Assembly: GCA_038245295.1 (NCBI GenBank)
Contig: JBBRSP010000019.1
Location: forward strand, 37,925 to 101,924
DNA length: 64,000 bases
Origin: Candidatus Binatia bacterium
GTDB lineage: Bacteria > Desulfobacterota > Binatia > HRBIN30
Direction: 5' to 3'
Shown here one piece after another: positions 1 through 64,000 of this stretch; position 1 is the first letter of the stretch; each line of letters opens with the position of its first letter. The notes under the pieces are model-generated. The model was not told the DNA's origin. It did no database searches and saw only the letters and a list, made by a program, of their open reading frames with translations. The position numbers were made by a program, and so were the translations under genes.

Positions 1-49
1 TATCACCATAACCCGCTCAACAGGGCGCTCCCGTACCGGGAGCGTTCTG

Positions 50-1498
50 TTGCTGGCGTTGGCGCTCCTCTGCCCGATTGTCGGACCGACAATGGCCGCG
101 GCGGCCGAGCTGCCGGTGATCCGCTGCGGCGAGGGACGACGCGCGCATATCGATCATGACGGAACGGCGTCGTTTACCGTCGAGGTTCCGGGTCGACCCG
201 TCGTTGTCATCGATGCAATCGATCCCACCGGCGCCCTCGGTCTGCTGAATGTCGAAGGCGGCGGAGAGGAAAGCTGTACCGGAAAGATCAGCTTCAACTA
301 TTCCGAACCGACCGAGGTGACGGTTCGCGATTGCTTCAACGATGACAGCGGCGACTTCTACGTAAGTGCCAACGTCATCTCCGAGGGGCCCGCCAACTGC
401 GGGTCTCCCATGCCCTGTGGGTCGGTCCCTTCCGTGCGACCGGTGCGACAGAAGGGCAAGGTCGATTCCTATACCTTCTATGCGGCGTCCGGCACTCCCG
501 TCACCGTTCATGCCCGCCCGCTGGCTAACTCCGGAGCCGGCATGCGCGTTCGGGTCTTCGATCCAACCGGCACTCCGGCTTCCGAGAGCGAGAGTTGCGG
601 CGCCAACCTTACCTTCACGGCGTCGCGCACCGGCGTCTATACAGCCCTCGTTAGCTCCTGCGACAGCCGCAACGGCGGCTTCTTTGAACTGAGCGTCGAA
701 GCCTCCTCCTGCCCCCGCGGTCCGGAAGTCACTCAATTCGCAATTGCCAAGGCCGACGGGACTCCGTTGACGGCAGACGGTTACGACATGTCGGGCCGAC
801 CGGTATTCGAACGTGATACCGGCTCGGGGTTCCTGCTCTATCTCGAAGCCCGTCCAGGCTCGAACCGGCAAATGGTTGCGCCAATCGCGTATGAGTCGGA
901 TGCCGGCCTGCCCGATATCCAACTCCTGTTCTCGCGGCCGCTCGGGAATGGCAGTCCAATGGTGTGTGATGCGACACGGCCAAACATAGGCGGTGTCCCG
1001 GCGACGCCGACTCTCCGCTTTGACGATCAAACTCCCGCGGTTGTCGACGCCATCAACGACTTCGGCTGTCGCTTCGACGACGGCACCGGCGCCGCCCGTG
1101 GCGTCTCGTCGCAGGACGCCTGCACCTTCTTCCCGAATGGTGATTTTCACTTCGTCGATCCGAGCAGCTCGCTGCAGTTTTGCGCGCTGATGTCACAGCC
1201 CTGGAGCTTCCCGTCGGGCCGCACCATCGTCAAAGCTCGCGCCCGCGACATCGCTGGAAATGTTGGCCCCGAGCGCGAGATTGCCCTGCAGGTTGGCCCG
1301 GCCGTGCCAACGTGTAGCGGTGACTGCGACGGCGACGGCTTGGTGACGGTCGATGAGCTGATCATCGTCGTCCGCGTTGCCCTGGACCAACTCAGCCTCG
1401 ATCAATGCCAGCTGACAGATACGAACGGCGACGGCGTCATCACCATCGATGAACTGATCGGCGCGGTGAACAACGCTCTGATCGGATGCGACAACTAG
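50..1498 (+). CDS. Secreted Cys-rich protein with C-terminal dockerin-like (double EF-hand) domain; may start upstream of the window
   Basis: Signal-peptide-like N-terminus; C-terminal CSGDCDGDGLVTVDELI...DTNGDGVITIDELI; frame is open to the window start. Confidence 0.75.
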   Translation: MLALALLCPIVGPTMAAAAELPVIRCGEGRRAHIDHDGTASFTVEVPGRPVVVIDAIDPTGALGLLNVEGGGEESCTGKISFNYSEPTEVTVRDCFNDDSGDFYVSANVISEGPANCGSPMPCGSVPSVRPVRQKGKVDSYTFYAASGTPVTVHARPLANSGAGMRVRVFDPTGTPASESESCGANLTFTASRTGVYTALVSSCDSRNGGFFELSVEASSCPRGPEVTQFAIAKADGTPLTADGYDMSGRPVFERDTGSGFLLYLEARPGSNRQMVAPIAYESDAGLPDIQLLFSRPLGNGSPMVCDATRPNIGGVPATPTLRFDDQTPAVVDAINDFGCRFDDGTGAARGVSSQDACTFFPNGDFHFVDPSSSLQFCALMSQPWSFPSGRTIVKARARDIAGNVGPEREIALQVGPAVPTCSGDCDGDGLVTVDELIIVVRVALDQLSLDQCQLTDTNGDGVITIDELIGAVNNALIGCDN

Positions 1499-1558
1499 AT
1501 TGTCCGCGCTAACTGCGGCTGGCACCACGCGACAAACATCGGTAGAGATCGCGCACCG

Positions 1559-2941
1559 ATGAACGATTCGAGTATTGAACCAACCCGAACCGAGCGCGAT
1601 CGTTTGATTGCCGATGCCGTTGCCTATGCGCGGCAGTCCGCCTTCTACAAGGCTCATCTGGCTGGGGCCTATGTCAACGGACGCGCCGACCTGGCGCGCT
1701 TGCCGCTGACCACCAAGGATCATCTGCGCCAGGCGAGTCCGTATGGCATGCTCGCCATCGAACCACACCGCGTCTGGCACTACCACGAATCCAGCGGCAC
1801 CACCGGCGAGCCGATCGCCACCTGGGCCGGCCTGAAGGAAGTGCAGCGTATGGGCAGCATCATCCACGCGATGGTGCCCGAGTTGTCGCAACCGTCGACG
1901 CTCCTCAATCGCTTCCCGCTGTTTTCACCCGTGTCGTTCGTCTTCGAAGAAGCGATGCGGCAGGCCGAGATGTGTCACATCGCCGCCGGCAACTTCAGCT
2001 GGGATGTGCCGTTCTCGCGCGTTCTCGAGTTCATCCACCGCCTCAAAGTAACGGCGCTATCGACCTTGCCGCTGGAGCCGATCCTGTTGCGCGAGTTGGC
2101 CGAGACCGAAGGGCGCTCGATGCGTGACTTCGACTCGCTCAAGGTCATCTTCTGCGGCGGCGCCATCTTGCCGGCGTCGATGCGCCGCCTCATCGAGCGC
2201 GACTGGAGCGCTCGCATTGTCGAGATCTACGGCTCGAATGAAACTCTGCTGCTGGGTGTCGGCTGCACCGCCGGACGCACGCACCTGTGTGAGGAGTTGA
2301 ACGAGTTTGAAGTCCTCGATCCGACGACGCATCAACCCGTCGCCAACGGCGAGGCCGGCATTCTCACCGTAACCAGCCTCGCCCACGAGGCCGCGCCGCT
2401 GGTGCGCTACTACACTGGTGACATCGTCCGTGTTTCGTCCGAGCCATGCCCGTGCGGCAATCCCACCGCGACGATGCAGTGCCTCGGACGGTACGGAGAT
2501 CGCATCATCTACGGCGGTGCGTCGATAACGCCGTTGGAGCTTCTCGACGCCGCCTATGAGTTCGCCGAGCACCTCGGCACCCGCACGTTCTTCATCGTCT
2601 TGTTGCAGAAGAACGTACGCTTCCTCGTCGAAGTCGAGCACCCGACCCGTTTCCGCGGCAGCGAGGCGGAGCGGCGTTTCGTCGAACGCGCCATCGTGCC
2701 CATCGAAGTGGAGTATCTCGACAAGAACGACGTGATGGACCGCAGCGCCCTGTTTCGCTCGCCGAAGATCTACAAACCGAGCCAGATCAGCGACTGGCGC
2801 GGCGGCGGCCGCAAGACGATTACCATCATGGAAGCCCTGCTGGAGTGGCCAACCTACGACAGGCGTACCATCTTCCACATCGTCAAGCGCCAGATCCGCA
2901 ACGGCCTGCGCCGGCGGCGGTTCATCAAGAGTGACCGTTAG
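1559..2941 (+). CDS. Phenylacetate-CoA ligase (PaaK)-family adenylate-forming enzyme
   Basis: LPLTTKDHLR, ESSGTTG P-loop, EIYGSNE, RYYTGD, PCPCG motifs. Confidence 0.85.
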   Translation: MNDSSIEPTRTERDRLIADAVAYARQSAFYKAHLAGAYVNGRADLARLPLTTKDHLRQASPYGMLAIEPHRVWHYHESSGTTGEPIATWAGLKEVQRMGSIIHAMVPELSQPSTLLNRFPLFSPVSFVFEEAMRQAEMCHIAAGNFSWDVPFSRVLEFIHRLKVTALSTLPLEPILLRELAETEGRSMRDFDSLKVIFCGGAILPASMRRLIERDWSARIVEIYGSNETLLLGVGCTAGRTHLCEELNEFEVLDPTTHQPVANGEAGILTVTSLAHEAAPLVRYYTGDIVRVSSEPCPCGNPTATMQCLGRYGDRIIYGGASITPLELLDAAYEFAEHLGTRTFFIVLLQKNVRFLVEVEHPTRFRGSEAERRFVERAIVPIEVEYLDKNDVMDRSALFRSPKIYKPSQISDWRGGGRKTITIMEALLEWPTYDRRTIFHIVKRQIRNGLRRRRFIKSDR

Positions 2942-2952
2942 CTCCGACCCTT

Positions 2953-3190
2953 CACCGTAGAGACGCAGCGTCACAGAGAAAGCCGCGATAGACACAGCCA
3001 GCTACCAGCCGGAACCAACTCAGGCCAACGGCTCTACCTCCGTCATACCGGCGAAAGCCGGTATCTCGCCAGCTTTCGAGGCTTCCAGCAGGGCTAGTTC
3101 CCGGTTTTCACCGGGAGGACGTTCAGCACTTGCCGGTATGTGGACGGAGCAATGAACGGAAAAGTCGGCGCCCGCTGCGCCTCTGCGGTG
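2953..3190. repeat. Composite repeat: outer CACCGYAGAGRCGCAGCG inverted repeat enclosing a palindromic GTCATACCGGCGAAAGCCGGTATC element
   Basis: 2953-2970 vs 3173-3190 inverted (2 mismatches); internal segments shared with copies at ~17270-17350 and ~37300-37355. Confidence 0.8.
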
Positions 3191-3200
3191 GAGGTTCTGG

Positions 3201-4181
3201 TCAGCCGCGGCTCAACTGCGGAAACACCCGCGCCACCTTGCGCCGTAGGTAGTCGCCGTAGGTTCCCTCGAAGTCGTGGACACTCTCGCCATCCCAGCGC
3301 TGGTCGCGGTCGTCGCTGACGCTGCTGCCGAGCTCGATTCGCCCAATGCGATGGATGCGCGCATCGAAGTTGGGATCGAAGAAGAACGGGAACGACAGTC
3401 GACCACGCCCCGAGGTGTTGCGCACGCGGTGCGGCGTCGAACGGTACACGCCGCCGGTCATGCGATCGAGCATATCGCCGATGTTGCAAACGAAGCTATC
3501 CGGGATCGGTGGTGCCTCGAGCCATCCCTGCTTCGACTTAACCTGCAGGCCACCGCAGTCGTCCTGCCTGAGGATGGTCAGCAACCCATAGTCGGTATGT
3601 TCGCCGACACTCCATACCTGCTCGGCGGCGGCGAGCGGCGGGTAATGGAAGATGCGAAATAGGATGAGTGGATCGGTCGTGTAGTGTGTCGCGAAGTAGT
3701 CAGCGTCGAGACCGAGGCTGAGGCCGATGCCACGCATCAGCGTGTGGCCCAATGTCGTCAGCTCGTCCATGTAGCGCAGGACCGTTGCTGCCAACTCAGC
3801 CGGACGCGATGGAAACAGGTTGGCACCGTGCAGCGGCGTGCCGGCGCGAACGTGCGCGTGCTCCGGTCCTAGCTCACGGCCGAAGTAGAGGCCTTCCTTC
3901 TGATCCGGCACCCCCGAGGTCAGTTCGTCGCCGACCGGAAAAAACCCACGCCAGGCAAGGCCGCCGCGCGCCATGGCGATCTGCATCTTCTCGTCGTGTG
4001 GCAGGCTAAAGAATTCGCGACTGAGCGCATCGAGCCGGGCCACCAATGTCGCGTCGACGCCGTGACCAACGACATAGAAGAACCCCGTATCGCGGCAGGC
4101 GACGGCGATCTCCGCCGCTGTGCGCGAGGACGAAGCGTCGGAGCGCAAGGACGAAACGTCAATGACAGGAAGGATGCTCAT
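3201..4181 (-). CDS. 2-oxoglutarate/Fe(II) oxygenase, isopenicillin N synthase family
   Basis: [25 protein letters not shown]...H facial triad, RLS 2OG-binding motif. Confidence 0.92.
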
Positions 4182-4202
4182 CAGGCGCCTCTACGCGCGA
4201 AC

Positions 4203-4342
4203 TCTCCCCTCACCCCGCTCGACTCTGGGACCGCAGGCGCGGGGTGAGGGTTAGGGTGAGGGGACTCGGATGCAAACCGCCAGCGGGCCCTCACCCCGAC
4301 CCTCTCCCACATGCCGCGAACTCGCTCGCGGTGGGAGAGGGA
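4203..4342. repeat. CCCTCACCCC...CTCTCCC...GGGAGAGGG palindromic intergenic repeat
   Basis: Paired ccctcacccc / ggggtgaggg and ccctctcccac / gtgggagaggg arms. Confidence 0.7.
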
Positions 4343-4386
4343 AGTGTTGTCTTTCCATCTCCCACAGGAACAGAGAGGTCCGCGGA

Positions 4387-5559
4387 CTAAGCCGCAACGC
4401 GCGGCGGATTGTAGTTGTCGAACGTGGCGCCTTTGGCCTCGTGATCGGAAAGAATGGCCTCGAAGGGTCGCTGATCGATCACTTCGAACTGGCTGGTCTC
4501 GAGTGGAAAGTTGGCGCCCGCCGGTGTGTACGGCGTCACCGCGGCGGAGCCAGCCGAAATGACCCGGACGACCGGTGCCAGGCGTTGCTGCATCTCACGA
4601 TTCTCGCGCGTCGTGATCACGGTCTTGGCGGTCGGCAGGGCCAGCGCCAGCAGCGATACTAGGCGCACGAATGACTCGTCATCGACATCGCGATGGCTGG
4701 CGCCGCCCGAGATACGTCGCAGGCGCGGCACGGAGAGATACACTTCCATACCAAGCTTCTGCAGATGACGGCTGTGCAAGACCAACGCCGTGAGCTCGTA
4801 GATGAGGGCGGGGTTCAGCCCGAGCAAAATTCCCGGGTGAGCGACGCGCATTCCAGCGCGGAAGGCGCGATCGAAGTTGACCAGGCGGCGCGCAAAATCG
4901 GCGCGTGGGTTGCCCGGCGTCTGCCCCATAAATTTGCGGTAGACCTCCGGCTCGTAGGTTTCCTGAAAGGTCGACATCGTAAGCTTCGGCATGATGGCGC
5001 CGTCGTCGTCGCGGTCGACGCCGTCGAGCAACACGTCGAACTCGTCGTCGTCGATCGAGCCGACATTGATCAGGACGTGTCCGAATTTGAGCTCCTGCGT
5101 CGCACGCACCGCCGCATTGACGTAACGCATCGCCCAGTCGCGGCGCTCGCGCCGGTACTCGCCGGTGAGCAACGCTACGGCCAGCATGCCGCGCTGACTC
5201 AGGATGCGTAGCTGCGCGATCACACCGTCGACATCGGCCGTCTCGCGTTGCAACGCACGGTTGTCCGTGCGCATGCCGCACATCTTACACTCGGCATCGC
5301 AGGTATTGGTCATGTAGAGCGGCGAGAAGGTCTCCAGATTATGTGCCTCGGGCGCCCGCAGAGCCGCGGCGTGATCAAAAATCGCCGCCGTATCGATCGA
5401 TGAGAACCACAGCCGGGCCATATCGGCCGCTGCCAGAGGTGACGTGAGTGTGACCGCGCTCAGCAATCCGGCAGCGTCGATGTGATCGACCTGACTGCGA
5501 GCGGCATCGATCTGTTGATGGAGAGCATCGCTATCGAGTTGAAAATCGTGATGCATCAT
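4387..5559 (-). CDS. Radical SAM aromatic amino acid lyase, NosL/NocL-like (ThiH/HydG superfamily)
   Basis: PLYMTNTCDAECKMC (CxxxCxxC), LLTGEY, INVGS, FQETY, ADFARR, PGILLGL, LSVPR, TTRE, ISAGS, SQF blocks match NosL as recalled. Confidence 0.8.
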   Translation of the reverse strand: MMHHDFQLDSDALHQQIDAARSQVDHIDAAGLLSAVTLTSPLAAADMARLWFSSIDTAAIFDHAAALRAPEAHNLETFSPLYMTNTCDAECKMCGMRTDNRALQRETADVDGVIAQLRILSQRGMLAVALLTGEYRRERRDWAMRYVNAAVRATQELKFGHVLINVGSIDDDEFDVLLDGVDRDDDGAIMPKLTMSTFQETYEPEVYRKFMGQTPGNPRADFARRLVNFDRAFRAGMRVAHPGILLGLNPALIYELTALVLHSRHLQKLGMEVYLSVPRLRRISGGASHRDVDDESFVRLVSLLALALPTAKTVITTRENREMQQRLAPVVRVISAGSAAVTPYTPAGANFPLETSQFEVIDQRPFEAILSDHEAKGATFDNYNPPRVAA

Positions 5560-5975
5560 CGATCGGACCTATAGAGCAGCGCTCGGAGGTTGGTCAACCA
5601 ACAGATTCCGCTAAGGGTTGGGCGTCGGGCGTGGTGGGTCGGGCGTTGCGGACAGTGAGGCGCACCGGAGCGATGGGCCACATGACGATCACCGACGGCG
5701 CCGGAGGAACAGTCGAGGTGGGCAGGGGTCAATCTCGGCCGCCGTCGACTTGCGAGAGTTGAGAGAGTTCTCACAACGCTGTGCGCTTCGGTCGGGAACC
5801 AGCCCGATTCCGTTCTAGTCGGCATCAAGACCGAATTGCCGTGCAAAGCCCCGCCAACGGTCCCCGACCGTTAACCGCACAACCGCCTTCGGTGGGTCCG
5901 ACCCCGGAGCCCCGCCAGCAACCGCATGTCAATTTCGTTTGTCGGGCTTCGCCTTTGAATGGTAGAGCCCCGCTG

Positions 5976-6935
5976 ATGGGGCAACGATCGCGGGTAAAAA
6001 TTGGGGTCGCAGTCTTGTTGGCATGCAATCAGTTCGCTTGTGGAGCAGTGATCAGCGGCACAACGCAGCGAGTGAGAGTGTCTTCAGATCCGGACGCGGC
6101 GCAGATCGAAGCGGTGAGTCGGCGTGGATCACGTAGTGCAACTGCACCGGGATACGTGGATGTTAGCCGTCGTCGGCCAGGCCTTGGGGTCATTCGCGCC
6201 AGCAAGGAGGGCTACCACTCTGCGTGCCGCGTCATCGAATCAAAGCGCGACCCGGCGCTCATGACCCTCGATATCATCCCCGCCGCGCTCCCTCTCCTGC
6301 TCGATCTTATGATTAAAACCTGGCCTCCCGGTGACTACCCGAAGAGTGTCGACTTGGCGCTCGAGCCCTTACCTCAGGGGTGGGTCGACGTGCTGCCATC
6401 GGCCACGGCCATCCTCGACGCGTTTGACATCGCTCAAGTCAACTTCTGCGACCCGTCCGCCGAGCTGAAAGGTTGGATGCGCATTCGCAGTCAGTACGCG
6501 AATCGAGCCACAAGGATTATCGCTACTTCCGGTGATCTATCCCGGCCCTACGATGTCGTGGGCCGCGTCGACGTCAGCGCCGAAGGAACCAACTACTGGG
6601 TATTCAACTACTGGCGGTTCGGCTCGCTTGGCACATTCGACCTCCGCCACTACGAGTACAAAGAAGACCCGGCCGCAATGAATGAGATGTTGAAGTTCAG
6701 AGCCTTCGAGAAATTCGGCGATACGTTCGATGCCATCCTAAACGTTCACTACGAATCCATGCCTCACAACAGCGTCTCCGCGGGGGGCGTAGCGGTCCGC
6801 TTCACGGGCTCCGAGGCATCGGCGCACCAAGGGAATGAGGAGCGACTGAAGGAGATACGAAATCTGCTCGACAAGGGGCTAATTACGAATGAGCAGTATG
6901 AACAGAAGCGAGCAGATATTTTGAAAGGTCTATAG
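5976..6935 (+). CDS. Putative lipoprotein with PEGA-like N-terminal region and C-terminal SHOCT domain
   Basis: Lipobox-like FACG, GTTQRVRVSSDP; C-terminal ERLKEIRNLLDKGLITNEQYEQKRADIL. Confidence 0.7.
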   Translation: MGQRSRVKIGVAVLLACNQFACGAVISGTTQRVRVSSDPDAAQIEAVSRRGSRSATAPGYVDVSRRRPGLGVIRASKEGYHSACRVIESKRDPALMTLDIIPAALPLLLDLMIKTWPPGDYPKSVDLALEPLPQGWVDVLPSATAILDAFDIAQVNFCDPSAELKGWMRIRSQYANRATRIIATSGDLSRPYDVVGRVDVSAEGTNYWVFNYWRFGSLGTFDLRHYEYKEDPAAMNEMLKFRAFEKFGDTFDAILNVHYESMPHNSVSAGGVAVRFTGSEASAHQGNEERLKEIRNLLDKGLITNEQYEQKRADILKGL

Positions 6936-7843
6936 TGGACGCTGGGTCGCGCCCGACGCCGAACGCCGCGACAACGCTGCTGCAAGACGGCGGTCTTGAT
7001 CCGGAGGCCGTCGACTGGGCGCATGTGAGTCTTCCGCCCGCGTGGCCGGATCGGCTGAACCTCCGCCAGGCGCGTGATCTGGCCTACTACGTGGCCCGCC
7101 TGTTTGGCCGCCGCCGTCCGGTTGAGCTACCGACACAGTTAAGACTGCGTCGCGAACTGCCGGCCTACCTGCTGCAGGAGTTCCACCACCTGCCGAACGG
7201 CAATTATTCTCTGCGCCTTAGCGATATCTATGTGACCTGGTTCGATCGCTCGATGCTCGGAACGATGAAACGGGGTCGCGGTCGCATCGTCGACGCGTTG
7301 GCCGGCTGTTTCAGCGTGCTTGATCTCGGTTGCGGTGGGGCCCAGCTCGGGCAGATGCTGCGTCAACGGGGCGTAGCAGAGGTCTGGGGTATGGATGCGT
7401 CGCCGTATCTCTTGCATCAGGCGGCCCGCCGTGTTGCCGGTGTGAAGCTCGTACAAGGCCTGGCGGAGGACAGCGGATTCCCCGCTGAGCGCTTCGATGG
7501 CATCGGCGCCTGCTTCTTGTTTCATGAACTGACGCCGCACGCTGCCGACGACGTCTTGCGCGAGGCCTGGCGCATTCTGAAGCCTAGTGGGCTGCTGGCG
7601 GTAACCGAGCCTTGTCCCGATCAGCTGCACGAACGGAATCTGTGGCGACTCTGGCGTCAGGCTGGCTTGGCTGGTTTTTACTTTGCGACGCTTGCCCGCT
7701 TCGTCCACGAACCCATGCTCGACGCCTGGTATGCAGTCGATCTACGTGCGTGGCTCGACCGCGCCGGCTTCGATCTGTTGAGCGACGAGTCTTGTTTACC
7801 GTTTCGAACGTTTGTGGCGCGCAAGCGCGGTGGCACCGCCTGA
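6935..7843 (+). CDS. Class I SAM-dependent methyltransferase
   Basis: VLDLGCGG, GMDASPYLL, FLFHEL, RILKPSG motifs. Confidence 0.88.
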   Translation: MDAGSRPTPNAATTLLQDGGLDPEAVDWAHVSLPPAWPDRLNLRQARDLAYYVARLFGRRRPVELPTQLRLRRELPAYLLQEFHHLPNGNYSLRLSDIYVTWFDRSMLGTMKRGRGRIVDALAGCFSVLDLGCGGAQLGQMLRQRGVAEVWGMDASPYLLHQAARRVAGVKLVQGLAEDSGFPAERFDGIGACFLFHELTPHAADDVLREAWRILKPSGLLAVTEPCPDQLHERNLWRLWRQAGLAGFYFATLARFVHEPMLDAWYAVDLRAWLDRAGFDLLSDESCLPFRTFVARKRGGTA

Positions 7844-7875
7844 GTATGGGTGTCGACGAACCGGCCCACCCTCGA

Positions 7876-9126
7876 TCAGCGGACCGCGATCTCGGCGTGG
7901 TCGTGTCCGATGGTACCCCACTTCACCATGAAATCGACGAGCCCGACGCTGTAACGACTGCGGGTCGCTTCACCCGTGAAGACACGCGGAAGGTGGCGTC
8001 CGATATGGCGGTTGAGAATCCACCAGGCCCGCTCTTGGGACTTCAGCTGGCCAACCTGAAACAACGTGAACAGGCTGCCGTCGTAGTAGTAGTCCACTAG
8101 GCGTTGCCACACTTTGAGGTTGTAGGCGACATGTGTCTCGAAGCGTTTCATTGCTCGGGTGCTGCCATCGAGAAGAGCTTGCGAGAGTTCGAGCGCGCCT
8201 TCCATGCCGATCAGCAGCCCGCTCGAGAAGACCGGGTCGATGAAGCCGAACGCATCGCCCACGGTGGCCCAGTTTTCGCCGAATCCGCGCAGCGAGCGCA
8301 TCTGGTAGTTGCTGTACTTGACGACGGGTGTGACCCGCTCGGCGCCGTGGCTCCAACGCGCCAGCATCGGTTCCTCGCGCAGCGTTCCAGCGAACTGGTC
8401 CTCGATCGACGCTCCAAAACGCGCCAGGTGGGCGGCGTTGACCACGAGTCCGATCGACACGCGGCCCGGAAGCGGGATGCGCCAGCACCAGCCTCGCGTC
8501 AGGCGATCGGTGTGTACGTTGCCGTCAACGACAAGCGGAACGCCCGTCATGTGGGCGTGCAGCGCCGCGTCCTTACGGGGGCCCTCAACGAACGGCAGCT
8601 CGAGGAGGTTGGCGATCGTACGGCTGCGCCCGGTGGCGTCGACAATCCAATCGGGTTGCTCGCGGATGGTCCCGCCGGCCATCTCCAGTGTTTTCGCGGT
8701 GAGGCGTAGCCGATCGGTGCCGTCGACGCGCTCCAGGCCGGCGGTGGCCTCGATCACCGCGGTGCCGGCGTCCCTTGCGGCCTGAAGGATTACGGCGTCG
8801 AAGAGGTCACGTGGCGTATTGTAGGAGTAGTTGACCTCGGCACCGATAACCTGGTCGAAGCGAAACGTAATGGTGCTCTCGTTCGTCAACACGAAGGTGG
8901 CTCCAGGCTTGTGGGTACTGAAAGCCTTCACCTCCTCCTCGATGCCGAGGCGGCGCAGGAATGGGATGATGGCCGGGACCAATGATTCGCCGACGATGAT
9001 GGGAGGTCGCTTTGGCTTGTGGAAAAGGATCACACGAACCCCGGCACGCGACAGGTAGGTCGCCAGGCTGGCACCCACCGGGCCGCCGCCGAGGATGGCG
9101 ACGGTGCGCACTCTTTGATCCCCCAT
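7876..9126 (-). CDS. Flavin-dependent halogenase-family protein
   Basis: GGGPVG Rossmann, GESL, candidate catalytic Lys in HKPGATF, WCWRIP (WxWxIP), GDAFGFIDPVFSSG. Confidence 0.8.
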   Translation of the reverse strand: MGDQRVRTVAILGGGPVGASLATYLSRAGVRVILFHKPKRPPIIVGESLVPAIIPFLRRLGIEEEVKAFSTHKPGATFVLTNESTITFRFDQVIGAEVNYSYNTPRDLFDAVILQAARDAGTAVIEATAGLERVDGTDRLRLTAKTLEMAGGTIREQPDWIVDATGRSRTIANLLELPFVEGPRKDAALHAHMTGVPLVVDGNVHTDRLTRGWCWRIPLPGRVSIGLVVNAAHLARFGASIEDQFAGTLREEPMLARWSHGAERVTPVVKYSNYQMRSLRGFGENWATVGDAFGFIDPVFSSGLLIGMEGALELSQALLDGSTRAMKRFETHVAYNLKVWQRLVDYYYDGSLFTLFQVGQLKSQERAWWILNRHIGRHLPRVFTGEATRSRYSVGLVDFMVKWGTIGHDHAEIAVR

Positions 9127-9259
9127 GCTCCGACCCTACAATCAGCCGGATGACGACGCAACGGCGTGAGTAGTTCGGCCTGGCAAACGATTTGACAGGT
9201 TTGCCCTCCTTGGGTGAAGAATGGCCCGTGGCGGCTATGGCAGGATCGAACGAGCGGGT

Positions 9260-9514
9260 ATGGTGACCAAAGAAGAACTGGAAGAGCGCATCTTGGCGAT
9301 CGTCCGCGAGGACATCCTGAAGGTCGACGAGAGCTTCACGCCGCAGGCGAACCTCATCGAGGCGGGCCTCGACTCACTGGCGCTGACACAGTTGATGCTG
9401 GCGATCGAGGAGAGTACCGGGCTGTGGGTCGACGAGAGTTTGCTCACGGAAGAGACCGTAGCCAACGTCATCACCTTGACCGCGCTCGTGTATGCCGAAC
9501 TACAGCAACACTGA
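9260..9514 (+). CDS. Acyl/peptidyl carrier protein
   Basis: 84 aa, acidic, GLDSL phosphopantetheinylation motif. Confidence 0.9.
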   Translation: MVTKEELEERILAIVREDILKVDESFTPQANLIEAGLDSLALTQLMLAIEESTGLWVDESLLTEETVANVITLTALVYAELQQH

Positions 9515-10880
9515 CGTCGTGCCGTTGACCGGTGCCGATTGCTTCTTGAGAGCCATCGATTCCGAGGCGCGGCGCAGCGGACAGGCCGGTCATCTTTCCC
9601 AACTCGTGCTCAGACTCGGCCCCGCCTTCGATGTCGACAGGTTCCGGCGTCTCATCGAGGAAGTTTCGCGCGCCAATCCCATCGTGCGCTCACCCATCCG
9701 CCGCCAGGCGGTTGTCGGACCTCCCGTCTACCGCCTCGACCGCGCCGTGCCGCCACCGGGCGTAAGTATCAACCTGCATTCCTTGGCCGCCGTCGTCGCA
9801 GCGAACGATTCGGAGGCACCGGCGCTTGGCGCCATCCCTGATTTATTCTGCCGCCGCCTCAACGATCGACTCGATGCGACACACGGGAGACTACTCTGTT
9901 TCGACCTTGTGCCGCGAGGCGGTGTGCATCCCGGGACTGATCTCGCCATGACTTGGCAGCATATGCTCTTCGACGGCTCCGGCAGCGAGCTTTTCGTCGA
10001 GCACCTCGCGGCGTGTTCGTCCGACCCGTCGCGCGGTCGCGAGTTGCCGATCAACCGCGCCGCCGGCGGCAAGTCATCGTCTGCCGTGGCAGAGTTGGCC
10101 GCGACCGCCGGTGAGCGCGGACAGATGGCCCAGGCCTGGAACACCTACATGCACGGCGTTGCCGCCAAGCGTCCTACCTCACTGGCCGGCCCCTTGCGCC
10201 AGGCGCAACAAGACCTGCGCTACGACCAGGTACGTCTCGAAGGCAGCGACGCCGTGAACGCCATCGACCGAGCCAAAAAGATGGCTGGTTTCCTGACACC
10301 GATGTTGTTCTTTCTCGCCGTATCATTGCGCGCGCACCAGGCGGTTGCCGACCTTCGTGGTCGTTCGTCGACGAGCTGGATCGTGCCGCTACCCGTCGAC
10401 CTGCGACCGAAGGGAGGACAGGGCGAAGTCTTTCGCACGCATGTGTCGCTGCTGTGGTTTCAGGTCACAACCGACGAGACTCGCGACTTGGCTGGGTTGA
10501 TCGAGGTGCTGAAGGTACAGCGCCTCTCGGCCATTCGCGCCAAGCTCGTCGAAGCCGGCGTGGCGGCGTTGGACTTCGCTCGGTACGCGCCGGCGCGGCT
10601 CTATTCACACATGGCCCGTCGCACTTTCGGCGGCGAGCTCGGATCGTTCTTCTTCGCGTACACCGGAGAGTTCGCGCCGGCCGCCGAATCGCTGTGCGGC
10701 GCGACGATCCTCGACGCCTTCCACGCGCCGTCGGTGCCGGCATCGCCCGGCAGCGCTCTGGTGTTCAGCCGGCGCGGCGGCGGCCTCAGCGCGGTGCACG
10801 TCTATCAGCGCGACAGCGTTGATCCTGCCGATCTCGGCGTACTACGCGAGCAGCTGCGGCGCGATCTGGGTGTCCAATGA
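9492..10880 (+). CDS. Stand-alone condensation-domain-like / CoA-dependent acyltransferase
   Basis: WQHMLFDGSG (xHxxxDG), VPLPVDLRP; overlaps the ACP stop. Confidence 0.7.
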   Translation: MPNYSNTDVVPLTGADCFLRAIDSEARRSGQAGHLSQLVLRLGPAFDVDRFRRLIEEVSRANPIVRSPIRRQAVVGPPVYRLDRAVPPPGVSINLHSLAAVVAANDSEAPALGAIPDLFCRRLNDRLDATHGRLLCFDLVPRGGVHPGTDLAMTWQHMLFDGSGSELFVEHLAACSSDPSRGRELPINRAAGGKSSSAVAELAATAGERGQMAQAWNTYMHGVAAKRPTSLAGPLRQAQQDLRYDQVRLEGSDAVNAIDRAKKMAGFLTPMLFFLAVSLRAHQAVADLRGRSSTSWIVPLPVDLRPKGGQGEVFRTHVSLLWFQVTTDETRDLAGLIEVLKVQRLSAIRAKLVEAGVAALDFARYAPARLYSHMARRTFGGELGSFFFAYTGEFAPAAESLCGATILDAFHAPSVPASPGSALVFSRRGGGLSAVHVYQRDSVDPADLGVLREQLRRDLGVQ

Positions 10881-12193
10881 CGATCGTTCGATCGCCGCCG
10901 CCGCACGACTACGCCGTTGCCGTGATCGGCGGCGGTCCGGCGGGCATCGCCGCCGCGCTGGCCGCGGCGAGCTGCGGCGCCAACGTGCTCCTTATTGAGC
11001 GCGACGCGAGGCTCGGTGGCAACGTTTCCCAGGCTCTGGTGCACACGATTTGCGGACTCTATCTCGCGTCGGCGAATCGCGACGCCGTCTTCGCGCATCA
11101 AGGCCTGCCGCGCTTCTTCGCCGAAACGCTGATGGCCGATTGTAGTGCAGGCGAAGTCGGCTGGGCGGGCGATGCCAGCTTCCTGCCGATCGATCCGCAG
11201 GAATTCGGCAATCTGGCCGAGCATCTCTGCGGCAGGAGCGTCTCCATCGACCGCTGGATGGACGCAAGCCTGACGGGACTGGCGCTGGCTCACGGCGACG
11301 GCGGGATGTGCGGCATTGATGTGGAACGAAGCGGCGGCCTCGAGGCACACGCATCTGCCTGGGCGGTTGTCGATGCTACCGGGGACGCAACCGCCGCTGC
11401 ACTCGCCGGCGTTCAGACCGAATACGCACTGCCCGACGAGCTCCAGCACGCGTCGTACATCTTCCGCATTGACGGCGTCGACGGCGCCGCATTGGACCAC
11501 CTGGAGAGAGCTCGTACGAGCCTCGCCGTGGCACGTGCCGCCCGGACCGGCAAAGTCGCGACGACGGCTGCCTCGATTGTCGTGCGCGCCGTGAGTGGCG
11601 AATCGGTGTTCGTGACGCTGAATCTACCGAAACCTACCGGCCGCCCTTTCGATCCTCTCGACGCCGTCGCGTTCGGACACCTGCAAGACACCGCCGCTCG
11701 CGATGCGCGTCAGGTCCTGGCGTTTCTCCTCGCCGAGCGCGGTCCCTTTCGGAACGCTCGACCGGGCGCGTGGCCGGCGCGCGTCGGAATCCGCGAAACC
11801 CGCCGCGTCATCGGCCTCGAGCGCCTTGAGGTTGCCGACGTGCTCGAAGGCAAACGCCGCGACGACGAGGTCTGCATTTCGACGTGGCCGGTAGAGCTCT
11901 GGCACAGTCACGAACGCGTGGTGTTTCGCCACACCGCCGGACCGTCGTCGATTCCGCTGGGGTGTCTGGTTGCCGATCACCCCGGCCGCCGCCTTGCGAT
12001 GGCAGGACGTTGCGTTTCGGCGAGCCACGAAGCCCTTGGCGCGATCCGGGTGATCGGAACATCGATGGCGATGGGTGAAGCGGCCGGCGTTGCCTGTGCG
12101 CTCGCGGCAACGTTTCGCAAAGACCTGTCCTCGATCGATGCTGCCGAGATACGCCACGCCATCGCCTCGGGCGCAACGAGAGCAAACCTGTGA
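10877..12193 (+). CDS. FAD-dependent oxidoreductase
   Basis: VIGGGPAG, VDATGDA, GIRETRR, AGRCVSASHEA; ATGA coupling with the upstream gene. Confidence 0.88.
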   Translation: MTIVRSPPPHDYAVAVIGGGPAGIAAALAAASCGANVLLIERDARLGGNVSQALVHTICGLYLASANRDAVFAHQGLPRFFAETLMADCSAGEVGWAGDASFLPIDPQEFGNLAEHLCGRSVSIDRWMDASLTGLALAHGDGGMCGIDVERSGGLEAHASAWAVVDATGDATAAALAGVQTEYALPDELQHASYIFRIDGVDGAALDHLERARTSLAVARAARTGKVATTAASIVVRAVSGESVFVTLNLPKPTGRPFDPLDAVAFGHLQDTAARDARQVLAFLLAERGPFRNARPGAWPARVGIRETRRVIGLERLEVADVLEGKRRDDEVCISTWPVELWHSHERVVFRHTAGPSSIPLGCLVADHPGRRLAMAGRCVSASHEALGAIRVIGTSMAMGEAAGVACALAATFRKDLSSIDAAEIRHAIASGATRANL

Positions 12194-13641
12194 CGAAGCT
12201 TGCCGAGGGCAAGTTCCCTCCCCAACGGCAAGTGAACGTCTTCGACTGCATCGCCGAGCAGGCGCGGTTGAGGCCGGACCATCCTGCCGTGACCCAGGAC
12301 GGGGCACGAGCGCGCACTGTGACCTACGGCGAGCTTGTCAGGAACGCACGACGCAGGGCCGAGGAGATGCAGCCCTCAGGCATTGCCCGGTCTTGGCGTG
12401 TCGGAATGATCTATCCGCAGGGCGTCGACTTTATCGAGACAGCGCTGGCGCTCCTGTCGCTGCGTGCGTGCATGGTGCCGATCGCCGATGATCACCCGGC
12501 GGCGACCATTGCTGAGATCGTGCGCCGCGCCCATCTGCACGCGTTACTCGACGGAAAGCGGGGCGTGGTGGAGGTGTTGCCCGCAACGCCGCTCGCTCCC
12601 GAGGTGGAAGAAGCCTTCGCCGCCACCGGCCCGGCCTATCTGCGCTTTACATCGGGTACGACGAGCGAGCGAAAGGGGGTGCTGATCGGTCATGCGCGCA
12701 TCCTCGAACGACTCGAGGCTGCCAACCGCGGCCTCGCCATCGGGCCGCAGGACCGGGTGTTGTGGCTGCTGCCGATGGCGCACCATTTCGTCGTATCGAT
12801 CCTGTTGTACCTGCGTTACGGCGCAACCATCCTGCTGCCGTCGACTGGGCTGGCGCCGTCTATTCTCGATCTTGCCGGACGCGAGCGGGCGACGGTGCTG
12901 TACGCGTCGCCGCATCACATGAAGCTGCTGGCCAAGGAAGCATCGACAGTGCGCATGGACACGTTGCGCTTGGTGATCTCGACGGCGGAGGGGCTCCGTG
13001 CGGATGTCGCCGACGCGTTCGCGCAACGCTTCGGCATCGCGATCGTGCAGGCCCTCGGCATCATGGAAGTTGGCCTGCCCGTGATGAACACGGTCAGTGC
13101 CACAACGAAACCCGTCGCGCTCGGCCGGGCGCAACCGGCGTACGAAGTATGGCTGCGCGACGACGACGGCCGTCCGGCGGCTGGTCACAGCCCGGAGACC
13201 AGTGGCGAGATCTGTATCCGGGGGCCCGGGATGCTCGACGCGTATCTCGATCCGTGGACGCCGTGGTCGGATATCGTCGAGCCGGATGGCTTTCGTACGG
13301 GTGACCATGGGTGGTTCGACGGCGACGGCGATCTCCACCTCGCCGGAAGGCGGGCGGCGCGCATCAACATGTCTGGCATGAAGTTCTTCTGCGAGGAGGT
13401 CGAGGCGGTGCTCGATACACACCCCGCCATCCAGAGGAGTCGGGTGTCAGCCAAGCAGCATCCCCACCTCGGCGAGCTTCCGGTGGCCGAGATCGTTCTC
13501 GTCCCCGGTGCGGCGCCCCCTGTGCCGAGGCAACTCACGTCGTTCTGTCGCGAACGTCTGGCCAGTTACATGGTTCCGCGAAGTTTCGAAGTGGTGACGG
13601 AGCTGCCGACGACGCTGACTGGGAAGCTCGCGCGGCGATGA
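12190..13641 (+). CDS. Class I adenylate-forming enzyme (acyl-ACP/CoA ligase)
   Basis: FTSGTTSERKG, GEICIRG, FRTGD, LPTTLTGK; GTGA coupling. Confidence 0.9.
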   Translation: MTKLAEGKFPPQRQVNVFDCIAEQARLRPDHPAVTQDGARARTVTYGELVRNARRRAEEMQPSGIARSWRVGMIYPQGVDFIETALALLSLRACMVPIADDHPAATIAEIVRRAHLHALLDGKRGVVEVLPATPLAPEVEEAFAATGPAYLRFTSGTTSERKGVLIGHARILERLEAANRGLAIGPQDRVLWLLPMAHHFVVSILLYLRYGATILLPSTGLAPSILDLAGRERATVLYASPHHMKLLAKEASTVRMDTLRLVISTAEGLRADVADAFAQRFGIAIVQALGIMEVGLPVMNTVSATTKPVALGRAQPAYEVWLRDDDGRPAAGHSPETSGEICIRGPGMLDAYLDPWTPWSDIVEPDGFRTGDHGWFDGDGDLHLAGRRAARINMSGMKFFCEEVEAVLDTHPAIQRSRVSAKQHPHLGELPVAEIVLVPGAAPPVPRQLTSFCRERLASYMVPRSFEVVTELPTTLTGKLARR

Positions 13642-13808
13642 CTCGAGGCGCGCGGCTTGTGGCTGCGCCCTACCCAAACGCCCTACCGTCCCTCGATTCC
13701 GAGCCGACCCGTCCATTCAACCGGCGATCCGCCCGTTGGGGCGGAATCCGATTGAATGAGGCGCGGGCGGCGTGATACGCGCCCCTACACCAGGGAGACT
13801 CTGAGATC

Positions 13809-15785
13809 ATGAGTAATTTTCGATCGTTCGCGTTATGCGTCGGCGTGTTGGCCGGCTTTGTCGCCGGCCCGGCAAGGGCTGCCGACTGCTCCGCCGGTAG
13901 CTTCAACAGCACCTATGACCTGATCCAGAAGGCGGTCTTCGAGAATCGCGGCTGTACCAACAGTGTTTGCCATGGTGAGGCGGCGACGGGCGGGCTCGAT
14001 CTGCGCGCCGACGTCTCGTACAACAACCTCGTCGATGTCGAGTCGGCCACCATTCCGGGCTGGAAACGCGTGCTGGTTGGCCAGACCGCGGCAAGCTTGT
14101 TCTACGTAAACCTGGCAGCCAAGACGAACCCTGCCCAGTGGACGGCGCCGTTGCGCGCCATGCCGCTTGATCCGGTGCCGGCCCTCACCCAGAACGAGCT
14201 CGACGCGATCCGCCTCTGGATCGAACGCGGCGCGCCGCGCGACGGCGTCGTCCCGGGGACGGACAGGCTACTCGACGCCTGCCTACCGCCACCCGAGCCG
14301 ATCGAAATCAAGCCACTGCCGCCACCGGCACCCGGCACCGGCGTACAGATCAAGATGCCGCGCCTGGTGCTGCGGCCGCACAGTGAGCAGGAAGTCTGCT
14401 TCGCCACCTACTACGACGTGACCGATCAGGTGCCGGCCGAGCTGCGCCGCGCCGACGGTACGTTCCGTTACAAGTATCACGAGACGCGTCAGGACCCGCT
14501 CAGCCATCACATGGTGCCGGTGCTCTATGACGGCGGCACACCGATCACGAGTCCCGTGTGGGGCAACTGGACCTGTCACGGTGGGAACATCGAAGGCCAG
14601 GCGTGTGACCCGCTCAATCTCACCTCGTGTGGCTCGGGCATCTGCACGTCGCAGGTCTCGCCCAGCATCGCCTGCATTGGTTACGGACCCGGCGACGGCG
14701 GCATCGGCCTATCGACGGCGGGCATCTCGATCACGCAACAGACGGCCGAGGAGTTCAAGTTTGCTCCAGGCGTCTACGATTCCCTGCCCACCAAGGGCGT
14801 GATCATGTGGAGCTCGCATGCCTTCAACTTGACGGACCAGCCCGGCAAGCTCGAGGCCTGGCTCAATTTCGAGTTCGCCGGTCTCGACGAACAAATCGAC
14901 CCCGCCGTGCAGATCTTCGACGCGTCGGCGGTCTTCAAGGCCAACGCCCCGGCCTTTGGGACGGATGAGCCGTGCAACATCAGCACCTTCCCGCCCAATA
15001 CACACCTGTTCGAGCTCACGTCGCACACCCACAAGCGCGGCAAGCGCTGGCGCACGTTCCGCGGCGCCTTCCGCTGCCAGGGCGGACCGATAAAGGACCA
15101 GGCGTGCTCGCCGATCGGCTACGACTTCGTCAGCCCGGATGTCTGCCAGGGATCGCCCTGCACCGGTACGACACAACCCAAGTCGGGTGACTGTGACCTC
15201 AGCGGCGACGTCTCTGTTGATGAGATCGTGCGCGGTGTCACGATCGCCCTCGGCAGCGGCGACATCGAGAGCTGCCACCAGATGGACGTCAACGAAGACT
15301 CGGAAGTGTCCGTCGACGAGCTCGTCACCAGTGTGGGCGCCGCTCTCAATGGCGTGCCCGCACCCGTCGCCCGCGATGGCATGGCGAGCCTGATGTACGT
15401 CAGCCTCATCTACAATGATCCGCTCGTCCTCCACAGGAATGACCATCCCATGGTCTTGCAGGGTGGAGCTGACGATCGATCGTTTACCTTCTGCTCACTC
15501 TACGACAACGGCTACACGCATCCGGCCGAGGTGAAAACCAAATCGGGTTCACCGAAGCCACCAATCGCTTTCCCGGGCGTTGGTGGTCCGTGTGACGAGG
15601 CAACCAACTGCACGGCCGGCAAGGTCGGCAATGCGTGTAAGGGCAGAGGACAGCTGGCCCGCAACGCCTCCTGCGACAGCGTCACCGGCATGGGAGACGG
15701 AAAATGTGATGCCTGCCCGCTGCACGGTGGCGTGACGACCGAAGATGAGATGTTCATCCTCCTCGGGCGATACTACGTGCCGTAA
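13809..15785 (+). CDS. Secreted multidomain protein: cytochrome c-like N-terminus, copper monooxygenase-like core, inserted dockerin-like domain
   Basis: Signal peptide; CTNSVCH, MP, IRLWIERGA; SHHM, SHAFN, SHTHKRG, EDEMF; SGDCDLSGDVSVDEI repeat. Confidence 0.65.
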   Translation: MSNFRSFALCVGVLAGFVAGPARAADCSAGSFNSTYDLIQKAVFENRGCTNSVCHGEAATGGLDLRADVSYNNLVDVESATIPGWKRVLVGQTAASLFYVNLAAKTNPAQWTAPLRAMPLDPVPALTQNELDAIRLWIERGAPRDGVVPGTDRLLDACLPPPEPIEIKPLPPPAPGTGVQIKMPRLVLRPHSEQEVCFATYYDVTDQVPAELRRADGTFRYKYHETRQDPLSHHMVPVLYDGGTPITSPVWGNWTCHGGNIEGQACDPLNLTSCGSGICTSQVSPSIACIGYGPGDGGIGLSTAGISITQQTAEEFKFAPGVYDSLPTKGVIMWSSHAFNLTDQPGKLEAWLNFEFAGLDEQIDPAVQIFDASAVFKANAPAFGTDEPCNISTFPPNTHLFELTSHTHKRGKRWRTFRGAFRCQGGPIKDQACSPIGYDFVSPDVCQGSPCTGTTQPKSGDCDLSGDVSVDEIVRGVTIALGSGDIESCHQMDVNEDSEVSVDELVTSVGAALNGVPAPVARDGMASLMYVSLIYNDPLVLHRNDHPMVLQGGADDRSFTFCSLYDNGYTHPAEVKTKSGSPKPPIAFPGVGGPCDEATNCTAGKVGNACKGRGQLARNASCDSVTGMGDGKCDACPLHGGVTTEDEMFILLGRYYVP

Positions 15786-15789
15786 GAGC

Positions 15790-15841
15790 ATTTGGCCATT
15801 TTCCATTTGGCCATCTTGTCATCTTGCCAAATGGCCAAATC
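15790..15841. repeat. Short ATTTGGCC-type octamer repeat forming an inverted repeat
   Basis: atttggccattt...aaatggccaaat. Confidence 0.55.
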
Positions 15842-15880
15842 CCCTTCCGTGACTCCTGGAGTTGGCTTAGGCTCGCTGCC

Positions 15881-17125
15881 ATGGCCTTCGACCTGAAGAC
15901 GATCGACATCATCAGCAACGCTCACTACGCCGCCAACGGTTACCCGCATCCGGAGTGGGCGTTCTTGCGCAAACACGATCCGGTGCATCGCTTCGAGCGT
16001 CCCGGCATCCGGCCGTTCTGGGCGATCACCAAGTATGAGGATGTCGTCAAGATCTCGAAGCAGCCCAAGCTGTTCCAAAACGCGCCGCGCTTGGCGGTGT
16101 TTCCGGGCCTCGAGCCAGAGGTACCGGATGGCACCGATCCGCCGGCGCGTCATCTGCTCAACATGGATCCACCGGAGCATGGTCAGTATCGCAAGTTGTG
16201 CAGCCATCGCTTCACGCCACGCGCCGTCCAACCACTGCGCGCTTCGGTGGAAGAAATCTGCAAGGAGGTGCTCGACAAGTTTGCCGACGGCGGTGGCATG
16301 ACTACGGGCGACTTCGTCAGCGGCGTCTCCGCCAAGATTCCGCTGGCCGTGCTTGCCGATCTATTGGGGGTGCCGCGCTCCGATTGGGAGCTGATGTTTC
16401 AGTGGACGAACGAAACGATCGGCGCCAACGATCCCGAGTATCAGCAGGGCACCAGCGCCGAGGAAACCATCGATCGCGCCCGCCTGGCTCTGTTTGGATA
16501 CTTCGTCGACATGGTCGAGAAGCGGCGCGCCAATCCGACCGACGACATCGTGAGTGTCATCGGCAACTCGAAGTTGAACGGCGCCGACGTTCCACCCTTC
16601 GAGCTGCTGTCGTATTTCTTCGTACTCGTCGTCGCCGGCAATGAAACGACGCGCAACGCTACGAGCGGTGGTTTGCTGGCCCTGATCGAGAATCCCTCCG
16701 AGTTGAAAAAGCTACGCGACGACCCGTCGTTGATTCCCTCGGCGGTCGAAGAGATCGTGCGCTGGACATCGCCGGTGATCCAATTCTGTCGCACGCCGGT
16801 GCAGGACTTCGAGTTACGCGGCAAACACATCAAGGCGGGGGAGAACATGACTCTGTTCTACCCATCGGCGAATCGCGACGAAGACATCTTCGAGGACCCG
16901 TTCACCTTCCGCGTCGATCGCAACCCCAATCCGCATCTCGCCTTCGGCGTCGGTGAACACTTTTGTCTCGGCGCCAATCTGGCGCGCCTCGAGCTCGAAG
17001 TGATCTTCCAGCAACTGATCGCGCGACTCGACCACGTCGAGCTCGCCGGCCCGGTGTCGCGTCTGCATTCCAGTTTTGTCGGTGGCATCAAGAATGTCCC
17101 GCTGCGCTACCAGATGCGGGCGTAA
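15881..17125 (+). CDS. Cytochrome P450
   Basis: AGNETT, EEIVR, SANRDE, FGVGEHFCLG heme-binding motif. Confidence 0.96.
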   Translation: MAFDLKTIDIISNAHYAANGYPHPEWAFLRKHDPVHRFERPGIRPFWAITKYEDVVKISKQPKLFQNAPRLAVFPGLEPEVPDGTDPPARHLLNMDPPEHGQYRKLCSHRFTPRAVQPLRASVEEICKEVLDKFADGGGMTTGDFVSGVSAKIPLAVLADLLGVPRSDWELMFQWTNETIGANDPEYQQGTSAEETIDRARLALFGYFVDMVEKRRANPTDDIVSVIGNSKLNGADVPPFELLSYFFVLVVAGNETTRNATSGGLLALIENPSELKKLRDDPSLIPSAVEEIVRWTSPVIQFCRTPVQDFELRGKHIKAGENMTLFYPSANRDEDIFEDPFTFRVDRNPNPHLAFGVGEHFCLGANLARLELEVIFQQLIARLDHVELAGPVSRLHSSFVGGIKNVPLRYQMRA

Positions 17126-17196
17126 GACATTTGGCTACCTGGTCAGTTTGCCATCGGGCGTAATGCGGGTTTCTCGACGTGGTCATACCGGCGAGG

Positions 17197-17396
17197 GAGA
17201 TTATCGATAAACGGAAATGAAGCAACGTCATCCCGGCGGAAGAGACTGTCGTAAAACCAAAGTGGAGCAACGTCATCCCGGTGAAAACCGGGATCTCCCC
17301 CTGGAAGCCTCGAAAGCTGGCGAGATACCGGCTTTCGCCGGTATGACGGAGGTGTGTGCGCGGTTTCAACCGATGAATCAGAGAATCAACAGTCTC
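17197..17396 (+). mobile_element. Nested/hybrid MITE (type A left end, type B inserted at 17242, type A right end)
   Basis: TIR-like gagattatcg / gagactgtcg ... caacagtctc; flanks gagg / gaag inside a gtcataccggcg...gccagtatcc palindrome. Confidence 0.8.
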
Positions 17397-17898
17397 GAAG
17401 GCCAGTATCCAGTGCCGGGAGCCACGCCTATGACGCCCAGCACTGCTGACAGATTATCCGACCCAGGTTGAGTTTTCCGCCGCCGCACCCCATCCACGAC
17501 GCGCCAGGAAGCCCCAGGACGGGCTCTCGCAGGTCGGGATGGCTCCACCTACGTACACAAACTCAACGTTTTCGGGTGATTTCACCCTCGGGCCGTTGAA
17601 AAATAAGGGGTTTCTTCCCGACCATGGCCGCGATCCAGGGTCAATCCGAGCCTGGCCGGCCGCCCTTGGCAGAACGCATTGAAGAGTGATGGGCGCGGAG
17701 GAGATCCGGGACGGATCTCCTCCGTGGTGGGATTGGAGACGCACCGCGCGGTTGGGCGACCGCGGCAGTACCTGTCTCCTGGGTTCGCCGACTAACTTAC
17801 CCGCAACAGGTTACGGGGACGTGACCCGCGGATGACGTCCCGCACACCGGCGCCGACGTTGCCTCACAGGCCCAACGAGTTCGACAACGCGAAAGGGC

Positions 17899-18003
17899 CT
17901 ACCGCTCCCATGGGTTCAAGATGGGGGCTCCCGTGTGCTGAAAATCGGTGACGTTTCTGGTCACGACTGTGAAGCCATGATGGATTGCGGTCGCAGCGAT
18001 GAG
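17899..18003 (-). pseudogene. C-terminal remnant of a VapC/PIN toxin
   Basis: Minus strand reads LIAATAIHHGFTVVTRNVTDFQHTGAPILNPWER*; no N-terminus. Confidence 0.75.
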
Positions 18004-18033
18004 GGGCTTTGCACGGCAATTCGCGTTGGAGGA

Positions 18034-18116
18034 CACCGCAGGCTGAAGCCTGCGCCTACCGGTTTACAATCCGCCAGCGTATTCAGCGTGGTAGGCGCAG
18101 GCTTCAGCCTGCGGTG
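18034..18116. repeat. GTAG-type REP doublet (27-bp perfect inverted repeat)
   Basis: caccgcaggctgaagcctgcgcctacc 18034-18060 and its reverse complement 18090-18116; third copy at 26803-26827. Confidence 0.85.
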
Positions 18117-18170
18117 AGCTGAGCGCTGGTTGATCGCCGAATTTACGTGCAAAGCAGGCTCGGGCGCGTC

Positions 18171-19313
18171 TCATGGTTCTTGGTTGGAAAAGATCACCGT
18201 ACCACTGGCCGCGAACATGCCGCCGACACCGTGGCTCACCGAGATCTTGGCGCCCGGCACCTGCGCCGGAGCGATGCCGCGCATCTGCCGCACACTCTCT
18301 TGCAGCGCGTACATGCCGTACATTCCCGAGTGCATGTAGGAGAGACCGCCGCCGTTGGTATTGAGCGGCAGCATGCCGCCCGGCGCCGTATTACGCTCGG
18401 CAATGAAATCGGCCGCCTCGCCCGGCTTGCAGAAACCCAATGCTTCAAGCGCATACATCGGCAGATGCGCGAAGGCGTCATAGGCCATCATGTGATCGAC
18501 GTCGGCGTGTTTGATGCCGGCGTCGGCGAAGGCTTTTGCCCCCGACATGCGATACGCACGCGACGAGTTGAAGTCGTCCATCTGGCTGATCATCGGTGTC
18601 TCGACACTTTCGCCGGTGCCGAGGACATAGACCGGCTTCTGCGGAAAATCCTTGGCGCGTTCGGCCGACGTCAGGATCAACGCCCCGCCGCCGTCGGTGA
18701 CGAGGCAACACATCAACAGACGAAACGGATAGGCGATCATGCGCGAGTTCATCACGTCATCGATCGTAATCGGCTCGCGGTAGGTGGCGCGCGGGTTCTT
18801 CGCCGCCCATTCGCGTTGCACCACGGCGACCTGTGCCAGCTTTTCCTGGGCGATGCCGTAGGTCTTCAAATACCGCAGCACCGGAATGGTGAAGATCGAC
18901 GGCGGGCCGGCGATGCCGAACGGCGATTCGAACTGCCCCTGCAAGCTGGCGCTCGGACGACTGAAGCCACCGACTCCGACGCGCGAACGGCCGCTCTCGC
19001 CGTGGGTGATCAACACGGTCTTGCACAGCCCTTCGTTGATCGCCGCGGCGGCATGGCGCACGTGTAACATGAACGAACAGCCGCCAACCGCGGTGCCGTC
19101 GGCCCACGTCGGCTTGATCCCGAGATAATGGGCAATCGCGACGGGTGATTCACCGGCCGTGGCGACGCCGTCGATATCCGATGGCTTGAGGCCGCAATCG
19201 GCCATGGCATTCAATGCCGCATCGGCGTGCAGCATGATCTGCGACACATCCGGGATCACACCGAGCTTGGTGGTCTCGGCCGCTCCTACAACAGCAACGG
19301 TATTCGGCTTCAT
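18171..19313 (-). CDS. SCP-x/Ltp2-type thiolase-like protein
   Basis: VGGCS, CCLVTDGGGA, YDAF, NTNGGGLSYMH. Confidence 0.88.
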   Translation of the reverse strand: MKPNTVAVVGAAETTKLGVIPDVSQIMLHADAALNAMADCGLKPSDIDGVATAGESPVAIAHYLGIKPTWADGTAVGGCSFMLHVRHAAAAINEGLCKTVLITHGESGRSRVGVGGFSRPSASLQGQFESPFGIAGPPSIFTIPVLRYLKTYGIAQEKLAQVAVVQREWAAKNPRATYREPITIDDVMNSRMIAYPFRLLMCCLVTDGGGALILTSAERAKDFPQKPVYVLGTGESVETPMISQMDDFNSSRAYRMSGAKAFADAGIKHADVDHMMAYDAFAHLPMYALEALGFCKPGEAADFIAERNTAPGGMLPLNTNGGGLSYMHSGMYGMYALQESVRQMRGIAPAQVPGAKISVSHGVGGMFAASGTVIFSNQEP

Positions 19314-19723
19314 GACTTGGCACCCGCGGGTCGGAAGAAAGGCAAGGTGATGCTGTCGTCTTGCTTCTCGAACACCACCTCAAGGGGCATATCGAGTAGC
19401 AACGCCTCCGGCGTTTGCGCGCAACCGACGATGTTCGTCATCATCCGTGGTCCCTCTTCAAGCTCGACCACGGCAATCGCGTACGGCGGCGTAAAGCCTG
19501 GTACCGGGCGCGCGTGAATCACGTAACTGTAGAGCGATGCCCGCCCGCTCGCCTGGAATATCGTCGTGTCGCGCGACCCACACTGCGGGCAGAAGGGCCG
19601 CGGCGGGAAGTAGGCGTCGTCGCAATGGGTGCAACGCTGCAGTCGCAGCTCATTCTGTCGCGTGCCTTCCCAGAAGTGCGCCGTTTCGGGCGTCGGTGTT
19701 GGTAGTGCTCTTCCTGAACTCAT
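19310..19723 (-). CDS. Zn-ribbon/OB-fold (DUF35) protein
   Basis: CTHC...PPRPFCPQC, VELEEGPRMMTNI; coupled to the thiolase. Confidence 0.9.
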   Translation of the reverse strand: MSSGRALPTPTPETAHFWEGTRQNELRLQRCTHCDDAYFPPRPFCPQCGSRDTTIFQASGRASLYSYVIHARPVPGFTPPYAIAVVELEEGPRMMTNIVGCAQTPEALLLDMPLEVVFEKQDDSITLPFFRPAGAKS

Positions 19724-19907
19724 GCTCGGCCTTTCTTTGCCGCGCGGTGGCGCGGGCGAATCGCGAGAGGGTTCCATAGCGCCGCTCCTCCCGCAACGTA
19801 CCCGCCGCGCATACAGGCGGTTTGATTGGTCGTCCGTATTGGGCGGAGGACGAGGGCTGCCGCGCTCGGCGAGGGATAGCCAGGCGTTGGTCGGCGCCAG
19901 CGGTTCG

Positions 19908-19933
19908 CCGGGCGGTTCGCAAACCGCCCCTAC
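19908..19933. repeat. GTAG-type REP-like palindrome
   Basis: gggcggttcgcaaaccgcccctac. Confidence 0.55.
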
Positions 19934-21357
19934 AACGCGCGCCGGTCCGCGAGCTTTTGCAAATTGTCTTCGTGCTTTTCGCGGGTGATGCTGTAGGTCG
20001 ACAAGAAAGACAACGTACCGACGTAGAGCACGAAAATCGCCGGCACGTAGACGAGTGCCAGGTTGCGGACGATCTCAGGCGGCACCTCACCCGGTTTGGC
20101 GCCGGACGGAAACCCGATGAAGCTCAGCAAGACGGTCGAGGCAAAGATGCCGAAGCCTGACACCGCCTTCTGCATGAACGCGTTGGCAGCGAAGAAGACG
20201 CCCTCCGATCGCCGCCCGGTGGTGAGCTCGCTGTCCTCGACGACATCGGCCATCATCGACGACACCAGGATGCTCGACAGGATGATCAGCGTGACCACCA
20301 CGGTATTCGCGACGAGCAGGATCGGCATCAACCACGGCGAGCCATTCGCCGGGAAGAGATCGACGAGACGCAGCAGCATGGCCAGCGGCGCGATGACGCC
20401 GGCCGAGACGGCAGTCCGCATCGCCGCCGGACGTTTACCTCCGTAGCGGACCGACACACTCGGGACCAAAGCCAACGCCGCCGCCGCCGAAGCAAAGTTC
20501 GCCAACACCAGCACCGAAATCTCGTTCGACGTCAGTTCCCAGAAAAACGCGTTGAAGTAGACGTTCAACGCCGCCGTAAGACCACCGGCCAACGACGAGA
20601 AGAACGACGCACCGAAGAGCGCCAGGAAGGGACGGTTCGAAACCGTCTCACGCAGCTCGCGCAACGCCCCGAACAGACCGAGCGAGCGCTTCGGCGGCGG
20701 TTTGCGCAGGTGCGGAATATGCGAGTGGGTGCCGGCCGCCGAGATCAAGATGGCGATAGCCATGACCACGGCCGAAGCCAGACCATAGTGGCGATAGCCG
20801 GTCTGGTTGAGGACGCCGACCGGATACTCGGCGTTGGGCTGCAGGAAGATCGCGAAGGCCAACGCGGCCATCGTCAGCCCACCCCACCAACCGAAGAAGA
20901 AGCGGAAGCCGAGTATCGAGGTGCGCTCTTCGTACCCGTCGCTGAGCTCGGCGGCCAACGACACGCTGGGGATTTCGTAGAAGGAGATGAAAAAGCGCAC
21001 CAGGATGGCAACGACGATGAAGTAGGTGAGCAACTGTGGTTGCGACAATCCTGCCGGCGGCGACCACAGCAGGTAATACGACACGGCTACCGGAATCGCC
21101 GAGGCGTACATGAACGGATGGCGACGGCCCCAGCGCGAATGCAGATGGTCAGACAGGTGACCGACAACCGGATCCCAGATGGCGTCGGCGATGAGAGCGA
21201 TCATGATCCCAAAGCCGACCCAGCGCTCGGGCAGCCCGAGGACCTGATTGTAGTACAGCAACAGCAGGAAGCCGAAGCCGTTGTCCTTCACACCGAAGGC
21301 GACCGACCCGAAGCCGTAGAACAGCTTGGTTCGTAAACTGACGCTGTGACTCGTCAC
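19930..21357 (-). CDS. GPH-family (MFS) sugar:cation symporter
   Basis: DAIWDPVVGHLSD, WGRRHPF, MMADVVE, TGRRSEG; about 12 hydrophobic segments. Confidence 0.9.
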   Translation of the reverse strand: MTSHSVSLRTKLFYGFGSVAFGVKDNGFGFLLLLYYNQVLGLPERWVGFGIMIALIADAIWDPVVGHLSDHLHSRWGRRHPFMYASAIPVAVSYYLLWSPPAGLSQPQLLTYFIVVAILVRFFISFYEIPSVSLAAELSDGYEERTSILGFRFFFGWWGGLTMAALAFAIFLQPNAEYPVGVLNQTGYRHYGLASAVVMAIAILISAAGTHSHIPHLRKPPPKRSLGLFGALRELRETVSNRPFLALFGASFFSSLAGGLTAALNVYFNAFFWELTSNEISVLVLANFASAAAALALVPSVSVRYGGKRPAAMRTAVSAGVIAPLAMLLRLVDLFPANGSPWLMPILLVANTVVVTLIILSSILVSSMMADVVEDSELTTGRRSEGVFFAANAFMQKAVSGFGIFASTVLLSFIGFPSGAKPGEVPPEIVRNLALVYVPAIFVLYVGTLSFLSTYSITREKHEDNLQKLADRRAL

Positions 21358-21587
21358 GCAGCGATTAGTCCTGCCGACGCCTGGCCGCGCGTGTTAGGGC
21401 GATCCACCGCTTCGATGTTTTCGTCGAGAGCGGCCCATGGCTCGAGGGTCATCGGCCAAGTCCACTCCGCGGTTGCGGCACTGCGCGGCATACGTCGGAA
21501 CTAGCACGCGGTCACAACAGGAAGAAAGGCCGATGCTCGCTGCCGGGCGGCAACGCTTCTGCCGCCTCACGGGACGGCAGAGGGGGG

Positions 21588-22415
21588 TTACTCGTCGAAC
21601 TCTTCGAGCTCCTCGAGCTCGGGGGTCATGAGCGCTTCCTGTACGGCATCGGCAATATCTTCGTCGGGATCGTCGACGAGCTCGGCGAGAACCTCGATGG
21701 CTTGCTGCGGCCGGATGCTGCCAACCGCTGCGATGGCGGCGAGCAACAACGGCTTGCTGACGGATCTGGTGCGGACCATGTTCACGACGTCAGACCAAGC
21801 GGCATCAAGACTCCAGGCACCGGTCGCACCGATGGCCTCGCAAAGAATCTCTTCGTCGTCGCTGCCGAGAGCCTCGAGGATTTGTTTGTCGAAGCCGGGC
21901 AGGAACTGCATGCAGAAGACGGCCGTGAGTTTCCATTCCGCGTCGCCGCTCGCGTAGGCGGCACGCGTCGCACCCTTGTGCCAGTCATCGGGTGCTCGGA
22001 CCGCCGCTTCGAGAGCTCGGCGCCGCACGAGTTTTGGCGCGTTGGGATCGGCGTGGACCTGGCGCAGCGTCATACAGATGCGGTCGAACATTTCTTCCGA
22101 GACACGTGTCTCTTCGTCGCCGAACCCATCCAGGTCGCCTTCCTCGAGGGTCGGTCCGAGAGAGATCGCCGCCATCCCACGCAACTCGGCCGGTTCGTCG
22201 TTGCTGCGGACGATCGACAGCAACGCATCCAGCAACGCCGGTGTCTTCTCGGGCAACTCGCCGGCAAGCTCCGCCGCCAGTATGCGGTCGGCAGGATTCG
22301 CCTCCGGGTTGCGCAAGAACTCCAAGAACGTATCGTTGGCATCCGCAGGCCACTCCCACGGTGGCAGTTCCATCAAGAGGGCAAGATCGGGGTTCGTATT
22401 CTCTGTGGTGCTCAT
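21588..22415 (-). CDS. HEAT-repeat-like protein
   Basis: Helical repeats (VRRRALEA, DPDEDIADAVQEAL); start chosen at MSTTE. Confidence 0.65.
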   Translation of the reverse strand: MSTTENTNPDLALLMELPPWEWPADANDTFLEFLRNPEANPADRILAAELAGELPEKTPALLDALLSIVRSNDEPAELRGMAAISLGPTLEEGDLDGFGDEETRVSEEMFDRICMTLRQVHADPNAPKLVRRRALEAAVRAPDDWHKGATRAAYASGDAEWKLTAVFCMQFLPGFDKQILEALGSDDEEILCEAIGATGAWSLDAAWSDVVNMVRTRSVSKPLLLAAIAAVGSIRPQQAIEVLAELVDDPDEDIADAVQEALMTPELEELEEFDE

Positions 22416-22512
22416 GATCACGGCTATGCGCCACGCCGGCCGTCCTGGCAAGACACGTTTCCGTTTCTGGTCAGCGGTGAATTGCTCTGCTAGTTCAGCG
22501 TCGATGTTTCTC

Positions 22513-23091
22513 ATGCGGCGACCCTCACTGGTTAAGCTACTCGCGTTGAGCCTTTTTCTTGTCGCTCGGACGGCCGCGGCAACCACGGTCGTGCAGCGCG
22601 ACTTCAGCGACCTGGTGGCGCGCGCCGAGCAAGTCGTCATTGGCACCGTCACCAAGATCGTCCAGGACACTGACAACAACGGGGCACCGCGCACCCTGGT
22701 GACATTTGAAGATTTGTCGATCCTGAAGGGCTCGGTGGGTAGCTCGCTGACCCTCGACTTCTACGGTGGCCGCGACGGTGAGCATGTGACCGCGATTTCC
22801 GACATGCCGATCTTTCACGAAGGGGAGCGCGCCGTGTTGTTCGTTGCTGACAACGGTAAAGCGATCTGCCCGCTGGTCGGCGTTTGGCAAGGCCGGTTCC
22901 GTGTTCGTTTTGATGCGCGGCGCGGCACCGAAGTCGTCGACTCGAACGATGGGCGCGCCGTGGTGGGTCGCCAAAAACGAGCCTTGGTACTGGCGCCGGC
23001 GGGTGCCGCTTCAGACACGACATCGGCGCTCACCCTCGATCAGTTTCGCGGCATGGTCGCCGACGAGCTGGCCCGTCCGGGAGCGGAGTAG
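22513..23091 (+). CDS. Secreted protein resembling the N-terminal/pro-domain found on matrixin-like proteases
   Basis: Signal peptide, ATT...DLVARAEQVVIGTV, PIFHEGERAVLF, VGVWQGRF. Confidence 0.65.
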   Translation: MRRPSLVKLLALSLFLVARTAAATTVVQRDFSDLVARAEQVVIGTVTKIVQDTDNNGAPRTLVTFEDLSILKGSVGSSLTLDFYGGRDGEHVTAISDMPIFHEGERAVLFVADNGKAICPLVGVWQGRFRVRFDARRGTEVVDSNDGRAVVGRQKRALVLAPAGAASDTTSALTLDQFRGMVADELARPGAE

Positions 23092-23094
23092 ACC

Positions 23095-23916
23095 ATGCGC
23101 CACCGATTCCTCGCCTCGATTCTTGTCGCAATGCTGCTCATTCTGCTGGTCAGCGTGAGCCGCGCGGCTGCCTACGTGTGCATCGGTTCGAACGGCAAGT
23201 GTGTGCACTGGGCGTCACACGCCGCCACCCTGCGCTCCCTCCTGGGCACGCCGCAAACGGCGCTGATCAACGGCACGACGACATGGGACCAGAACTCGGC
23301 GCTCGCCGCTTCCGACTGGAACGCCGTGCAGGCCAACTTCAAGTTTAGCGTCGAAATTGGCGGGCAGTTCAACAACCCCTGTGGCGCCCGCGGCAACGGC
23401 CATGTGTGCACCAACACCGGTCCTACCGGCGACAATCCGGTCTTCTTTGCCGACGACTTCTGTGGCCGCGCGTTCGGCGACGTCATCGAGCTCACCAACA
23501 ACTGTTACAACCCCGGCTCGGCCGAGCTGTTCAACGCACCGGTCTTCGTCAACCGCACCGTACAATGGAATGCCTATGATGGGCCGATCCGCTTCAGCTC
23601 GCCGGGGGTTCCGATCTACGACATCCGCCGCGTGCTTCTCCACGAATTCGGCCACGCTCTTGGGCTCGACCATCCGGACGACGCCAACCAAACGGTAGCG
23701 GCGATCATGAACAGCCGCGTCAGCAACCTCGACCGTCTTCAAGACGACGACCGCGGCGGTATCGTAGCGATCTACGCGCAAGCAGCCCCGGCACCGAGCA
23801 GTGGCAATTGCGCCATCCTGCCGGCGCAGGCAGCGGCCGGAGCCTGGCCACTGTTGGTGTTTGCCGCCGGCCTGTTCATCCAAAGGCGGCGATCATCACG
23901 CTGCCGAGCGCAATGA
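23095..23916 (+). CDS. Matrixin (M10)-family metzincin protease with C-terminal sorting signal
   Basis: HEFGHALGLDH, AIMN Met-turn, C-terminal SSGNC + hydrophobic segment + RRR. Confidence 0.85.
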   Translation: MRHRFLASILVAMLLILLVSVSRAAAYVCIGSNGKCVHWASHAATLRSLLGTPQTALINGTTTWDQNSALAASDWNAVQANFKFSVEIGGQFNNPCGARGNGHVCTNTGPTGDNPVFFADDFCGRAFGDVIELTNNCYNPGSAELFNAPVFVNRTVQWNAYDGPIRFSSPGVPIYDIRRVLLHEFGHALGLDHPDDANQTVAAIMNSRVSNLDRLQDDDRGGIVAIYAQAAPAPSSGNCAILPAQAAAGAWPLLVFAAGLFIQRRRSSRCRAQ

Positions 23917-24736
23917 CGCTGGCGCCGGCGAGTCGAAATCGCAGATCACCTTCACCCAGGAAGAAGTACCCGAGCAACACGCCGAAGACGATGCTGCATT
24001 GGCGCAAGCCGAGGACGTAGCTCGCCGGTGAGGTCTGCAGCGCCCACAAGACCAAGAGATACGACGACGGGCCGACCAGGCCGGTGAACAGCATCGACTT
24101 GCCCGCGCGCCCAAGCTCGGCACGGACACGACCCGGCAGCCCGCGCCCGATCGACAAGGCGATCAGCGACGATTCACCCATCAACAAGAGATACATGTAG
24201 ATCAGCGGCGGCACGTGGCGCACACCCTGTTTGTCGACAATGGTGAATACGGCGATGAACACCGCCGTGATCAGCGCGTAGCGAGTGACACGCGCCCGCA
24301 TCACGGTGCGCAAGCCGTGCAGACGGATCGCCGGCAGTTGTAGAAGCATAGCGCCGAGGCCGGCGAGAAATGTGCCCGCCACGCCGCCGACGCTGAGAAC
24401 GCCGCGTGTCGTCAACAAGTCCCAGAAAGTGACGAGAACCGGCGCCGTGCGGCTCAACGGATAGGCGATCGACAGGTCGCCGGCGTCATAGGCTTTCAGC
24501 AGGAACAACGCGTAGAACGCGTGTGCCACCGAGGTGAGCACAACCCAAAGCCAGCCGATCGGTGTGATCCCGGAGGCCGGCCAGTTCCACACCACAAGCG
24601 GCGCGTAACACACCGACGTGACTAGCCACTGTCCGAGGAAGAAGGCGCGCCGATCGCCGCTGCCCTTGTTGAGGAAATTCCACAACGCGTGGAGCAAGGC
24701 CGAGAGCAGCACGAGGGCGAGGGCCGACGAGGTCAT
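23876..24736 (-). CDS. EamA/DMT family transporter
   Basis: SALLHALWN, GDLSIAYPLSR, LRQCSIVFG. Confidence 0.9.
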   Translation of the reverse strand: MTSSALALVLLSALLHALWNFLNKGSGDRRAFFLGQWLVTSVCYAPLVVWNWPASGITPIGWLWVVLTSVAHAFYALFLLKAYDAGDLSIAYPLSRTAPVLVTFWDLLTTRGVLSVGGVAGTFLAGLGAMLLQLPAIRLHGLRTVMRARVTRYALITAVFIAVFTIVDKQGVRHVPPLIYMYLLLMGESSLIALSIGRGLPGRVRAELGRAGKSMLFTGLVGPSSYLLVLWALQTSPASYVLGLRQCSIVFGVLLGYFFLGEGDLRFRLAGASVIALGSVMIAAFG

Positions 24737-24811
24737 GCGTCGGCCTATGCAATCGCCGCCCCGGTTGCAACCAGCAGTGGTTCCAACGACCTCGATGGCG
24801 CCCGGCCAGTT

Positions 24812-24946
24812 CTTGCCGTTGCCGTTACTCTTGCCGTTGCCCGTGCCCTTGCCCGTTCTATTCTTGTGGCGCGCGACCTGACTTTGGGCACGGGCACGGA
24901 CCGGGCAAGGGCACTGGCAACGGCAAGGGCAAGGGCAAGGGCAAGT
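24812..24946. repeat. Hexamer microsatellite-like arms (TTGCCG/TTGCCC vs GGGCAA/GGGCAC) forming a large inverted repeat
   Basis: Direct reading of the sequence. Confidence 0.75.
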
Positions 24947-24993
24947 TTAGGAAGTGGTCGACACATACTGCAACTGATGAAAGGATGCTCGTC

Positions 24994-25386
24994 ATGCTGC
25001 GCGTTACCCGCTTGGATCACTTCGTCCTACGCGTGCGCGATCTCGAGCGCTCGCTGGAATTCTATGGCAACATTCTCGGTCTACCGATCGAGTTCCTCGA
25101 TGACTACCGCGCCGGCCGACGTCCCTTCGTATCGGCGCGGGTTGGCGATCAACTGATCGACCTCGTTCCCGACCCCACCTACGACGGCACCGGCGGCGGC
25201 ATGTTGCACTTCTGCGTTGAGATTGACGGCAGTCTGGCGGCCGTGCTGCCGCAGCTCAAAGAGCGTGGCGTCGATGTGATCGAAGAGCAGCCGATGGCAC
25301 GTATGGGAGCACGCGGTGTCGGCCTGGCGTCGTACGTGCGCGATCCCGACGGGTATGTCGTCGAATTGAAGGAGCCGGTCCGATGA
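24994..25386 (+). CDS. VOC/glyoxalase family protein
   Basis: LDHFVLRVRDLERSLEFY, HFC, YVRDPDGYVVEL. Confidence 0.9.
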   Translation: MLRVTRLDHFVLRVRDLERSLEFYGNILGLPIEFLDDYRAGRRPFVSARVGDQLIDLVPDPTYDGTGGGMLHFCVEIDGSLAAVLPQLKERGVDVIEEQPMARMGARGVGLASYVRDPDGYVVELKEPVR

Positions 25387-26756
25387 AACGCTTCCTCATC
25401 GTCTCGTTGGTACTCGCCTCCTGTGTCGGTATCACCAACGCCGCCGAGGTGAACTGGGACTCGATCGAGAGCGAAGCGGCGCAGATGCTGAGCGACTATA
25501 TCCATATCGATACGACGAATCCGCCGGGCAACGAGCTTGCGGCGGCGAACTTCCTGGCCGAGCGTTTTCGCGCCGAAGGCATCGGCGCGGAGGTTTTCGA
25601 GTCGGCGCCGGGTCGCGGCTCCGTTGTGGCACGCGTGAAGGGCACCGGCGGTGGCCGCGCCGTCGCGCTGCTCAATCACCTCGATGTCGTGCCTGCCAAT
25701 GCATCGGAATGGGACACGCCGCCGTTCGAAGGTGTGCGCCGCGGCGCCCACATCTACGGACGGGGCGCCCTCGACTGCAAAGGCGTCGGAGTAATCGAAG
25801 CGATGACGTTGATTCAGCTCAAGCGCGCCGGCATCCCGCTCAAGCGTGATGTTGTCTTCCTCGGTACCGCCGATGAAGAGGCGGGCGGCAAGGTGGGTGC
25901 CGGTTCGTTGGTCGCAAACCAATTCGACCGCATTCGCGACGTCGAGTTTGTGCTCAACGAGGGTGGTCACATTCACCTGCAAGGCAACGGCTCGCGTGTC
26001 TATGAGGTGGCGGTCTCCGAAAAGACGCCTTGCTGGCTGCGGCTGACCGCCGAAGGGCACCCCGGGCACGGATCGGCACCGCCGCCGCAGACATCGGTGA
26101 CGCGCCTGCTGACGGCGTTGAATCGCGCCCAGGCCTACAAACCGGAAATGAAAGTTACACCGGAAGTCCAGGCCTACTTCGCCGCCCTCGCCGAGCAACA
26201 GGTTGGCGAGCGGCGCGAGCAGTACAAGGATCTGCGCACCGCCCTCGGTGTCACGGCGTTCCGCAACACATTCCTCGGTGACGGCCACAACGCGGCGCTG
26301 GTCTTCAATACACTGACACCAACCGTGTTGACCGCCAGCCCGAAGACCAATGTGATTCCCAAGACAGCCTCGGCGGAGCTCGATTGCCGTTTGCTGCCGG
26401 GTGAAAATCCCAACGCCTTCGTCGCCAAGATTCGCAAACTGATCAACGTTCCCGACATCAAGATCGACGTGATGTTGAACTTCCCACCTTCGGCATCACC
26501 CACCGACACGGCCCTCTTCGATGCAATTCGGGCCCAGGCACGACGCGACAGCAGCATGGTAGTGCCGAGTGTGCTTACCGGCTTCACAGACAGCCACTAT
26601 TTTCGCGACAAGGGCATCGCCAGCTACGGCTTCATCCCGGTGGCACTCACCGACGGTGACACTCTCGGTGAGCACGGCGTCAATGAACGGCTCTCCACGG
26701 CAAATCTGGTTGATGGGACACGCCGCATGATCGATCTGTTGCAATTGCTCGAGTAG
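25383..26756 (+). CDS. Secreted M20/M25/M40 metallo-hydrolase
   Basis: HLDVVP, GRGALDCK, DEE, NEGG, HGVNE. Confidence 0.92.
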   Translation: MKRFLIVSLVLASCVGITNAAEVNWDSIESEAAQMLSDYIHIDTTNPPGNELAAANFLAERFRAEGIGAEVFESAPGRGSVVARVKGTGGGRAVALLNHLDVVPANASEWDTPPFEGVRRGAHIYGRGALDCKGVGVIEAMTLIQLKRAGIPLKRDVVFLGTADEEAGGKVGAGSLVANQFDRIRDVEFVLNEGGHIHLQGNGSRVYEVAVSEKTPCWLRLTAEGHPGHGSAPPPQTSVTRLLTALNRAQAYKPEMKVTPEVQAYFAALAEQQVGERREQYKDLRTALGVTAFRNTFLGDGHNAALVFNTLTPTVLTASPKTNVIPKTASAELDCRLLPGENPNAFVAKIRKLINVPDIKIDVMLNFPPSASPTDTALFDAIRAQARRDSSMVVPSVLTGFTDSHYFRDKGIASYGFIPVALTDGDTLGEHGVNERLSTANLVDGTRRMIDLLQLLE

Positions 26757-26802
26757 GTCGATGAGGTGCTGGTGGCCGTTCATCCATTCGCCTCGGAGCA
26801 CG

Positions 26803-26827
26803 CCGCAGGCTGAAGCCTGCGCCTACC
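26803..26827. repeat. GTAG-type REP copy
   Basis: Identical core to 18036-18060. Confidence 0.8.
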
Positions 26828-26890
26828 AGTTTGAATACAAAGCCGCGGCGGCGGTTGATCGACGCACACGCATAGAGAGGGAGATAGGGC

Positions 26891-28609
26891 ATGGCTGATC
26901 TACTGATTCGCGGTGGAACGATCGTCGATGGCTCGGGGGCGCCGGCCTTCGAAGGGGACGTCGTCATTGATGGTGACCGTGTCACCTCGGTCGGCAAATA
27001 CGACGGCGCCGCGACGGAAGTGATCGATGCACGCGGCAAGGTGGTGACGCCGGGCTTCATCGACGTTCATACACACCTCGACGCGCAGCTCACCTGGGAC
27101 CCGCTCGGCTCGCCCTCGAATCTACACGGCGTTACGTCGGTAATCGTCGGCAACTGCGGTGTCGGTTTTGCGCCGTGTAAACCGAAGGATCGCGACTACC
27201 TGATGTTCCTGATGGAAGGGGTGGAAGACATTCCACAAGCGGCGCTGCGCGAAGGGCTCAATTGGGATTGGGAGACCTTCCCCGAGTATCTCGCGTCGCT
27301 CGGACGCCGCCCGCTTGGCCTCAACGTTGGAGCCCACATCAGCCACGCGCCGCTACGCATCTACGCGATGGGTGAGCGCGGTGCGACCGAGGCGCCGCCA
27401 AGCGACGTGGAGTTGGCGATGATGCGCGCCGCGGTTTCGGAGGCCGTACGCGCCGGCGCTCTCGGGTTCGATACGGGTCGGACACTCATGCATCGCACGC
27501 CGGCCTGGGATCCAGTACCGGGGACCTTCGCCGACCAGCGCGAGCTCTCGGAGCTGGCCGCGGGTCTGCGCGATGCGGGTGCCGGTGTCTTCGAGCTCGT
27601 TGGCCTCGGCGGCGCCGGAGAAGATGCGCACGGCCACGAGAAGGACTTCTCGTGGATGGTACCGGTGGCGCAGCAAAGCGGTCGGCCGATCAGCTTCTCG
27701 ATGATCCAGAATCTCAACTACCCCGATGTGTGGCGCGACATCCTCGGGCGAGCCGAGCGCGCCAATCAGCAGGGCGCGCGCATCATGCCGCAAATCGCGG
27801 TGCGTAGTGTAGGCGTGCTGCTCGGCTTCGGCATTGCCTTGTCACCCTTGTCGTTGTTCCCTGGCGCGTTCGAGCTGCTCGAAAAGCCGGTCGAGGAGCA
27901 ACGACGCGCGCTGCGCGATCCAAGCGTGCAGGCCAAGATACGCGCCAGCATCAGCGAGACGAGCGGCTCGATCCTTGGCGGCATGGCAAGCTTCGACAAT
28001 GTCTTCCCGCTCGCCGCGGGTGGTGTCATGGCGTATGAGAACCACCCGCGGAACAACATCGTCGAGATCGGCAAGCGCCAGGGCAAACACCCTCTCGATG
28101 TCGTCCTCGATCTGCTGATCGAACACGACGGACGCAATTTCTTCCTGGTCCCGTTGTTCAACAGCGACATCGAAGCGGCCGGTGCGATGGTCGAACATCC
28201 GCTGAGCACGATCGGTCTCGGTGATTCCGGAGCGCATCTCAGCCAGACGTCCGACTCGGGATACGCAACGTTTCTACTCGCCTACTGGGTACGTCAACGT
28301 CGCCGCCTGACGTTGGAACGCGCCGTTGAGAAGCTGACCTCGGCGCAGGCGAAGATGTGGAACCTACGTGATCGCGGCGTGCTGCGTCCGGGGGCGTTCG
28401 CCGACCTCAACGTCATCGACTTCGATCGTCTCGATCTACAACTCCCCGAAGTGCGCCACGACTTGCCGACGGGAGCGCCGCATCTGCACCAGGGCGCCTT
28501 CGGGTACGACGCGAGCGTCGTCAACGGACGGATCCTCATGCGTGAGGGCAAACATCTCGGCGCATATCCAGGTGTTGTCTTGAAGAACGCGGTGTCCGAG
28601 CAGGCGTGA
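26891..28609 (+). CDS. N-acyl-D-amino-acid deacylase-type amidohydrolase
   Basis: PGFIDVHTHLD, GNCGVGFAP, GDSGAH, ADLNVID. Confidence 0.9.
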   Translation: MADLLIRGGTIVDGSGAPAFEGDVVIDGDRVTSVGKYDGAATEVIDARGKVVTPGFIDVHTHLDAQLTWDPLGSPSNLHGVTSVIVGNCGVGFAPCKPKDRDYLMFLMEGVEDIPQAALREGLNWDWETFPEYLASLGRRPLGLNVGAHISHAPLRIYAMGERGATEAPPSDVELAMMRAAVSEAVRAGALGFDTGRTLMHRTPAWDPVPGTFADQRELSELAAGLRDAGAGVFELVGLGGAGEDAHGHEKDFSWMVPVAQQSGRPISFSMIQNLNYPDVWRDILGRAERANQQGARIMPQIAVRSVGVLLGFGIALSPLSLFPGAFELLEKPVEEQRRALRDPSVQAKIRASISETSGSILGGMASFDNVFPLAAGGVMAYENHPRNNIVEIGKRQGKHPLDVVLDLLIEHDGRNFFLVPLFNSDIEAAGAMVEHPLSTIGLGDSGAHLSQTSDSGYATFLLAYWVRQRRRLTLERAVEKLTSAQAKMWNLRDRGVLRPGAFADLNVIDFDRLDLQLPEVRHDLPTGAPHLHQGAFGYDASVVNGRILMREGKHLGAYPGVVLKNAVSEQA

Positions 28610-28639
28610 GGACAACCTGACTCTGTCGTCCCCGCGAAG

Positions 28640-28949
28640 GAGACTGTCATTTTTCTCTGATTCATCGTTTGAAACTGCGCAAACACCTCCGTCATACCGG
28701 CGAAAGCCGGTATCTCCCCAGCTTTTTCGGCTTCCTCTCGAGAAGATCCCGGCTTTCGAGCCTGTCGTAAAACCAAAGTGGAGCAACGTCATGGGATCTC
28801 CCCCTGCTGGAAGCGTCGAAAGCTGGCGAGATACCGGCTTTCGCCGGTATGACGGATAGGTCTGCTCGGTCTCAAATATGGTTTCCGAGTAAGTCGACAG
28901 TCTCTTTCGCCGGGATCACGTTGCTTCATTTCAGTTTATCGACAGTCTC
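28640..28949 (-). mobile_element. MITE type A (159 bp net) carrying a nested MITE type B
   Basis: TIRs gagactgtc...gacagtctc; GAAG duplication at 28636-28639 / 28950-28953. Confidence 0.9.
28758..28904 (+). mobile_element. MITE type B nested inside type A
   Basis: TIRs gagcctgtcg...cgacagtctc; TTTC duplication at 28754-28757 / 28905-28908. Confidence 0.9.
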
Positions 28950-28968
28950 GAAGGGCGGACGACGCGGT

Positions 28969-30018
28969 TCACGGCGGCGCGGCCGGGCCGGCGCGGCGCC
29001 GTAGCTCTTGATGCGACGGCATCAACGCCAAGGCATGCTGTAGGGCGTCGTGGTCATCGCGACCCTGATGGTGCAAAACGTCGGCTAAGGCGAACCACGC
29101 TTCCCAGTTGCCCGGATCGGTCTCAGTAATCTGACGATATAACTTCTCGGCTTCTTCGGGTGTACCGCGGACTTCCTCGAGAAGGGCCTCGACGAGTTGA
29201 CGATCATGATCGGGCAGGCGGTTGCTCAGGAGGAACGCCTGATGCAGCGCTTCATCCGCCTCCTCTTTGCGTTCGGCGCGCATGGCCGCCAGGGCGTGAT
29301 GGTAGTGCGCCAGCCCGAACGTCGGATCGTCGAGCACGGCGGATTCGAAGGCGGCGCTTGCCTCGGCGTTGTGTCCATCCAGCAGCTGGCGTTCGCCAGC
29401 GAAAAACGACTGCAGCGCCGCGAGGGATTCGCTGCTGACGAGGGCGACCCGGGCAACCTTTACTTTGAAACCATTCACGCGTGGTCCGATGATTTGGTTG
29501 ACCAGATCGTCGACCAGGCCGGCGATATTGCTGAGGCGTCCCTCGACGTGTCCGACACTCAAGGCGCGCGGCCCTACCGCCGCATCGTACAGAGCCGCAT
29601 CGAGAATCAGATGCGGCCCTGACTCGCGTGCATTGCCGATGATGTAGAGGGTCGTGTTGAAGTGAGCGGCAACGTCGCGCCCCTTGGCGGAGTCGACGGG
29701 TGAGGTGCCGACAAAACTCGCCACGGCGAGAGGGTCGACGCGACGCAGATCGCCGGCGCCGTCGACGCGGATCGTCAACAGCGTCGGCAGCGCGTCACGC
29801 AAGAACTGGGCGTTGGCCGAATCCTCGACAGTGAAAGGCAGGATGGCCACGGCGTTGGAAGCGGTAGCTTTCTGCGGCCCGTGCTCAGTGGAAGCCACCG
29901 CCTCTTGCCGGTTCATGTAGTAGAGGCTGACGCGCCCGCCAACCAGAACGACGAGCATGACGACGGCGAAGATACGCACCGGGCGTTTGGCAGGATCTTT
30001 CCAATCGACGCGGAACAT
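28969..30018 (-). CDS. Membrane-anchored TolB-like/TPR protein
   Basis: N-terminal TM, VAILPFTV, DPTFGLAHY and DPGNWEAWFAL TPR motifs. Confidence 0.75.
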   Translation of the reverse strand: MFRVDWKDPAKRPVRIFAVVMLVVLVGGRVSLYYMNRQEAVASTEHGPQKATASNAVAILPFTVEDSANAQFLRDALPTLLTIRVDGAGDLRRVDPLAVASFVGTSPVDSAKGRDVAAHFNTTLYIIGNARESGPHLILDAALYDAAVGPRALSVGHVEGRLSNIAGLVDDLVNQIIGPRVNGFKVKVARVALVSSESLAALQSFFAGERQLLDGHNAEASAAFESAVLDDPTFGLAHYHHALAAMRAERKEEADEALHQAFLLSNRLPDHDRQLVEALLEEVRGTPEEAEKLYRQITETDPGNWEAWFALADVLHHQGRDDHDALQHALALMPSHQELRRRAGPAAPP

Positions 30019-30065
30019 TCCCCCAAGTCTAGCCGCTGGCGAAAGCCTGTGGTAGCGGAGCGGCC

Positions 30066-30707
30066 GTGAGATCGGTGCATTACATCGTGGTCGAAGGGCC
30101 GATCGGCGTCGGCAAGACGACTCTTGCACGCCTGTTGGCCGAAGAGCTCAACGCACGCCCGGTCCTCGAGCAAGTCGAAGAGAACCCGTTCCTCAAGCGT
30201 TTCTACGAGGAGCCGGGCAAATACGCCTTCCAGACGCAGCTCTTCTTTCTGCTCAGTCGCTATCGTCAGCAGCAACAGTTGGCGCAGCAGGATCTCTTCA
30301 ATCAGGCCACCGTGGCCGACTACTTGTTCGCCAAGGATCAGATCTTCGCCCAGGTGAATCTCGATGGCGACGAACTGTCGCTGTATCGTCAGCTCTTTAA
30401 ATTACTCGACTCCCGCTTGCCTAAGCCTGATCTAGTCGTGTATCTGCAAGCTAGATCCGATGTGTTGATGGAGAGACTCCGGAAGCGTGACCGCGACTAC
30501 GAGCGGCGCGTATCTCCGGATTACATCCAGAAGGTTGCGGAAGCGTACAGGGACTTTTTCTTTTACTACGAGGAAACGCCCCTGTTAGTGGTTAACAGTT
30601 CCGAAGTGGATTTCGTGAAGAGTTCCGAGGAGCTACTCGATCTGATTCGCGAGATCAGGTCGATGGGTAAGGGAGTGCAGCACTACATACCGCTTGGATC
30701 ACGATAA
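30066..30707 (+). CDS. Deoxynucleoside kinase
   Basis: VEGPIGVGKTTL, NPFLKRFY, FLLSRY, PDLVVYL. Confidence 0.93.
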   Translation: MRSVHYIVVEGPIGVGKTTLARLLAEELNARPVLEQVEENPFLKRFYEEPGKYAFQTQLFFLLSRYRQQQQLAQQDLFNQATVADYLFAKDQIFAQVNLDGDELSLYRQLFKLLDSRLPKPDLVVYLQARSDVLMERLRKRDRDYERRVSPDYIQKVAEAYRDFFFYYEETPLLVVNSSEVDFVKSSEELLDLIREIRSMGKGVQHYIPLGSR

Positions 30708-30896
30708 CCCCGGGTAACCGGGCAAATCGGACCGAGACGGAGTGCCCCTCGAAAGAGGGGGTCGTAGTGAGTTGATTCCTGGTCTGCTGAGCGGTGATGC
30801 GTTGCACGCCGACTCAACCACGCAGCGGCGAATTGACGAATTGCGAAGCCATCATTTGAAGGCCCTCCGGGATCGGTCCCTGGAGGGTCTTCTCGT
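30708..30896 (+). promoter_or_regulatory. Structured panB leader with SD-sequestering hairpin (candidate cis-regulatory RNA)
   Basis: Hairpin 30858-30892 contains GGAGGG (30882-30887); 30729-30742 is complementary to 30865-30879. Confidence 0.55.
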
Positions 30897-31769
30897 ATGG
30901 AACGCAAGATCACGGTCCCCGAGTTGATGAAGCGCAAAGGTAGCGGCGACCCGATTGTGGCGCTGACCGCCTACGACTTCCCTTTCGCCCGCATCGCCGA
31001 TCAGTCCGGCGTCGACCTGATCCTGGTCGGCGATTCGCTCGGCATGGTGGTGCAAGGACTCGATACCACCCTACCGGTGACGATGGATGAGATCGTCTAC
31101 CACTGCCGCATGGTCGCGCGCGCCAAGCAGCGCGCCCTGATCGTCGGCGACCTGCCGTTTCTGTCCTATCAAGTGTCCATCCATGACGCCCTGTCCAACG
31201 CCGGCCGCCTGATCAAGGAAGGCGCGGCCGAGGCCGTGAAGCTCGAAGGCGGTGTCGCCGTGGCGGCGACCATTCGCGCCATCACCAGCGTCGACATTCC
31301 AGTCATGGGCCACGTCGGCCTGACACCGCAGTCGGTGCACCGGATGGGCGGCCACAAGGTCCAGGGTCAACGCCCAGGCCAGCGTGAGCGCCTGATCGAC
31401 GACGCCCTGGCCGTCGAAGACGCCGGCGCTTTTGCGGTGGTGCTCGAAGGTATGCCGCTCGATCTCGCCGCCGAGATTACCGAGCGCCTCAGCATTCCAA
31501 CCATCGGCATTGGTGCCGGGCCACATTGCGACGGACAGATTCTGGTGCTGCACGATGTGTTGGGACTGTGCGAGCGTTTGGCGCCGAAGTTTGCCAAGCG
31601 TTATGCGGAGCTGTGGACCGAAGCGTCGAACGCCATTCGTGAGTACGCTGCCGAAGTGCGTTCGGGTGCGTTTCCGACCGACGCTCATTCCTTCCATTCG
31701 CTGCAAACCGTGCCGCGCGACGACAAACATCGCGACGTTCGCGAAGAGAAGATGGCCTACAGCGGCTAA
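30897..31769 (+). CDS. panB: 3-methyl-2-oxobutanoate hydroxymethyltransferase
   Basis: [35 protein letters not shown]. Confidence 0.97.
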
Positions 31770-31796
31770 GGCCGGGCGGTGCGTGAAGGAACAACC

Positions 31797-32717
31797 ATGG
31801 ACGTCATCCAGCACGTTCGTGACATGCAGGCCTGGGCCGACAGAGCCCGGGCGCAGGAGGGCCGACGTATCGGTTTCGTGCCGACGATGGGCTACCTGCA
31901 CGCCGGGCACCTGAGCCTGGTCGAGGCGGCGCGCCGGCACGCCGACCTGATCGTCGCTTCCATCTTCGTCAATCCGTTGCAGTTCGGCGCCAACGAAGAC
32001 CTGTCGCGTTATCCGCGAGATCTCGAACGCGACAGCCAGTTGCTGCATGATGCCGGCACCGATGTACTGTTCTTCCCCGATGCCGGCGAGATGTATCCCA
32101 ACGGCTACCAGACGCACGTTGCCGTGGAAGAGCTGACACGTGGCTTGTGCGGCGTATCGCGACCGACGCATTTTCAGGGCGTGACGACCGTGGTCGCCAA
32201 GTTGTTCCACATCGTCAAGCCACACGTCGCGGTGTTCGGCGAGAAGGATTTCCAGCAGCTTGCGGCGATCCGTCGCATGGCGATTGACCTCAACATGGAT
32301 ATCGAGATCATCGGCGCGCCGATCATGCGCGAGGCCGATGGCTTGGCGATGAGTTCGCGCAACGCCTACTTGTCGGCGGAAGAGCGCCAGGCGGCTCTCT
32401 GCTTGTCACGCGCCCTCGCCGAGGCTGGTTCGACTGTCGCCCGCGGCGAGACAACGGCGGCAGCCGTTCTCGATAGTGTTTGTCGTGTGCTCGCGGCCGA
32501 GCCGCGGGCTCGTATAGATTACGCTGAGCTGGTTGATGCGACGAGCTTGCACGAAGCGGAGCGTTTGCAGGGCCCGAGCCTGTTGGCGTTGGCCGTGTTC
32601 ATCGGCAAGACCCGTTTGATCGACAACTGTGTTCTCAACCCGGCCGTCACGTGCGCCATCCGCACCGCGGCGGCGCCGTCTCCGCAATCGGTTCAAATCG
32701 AGGCCCAAAGGAGCTGA
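31797..32717 (+). CDS. panC: Pantoate-beta-alanine ligase
   Basis: [39 protein letters not shown]. Confidence 0.97.
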
Positions 32718-32719
32718 CT

Positions 32720-33115
32720 ATGCGCACGATGCTCAGAGGCAAGATCCACCGCGCCACCGTAACCGGCGCCGACTTGCACTACGAAGGTAGCGTGACAATT
32801 GATGCGAACCTGCTCGAGGGTTCCGACATCCTGCCCTACGAACGCGTCGACATCTGGAACGTCACCAACGGCGAACGTTTCTCGACGTACGCGTTGGAGG
32901 GGCAGCGCGGCTCCGGCGTCGTGTGCATCAACGGCGCGGCGGCCCACAAAGCGAATAAGGGCGACCTCGTGATCATCGCCGCCTTCGCGACGGTGAGTGA
33001 AGCGGAAGCGCGCGATTGGGAGCCCAAGTGTGTCTTCGTCGACGAGCGCAACCAGCCGTGTGAGTGCCGCCTGGAGCGTGCGGGTCAGGCGGAAGTCGTC
33101 AACGCCTGGCAATGA
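32720..33115 (+). CDS. panD: Aspartate 1-decarboxylase
   Basis: [12 protein letters not shown] cleavage site, [13 protein letters not shown]. Confidence 0.97.
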
Positions 33116-33128
33116 GCCTCGTTTCGAC

Positions 33129-33440
33129 CGCAGAGACGCCGAGAGAACGGTACTGGGTTATTTTGAAAACGAGTGCAACAACACGCGTCTTCCGCGCCAA
33201 GGGTGGCGACGCGTTTGCTTCGATTCCAGCACTGGATAACGGCCTTCGAGACTGTCGATAAACTGAAATGAAGCAACGTCATCCCGGCGAAAGCCGGGAT
33301 CTCTCGAGTGGAAGGCCGAAAATGCTGGGGAGATACCGGCTTTCGCCGGTATGACGGAGGTGTTTGCGCAGTTCCAAACGATGAATCAGAGAAAATCGAC
33401 AGTCTCCTTCGCCGGTATGACGACCCTCGGCGTCTCTGCG
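33129..33440. repeat. Outer 15-bp perfect inverted repeat (CGCAGAGACGCCGAG) enclosing a palindrome interrupted by MITE A
   Basis: 33129-33143 vs 33426-33440. Confidence 0.75.
33248..33406 (+). mobile_element. Intact MITE type A (159 bp)
   Basis: 12-bp TIR gagactgtcgat / atcgacagtctc; CTTC duplication at 33244-33247 / 33407-33410; two internal palindromes. Confidence 0.92.
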
Positions 33441-33467
33441 TCTCTGCAGTGAGAGTTGGTCCGCGTC

Positions 33468-34566
<1,099 letters not shown>

Positions 34567-34769
34567 AGCGACCGTGATGTCTAGCGTCAGGGCGGCGGTG
34601 GTCAACCGGCGCAGCATCCGGACATTCAACAGGATGAAGGCAACAATAGCATTCCGACCCATTTATCCTGGCCATCCCCGTACAATTTCCCATCGACGCT
34701 CTCTCCCTCTGCGGCTTCGCGCCTCTGCGTGAGATTCACTCTCCGTTGGCAAGCAGAAGCGGAGCTCTA

Positions 34770-35126
34770 TCAGCTGATCGGAACGCCGATGGCTCGCAAG
34801 ATCGCCTTCTCCACTTCGACCATACGCGCGGTCGACAGTGCGCCGCTGAGTGGCCGCGGCAACAATCGATCGCGACGCAGTGTCGTGATCTGCTCGCATT
34901 TCGCTACCGATGGACGCGCCAACCCGCCCTCTCGCGAATGCAGGCGAACGTGCGTCGGCGCCTCGCGCAACACGCTCGAGATGGGGACAACGATGACGTC
35001 ATTGGCCAGGCGGTTACGGACGTCAGGTGACACGACCAGTGCGGGTCGCCGTTTACCGCCGGGCTCGTCGGGAACCTTGACCCAATAGATGTGGGCGCGA
35101 CGAGGGTAGTGATCCTCGCCTGTCAT
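34770..35126 (-). CDS. PemK/MazF family toxin
   Basis: GKRRPALVVSPD, VVPIS, SVAKCEQITT. Confidence 0.9.
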   Translation of the reverse strand: MTGEDHYPRRAHIYWVKVPDEPGGKRRPALVVSPDVRNRLANDVIVVPISSVLREAPTHVRLHSREGGLARPSVAKCEQITTLRRDRLLPRPLSGALSTARMVEVEKAILRAIGVPIS

Positions 35127-35386
35127 CGCTTGGGATCGTTCCAAACCCGCTCCACCGTGTCGTCAGAGCTCTGTGCCCATGCCTCGTCTTCGGCCTTCTC
35201 CACGGCGTTAAGCGACTTGTAATAGCTCTCGATGTCTTGCTCTAGTTGAGCTTGCCGTCGTTCTTGCAGCCAGTGAGCAAGAGCTTGATCAAAGATCGCG
35301 CTACGACTTGCGTCCCCGGCGACGCGTTCAACCTCTTGAAGCAGCTGCGTGCGAACGGTGACCGAAACCTTCGTCTTACCCTGCAT
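35123..35386 (-). CDS. Ribbon-helix-helix antitoxin
   Basis: KVSVTV...SRSAIF; ATGA overlap with the toxin. Confidence 0.8.
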   Translation of the reverse strand: MQGKTKVSVTVRTQLLQEVERVAGDASRSAIFDQALAHWLQERRQAQLEQDIESYYKSLNAVEKAEDEAWAQSSDDTVERVWNDPKR

Positions 35387-35432
35387 TCCTACGAAGTATC
35401 CTACTCATCATCCTACCTCAAGCTGAGGTTGC

Positions 35433-35945
35433 TCACGCCGACGAAGCCCGCTTGAGCCGAGTTACGCCCGCCCCACCACCAAGCTCTACGTTCGGCAGAT
35501 TCGGCGTGTCGCGTTGCAGTCGGCGCAGCAGACGGCGTTCCATCGCCTGCATCCGCTTCTCTTCCCTGGCGGAGCGTTCGTGATCGTAGCCGAGAAGATG
35601 CAAGACACCGTGAATGAGCAACGTGCGCACCTCGGCGGCCACCGTGCGGCGGCGCTGCTTTGCCTGGCGCGCGGCGGTGTCGAGTGAGATCACGACATCG
35701 CCGAGCACATCCGTATCACCTTCGACACGCTGGCCCTCGCGCATAGCAAAGGCGAGCACATCCGTCGGCCGGTCCTTGCCACGGTAGTCACGGTTCAGCG
35801 CGTGGATCGTCGCATCGTCGACCAACGAGACGGTCAGTTCACTTGACGTCTCAGCAAGGGCGCTGAGCAGCGCAACGGCATCGCGGCGCACCGTCATTGC
35901 CTGCACCCCGCGCCAACGGCGGCGCGTCACAACACAAACAGACAT
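35433..35945 (-). CDS. ybeY: rRNA maturation endoribonuclease
   Basis: LNRDYRGKDRPTDVLAF, HGVLHLLGYDH. Confidence 0.95.
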   Translation of the reverse strand: MSVCVVTRRRWRGVQAMTVRRDAVALLSALAETSSELTVSLVDDATIHALNRDYRGKDRPTDVLAFAMREGQRVEGDTDVLGDVVISLDTAARQAKQRRRTVAAEVRTLLIHGVLHLLGYDHERSAREEKRMQAMERRLLRRLQRDTPNLPNVELGGGAGVTRLKRASSA

Positions 35946-36167
35946 CGTGCACTGTCCATTCCGATTCCGCAGACTCCAGTCAAGCGCCTACAGCGACGAC
36001 GAGTAGGGGGTAGGGGGCTTTGCCCAGGGCAAAGCCGGCCGGCGGAATGGCGGGCACAGATCAACTCGCTGTGTGACGCCGCGACATGTCGCTGTGTCGG
36101 CGACTGCGACGCCCTCGGCAGCCGCACCACCCTTCTGAGTCGATTGGCTTCGTAGTAGCTGTGCTGC

Positions 36168-37016
36168 ATGGACATCACGAACCTCAGCGGCAAGACAGCT
36201 CTGGTCACCGGCGCCGGTAGCGGCATCGGTAAGGCCACCGCTTTGGCCTTTGCACAGCGCGGCGCCAATCTCGTTCTCTGCGATTTGAACGACGCGGGAC
36301 TGGCGGCCACCGAACAGGAAATTCGTGCCCTCGGGCGCGATGTCTTCGCGCAGCGCGTCGATGTTGCCGACCGTGGCGCGATGGAGGGGTTTGCGGCTGC
36401 CGTCCACCAGCGCCTCGAGGCTGTCGACATCTTGATGAACAATGCCGGCGTCGGCCTCGGCGCTGGATTCCTCGAGACCAGCCTCACCGACTGGGACTGG
36501 ATCCTCGGCATCAATCTGATGGGCGTCGTGCACGGCTGCCACTTCTTTGTACCAGCCATGGTCAAGCGCGGGCGTGGCGGGCATGTCGTCAACGTCTCCT
36601 CCGCCGCCGGCTACCTGGCCTCCGAAGCTCTTGCCGCTTACTCGACCACAAAGTTCGCGGTGTTCGGCCTGAGCGAAGCGCTGCGTTCAGAGCTCGACCG
36701 CCGCAACATCGGCGTCACCGCGGTCTGCCCCGGCATCATCAACACGGCAATCACCCAGACTTCGCCGATGCGCGGCGCCGCCGCCTCCGATGCGGCGCGG
36801 CAGCGCATGGTGAGCATGTACCAACGCCGCAACTACGGTCCGGAGCGGGTTGCCGACAACATCCTCAAGGCCATCCAGCGCAACCGCGCCGTGGCGCCGA
36901 TCTCGCCGGAAGCCATCTTCATGTACTACCTAAAACGTCTCGCCCCGTGGGCAACGGCGGCGCTGAACCGTCGCATGGGGGCACGGATGCGACGGGATTT
37001 TGGGGTGAGCGACTGA
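36168..37016 (+). CDS. SDR-family oxidoreductase
   Basis: TGAGSGIG, NNAG, YSTTK. Confidence 0.95.
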   Translation: MDITNLSGKTALVTGAGSGIGKATALAFAQRGANLVLCDLNDAGLAATEQEIRALGRDVFAQRVDVADRGAMEGFAAAVHQRLEAVDILMNNAGVGLGAGFLETSLTDWDWILGINLMGVVHGCHFFVPAMVKRGRGGHVVNVSSAAGYLASEALAAYSTTKFAVFGLSEALRSELDRRNIGVTAVCPGIINTAITQTSPMRGAAASDAARQRMVSMYQRRNYGPERVADNILKAIQRNRAVAPISPEAIFMYYLKRLAPWATAALNRRMGARMRRDFGVSD

Positions 37017-37194
37017 GCGCCTCATGGACGAACACAGCAGGCCCAACAACTCCTTCAAGCCCGCGCGAAAGATGCGCGCACCCGAAGGGTGGCGTTCGGC
37101 TTCTGCGTCCATGGCAAAAGAGCAGCCGGAAATCTTGTCGCTACGCGAAGATTTTCTCGGTGCCGTATTTTGTCACCCTGTCATCCCGGCGAAA

Positions 37195-37355
37195 GAGACT
37201 GTCGATAAACTGAAATGAAGCAACGTCATCCCGGCGAGAGCCGGGATCTCCTCGATTGGAAACTGCGGAATGCCTGGGAGATTCCGGCTTTCGCCGGAAT
37301 GACGGAGTAGGGCTGGTTGGCCTGAGATTGGTTCCGGCCAACGGCTGGGCTGTGT
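37195..37355 (+). mobile_element. Hybrid MITE: type A left end joined to a different right arm
   Basis: gtcatcccggcgaaa|gagactgtcgataaac; right arm resembles the reverse complement of ~2991-3045; no right TIR. Confidence 0.7.
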
Positions 37356-37430
37356 AATCCGTGGTTACCTGACCCAGCCGACGGCCGCCGGCGCCACCCT
37401 CGCGTCGACTAAACTCACTGGCGGTCAGCG

Positions 37431-38411
37431 CTACGGCTCAGCCAGCGGCGGCGGTGGCGGAAGGGCGCGGTCGTTGTCGAAGCGGTCGTAAGCGGTGATG
37501 ATTTCCTGCACCAGGCGGTGGCGGACGACGTCGCGTTCGCTGAAGTGGCAGAAGCGAATACCTTCGATATCGGCGAGGATCTTGGCCGCTTGTTTGAGAC
37601 CGGAGGTGCGGCCGGCGGGCAGGTCGACCTGCGTGACGTCGCCGGTGATGACCGCCTTCGAGCCGTAGCCAAGACGGGTCAGGAACATCTTCATCTGTTC
37701 GCCGGTGGTGTTCTGCGCCTCGTCGAGGATGACGAAGGAATCGTTCAGTGTCCGACCACGCATAAAGGCCAGCGGCGCAACCTCGATGACACCGCGCTCG
37801 AGCATGCGTTGGGCGCGCTCGAAGTCGACCATGTCGTGCAGCGCATCATACAGCGGGCGTAGATACGGATTCACCTTCTCGGCCAGATCGCCGGGTAGGA
37901 AACCTAGCTTCTCGCCGGCTTCGACCGCGGGTCGCGTCAGGATGATGCGCGCGAAATTGTTCTTGGTGAGTTCTGCGATCCCCATCGCCATTGCCAGGTA
38001 GGTCTTGCCGGTGCCGGCCGGGCCGATTCCGAAGACGATATCGAAATTCCGGATGGCGTCGATGTATGCTTTCTGGGCGATGCTCTTCGGTGTGATGACG
38101 CGCTTGTGCGACGAGATGTAGATCGTGTCCAAAAAAATGTCGCGCAGGTTCGCCGTGTGGTCACGCGCCAGAATGCGCACGGCGTAGTCGATGTCGCTGG
38201 GGTAGACGGGATACCCCTTCTCGACGACGCCATAGAGCTGGGTGAGCACGAGTGACGCCAGTTCCTTCTCGTGCGGATCACCTTCGATCAGCAGCGTCGT
38301 GCCGCTGACGCCGATGCGCACACCGACGGCCTGCTCGATTGTCTTCAGATATTGATCTTGGTGACCGAGAAGATCCTGGAAGACGCGCAGATTCTGGAAC
38401 GATAGCTCCAT
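37431..38411 (-). CDS. phoH: PhoH-family ATPase
   Basis: GPAGTGKT, RPAVEAGE, MRGRT, DEAQN; start uncertain. Confidence 0.93.
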   Translation of the reverse strand: MELSFQNLRVFQDLLGHQDQYLKTIEQAVGVRIGVSGTTLLIEGDPHEKELASLVLTQLYGVVEKGYPVYPSDIDYAVRILARDHTANLRDIFLDTIYISSHKRVITPKSIAQKAYIDAIRNFDIVFGIGPAGTGKTYLAMAMGIAELTKNNFARIILTRPAVEAGEKLGFLPGDLAEKVNPYLRPLYDALHDMVDFERAQRMLERGVIEVAPLAFMRGRTLNDSFVILDEAQNTTGEQMKMFLTRLGYGSKAVITGDVTQVDLPAGRTSGLKQAAKILADIEGIRFCHFSERDVVRHRLVQEIITAYDRFDNDRALPPPPPLAEP

Positions 38412-38439
38412 GGGGGGCGTGGCGTTGGCGCGGCCGGGT

Positions 38440-41097
38440 TTAGACAACAATTTGGTACACCGCCTCGAGCGCTTCGCGCAGTTTGCTCGGATCTTTGCCG
38501 CCGGCCTGGGCCATCTCGGGTTTGCCGCCACCGCCGCCGCCGATGATTGGGGCAATTTGCTTGATCAGGTTGCCGGCCTGGACACGTTTGATCAGGTCCT
38601 TCGTCACCGCGGCCAGAAGCATTGCTCGATCGCCTCGCGCCGTCCCGAGAACAACAACACCGGAGCGCATCTGATCGCGCAGCTTGTCGGCAAGGCCACG
38701 CATACCGTCGTCGTCCAATCCTTCGACCTCCGCGGCGAGAACCTTCATCCCACCGATATCGCGAGCCTGGCTGAGCAGATCGCCGCTTTGTGAGCCAGCA
38801 AGTTTCCCCTGCAAGACCTTGAGCTGTTTCTCCAGGTCGCGCTGCAACGTCACCAGACGGGCGACGCGATCCAACGCCTCGTCGTCACCACCACGCAGAA
38901 GATCGGCAATTTCATGCAGCGTATTCTCGCGCTCCCGGATGAACGACAGCGCTCCGGTTCCGGTAATCGCTTCGATGCGCCGCACTCCGGCGGCCACACC
39001 GGCCTCGCCGCGCAGCTTCAAGATACCGATGTCGCCACTACGATCGATGTGTGTTCCACCACAGAGCTCGGTCGAGAAGTCACCCATGCGCACGACACGC
39101 ACGCGGTCGCCATACTTGTCACCGAAGAAGGCCAGCGCACCGGCCTTGATCGCGTCATCGTAGGCCATCTCTTCGACGCGCACTTCGGCGTTTTCGCGAA
39201 TGTGGGCGTTGGTCTCATCTTCGATCTGGCGCAGCAGATCCTCGGCGACCGGTCCGTTGTTGGTGAAGTCGAAGCGCAGACGCTCGGGGGTGACCAGAGA
39301 GCCGGCCTGACGCACTTCAGACCCAAGATGACGGCGCAGCACGGCGTGCAGAATATGCGTCGCCGAGTGATTCAAGCGGGTCGCGTCGCGCCGGGCCCGG
39401 TCTATCTCGGCGCGAACGCTGCCACCGACGCTGACGGCGCCACGCGCCACCTGGCCGATATGCATGACCAGATTGCCGCCGACTTTCTGCGTGTCGTCGA
39501 TCCGGATGAGATCGCCAGCGGCCGTGCGGATGGTTCCTTGATCGCCGACCTGACCGCCGCTCTCGGCGTAAAAGGGCGTCTCGCGTAGCAGGACTGCGAC
39601 GCGTTCGCCCTCACGCGCCTCCTTCTTCTCGGCGTCGTCCACGAACAGCCCGACGATTTGTGTCGGCACGTCGTAGGTGCGGTCACCAACGAAGGTCGAA
39701 TGGCCGGTCTTGCTGATCTGCGCCCGCAGCTCGCCACTGACTCCGAGCATTTCAATCGACGAAGCGCCACCCTTCTGGGCATCGCGACCGCGCTGCTTCT
39801 GTTCGGCCATGCAGGCATCGAAGCCGACGGTGTCGACGCTGATATCATCGGAGCGCAGGATGTCCTGCGTCATGTCGAGCGGGAAGCCAAACGTGTCGTA
39901 AAGCTTGAACGCCACATCGCCACGCAGAACCTTGGCGCCGCTCGCCTTCAGACCGGTACGTTCTTGCTCGAGCAACGCCAGGCCCTTATCGAGAGTTTCG
40001 CTGAAGCGTTCTTCCTCGGCACGAATCACTTGCTCGATGTGCGCCTGGCGTCCAACGATCTCGGGGAACGCCTTCCCCATGGTTTCGACGATGGGTTGAG
40101 TGACCTGCCAGAGAAAGGGCTCGGTAAACCCGAGTTGGCGAACGTAGCGTGAGGCGCGGCGCAGGACGCGGCGCAGGACATAACCGCGGCCGTCGTTGCT
40201 CGGTTGCACCCCGTCCGCAATGAGGAAGCTGATGGCGCGTGAGTGGTCGGCGATGACGCGGAAGGCAAGATCATCGTCTTCGTTGTCGCCATAACGCTTG
40301 CCGGCGTGTTGCTCGGTGAAACGGATGAGATTGCGGAAGAGGTCGGTATCGTAGTTCGACTTCACGCCCTGCAGCACGGAAGCGATGCGCTCAAGGCCGG
40401 CCCCGGTATCGACGTGTTTGTCGGACAGCTCGTCGAGTCCGCCTTTTTCGTTCCGATTGTATTGGATGAAGACCAGGTTCCACAGCTCCATGAAGCGGGC
40501 GCAGCCGACGTTGACGCCGCACACATGCCCGACCTCGTGTTGCTTGTCGCAGGTACCCGGTCCACGATCGATGTGGATCTCCGAACACGGGCCGCAGGGG
40601 CCGACTTCGCCCATCTCCCAGAAGTTGTCTTTCTCGTCGAACCGCATGATGCGGTCGTGACCAATGTCGGTCTCCGACTTCCACAGCGCCACCGCATCAT
40701 CGTCGGTGCGATAGACGGTGGCGTAGAGATTCTCTTTCGGAAGCTTCCAGACGTCGGTCAGCAGCTCCCAGGCCCAGGCAATCGCTTCCTTCTTGTAGTA
40801 GTCGCCGAACGACCAATTGCCGAGCATCTCGAAGAACGTGTGGTGGTAGCCGTCGCGACCGACCTCTTCGAGATCGTTGTGTTTGCCACTCAAGCGCAGG
40901 CAACGTTGTGAATTGACGGCGCGCGGGATGGCGCGTTTTTCGTTGCCCAAGAAAACGTTCTTGAACTGTACCATGCCGGCGTTGGTGAACATCAACGTCG
41001 GGTCTTTGTCCGGCACCAACGGCGCACTGGGGACGAACTCGTGGCCCCGTTTGAGGAAGAAGTCGATAAATTGCGAACGAATTTCGGCGCCGGTCAT
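38440..41097 (-). CDS. alaS: Alanine--tRNA ligase
   Basis: FTNAGM, HHTFFEMLGN, HSATH, ELCGGTH, GGGK. Confidence 0.98.
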   Translation of the reverse strand: MTGAEIRSQFIDFFLKRGHEFVPSAPLVPDKDPTLMFTNAGMVQFKNVFLGNEKRAIPRAVNSQRCLRLSGKHNDLEEVGRDGYHHTFFEMLGNWSFGDYYKKEAIAWAWELLTDVWKLPKENLYATVYRTDDDAVALWKSETDIGHDRIMRFDEKDNFWEMGEVGPCGPCSEIHIDRGPGTCDKQHEVGHVCGVNVGCARFMELWNLVFIQYNRNEKGGLDELSDKHVDTGAGLERIASVLQGVKSNYDTDLFRNLIRFTEQHAGKRYGDNEDDDLAFRVIADHSRAISFLIADGVQPSNDGRGYVLRRVLRRASRYVRQLGFTEPFLWQVTQPIVETMGKAFPEIVGRQAHIEQVIRAEEERFSETLDKGLALLEQERTGLKASGAKVLRGDVAFKLYDTFGFPLDMTQDILRSDDISVDTVGFDACMAEQKQRGRDAQKGGASSIEMLGVSGELRAQISKTGHSTFVGDRTYDVPTQIVGLFVDDAEKKEAREGERVAVLLRETPFYAESGGQVGDQGTIRTAAGDLIRIDDTQKVGGNLVMHIGQVARGAVSVGGSVRAEIDRARRDATRLNHSATHILHAVLRRHLGSEVRQAGSLVTPERLRFDFTNNGPVAEDLLRQIEDETNAHIRENAEVRVEEMAYDDAIKAGALAFFGDKYGDRVRVVRMGDFSTELCGGTHIDRSGDIGILKLRGEAGVAAGVRRIEAITGTGALSFIRERENTLHEIADLLRGGDDEALDRVARLVTLQRDLEKQLKVLQGKLAGSQSGDLLSQARDIGGMKVLAAEVEGLDDDGMRGLADKLRDQMRSGVVVLGTARGDRAMLLAAVTKDLIKRVQAGNLIKQIAPIIGGGGGGKPEMAQAGGKDPSKLREALEAVYQIVV

Positions 41098-41108
41098 CGG
41101 CGGTGGCT

Positions 41109-41535
41109 TTAGCAGCCTTCCCCGATAATGGCGAGAAGGGTTTCCTCGTCGAATCCACGATTGATGAGGAAGCGCGCCGCGCGGGCGCGATCGCGCGGCG
41201 CATCGATGCCGCGCGGGAATCGTGCCAGCAAGAGCCGCCGGGCGATCGTCTGTTGATCGTCTGGTTCTTCTCGAAGCGTCGCGTCGATCGTCGCGGCGTC
41301 GATACCGCGGCGTTCCAGGTCAGCCCGCAGGCGTAGCGGTCCGTACCCCTGCGCGGTGCGCTTCGCCGCGACGTCCGCCGCGAGTTTGGCGTCGTCGAGA
41401 TATCCAAACGAGTGCAGGCGAACGATCGTCGCTTCGATCAACGCAGCCGGATGTTCGGCCAGCCGCAGCTTCTCACGCAGCTCGCGTTCGCTGTGGCTGC
41501 GACGGGTAAGCCACCGGCTGGCTTGATCGTAGGCC

Positions 41536-41558
<23 letters not shown>
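41109..41558 (-). CDS. recX: Regulatory protein RecX
   Basis: RRSHSERELREKL, GYLDD, RFLINRGF; lies between recA and alaS; start uncertain. Confidence 0.88.
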
Positions 41559-42708
<1,150 letters not shown>

Positions 42709-42774
42709 GGCTGCTACCTCCTGCTTGTGCCGATACCCGACCGTCCGCCACGACGTTCGGGCCAGGCACGCTGC

Positions 42775-43872
42775 TTATCCTGCCGCCCGTGCCCCTTTTT
42801 TCACATCGCCCTTTGCCGCATCGGTCGCCTTTTCGGCCGTTGCTGGTGCTGCCGCTGCCACCGGCTGCCCGGGTGCCGGAAGACCAAACTTGGCGCGCAA
42901 CTTATCCTCGATCAAGCGCGCCATCTCCTTGTGCTCGCGCAAGAACTCCTTGGTGTTTTCACGGCCCTGGCCGATACGTTCGCCATCCATCGAGTACCAG
43001 GCACCGCTCTTGTCGACGATGCCGTTCTCTGAACCCATGTCGACGAGCTCGCCCTCTTTCGAGATGCCGGTGCCGTAGAGAATGTCGAACTCCGCTTCCT
43101 TGAACGGCGGCGCCACCTTGTTCTTGACGACTTTCACCTTCGTCCGACTGCCGATGATCTCTTCACCTTGTTTGATGGCGCCGATACGGCGGATGTCGAG
43201 GCGCACCGTGGCGTAGAACTTCAGGGCGTTACCGCCGGTGGTGGTTTCCGGACTACCGAACATGACGCCGATCTTCATCCGAATCTGGTTGATGAAAATG
43301 ACGATGGTCTTCGAGCGTGAGATCGTGCCGGTCAGCTTGCGCAACGCTTGCGACATGAGGCGCGCCTGCAGACCCATCTGCGGTTCGCCCATCTCCCCTT
43401 CGATTTCGGCGCGCGGCACGAGCGCGGCAACCGAGTCGATGACGAGAACGTCAATCGCGCCGCTGCGAACCAACGTTTCGGCGATCTCCAGTGCTTGCTC
43501 ACCGTGGTCGGGCTGGGAAATGAGCACGTCCTCGATCTTCACACCGAGTTTACGCGCGTAACCAATGTCCAAGGCATGTTCCGCGTCGATGAAGGCACTG
43601 ATGCCGCCGCCCTTCTGTGCCTGGGCAATGACCTGCAGAGCCAGGGTCGTTTTACCCGATGACTCCGGGCCATAGATTTCGATGACGCGGCCGCGCGGGA
43701 GTCCGCCGACACCGAGGGCAATATCGAGGCCGAGAGACCCGGTAGATACGACATCAATATCTGGGATGACGTGTTTCTCGCCCAGTTTCATGATGGCGCC
43801 CTTGCCGAACTGCTTCTCGATCTGACCAAGAGCCAGCTCAAGCGCCCGTTCACGATTCGCATCCATAGTCAT
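42775..43872 (-). CDS. recA: Recombinase A
   Basis: [30 protein letters not shown]. Confidence 0.99.
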
Positions 43873-43983
43873 CGGTTGTTCCCTTTCCTCATCATCCCGC
43901 TTCCGCGATGGCAACGGCAACCACTTCCACAGGCCAGCCGCTTTATTTCTACCGTACCAAATTGTCCATAGGCGTCTGCCCAG

Positions 43984-45267
43984 TCACTTCCGGAGAAACC
44001 CCGACTCGGTCGGATTGCCCCCGAGCGCATAGCGCCGCACCCAATCGAGGGCGACCTGCGAGGCCAGAATCTTCACCCAATCACGCGTTCCCCAGAACTG
44101 GTAGCGACGGTGAAAGACCTGGTCTGCGGCGGCCAGGGCGATACACACGGTGCCGACCGGTTTGTCGGCGGTTCCACCGTCTGGTCCGGCGATGCCGGTG
44201 ACGGCGAGACCGAGGTCGCTCCCGAGCACCCGGCGCGCCCCATGTGCCATTTCGACGGCCGTCTCTTCGCTGACGGCACCGTGCTGCTCCAACGTCGCGG
44301 CCTGAACGCCGAGGAGTTGGCGCTTGATCTCGTTCGAATAGGCGATGACGCCGCCGTTGAAGTAGGCGGAGCTGCCGGCCACGTTGGTGATGCGATTGCC
44401 GATCAGCCCGCCGCTACACGACTCGGCCAGCGCCAGACTCAGTTTCTTTTCGAGGAGCAGCTCGCCGACACGGCCTTCCATGGTCGTGTCGCCTTCGCCG
44501 TAGGTGTAGTTGCCGATGCGTTCTCGCAGGCGTGCCGCCAAAGTCGTGAGGCGTGTGGCGGCGAGGGCGGGCGGGCCTTGCACGGTGAGACGCAGCGAAA
44601 TCTGCGGGAACGCGGCGCGGAAAGCGATGCGCCCTTCTTCGTCGGCAACACATCCGGCAACCAGCTCGTCGAGGCCGGATTCGCTGATCCCGAAGGTCTG
44701 GAACGTGTGGCTCAGGTAGACATCGTTGCTGCCGCGGTTCGCTTGCATCCAGGGCAGGATCTGCGTTTCCAGCATCGGTTTCATCTCGCGCGGCACGCCC
44801 GGCAGGACAAACAGGTGGCGCGCCTTTCCGCCGCGTTCGAGATCCAGTCGGAAGCCGGGTGCCGTGCCGAGAGGATTCTCGAGCACCACGGCGCCCTCGG
44901 GGAAGTTCGCTTGCTTGAGGTTGTTCTCCGGCATGACGCGGCCCATTGCTTCGAACATTTGACGAATGCGCTGGGCAACCGACTCGTCGAGAATCAGTTT
45001 GCGCCCGCTGAGTTTGCCGATGGTCTCGGTGGTCAGATCGTCGGCGGTCGGACCAAGCCCGCCCGTCGAGATCACGACATCGGCTTTGGCGAGCGCTTCC
45101 TCCCACGCCCAGGTGATGCGTTCGGGGTAGTCGCCGACGACAAGGATCGCCACAACATCGAACCCGGCGCCAACCAGCTTGTCGGCAATGAAGTTGGCAT
45201 TCGTATCGACAGTTCGGCCGGTCGTCAGCTCATCACCCGTGCTCAGAATCGCCGCCGTTGTGATCAT
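43984..45267 (-). CDS. cinA: Competence/damage-inducible protein CinA
   Basis: GDEL, GGLGPTADD, GVPREM, AESCSGG, TGIAGP. Confidence 0.95.
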   Translation of the reverse strand: MITTAAILSTGDELTTGRTVDTNANFIADKLVGAGFDVVAILVVGDYPERITWAWEEALAKADVVISTGGLGPTADDLTTETIGKLSGRKLILDESVAQRIRQMFEAMGRVMPENNLKQANFPEGAVVLENPLGTAPGFRLDLERGGKARHLFVLPGVPREMKPMLETQILPWMQANRGSNDVYLSHTFQTFGISESGLDELVAGCVADEEGRIAFRAAFPQISLRLTVQGPPALAATRLTTLAARLRERIGNYTYGEGDTTMEGRVGELLLEKKLSLALAESCSGGLIGNRITNVAGSSAYFNGGVIAYSNEIKRQLLGVQAATLEQHGAVSEETAVEMAHGARRVLGSDLGLAVTGIAGPDGGTADKPVGTVCIALAAADQVFHRRYQFWGTRDWVKILASQVALDWVRRYALGGNPTESGFLRK

Positions 45268-45395
45268 GCGAGTATTCTCCTCATCAAACTGTGTGCCGCA
45301 CCGCCATACGCCATGAACTGGCGCAACACGTCGTCGAGTTGGGTCCGTCGCGTACTCAGTGTGAGGAGCGCGAAGTTATCACAGTGAGTCCGCTA

Positions 45396-45863
45396 CTACA
45401 GCGGCAAGCCGACAAAGATCAGGACACGCAGGAGCAGGTTGCTGTAGAGGCCCGACACGACATCGTCGAGTGTAACGCCGAAGCCACCCGGCATGTGTTG
45501 GTCGATGTAGCCGGCGGGAAATGGCTTAATGATGTCGAGGGCGCGGAAGATAAAGAATGCCGCGATGGCATGGCTCCAGGTTGGTTCGAGAAACAGGGTT
45601 GCCGCTAGATAACCAACGACCTCGTCGATGACGATCTTGTGGCTGTCGTGCTCCTGCAAGTAGGCATCGGCGAGACCAGCGAACCAGCATGCCATGAGAA
45701 TGGCGGCAACAACCGTCAAGACGTAGACGACGGGCGACGATTGGCTCAACGGATAGAGGCCGAAGAACAGCGGGATGCCGACCAGGGTGCCGAATGTTCC
45801 GGATGCGACCGGGATGTAGCCGAGGTATCCGACCGAGGCGATAAAGATGACTAGGGCGCGCAT
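45396..45863 (-). CDS. pgpA: Phosphatidylglycerophosphatase A
   Basis: SGTFGT, IVIDEVVG, FRALDIIKP, LDDVV. Confidence 0.95.
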   Translation of the reverse strand: MRALVIFIASVGYLGYIPVASGTFGTLVGIPLFFGLYPLSQSSPVVYVLTVVAAILMACWFAGLADAYLQEHDSHKIVIDEVVGYLAATLFLEPTWSHAIAAFFIFRALDIIKPFPAGYIDQHMPGGFGVTLDDVVSGLYSNLLLRVLIFVGLPL

Positions 45864-45957
45864 GGGCAATCTCTCGAACGCGCGGCGCAGGCTGGGCGGA
45901 GAACAGCGCCTCCCGGAGTCGTGCCTTGCGGCAACGCTTCCAAGAGGCGCTCAGGCA

Positions 45958-46269
45958 TCAGACTTTGCCTTGCAAGAAGAACGTGATGACCAGCGCGTAG
46001 ATCGCCAGAGCTTCCATCATGGCGAGGCCGATGATCATCGGGGTCTGGATACGGTCGGCCGAGTTCGGATTACGGCCGATCGATTCCATCGCCGAAGCGG
46101 CAGCGCGACCTTGACCCATCGCAACGCCGGCAGCGGCGATGCCGATGCCGAGACCGGCTGCCAAAGCGATCATGCCGCCCTGGGGGTTACCCTCCGCCGC
46201 CATCGCGGGGAGAGCGACGAACACCACGGCCAGGAAAGCCATCAAAGGTGCCATCATTCGTGAACGCAT
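45958..46269 (-). CDS. atpE: ATP synthase F0 subunit c
   Basis: GLGIGIAA, RNP, GLAMMEALAIY; AAGGAGG SD. Confidence 0.96.
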   Translation of the reverse strand: MRSRMMAPLMAFLAVVFVALPAMAAEGNPQGGMIALAAGLGIGIAAAGVAMGQGRAAASAMESIGRNPNSADRIQTPMIIGLAMMEALAIYALVITFFLQGKV

Positions 46270-46366
46270 AAATGTCTCCTCCTTTCCTTCGTTTTCAGAG
46301 TTTTCAGCCGCCACGCCTCTCATCCTCTTCCACAGCTCCTCGGCGGCACTACTCTCGAGACCGGAT

Positions 46367-47095
46367 CTAGTGATGCGCCGGTGCGTGCGCATGTTCCTCG
46401 TCGTGGTGATCATGATCGGCGATCGCCAGCGAGAGGTAGACGATGCTCAGGAGCGTGAAGACGAATGCCTGCACAAGCGACACGAACGCTCCGAGCACGT
46501 AGAAAATTACCGGGATGATCAGCTTGGTGAGATCGGTGAAGATTCCGAGGACCAGGTGGTCGCCGGTCATGTTGCCGAACAGACGCAAGCCGAGAGAAAG
46601 CGGACGGATCAAGTTGTCGGCGATTTCCAGCGGCAGCATCAGTGGCGCCAGCCACCAGATCGGACCCATGAAGTGTTTGAGGTAACCGAAGCCCTTCTCC
46701 TTCAAACCGATGCCGAAGTAGAGAATGAAGGAGCAGAAGCCGAGACCAAACGTGACGTTGAAATCATCGGTTGGCGGCGAAAAGCCGGGCAGCAAACCAA
46801 GCAGGTTGGCGCACAGGATAAACAGGAAGAACGTCGCGTAGATATGCAGGTACTTGCGGCCGCCTTTGCCGACGATGCCCTCGATCAATCCGATGAACCA
46901 CTCGACGAAGATCTCCAGGGAATTACGCGCCGTAAGGGTCGCGTCGGGGATCACCGGATCGGCGGCCGCCTGGATCTGGCGGCGCGCTGCCAAGGCCCAC
47001 AGAACGATCAGCACCATCACGATGGTCGCATGAACGGTATGCGTCGGCAGTAGATTGAGGCCTGGAATCAAGTGGACCCACGCAAAATGCTCCAC
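46367..47095 (-). CDS. atpB: ATP synthase F0 subunit a
   Basis: NLLGLLPG, RPLSLGLRLFGN, QAFVF. Confidence 0.96.
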   Translation of the reverse strand: MEHFAWVHLIPGLNLLPTHTVHATIVMVLIVLWALAARRQIQAAADPVIPDATLTARNSLEIFVEWFIGLIEGIVGKGGRKYLHIYATFFLFILCANLLGLLPGFSPPTDDFNVTFGLGFCSFILYFGIGLKEKGFGYLKHFMGPIWWLAPLMLPLEIADNLIRPLSLGLRLFGNMTGDHLVLGIFTDLTKLIIPVIFYVLGAFVSLVQAFVFTLLSIVYLSLAIADHDHHDEEHAHAPAHH

Positions 47096-47097
47096 GG

Positions 47098-47478
47098 CTA
47101 CTGTGCCCCTTTCATTGCCGTATCGGCGCGGATCGCCTCGGCAACACACGCAACGGTCAACAGCGTGGCTCCGAAGGCGAAGCTCATGCCTTCGATCGGA
47201 AGGCGCTTGAACATGCCAACGAGCAGCGCCAGGAAGATTGCGAACTTGATCACCAGGGCGGCAACACCGAGTCCGGCACGACCACGCTTTTCCGGTTTCT
47301 GCGCCGCCGACACCAACATGCCGGTGATGAAACGCAACAGAACGAAATTGGCCGCCATGACAGCTCCACCGAGAACGACACTCGCGGCCTCGCCCCAGTG
47401 GGTTGCATACGCAACTCCGCCGCTGGCACCAACGAGCCCAACGTGGAGCTTGCCAATTCGGTCCAGATCAACTGCCAT
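47098..47478 (-). CDS. atpI: ATP synthase protein I-like membrane protein
   Basis: Four hydrophobic segments directly upstream of atpB. Confidence 0.75.
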   Translation of the reverse strand: MAVDLDRIGKLHVGLVGASGGVAYATHWGEAASVVLGGAVMAANFVLLRFITGMLVSAAQKPEKRGRAGLGVAALVIKFAIFLALLVGMFKRLPIEGMSFAFGATLLTVACVAEAIRADTAMKGAQ

Positions 47479-47677
47479 GAGTGGGCGGTGAGTTAGACTG
47501 CTTGAGGGTCCAAAGCAAGCGGTACATGGCTCCAGCCATGCCCCCAAGAGTCAGGACAAGAGTGAACAAGGGGGCGGTTCCCGCGTATTGGTCGGCGTAG
47601 TAGCCGGCCATTACGCCGGCGACTACCGTGGTGGCGAATTCGACACCCACCGCGAGGAGTCGACCCGCCGCACCCAA
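47468..47677 (-). CDS. AtpZ/AtpI family small membrane protein
   Basis: G..AGYYAD..AGTAP motif; first atp gene; start uncertain. Confidence 0.75.
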   Translation of the reverse strand: MGAAGRLLAVGVEFATTVVAGVMAGYYADQYAGTAPLFTLVLTLGGMAGAMYRLLWTLKQSNSPPTHGS

Positions 47678-47717
47678 TTGCTTTTGGTTCAGCTCCGTGG
47701 GTTCCCCCTACTGTTCC

Positions 47718-49010
47718 TCAGTTGACCGGCAGGGTCGACACGACTTCGCGGGCGGCGGCGATGGTTGCGTCGATATCTGCCTCGCTATGCGCCAATGAGA
47801 TGAACGCCGCCTCGAATTGGGACGGCGGCAAGTAAATCCCGCGCTCGAGCATGCCGCGGAACCAGGCGGCAAAGATGTCCGTATTCGTCTGGCGCGCATC
47901 GTTGGCGTTGCGCACCGCCGGCGTCCCAAAGAACAGCGTCCACATCGACCCAACCCGGTTCAAACACCACGTGCCCGAGTAGTCACGCAACACCTCACGC
48001 AGCCCTGTGTCCAGTTGCGCGCCCAGCTCTTCCAGCCGCGCATAGGTGTGGGGGTTGTTGATAAGGTTCAGCGTTTTCATTCCGGCGGCGATGGCGAGCG
48101 GGTTACCAGACAGTGTCCCCGCCTGGTAGACAGCACCGAGGGGCGCCAGGTTTTCCATCAGGTGTCGTTTGCCACCAAAGGCCGCCAACGGCAGTCCACC
48201 GCCGACAATTTTGCCCAGGCAGGTCAGGTCCGGAACGATCCCGAAACGCTCCTGCGCGCCGCCGTAAGCGAGTCTGAATCCGGTCATCACTTCATCGAAG
48301 ATCAACACGGTGCCAGCCCGCTCGGTCAACGCCCGCAGTTCTTCCAAGAATCCTGAAGCAGGCGGGATGACCCCCATATTTCCAACTACGGGCTCGACGA
48401 TGAGCGCCGCGATGTTGCGTTCTTCGGCGGCGAAGTAGCGGCGTACTTGTTCGATATCGTTGAAGTCGGCGATCAACGTTTGACTGGCCAGACTTTCCGG
48501 GATGCCGGCGCTATCCGGTACTCCAAACGTTGCGGCACCGGATCCGGCTCGCACCAACAACGAATCGACGTGGCCGTGGTAACAACCGTCGAACTTCAAG
48601 ATCTTGGTCCGCCCGGTAGCGCCGCGGGCCAGCCGAATGGCTGCCATGGTGGATTCGGTGCCCGAGCTGACGAGCCGCACCATTTCCATCGACGGTAGTG
48701 CGTTGATGAGCACCTCGGCCATTTCGACTTCCCGTGGTGTCGGAGCGCCGAAACTCGTTCCGTCCTTCATGGTGTCGTGGATTGCCGACAAAACCTTCGG
48801 ATGCGCGTGTCCGAGGATCATCGGACCCCACGAGCCAACGTAGTCGATGTAAACCCGGCCATCGACATCCCACAGACTGGCGCCGCGGGCTCGTTGGACG
48901 AAGATCGGGTCGCCGCCCACCGCCCGCCAGGCGCGAACCGGACTGTTGACGCCCCCCGGGATATGCTGCACTGCCCGGGCAAACAGTTGCTGTGAAATTG
49001 ACTTCTTCAT
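47718..49010 (-). CDS. hemL: Glutamate-1-semialdehyde 2,1-aminomutase
   Basis: PGGVNSPVR, GCYHGH, FDEVMTGFR, LGKIVGGG. Confidence 0.97.
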   Translation of the reverse strand: MKKSISQQLFARAVQHIPGGVNSPVRAWRAVGGDPIFVQRARGASLWDVDGRVYIDYVGSWGPMILGHAHPKVLSAIHDTMKDGTSFGAPTPREVEMAEVLINALPSMEMVRLVSSGTESTMAAIRLARGATGRTKILKFDGCYHGHVDSLLVRAGSGAATFGVPDSAGIPESLASQTLIADFNDIEQVRRYFAAEERNIAALIVEPVVGNMGVIPPASGFLEELRALTERAGTVLIFDEVMTGFRLAYGGAQERFGIVPDLTCLGKIVGGGLPLAAFGGKRHLMENLAPLGAVYQAGTLSGNPLAIAAGMKTLNLINNPHTYARLEELGAQLDTGLREVLRDYSGTWCLNRVGSMWTLFFGTPAVRNANDARQTNTDIFAAWFRGMLERGIYLPPSQFEAAFISLAHSEADIDATIAAAREVVSTLPVN

Positions 49011-49184
49011 GGTCAGTCGGTCGCGGCTACCACCCGCCTTTGGAGCAGTCAAGCAGCCTCCGGCTCGCTTGCGCCTTCATGCCAAACGGGCTATTTGCCG
49101 CGCGCTGTGCGTCCGCCCAGCAGTAAGCCTTCAGAGCCTTAATCGGGCATCGGCCAAAAAAGATCTCTGCGGGCGCCGATGGGC

Positions 49185-49272
49185 TGTGGAAAACCTGTTG
49201 ACTTTATTGTGAGTTTTTGAGGTATCTCTTTATTTTCTCAGGCTATTTTTTATAGCTGTGGGCTGTGGATAA
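49185..49272. promoter_or_regulatory. dnaA promoter / oriC1 with DnaA boxes and T-rich tract
   Basis: TGTGGAAAA 49185-49193; perfect TGTGGATAA 49264-49272. Confidence 0.8.
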
Positions 49273-49286
49273 GAAGTCGCCGTGAA

Positions 49287-50615
49287 ATGAAGGAAACGTG
49301 GAACGAAGCCCTCGCTACCCTGCAGCAGCAGATTGAACCGGCGGATTACGAGACGTTCATCCGACCGCTACGACCGCTTGCCTGGCGTGAGCGCAACCTC
49401 CTGGTTGAAGCGCCGACCGGGCCGGCAGCAAGCTTCATTTCTGACCGCTACCTGAAGCAGATTGAAGAAGTCGTGTCACAGCAGGCTGGCCATGCCGTCC
49501 GCGTCATCTTGCAGCCGCCAGCGGCGGTTCAGCAAGAGTTGTTTCCTCCTCCTCCGGCCGCTCCATCGGTGTCCCGTCCAAAGCGGCACGCCACACTGAT
49601 TCCAAAATACACGTTTGAAACCTTCGTCGTCGGCGCGAGTAATCAATTCGCCCACGCCGCGGCGAAGGCAGTCGCCAATCTTCCCGGCAACCACTACAAC
49701 CCACTGTTCATCTACGGGGGTGCTGGCCTGGGGAAGACCCACCTGGTTAACGCCATCGGACACCACATTCTTGCTCAGGACCCATCCAAGCGGATCGCCT
49801 ACCTCTCCGCGGAGAGTTTCATGAGCGAGTTGATCAACTCGATTCGCACCGACCGGATGGAGGAGTTCAAGGCGCGCTTTCGCAAAGTGGACACGTTGAT
49901 CCTTGACGATGCGCAGTTGCTTGCCGGGCGCGAACGGACCCAGGAAGAGTTCTTCCATACGTTCAACTCGCTGTATGAAAATCGCCGTCAAATCATTTTG
50001 ACGTCAGACAAGTTTCCCAAGGAAATTCCTGATCTCGAGGAACGGTTGCGCAACCGATTCGAGTGGGGCTTAATCGCCGATATTCAGCTCCCGGATGTTG
50101 AAACGCGCGTTGCAATTCTGGAAAAGAAGTCTGAAGTCGAGGGTATCGACTTGCCGCACGACGTGGCACTGTTCATTGCCACCCAGATCGATTCGAACGT
50201 CCGTGAGCTCGAAGGCTCGCTTACACGCCTCGGAGCCGTGGCTTCCCTTCAGAAGGCGGACATTACGGTCGACTTAGCTCGCCAAGTCCTACAAACCTTG
50301 GTTCGCAACCGCGCGGCAACAATCACGATCGATACGATCCAAAAGGCTGTTTGCGATTTCTTCCGGGTTCGACCGGCCGATCTACGTTCTAAGAAACGCA
50401 CCCGAACGATATCTGTACCTCGCCAGGTGGCGATGTTTTTGTGTCGCCACTACACCAACGCCTCGTATCCAGCGATCGGCGATCGGTTTGGAGGCCGCGA
50501 CCATTCGACCGTCATTCACGCAACGCAGGTGGTTGACCAGAGAATCAAAGACGACGCGCTATTTCGTGCCACGATCGATAAGTTGAAACAGGGTCTGGAG
50601 ACGAGCGGGGGATAA
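49287..50615 (+). CDS. dnaA: Chromosomal replication initiator
   Basis: YNPLFIYGGAGLGKTHL, QEEFFHTFN, RELEG, GGRDHSTV. Confidence 0.99.
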   Translation: MKETWNEALATLQQQIEPADYETFIRPLRPLAWRERNLLVEAPTGPAASFISDRYLKQIEEVVSQQAGHAVRVILQPPAAVQQELFPPPPAAPSVSRPKRHATLIPKYTFETFVVGASNQFAHAAAKAVANLPGNHYNPLFIYGGAGLGKTHLVNAIGHHILAQDPSKRIAYLSAESFMSELINSIRTDRMEEFKARFRKVDTLILDDAQLLAGRERTQEEFFHTFNSLYENRRQIILTSDKFPKEIPDLEERLRNRFEWGLIADIQLPDVETRVAILEKKSEVEGIDLPHDVALFIATQIDSNVRELEGSLTRLGAVASLQKADITVDLARQVLQTLVRNRAATITIDTIQKAVCDFFRVRPADLRSKKRTRTISVPRQVAMFLCRHYTNASYPAIGDRFGGRDHSTVIHATQVVDQRIKDDALFRATIDKLKQGLETSGG

Positions 50616-50800
50616 CTCTGTGGAGAATGGTGGAGACAGCGTGGAGAAAATCATCGTCACCGTGGACATCGGCGCCACACCTCCACATTCCTCCCACGCT
50701 CTCCCACACATTTGCAGACGAATAGGCCTGCTGGGATTCGCTTTTCACATTTCCACAGTGCCTACGACTCCTGCTATTTATCTTTATACATAAACCTAAG
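50607..50800. other. Replication origin unwinding region (DnaA boxes, DnaA-trios, AT-rich tract)
   Basis: Several degenerate boxes; tandem cttttcaca-tttccaca (50741-50757), gtgc, then cta-cga-ctc-ctg-cta and an AT-rich tract. Confidence 0.75.
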
Positions 50801-50818
50801 AAGAAGGTGGGGCTGGGC

Positions 50819-51931
50819 ATGGATTTCCAGATTACTCGCGAAGAGCTGTTGCAAGGACTCTATCTCACGCAAGGTATCGTCGAACGGCGAACGACCATTC
50901 CGATCCTGAGCAACGCCTTGATCGAGGCGAGCAGCGATGGCATCGCCATATCGGCAACCGACCAGGAGATTGGCGTTCGAAGGCGGTGCCACGCCAAAGT
51001 GAAGAAGATTGGCTCCCTCACAACAGGAGCACGTAAACTCTACGAGATCGCCCGCGAGTGTCCCGACGGGACGATCACTATCCGCGCGTTGGAAAACAAC
51101 TGGATCGAGGTAGTTGCAGGGAAATCCAGGTTCAAGATTGTTGGGTTGGACGCGGCCGAGTTCCCGCGTATGCCCACTGTCTCCACCGACAAAGACGTGG
51201 ATCAAACGATCATACCGTCGGCCACACTGCGGGAGATGATCGGGCGGACGATCTTTGCCGTGTCGAACGATGATGCACGATTGAATCTCAGCGGGCTTTT
51301 CTTTGAGCGTCCGGAAGCCGGCAAGATTCGTGTTGTATCGACCGACGGGCATCGCCTCAGCATGATCACGCGTTCGGTTGAATCAGCAGTGGTCAGTCCG
51401 GGAATGATCATCCCGCGTAAAGGCGTGAACGAGATCAACAAGATCCTCGAGTCAGGCGACGAACCGGTGACTCTGCAGTTCAGCCCCGGTGTTGTGCACA
51501 TGTCGCGCGGACCGGTTGATCTGTCGATGCGCCTCATCGAAGGGGAGTTTCCCGACTACAAGCAGGTTGTGCCGCAACGTTCGGCGCACCGAATGCTGGC
51601 TAGTGTTGCGGATCTGTTGGCGGCGGTTCGTCGCGTATCGACGGTTTCCAGCGAACGCACGCACGGGATCAAGGTGACTCTCAACGGGTCCCATCTCGAA
51701 CTGTCGTCCGTGAATCCGGATCTCGGGGAGGCCACCGAAGAGATGACGGTTGACTACGATGGGCCGACCCTAGGGATCGGGTTCAATGCAACCTATCTGC
51801 TCGATGTGCTGGGTGTTCTAGGCGATGTTCAGCAGGTCGAAATTGGCCTGAATGACGAGGTTAGTCCCGGTGTTATACGAGCCGAGGGAGACCCCGATTT
51901 CCTCTACGTCGTCATGCCGATGCGGATGTGA
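50819..51931 (+). CDS. dnaN: DNA polymerase III beta clamp
   Basis: TIPILSN, STDGHRL, RLIEGEFPDY, GFNATY, VVMPMR. Confidence 0.98.
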   Translation: MDFQITREELLQGLYLTQGIVERRTTIPILSNALIEASSDGIAISATDQEIGVRRRCHAKVKKIGSLTTGARKLYEIARECPDGTITIRALENNWIEVVAGKSRFKIVGLDAAEFPRMPTVSTDKDVDQTIIPSATLREMIGRTIFAVSNDDARLNLSGLFFERPEAGKIRVVSTDGHRLSMITRSVESAVVSPGMIIPRKGVNEINKILESGDEPVTLQFSPGVVHMSRGPVDLSMRLIEGEFPDYKQVVPQRSAHRMLASVADLLAAVRRVSTVSSERTHGIKVTLNGSHLELSSVNPDLGEATEEMTVDYDGPTLGIGFNATYLLDVLGVLGDVQQVEIGLNDEVSPGVIRAEGDPDFLYVVMPMRM

Positions 51932-52064
51932 GACAGCGATCAAAAATGGTCTGTTCCCGGCCCTTTTCTGGGGTCCAAAACAGGCATCTTTTGGAGCTTT
52001 TTTGCGGCTCCCAACGAGACATCGAGAAAATATCTTAAATAACTAAAAAACAAAGGGAAATTAG

Positions 52065-54584
<2,520 letters not shown>

Positions 54585-54643
54585 GCTCCTCCACCCCCGT
54601 GGTTTCATGGGGGGGATCAGCCGGCGAGGAAGATTGACGGGAA

Positions 54644-57118
54644 ATGGAAACGACGAGCCAAGGTAATCGGGTACCGGTCAATATCGAGGATGAAGTTCGC
54701 CAGTCCTACATGGACTACGCGATGTCGGTCATTATTGGCCGCGCCCTGCCCGACGCGCGTGACGGCCTAAAGCCGGTGCACCGCCGCGTGCTCTACGCCA
54801 TGTACGATCTCGGTAACGACTGGAACCGAGCCTACAAGAAGTCGGCGCGTGTGGTCGGCGACGTCATCGGTAAATACCACCCGCACGGCGACGTTGCCGT
54901 CTACGACACCATCGTTCGCATGGCGCAAGATTTCTCCATGCGGTACCCGCTGGTCGACGGCCAGGGTAACTTTGGTTCAGTCGACGGCGACGCCGCGGCC
55001 GCCATGCGTTACACGGAAATCCGTATGGCGCGGATCGCCAGCGAACTGCTGGCCGATCTCGACAAGGAAACCGTCGACTTCGTTCCCAACTACGACGATA
55101 CGCTGCGCGAGCCCGTGCCCCTTCCGGCTCGTATTCCGAACCTACTGGTCAACGGCTCGTCGGGTATCGCCGTCGGCATGGCGACGAACATTCCGCCACA
55201 CAATCTTACGGAAGTCGTCGATGCGCTGATTGCCCTCGTGAAAGAACCGTCGCTTACGGTCGACGATTTGATGAAGTACGTGCCCGGTCCGGATTTTCCC
55301 ACCGCCGGCTTCATCAACGGCCGCGGGCCCATCCGCGAGGCCTATCGAACCGGCCGTGGGATCTTGCAGATTCGCGCCCGCGCCACGACCGAGCAGAACA
55401 AGAAAACCGGCCGTGAGTCGATCATCGTTCACGAGATTCCCTACCAGGTGAACAAGGCGAAGCTCATCGAGCGCATGGCCGAGCTGGTCAACGACAAGAA
55501 GATCGACGGCATTTCCGATCTCCGCGATGAGTCCGACCGCGACGGCATGCGCATCGTGATCGAGCTCAAGCGCGACGCCAACTCCGAGGTCGTGCTGAAT
55601 CAACTCTACAAGTTGACCCCGATGCAGGATTCGTTCGGCGTCAACATGCTGGCCATCGTCAACAACCGTCCGAAGTTGTTGTCGCTCAAAGATGCTCTTC
55701 AGGTGTTCATCGAGCACCGCAAGGAAGTCGTCACCCGCCGCACCGTCTTCGAACTGCGCAAAGCCGAGGACCGGCTCCATATCCTGGACGGCTTGAAGAT
55801 CGCGCTCGATCATCTCGATGCCGTGATTGCCCTGATCCGTAAGGCTCCCGACCCCGGTACCGCCAAGAGCGAGTTGATGCTGCAGTATCAACTCTCGGAG
55901 CGCCAATCGCAGGCAATCCTCGAAATGCGCTTGCAGCGTCTCACGGGACTGGAGCGCGACAAGATCATCGAGGAACGTGACGAGACATTGCGTCATATCG
56001 AGCGCTTCAAAGCCATCCTCGCCGATCCGAAGCTGGTGTTGGAGATCATCGTCGGCGAGCTCGAGGAAGTGAAGCGTATCCACGGCGACGCGCGGCGCAC
56101 CGAGATCATCGAAGAGACCGGCGACATCTCGATCGAGGACATGATCGTCGACGAGGATATGGCGGTAACGATCTCGCACGAAGGCTACATCAAGCGGAAT
56201 CCGGCGACCGAGTACCGGGCGCAGCGCCGCGGTGGCCGCGGCAAGATCGGCGCAACGACCAAAGAAGCCGACTTTGTCGAGCACCTGTTCGTTGCCTCGA
56301 CCCACTCCTACATCATCTTCTTCACCACCACCGGGCGTAGCTACTGGGTCCGTGTGCACGAGTTGCCGCTGGCTGGTCGTGCCGCGCGCGGCAAGGCGAT
56401 CGTCAATTTACTCGCGCTCAGCGAAGGGGAAAAAATCTCTGCCTTCCTGCCGGTCCGCGAGTTCTCCGAAGGCAAATTCATCTTCTTTGCGACCCGTTTT
56501 GGGACGGTGAAGAAGACCGATCTGATGTTGTACTCCAACCCGCGCCGCGCCGGTCTGATTGCGATTACGATCGACGAGGGTGACGAGGTCATTGGTGTGC
56601 GTCTTACCGACGGCAAGCAGCAGATCATTCTGTCGACACGCGAAGGGCAAGCGATCCGGTTCGACGAAAGCGCCGTGCGTTCGATGGGCCGCAGCGCCGG
56701 TGGCGTGAAGGGCATTTCGTTGCAAGACGGCGACGCCGTGATTGGCGTCGATGTCGTCGACCCACCCGCCAGCCTGCTCGCGGTTGCCGAGCGCGGCTAC
56801 GGCAAGCGCACGGCGATGGACGAGTACCGAAAGACCTCCCGCGGTGGCAAAGGCATCATCACGATGAAGACCACCGAAAAGACCGGCAAGGTCATCGGCG
56901 TACGTATGGTCAAAGACGACGACGACCTGATGCTGGTGACCGACGGTGGCAAAGTCATTCGTACCCCACTCAAGGGCATCTCGATCATCGGCCGGAATAC
57001 CCAGGGCGTACGTCTCATCGATCTCGCCGAAGGCGAGCGCGTCGTCGGTGTCGCCACACTCGCCGAAAAGGACGAGGAAGAAGCGCCGACTCTACCACCG
57101 GTCGAAACTCCCGAGTGA
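54644..57118 (+). CDS. gyrA: DNA gyrase subunit A
   Basis: [21 protein letters not shown], GyrA-box QRRGGRG. Confidence 0.99.
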
Positions 57119-57154
57119 GGTCAGAGTCTGGGAGCTGCGGAAGGCCGCTGTTCT

Positions 57155-58390
57155 TCAGAGCGTTAGCTTCAACGTGCGACCGCCTCGCATGACGAGCCGG
57201 ATGTTGTCGGCATTTTGTAGCACCGCCACATCATCGAGAGGCTGACCGTCCACGACGATCAGATCGGCTTGCTTGCCTTCTTCCACGGTGCCGATCTCAT
57301 CGGCTAGGCCGAACAGCTCGGCATTGGTGCGTGTCGCCGATAAGATCGCTTCGTGAGCCCCGAGAACGGTCGCCTTCAGCGACAACTCCATCGCCTTGAA
57401 CGGCTGCATGGACGCCAGGACGTCCGACCCGGAACAGATCTTCAATCCCGCGTCGCGCGCCACCGCCAACGACTGCATGCCGCCGGCTTTTGCTTTGTTG
57501 ATCTTGTCGAGCATGTTCTGTGGCACACCCTGCGCCGCGCCGAAGGCACTGATCAGGTCGTATGTCGTCAGTGTAGGGACGAAGTAGGCACCAGCTTCAC
57601 GCATGCAGGAAGCAGACTCTTCGTTCAGAAAATTGCCGTGCTCGATGCTGCGCACACCGGCACGAACGGCATTCATGATTCCCTGTGGCGTATAAACGTG
57701 CGCCATCGTCATACGCCCGACCGTGCGTGCCTCGTGACAAGCGGCAGCCATCTCCTCGATCGTGAACTGGGTATGCTCGAGCTCGTCGGTGGGCGACATA
57801 CACCCGCCACCTCCCATGATCTTGATGGCGTGCGCGCCTGTACGGAGCATTTGACGCGCCGCCCGCCGCATCTCGTCTGGTGAGTCACAGATCCGCGGCG
57901 TCGCAACCAGGCCGTGGATCCCCTCGATGGGCTCATCGTCGTTGTGTGGCTCGCGCCAATCGCCGTGGCCACCGGTTTGCGACAGGCAAGAGCCGCTGAA
58001 CAGGACCCGAGGACCACGCAGCAAGCCTCGATCGATGGCCTGTACGAATCCCCAGTCGAGGCCAAACGCGTCGCGTACGGTCGTAAAACCGGCGTCGAGG
58101 GTCTGCTCGAGAACGTCCTTGATGCGCAGCGCGGTTGTCGCTGCCGACTCGCGCCGCATCTTACCGGGGTCTGTCTCGATGATGGCGGCGTGGACGTGGG
58201 CGTCGGTCAGGCCCGGCATCAGTGTCCTACCGGCACAGTCAATTCTCTCCGCATCCTTGGGGAGTATAGGTTCCGCGCCGCGTACGACGCGCACAATACG
58301 CTCGTCGTCCACAACCACGGTCGAGCCTGACGTCGGCTCGGCGCCCGTACAATCGAGGAGGGAGCAATTTCGGAACACGCGGACTGACAT
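57155..58390 (-). CDS. Amidohydrolase (Xaa-Pro dipeptidase-like)
   Basis: PGLTDAHVH, GFTTVRD, SIEHG, GSD, ADLIVVDG. Confidence 0.9.
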   Translation of the reverse strand: MSVRVFRNCSLLDCTGAEPTSGSTVVVDDERIVRVVRGAEPILPKDAERIDCAGRTLMPGLTDAHVHAAIIETDPGKMRRESAATTALRIKDVLEQTLDAGFTTVRDAFGLDWGFVQAIDRGLLRGPRVLFSGSCLSQTGGHGDWREPHNDDEPIEGIHGLVATPRICDSPDEMRRAARQMLRTGAHAIKIMGGGGCMSPTDELEHTQFTIEEMAAACHEARTVGRMTMAHVYTPQGIMNAVRAGVRSIEHGNFLNEESASCMREAGAYFVPTLTTYDLISAFGAAQGVPQNMLDKINKAKAGGMQSLAVARDAGLKICSGSDVLASMQPFKAMELSLKATVLGAHEAILSATRTNAELFGLADEIGTVEEGKQADLIVVDGQPLDDVAVLQNADNIRLVMRGGRTLKLTL

Positions 58391-58507
58391 CGTAACCTCG
58401 GCCCCTCCCTGTCGAACGACTGCACCGACCTTATTGATCGGCGGGCAGCTTAGTCAACGCGTATTCACCCTGGAACGGCCTGCCGGTGAAGGGTTCGTCC
58501 GCGCGTC

Positions 58508-58921
58508 TCAGCGGCCGATCTTCGCCAGTAAAGCGGCGCGCCTGGTGCCGACATCCGTCAGTGGCATGTGCCGCACCGCGCTTACTTCGTCGCGCGTAAA
58601 CTTTGGGAAATCCCCGGCGCGTGCGTCGAACTCGTGGATCAGCCAGTTCAAGACGGCGGCGGTGCGTGCATCATCGAGCTCCGACTGGACGACTCCGGGA
58701 ACGCGCAGGAGGTAATCCCGTCCGCCTTCGACACGCACCAGATCACCGATGACGCCCCGGAAGTCCGGCGCACCACCGGGCATGCCGCTACCGTCGGGCC
58801 GGTGGCAGCCCTGACAGTTGAGAATGTAGTCGGATCGGGGGTCGGCGTTGGCGATCATGGCGGTGCCGTGCAGAAGAACGAGCCCAAGAAGCACAACCCG
58901 CCATGATCCGATGCGATTCAT
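58508..58921 (-). CDS. Monoheme c-type cytochrome
   Basis: Signal peptide, CQGCH; ATGA overlap with the light-chain gene. Confidence 0.85.
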   Translation of the reverse strand: MNRIGSWRVVLLGLVLLHGTAMIANADPRSDYILNCQGCHRPDGSGMPGGAPDFRGVIGDLVRVEGGRDYLLRVPGVVQSELDDARTAAVLNWLIHEFDARAGDFPKFTRDEVSAVRHMPLTDVGTRRAALLAKIGR

Positions 58922-59460
58922 TCGTCCGTAATCGCTCCCAGCACGATCGCCGTGGAACAATGGTAGACGACGTTGGTCGTGCCGTAGCACCAATTGATGT
59001 CGTTACTGCGCGACGAGGAATAGATCGGTTTGTCGCCTTCGTTGCGGTGGCAGTAGCACAGCCCGCAGACGTGTTTCCCACAGCAATCGTTGTACGAGAT
59101 GATGTAGTTCTTGCCGTCCGCAGGGTTGCGGCACGTGCCGATCCAGGTAACTGGCGATTGCTCGGTCCCCGGCGGACACGACCGCTGCGTGCCGCCGCAG
59201 CAGCTACACAAAAACCCGTCGATGGCGCAGTGGCGCCAATACTCGCAATTCGACGGGTTGCCCGCTGGGGTCGCGATGTCAGGCTCTCCGGAGATCGGAC
59301 CCGGCTTGACGCCAAAGGCTCGCGCGACGGGGAGCAACGGCAGGGCCGCCGAGCCGACCAACAAGCCACCGAGCCGCGCCACGAAACCACGTCGCGACGA
59401 GTGCCTTGCCAACTGCCGCGTCAGACGGGTGAACCAACGGTCAAGCTGCACTGTGGTCAT
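58918..59460 (-). CDS. mauA: TTQ amine dehydrogenase light chain (MauA/AauA)
   Basis: Tat signal SRRGFV; YWRHC, WIGTC, DCCG, NDINWC (two TTQ Trp). Confidence 0.93.
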   Translation of the reverse strand: MTTVQLDRWFTRLTRQLARHSSRRGFVARLGGLLVGSAALPLLPVARAFGVKPGPISGEPDIATPAGNPSNCEYWRHCAIDGFLCSCCGGTQRSCPPGTEQSPVTWIGTCRNPADGKNYIISYNDCCGKHVCGLCYCHRNEGDKPIYSSSRSNDINWCYGTTNVVYHCSTAIVLGAITDE

Positions 59461-59478
59461 GCTTCACTCTCTTTCGCT

Positions 59479-60093
59479 TCAGGCAACCTGGCGCCGCTCG
59501 TTTTCCTGTCTCAGGTATTCCTGCACCGAACCGACGCCGCGCTCCATGGCTTCGAACAGGCTCTCCAGATGTTCGCGCGTATTTACCAGGCCCTTGCCGC
59601 GCACGATGCCCTGGGCGTCGATCAAGACTGCATAGGGTAACTTCGCGACTTGAAACCCGAGTCCAAGCTCGGTGGACAACACGTAGCCGCGTTCTGCCAA
59701 CCGATGGGCGCGCACAAAGTCTTCATGCTCGGCGCGGTCGCCGTCACTGGCCCATAGGACGCGCAACCGCGGACCGCGTTCGCGCGCCACAGCGTCAGTG
59801 ATCGACAGCATTGTCTTGCACACAGGACAGGTGGGCGACACGAACATCAGCAGCGTGTGACGGCTGTCGGAGTCGGGCATGCCGATCCGCTGCAGAGCAC
59901 CGGTCCAATCGGGAAGTTCGAATTGCGGCGCGGCGTCGCCAACGCGTGGCTCTTCGCGGCCAACCAAGGCGCCGACCGGTGCAATGCGTTCGTTGAGGAC
60001 ACCCACCTGGCGCACCAGGGCGACCACCACCGCGGCCAAGACGACTACCAGAACCCACAGCAACAGGTTGGAGATCAACAATGCTTCAAGCAC
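59479..60093 (-). CDS. mauD: Amine dehydrogenase accessory thioredoxin-like protein
   Basis: RQVGVLNERIAPVGAL, CPVC, GLVNTREHLESL. Confidence 0.93.
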   Translation of the reverse strand: MLEALLISNLLLWVLVVVLAAVVVALVRQVGVLNERIAPVGALVGREEPRVGDAAPQFELPDWTGALQRIGMPDSDSRHTLLMFVSPTCPVCKTMLSITDAVARERGPRLRVLWASDGDRAEHEDFVRAHRLAERGYVLSTELGLGFQVAKLPYAVLIDAQGIVRGKGLVNTREHLESLFEAMERGVGSVQEYLRQENERRQVA

Positions 60094-60631
60094 GATGAGC
60101 CCCCACCAGTGGTGGTCGCCGTGGCTGACCCAACAGCCCATCGATCGAAACGTACATCGCAACCAGCACCAGCAGCGCCCCGCCGATGCTCACGGCATCG
60201 ATCCAGCCGAGTTGGCGATCGGTCGAGGGCAGCATGGCGATGGTCGCGAAGACGGCCAGCACGAGATTGCGCGCCACGAGACCGCGATGAATCTCCACCC
60301 GACCCGCTACACCTAAGCAGCCGCAGTCGATGCTGCGTCGTCCACGCTGCAAGTTGATCGCGATGGACGAGGCGTACAACAGGAGCAGCGCCGCCGGCAG
60401 GATCGCCAGAGCTAGCGACATCGGCGCAAGCACGAAGAGAACGATGGAGCCAAGTTCGAGAAGTGTCAGGCTGACGGCAACCGGGTCGACCAGCACTGCC
60501 GGTAACAATTGGTAATCGCCGACGGCGCCGCGAAATGTGTCGAAATCGCGCAGCTTGTGCTGGGCGCTTGCGGCGAAGAGAACGCCGAACGACAAGCGCA
60601 GGATCCAGCTGAAGGCCGGGTCGACCGTCAC
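60086..60631 (-). CDS. mauE: Amine dehydrogenase accessory membrane protein
   Basis: HKLRD, DCGC, RN motifs; GTGA overlap with mauB. Confidence 0.9.
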   Translation of the reverse strand: MTVDPAFSWILRLSFGVLFAASAQHKLRDFDTFRGAVGDYQLLPAVLVDPVAVSLTLLELGSIVLFVLAPMSLALAILPAALLLLYASSIAINLQRGRRSIDCGCLGVAGRVEIHRGLVARNLVLAVFATIAMLPSTDRQLGWIDAVSIGGALLVLVAMYVSIDGLLGQPRRPPLVGAHRA

Positions 60632-61890
60632 GGCGCTGCCTTTGCGCGCCACGGTGCGACCAGAATGTCGCTCGTCCACCCGGTTGGCAGGACCCGCCGA
60701 AGGAACGAACCCGTCGTCGCGTTGTAGACGCCAATCGAGCCGGTGAACTGGGAGGCTGTGAACAGGAGCGGCTGATCGTCTTGTGTAACCTCGACGGCCG
60801 TCACCAAAGCCGGTGCAGCATGGTCCAGCAGCCACGTTGGGATTCTGTTGAAAGGCCAGATCCAGGTCGCGCCAAATTCAATCGGAAAGCCCATGACCGT
60901 GAGGCCTGAGTTGACCAGCTTGATGCGCTGCAGTCGCTTCTGGGTGTTGAGATCGTAAACCCAAACCTCTTCGCCCGGCTCCTTATGCGTGTCACGCGGT
61001 CCGCGATGAACTAGCGAGAACAGGTGTCCGCTTTTCTCGTGCAAGGCCAGATGCTGCAGGCCGCCGATACGCCAATTCTCCTGTCGTTCGCCGTCCGAAA
61101 ACAGAGGCCAGGGCTTGTCGGTTTTGAGCTCGTCGCCGCTGGCATCGACGCCATAGAGCATGCCTTCGAAAGACGCGAAGTACCAACGGTCGCCGCGCCG
61201 TACGGCCTTTTCGGTGATCGGATCGGTTTGAGGATTGAAGAACGGTTTGCTGCGGACTTTGGTGACTTCGTGCCCGGCATCGTCGATGGTGAGAACCAGG
61301 GCTGAACCGTCGCCGCACAACGAGAAGAACCGGCGCGTCCCGGCGGCGTAGACGAGACTACATCCCGGAATCTCGATCTCGCCGACGAACGTACGATTCT
61401 CCATGTCGACGATGCTCAGTGAGGTAGCCGTCGTCCAGTTGAACAGTGCAACGAAGCGCTCATCGTCGGTCAGCGCCGAATGACCGAGGGCGACCGCGCT
61501 GACGGAGCGCTTCGGCGGGACGACAATTTCGGAAACCAGCTTCAGGCTGCCGGCATCATGGATCTCGACCACGTCGGTACGCTCGCCGTGCGTGCGGCGC
61601 GAAAAATAGGTTGCTGGAAGAAAGAACTCATTCCGGCGAGCTGAGTACATGGGCAGGAATGGTCCGTACCCGCCGTTGAGAATCCCCAGGAACTGACCGC
61701 TGTCCAAATCCACCAGGGCGAGGCGCTCCAGAATCAAATCGATGACGCCGGCCCAGTGAGGACTGGCGGGAGGTAGCGCTTCGATCTGGCCAACGGTTTC
61801 CGTGGCAACGTCGGCGTCGACGGGCGAGCTGATAAGAACCCAGCAACCGACGGCGAGCACAGAACAGCAGAAGAAATGAAGGAGACGCAC
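60628..61890 (-). CDS. mauB: TTQ amine dehydrogenase heavy chain (MauB/AauB)
   Basis: RTDVV, IPGCSLVY, SLCGDGS, WRIGGLQ, HKEPGEEVW. Confidence 0.9.
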   Translation of the reverse strand: MRLLHFFCCSVLAVGCWVLISSPVDADVATETVGQIEALPPASPHWAGVIDLILERLALVDLDSGQFLGILNGGYGPFLPMYSARRNEFFLPATYFSRRTHGERTDVVEIHDAGSLKLVSEIVVPPKRSVSAVALGHSALTDDERFVALFNWTTATSLSIVDMENRTFVGEIEIPGCSLVYAAGTRRFFSLCGDGSALVLTIDDAGHEVTKVRSKPFFNPQTDPITEKAVRRGDRWYFASFEGMLYGVDASGDELKTDKPWPLFSDGERQENWRIGGLQHLALHEKSGHLFSLVHRGPRDTHKEPGEEVWVYDLNTQKRLQRIKLVNSGLTVMGFPIEFGATWIWPFNRIPTWLLDHAAPALVTAVEVTQDDQPLLFTASQFTGSIGVYNATTGSFLRRVLPTGWTSDILVAPWRAKAAP

Positions 61891-61949
61891 AATGGCTGCT
61901 TACCAAGCCGTCCCACGGTTCGTCTAGAGAGGCAACCAATCCGGGAGGG

Positions 61950-62271
61950 GGGTCTGTTTGATACCCGAGAGTAGGCAACGTCATCCCGGCGAAAAGAGAC
62001 TGTCGATTTTCCCTGATTCATCATTTGGAACTGCGCAAACACCTCCGGCATCCCGGCGAAAGCCGGTATCTCCCAAGCATTGTTGGCCTTCCACTCGAGA
62101 TCCCAGCTTTCGAGTGTGTCGATTTACTCGAAAACCATATTTGAAACCGAGCAGACCTTTCCGTCATACCGGCGAAAGCCGGTATCTCTCCAGATCTCGA
62201 CGCTTCAAGCACTGGGAGATCCCGGTTTTCACCGGGATGACGTTGCTCCACCTTGGTTTTACGACGGTCTC
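61950..62271. mobile_element. Nested MITE stack: putative type C left end, type A (from 61996, reverse), type B (62112-62271, reverse)
   Basis: TIR-like gggtctgtt / gagactgtcg / gagtgtgtcg...cgacggtctc; each insertion sits at a palindrome loop. Confidence 0.8.
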
Positions 62272-62629
62272 TTTTCCGATGAGACACGTCTTCGGTACGG
62301 CACGCATTTGGAAGGCCAGCGCCACGGATGTTTGGGGTAGGCCATCCGCCGTGGCATCGATCACCGCGTGCCCGCAAGGCGCGCACGGTCGAGGTTGGTT
62401 GTCAGAGGAACGACGAGAGCGGATTGAAGGAGGCGATTCAGCGCTCGCCGCGTTTCAACGACGATCCTCGCGGTCGAGGGCGTCAGTCCACTCGCCAAGA
62501 CCACCGCCCCCGCGTCGTTAGGGCCACCAAATCGCTGCCGAAAACCTCACTCCAAGGCCCAAATCGAGGGCGATTTGAGCGTGGATCTCCATCAGTCTGA
62601 CAGGTCACGATGGTCCGACCCCGCGAGAC

Positions 62630-62935
62630 CCCGCTTCCGTTCAACATCGCTCCCAGCTTGTTCATCGAAACCGTCGTCAAGAACGGTGACGAGCGCCACT
62701 GCGGCCCGATGGGCTGGGGCTTCGAGTCACCGCGGCTCGCGGCTCGGCCTCAGATCAACGCCCGCGGTGAGACGGTAGCGACCAATGGGCTCTTCCGCGA
62801 GGCCTTCCTGCGGCGTCGCTGCCTGGTCGTCGTCGACGCGTTCTACGAGTGGCAGCGCGACGGCAAGGTGAAGCGTCCGTTCGCGATCCGCCTGCGCCTC
62901 CCGGCGGCCGTTCGGTCTGGCCGCGATCTGGATCG
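62630..62935 (+). pseudogene. SOS response-associated peptidase (SRAP/YedK) remnant
   Basis: FNIAPS, INARGETV, RRRCLVVVDAFYEW; no catalytic N-terminal MCGR; RPFGLAAIW continues in another frame. Confidence 0.75.
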
Positions 62936-62983
62936 CACCGCTGGACATCCACCTGAGGCGGGCTGGCGATCCCCGCGCCTGAG

Positions 62984-63191
62984 GAGGGGTCGTAGTAAGA
63001 ACTTTCTCAAGTTTCTTGGAGCGCCCGAGCTGACGGCAGTAGCCCGATTTCAATCGATACCGCAGCCAGAGCGGAGATTGGAAAGACAGCTCTCAGATGA
63101 CTGCGGCGCATCGATGCAGCGAGCAGAGGTGCGCACCGGCCGGGAGCATGGACCGATCGAAGAGTTGAGAAAGTTCTTACTACGACCCTTC
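62984..63191. mobile_element. 208-bp non-autonomous element with 27-bp terminal inverted repeats
   Basis: gaggggtcgtagtaagaactttctcaa vs ttgagaaagttcttactacgacccttc (1 mismatch). Confidence 0.75.
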
Positions 63192-63340
63192 AACCTGGTG
63201 AGGTCGGCGGCGACGATGATGACCGCGTTGCGCGCCCGTGGCACAGACGGGGCCGGGGGCTCGCTGCACGCCACGATCGCGACGGCGCACGCAAGCGCGG
63301 CAGCGGTGGTGAGTGGCTTGCGGCGTATTGTGGGCATCCA
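63192..63340 (-). pseudogene. Truncated lipoprotein N-terminus, possibly a sulfatase
   Basis: MPTIRRK...AIVAC lipobox then ARNAVIIVAAD, cut off by the TIR element. Confidence 0.4.
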
Positions 63341-63621
63341 CTCTTGGGCATCGCTCGCGTTTCTGTGCGACATCTCTTTCATCCACTACTCCTTGCCAGT
63401 CCCCTGGCCCTTTCTGGATGTCTGCTGAAGCCTCCCTCGCATCAATTACGACGCGTACGACGCGGGCTTTTGTTTTTCGTCAATCAAGGACAGCCGCCGT
63501 CGGCGTCGGCACACCACTTCAGGCAAAGTTGTTGACACTCTGTCGCGCCGCGACGTAATCAGTCTCCGGGGGGGGCATTCTGTACGACATGCAGGCATCA
63601 GACCGAAAAGGGGCAATTGAC

Positions 63622-64000
63622 ATGACGACACGTGTAGTTGCGGCGATGGTGGCAGTATTGCTTTTGGGTTCCAGGCAAGCGTGGGGGACGGTTGATCTTG
63701 TCCCGACGGCCTTCGGCCCTCCCGCAACGATGTACGCTGGCGAAATTTCCTCCGTCTCATTCACGGTCCTCAATCAGGGCGACGCACAAACTGGCGGCAA
63801 TTCCTGGGTCGACCGGGTCTACCTCTCCACCGACGCCGTGCTCGACGGCGGTGACACCGTGGTTGGAAGCCTGATCCACTCAGGCTTCCTTGCCGCCTCC
63901 GCCAGCTACACTCAGAACCTCAACGTCTCGATCGCCATATCGGTAAACGCCGGCAGCTACTTCCTGCTGTTTCACGTCGACGACAACAGCAACATTGGCG
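63622..64000 (+). CDS. Secreted CARDB-domain protein, runs off the window end
   Basis: Own translation: MTTRVVAAMVAVLLLG...DLVP...VSFTVLNQG...WVDRVYLSTDAVLDGGD...GSYFLLFHVD. Confidence 0.8.
   Translation, partial: MTTRVVAAMVAVLLLGSRQAWGTVDLVPTAFGPPATMYAGEISSVSFTVLNQGDAQTGGNSWVDRVYLSTDAVLDGGDTVVGSLIHSGFLAASASYTQNLNVSIAISVNAGSYFLLFHVDDNSNIG

What the first reader, a model, noticed from the sequence alone, without database searches (positions are those of the whole stretch)
1559..13641. Candidate indole-carboxylate biosynthetic cluster built on a NosL-like enzyme without thiopeptide genes
Seen: within 12 kb lie a NosL-like radical SAM enzyme, two adenylating enzymes, an ACP, a WxWxIP flavin halogenase, a stand-alone xHxxxDG condensation-like protein, an FAD oxidoreductase, a methyltransferase and a 2OG/Fe oxygenase. 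No YcaO, LanB-type dehydratase or precursor peptide is visible. Known: in nosiheptide biosynthesis NosL converts Trp to 3-methylindole-2-carboxylate (MIA), which NosI loads onto the ACP NosJ. Inference: a MIA-like acid is loaded on the ACP, halogenated and condensed into a non-RiPP small molecule in a non-actinobacterial host. Mixed orientations and intervening repeats mean the genes may not form one pathway.
Basis: partly seen in the sequence, partly recalled or inferred. Interest (0 to 1): 0.85.

Follow-up and report, generated by a model that had tools for sequence, protein, structure and literature searches.

The report
Indole-acid unit beside imported halogenase cassette
The stretch holds two separately inherited gene sets: a tryptophan-cleaving enzyme with its ligase, which likely supply a methylindole acid for an undescribed aryl-polyene-type membrane lipid of Binatia bacteria, and a likely imported halogenase-carrier cassette whose close relatives lack that enzyme, so a single indole pathway is unlikely.

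Summary
All listed genes are real and intact. The radical SAM enzyme belongs to the NosL (tryptophan) branch by fold, tree and three published markers, but scores below the curated NosL cut-off. No YcaO was found in the genome.

The 12 kb is not one pathway. Among 301 class genomes, the NosL-like gene (64) travels with the PaaK/FlxY-like ligase (65; 62 shared), mostly inside or beside aryl-polyene-type lipid clusters; this genome has that cluster scattered over other contigs. The halogenase-ACP-condensation-FAD oxidoreductase-ligase cassette has close orthologues in 23 other genomes, none with a NosL hit, and in 80 metagenome loci, none with NosL or PaaK. It nests inside another family's clade and was not found in 25 other genomes of this family. 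The methyltransferase follows the cassette; the 2OG oxygenase and SHOCT gene look like passengers.

Best reading (inferred): NosL-like makes 3-methylindole-2-carboxylate, the PaaK-like ligase activates it, and it caps an aryl-polyene-type lipid; use as polyene starter is the close rival. The scan reported the NosL-ligase lipid link before on other genomes (four notes); the cassette analysis was not among the notes found. Not found in print in four searches.

The parts
1559..2941 (+). PaaK/FlxY-like aryl-acid adenylating ligase, the co-inherited partner of the NosL-like gene; conserved basic C-terminal extension
   Evidence: 62 genomes shared with NosL-like; alignment; groups with family f1 orthologues
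3036..3123 (.). Dispersed palindromic intergenic repeat (REP-like), not part of the pathway
   Evidence: inverted copy at 17269-17353; 171 hits on 43 contigs
3201..4181 (-). 2OG/Fe(II) oxygenase (DIOX_N + 2OG-FeII_Oxy), likely passenger
   Evidence: only in the own-genome locus among 223 fetched loci; 1 of 25 other family genomes, there on a different contig from NosL
4196..4345 (.). Second dispersed intergenic repeat
   Evidence: 78 hits on 31 contigs
4387..5559 (-). NosL-branch radical SAM aromatic amino acid lyase (390 aa), predicted Trp to 3-methylindole-2-carboxylate
5976..6935 (+). SHOCT-domain lipoprotein-like gene, likely passenger; start codon inferred
   Evidence: only in the own-genome locus among 223 fetched loci
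6935..7843 (+). Class I SAM methyltransferase; 72% paralogue inside the genome's KS operon on C2; distribution follows the cassette
7876..9126 (-). Flavin-dependent halogenase-like protein (K73, WxWxIP), divergent from the ACP operon; part of the cassette
   Evidence: nests in the family f7 clade, 80% identity
9260..9514 (+). Acyl carrier protein (DSL, Ser39)
9492..10880 (+). Stand-alone condensation/PapA5-fold acyltransferase with invariant H157 and D161
10877..12193 (+). PF12831 FAD-dependent oxidoreductase, no solved relative beyond the FAD motif
12190..13641 (+). ANL-family adenylating ligase of the cassette; motif AHHFVVSILL, lacking the amino-acid-binding Asp
   Evidence: 0 of 25 other family genomes

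Best explanation
The stretch holds two separately inherited units: a NosL-like enzyme and a PaaK-like ligase that likely make and activate 3-methylindole-2-carboxylate to cap an aryl-polyene-type membrane lipid, and a likely imported halogenase-ACP cassette predicted to build a different acyl group. Steps: (1) The radical SAM enzyme cleaves and rearranges tryptophan as NosL does (inferred from fold and markers). (2) The PaaK-like ligase adenylates the indole acid, then passes it to CoA, a carrier or directly to an acceptor at the membrane (partnership shown by co-inheritance; chemistry inferred). (3) The indolyl group is attached to the head of a lipid whose chains come from two KS/chain-length-factor pairs, FabG, FabZ and an ACP, with LolA and MMPL for export (genes shown on contigs C2 and C9; lipid inferred by analogy with APELs). 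The deacetylase, UPF0104 membrane protein and ICMT-like trio on C2 is the best candidate for freeing and acylating an amino-sugar (inferred). (4) The cassette loads an unknown non-amino acid on its own ACP, oxidises and probably halogenates it, and the C-fold enzyme transfers it, probably to the same class of lipid (inferred). Here it lacks the CrtI-like desaturase that usually follows the halogenase, so it may be incomplete.
For: NosL branch: TM 0.89 to 4R33 against 0.72-0.78 to ThiH/HydG. It has Asn for ThiH E158, Gln for R306 and no beta-8 insertion, the markers named in PMC9046217; 22 NosL-type rows form one side of a 99-supported split from 13 ThiH/HydG-type rows. Pairing: 62 genomes have both genes, 2 NosL only, 3 ligase only, of 301, and the pattern is patchy within families; adjacent or near in 18 of 40 loci. 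Eleven genomes keep the CLF-like KS but lack both, and 35 of the 62 lack the cluster ammonia-lyase, so the ligase follows NosL, not the lyase. Lipid context: at least 31 of 40 NosL loci carry lipid-cluster genes, at least 21 the UPF0104 gene and 19 a KS (labels). Ligase>NosL>UPF0104 recurs as a block in family f12 and in records titled Myxococcota and Spirochaetales. Own genome: two intact KS and two Cys-less CLF-like copies. Cassette independence: 0 of 23 other genomes with close orthologues have a NosL hit (a profile search of 5 of them found only weak N-terminal hits at 1e-5 to 1e-6); 0 of 80 metagenome loci carry NosL or PaaK, while 16 of 27 long ones carry LolA and 20 the desaturase; halogenase, ligase and oxidoreductase nest in family f7.
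Against: No product or activity is known. The enzyme scores 246 against a cut-off of 400 for TIGR04158 and sits as a sister clade to the curated MIA-synthase rows, at support 90; position 196 is Ser where NosL has Cys. NosL lies next to cassette genes in 8 of 40 loci (all genus g64, some with only the methyltransferase) and in G131, and 10 of 15 genomes with distant C-like paralogues have NosL; a foreign cassette landing about 2 kb from NosL in a 6.6 Mb genome suggests some functional tie. Cap versus starter is not resolved: NosL often converges directly on the KS-CLF operon, and FlxY, a ligase of the same family, activates the flexirubin starter (PMC3992019). The CLF query misses divergent copies (3 of 25 in f12, 0 of 20 in f9, where KS pairs are seen in the loci), so core counts are partial. 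Four family f5 loci show only ligase and NosL among nitrogen-regulation genes; KS clusters lie elsewhere in the two f5 genomes opened. Kin are not independent.
Confidence: 0.45

Rival explanations
1. Same two units, but the activated methylindole acid is the starter of the type II polyketide chain, giving an indolyl-polyene pigment lipid, as FlxA/FlxY prime flexirubin.
For: The ligase matches the FlxY and BagE families, below cut-off; FlxY makes the 4-coumaroyl-CoA starter (PMC3992019, passages). NosL converges on or abuts KS-CLF in many f1, f3, f4 and f9 loci. 35 of 62 genomes lack the cluster ammonia-lyase. The own-genome KS operon has no ligase of its own.
Against: The KS core persists in 11 genomes without either gene. 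f13, f9 and f5 KS operons carry their own ANL ligase with or without NosL. Ligase>NosL>UPF0104 appears as a three-gene block in clusters that already hold an ammonia-lyase or a long ligase.
Confidence: 0.27
2. One reading: the cassette ligase loads the methylindole acid on the cassette ACP, the halogenase chlorinates it and the C-fold enzyme condenses it into a stand-alone small molecule.
For: Physical adjacency on one contig. NosL beside cassette genes in g64 and G131. The halogenase's best solved relatives include PltA and ChlB4, which act on carrier-bound substrates (recalled). The NosI/NosJ precedent (PMC5585349).
Against: Close cassette orthologues occur without NosL in 23 of 23 other genomes and 80 of 80 metagenome loci, with an identical pocket motif. 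53 of 64 NosL genomes have no C-like hit. The g64 cassette belongs to a distant clade.
Confidence: 0.12
3. The radical SAM enzyme gives another product: it cleaves C-alpha/C-beta to release 3-methylindole and dehydroglycine (a ThiH stand-in for thiamine), or it acts on a modified aromatic amino acid.
For: The genome has ThiG but no ThiO or ThiH above cut-off. PMC9046217 states that the markers select the substrate, not the bond cleaved.
Against: No thiamine gene family was recognised among the recurring neighbours. Two near-complete relatives without NosL (G050, G014) also have ThiG and no ThiO above cut-off, so the gap is not diagnostic. An acid-activating ligase is the strict partner.
Confidence: 0.08
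4. The NosL-ligase pair makes a free indole amide or ester (ligase acting alone as an amide or ester synthetase) unrelated to the lipid genes.
For: Best solved relatives include AjiA1 and a PaaK-like ligase, recalled as bond-forming benzoxazole ligases. In four f5 loci the pair stands without lipid genes.
Against: Lipid-cluster genes lie within at least 31 of 40 NosL loci across several families, and the block with UPF0104 recurs in distant records.
Confidence: 0.08

Closest known systems
NosL/NosI/NosJ of nosiheptide (PDB 4R33, 6HTK; TIGR04158; PMC5585349)
   Same: NosL fold, CxxxCxxC motif, R323 and S340 equivalents, Trp-type markers; paired with an adenylating enzyme
   Different: About 38% identity, below the family cut-off, sister clade; no YcaO; partner is a PaaK-family ligase with a basic tail; context is lipid genes, not a RiPP
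Aryl polyene lipids (APEL, Xenorhabdus ape cluster; bioRxiv 10.1101/2020.12.19.423268) and flexirubin (FlxA/FlxY; PMC3992019)
   Same: KS, CLF, ACP, dehydratase, ketoreductase, RND/MMPL exporter, LolA, acyl- and glycosyltransferases, deacetylase; an aromatic-acid-forming enzyme plus a PaaK-family ligase
   Different: Two full-length KS/CLF pairs, B12 radical SAM enzymes, a NosL-type enzyme; genes dispersed over several contigs here; KS below the PRK09185 cut-off
Kuenenia/Desulfotalea/Geobacter unusual lipid clusters (PMC2649909; TIGR04072)
   Same: Divergent FabF paralogues, B12 radical SAM, 'phenylacetyl-CoA ligase', phytoene-dehydrogenase-like genes; one relative's enzyme passes TIGR04072
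   Different: No NosL-type gene in the passages read; this genome's B12 enzyme does not pass TIGR04072
Celluxanthenes (PMC12144888)
   Same: Indole-containing aryl polyene, described there as the first such pigments
   Different: Iterative type I PKS, phenylacetate starter, indole from a Trp keto acid in a tetronate; no NosL chemistry
Carrier-protein halogenation cassettes (PltA; ChlB4; CmlS)
   Same: Ligase, carrier protein, flavin oxidoreductase, halogenase with catalytic Lys and WxWxIP
   Different: Ligase lacks the amino-acid Asp; oxidoreductase is PF12831, not an acyl-CoA dehydrogenase (pyoluteorin comparison recalled); a stand-alone C-fold transferase; substrate unknown

Membership tests
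NosL / TIGR04158 MIA synthase | Score above the curated cut-off | tested here: not met
   246 bits against 400
NosL / TIGR04158 MIA synthase | Radical SAM CxxxCxxC and NosL fold | tested here: met
   C87, C91, C94 invariant in 31 rows; TM 0.89 to 4R33
NosL / TIGR04158 MIA synthase | Trp-type markers: no beta-8 insertion, no R306 equivalent, no E158 equivalent; conserved R323 | tested here: met
   21-residue spacing, Q324, N165, R318; markers from PMC9046217. All 13 ThiH/HydG-type rows have 22 residues and Arg; the Asn alone is not diagnostic (9 of these 13 also have it)
NosL / TIGR04158 MIA synthase | Converts L-Trp to 3-methylindole-2-carboxylate | not testable with these tools
   needs an assay
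Thiopeptide (nosiheptide-type) cluster | YcaO cyclodehydratase | tested here: not met
   0 hits in the genome, control rang in 5 of 14
Thiopeptide (nosiheptide-type) cluster | LanB-type dehydratase | tested here: inconclusive
   0 hits, but control rang in 0 of 14
Thiopeptide (nosiheptide-type) cluster | Precursor peptide, NosK, NosN | not tested
   no search run
Aryl polyene cluster | KS, CLF, ACP, dehydratase, ketoreductase and transporter genes | tested here: met
   all on contig C2, 112-130 kb, with a further KS on C9; not in the window; ACP passes PRK09184
Aryl polyene cluster | KS of the PRK09185 subfamily (its link to aryl polyenes is recalled) | tested here: not met
   329 and 285 bits against 407; closer by score to FabF and 9S5H than to 6QSP
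Aryl polyene cluster | Conjugated polyene product | not testable with these tools
   no culture or extract
Flavin-dependent halogenase | GxGxxG, catalytic Lys, WxWxIP | tested here: met
   GGGPVG, K73, W213-P218; best solved hits are halogenases
Flavin-dependent halogenase | Halogenation activity | not testable with these tools
   QhpG and LodB models also hit below cut-off
Condensation/PapA5 acyltransferase superfamily | Two-lobed fold with HxxxD | tested here: met
   pLDDT 87.5; Foldseek E 1e-19 to 1e-15 to AzeD and C/E domains at 12-17% identity; H157 and D161 invariant in 20 rows
PaaK phenylacetate-CoA ligase / FlxY | Score above the equivalog cut-off | tested here: not met
   PaaK 102 against 646; FlxY 101 against 520; BagE 155 against 800

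The most novel reading that the evidence does not exclude
Binatia and some Myxococcota-type bacteria make a widespread, undescribed class of membrane pigment lipids whose polyene chain starts from a radical-SAM-made methylindole acid, and this genome has recruited a foreign halogenase cassette next to NosL to add a halogenated group to it. NosL chemistry would then be mainly a lipid reaction, with thiopeptides as the exception.
Probability: 0.15. Interest if true: 0.85.

Novelty: new variant of a known kind. Interest (0 to 1): 0.6.

Why it matters
In the papers read, NosL chemistry is described only for thiopeptides. Here a sister clade (771 proteins at E <= 1e-40 among 8000 candidates, which may include curated NosL relatives; 64 of 301 class genomes) is tied to a dedicated ligase and to aryl-polyene-type lipid genes. 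That predicts indole-bearing membrane lipids in an uncultured soil and sediment lineage and offers a two-enzyme test in vitro. The halogenase-ACP-C cassette is a second conserved, uncharacterised unit of such clusters. This window is a poor model for the whole pathway, because its cluster is scattered and the cassette is a recent arrival; G131 (L108) and G068 (L031) hold more complete versions.

Tried and rejected
One indole-halogenation pathway: rejected as the main reading (see rivals). Ligase as partner of the ammonia-lyase: rejected, 35 of 62 genomes lack the lyase at E <= 1e-120. ThiH stand-in: made unlikely. Mis-assembly: one contig spans NosL to the cassette. Composition as a sign of transfer: weak; cassette GC3 is 0.74-0.82 against 0.76-0.82 for the NosL pair, and codon scores are lower for C, oxidoreductase and ligase only. 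Promoter and terminator scan: no excess over shuffles. Expression: no RNA holder listed. Oxidoreductase function: no solved relative or informative Atlas hit. The two ligases show no significant pairwise similarity. The careful halogenase tree did not finish, so the quick tree was used; the other cassette trees are FastTree. My codon-based gene caller failed on low-GC loci L178 and L180, which I dropped, and missed or fused some genes elsewhere, so counts are lower bounds. The Atlas search for the C-like protein did not complete. No complex prediction was run. Literature: searches (NosL + aryl polyene, 0 papers) listed no paper on NosL homologues in lipid or polyketide clusters; PMC8262859 main text has 0 occurrences of polyene, NosL, polyketide or indole. 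Subscription papers and supplements were not seen.

Full report
Observation. The host is a Ca. Binatia-type bacterium by the names of its relatives; the genome is 96.6% complete. YcaO is not found, with a working control; the LanB search is uninformative. The repeats at 3036-3123 and 4196-4345 are genome-wide elements. A single contig of the probable source run covers 3064-14200, so the arrangement is real.

The radical SAM enzyme. It scores 224 bits against S. actuosus NosL and 85 against ThiH and HydG, and 246 against TIGR04158, whose cut-off is 400. Its model (pLDDT 89.8) matches NosL at TM 0.89 and ThiH/HydG at 0.72-0.78. PMC9046217 (passages) names a one-residue insertion at strand beta-8 and R306 as the markers for tyrosine, and E158 as a ThiH contact. 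The window protein has NosL spacing, Gln324 and Asn165, while all 13 ThiH/HydG-type rows have the insertion and the Arg. The R323 and S340 equivalents are R318 and S335 (S340 from PMC4916742, one passage; the roles of P88, Y90 and C200 are recalled). In the tree, the Binatia rows are sister to the rows that include a curated MIA synthase. It therefore works like NosL by every sequence test but is not a member of the curated family. The same paper says these markers do not explain which bond is cut, so the product is inferred.

Its partner. In the same 301 class genomes the NosL-like gene was found in 64 and the PaaK-like ligase in 65; 62 have both. The pattern is patchy inside families (f1 7 of 23, f3 9 of 18, f9 4 of 20, f13 11 of 19), so it is not only descent, though kin are not independent. 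Eleven genomes have the CLF-like ketosynthase and neither gene. The cluster ammonia-lyase occurs in only 27 of the 62, so the ligase is not its partner. The ligase carries a conserved basic C-terminal extension beyond the PaaK models.

Their context. I fetched the DNA around NosL from 40 of the 63 other genomes, chosen for score and contig length. The ligase lies within 18 of them. At least 31 carry lipid-cluster genes: KS pairs, FabG, B12 radical SAM enzymes, lipid A-type acyltransferase, polysaccharide deacetylase, UPF0104 membrane protein, ICMT-like protein, MMPL, LolA or ammonia-lyase. Of 73 loci from the genome collection I annotated 26 and dropped 2 low-GC ones; the block ligase>NosL>UPF0104 recurs in records titled Myxococcota and Spirochaetales, often with MMPL, LolA, PlsC and ACP (titles may not reflect GTDB placement). 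The window's own genome has this gene set in pieces: C2 112-130 kb (CLF-like, deacetylase, methyltransferase paralogue, halogenase-like, FabG, ACP, KS, CLF, LolA, FabZ, MMPL), C9 (KS, Omp85), C5 (B12 enzyme, PlsC), C2 285 kb (deacetylase, UPF0104, ICMT-like) and C37 (lyase). Two KS keep Cys-His-His and two lack the Cys. This resembles the ape set that builds APELs (bioRxiv 10.1101/2020.12.19.423268, whole text), the flexirubin cluster (PMC3992019, passages) and the Kuenenia/Desulfotalea clusters (PMC2649909, passages).

The cassette. The C-like protein was found in 39 of 301 genomes. The 23 other genomes with close orthologues (E below 1e-60) have no NosL hit; 10 of 15 with distant paralogues do. 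Eighty metagenome loci carry no NosL or PaaK; among the 27 of at least 10 kb, 27 have the oxidoreductase and ACP, 26 the ligase, 23 the halogenase, 20 a CrtI-like desaturase, 16 LolA and 13 the lyase. In family f7 the cassette lies 20-50 kb from a lipid cluster that includes MMPL, LolA, lyase, ACPs, a KS and a COG4648-like gene. The window's halogenase, ligase and oxidoreductase nest among f7 sequences (80%, 79%, 64% best identity), whereas the PaaK-like ligase groups with f1 and the cassette ligase is found in 0 of 25 other f1 genomes. Transfer from an f7-like donor is the simplest reading. The ligase motif AHHFVVSILL is the same in all 13 close orthologues aligned and lacks the amino-acid Asp, so its substrate is probably a non-amino acid that does not need NosL. 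The genome has no close copy of the desaturase partner (best 30-32%). The methyltransferase occurs in 16 other genomes, 14 with a C-like gene and 10 with NosL. The 2OG oxygenase occurs in 1 of 25 family genomes.

What speaks for a link. NosL is next to cassette genes in genus g64 (8 of 40 loci) and in G131, where everything lies in 20 kb, and the imported cassette here sits about 2 kb from NosL. In genus g50, which lacks NosL, the halogenase runs straight into deacetylase, UPF0104 and ICMT-like genes, and 8 of the 11 genomes with CLF but no NosL pair have the cassette. I read this as two alternative or parallel suppliers of a small acyl group to the same kind of lipid, not one linear pathway.

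Mechanism. Shown: genes, motifs, co-inheritance, contexts. Inferred: Trp to methylindole acid; activation by the PaaK-like ligase; attachment to an aryl-polyene-type lipid. I put the acyl-cap route at 0.45 and the polyene-starter route at 0.27. I first favoured the starter; note e1-5015691 raised the cap idea, and the ligase>NosL>UPF0104 block and the operon-borne ligases of f13, f9 and f5 then supported it.

Novelty. NosI/NosJ are described in PMC5585349 (first part and passages). Celluxanthenes are called the first indole-containing polyene pigments and arise differently (PMC12144888, first two of four parts). Searches listed nothing on NosL homologues in lipid clusters, and the Binatota paper does not mention them (PMC8262859, term search). 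The scan had already noted the NosL-ligase lipid link on four other genomes; one note describes a looser halogenase-ACP-transferase block in a Flavobacteriales genome. Verdict: a new variant of a known kind, interest 0.6.

Noticed in passing
window 13809-15785 (+): 658-aa secreted protein with no Pfam hit but HH, HxH and EDEMF motifs that recall two-copper PHM/DBH monooxygenases (motifs recalled; a similar family is noted in e1-5090222), plus an EF-hand-like repeat.
   Followed up: no
window 58918-61860 (-): Methylamine dehydrogenase genes (light chain, MauE, heavy chain), as reported for Binatota in PMC8262859.
   Followed up: no
window 42775-57118: recA, cinA, dnaA, dnaN, gyrB and gyrA: the locus is chromosomal and near the likely origin.
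   Followed up: no
window 34770-35386 (-): PemK/MazF-like gene with a small upstream ORF, a probable type II toxin-antitoxin pair.
   Followed up: no
L072:8224-9588 (G000:C2, about 124-125.6 kb): A TrpB2-type tryptophan synthase beta gene (above cut-off) lies between the KS operon and the LolA-FabZ-MMPL operon; it was not seen among recurring neighbours in relatives.
   Followed up: partly
L108 (G131:C43:1-19900): Most compact version seen: PaaK-like, NosL-like, B12 radical SAM, ligase, ACP, FAD oxidoreductase, ligase, two halogenases, methyltransferase, C-like, FabZ, LolA, KS pair, ACP and FabG in 20 kb.
   Followed up: partly
L043-L045, L066 (family f5): The NosL-ligase pair sits among ammonium transporter, P-II and porin genes, away from the KS cluster.
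   Followed up: partly
L033, L035, L060, L062, L063 (genus g64): NosL is flanked by a C45 autoproteolytic acyltransferase and a hot-dog thioesterase, candidates for indolyl transfer in that genus.
   Followed up: no
P0265, P0264: Other NosL-branch proteins outside Binatia: a 711-aa fusion of a SPASM-type radical SAM with a NosL-like domain, and a Clostridium protein annotated ThiH that scores best to TIGR04158.
   Followed up: no
window 5832-5852 and 18003-18023; 17182-17353; 18034-18116: A 21-nt exact inverted pair 12 kb apart and further intergenic palindromes.
   Followed up: no
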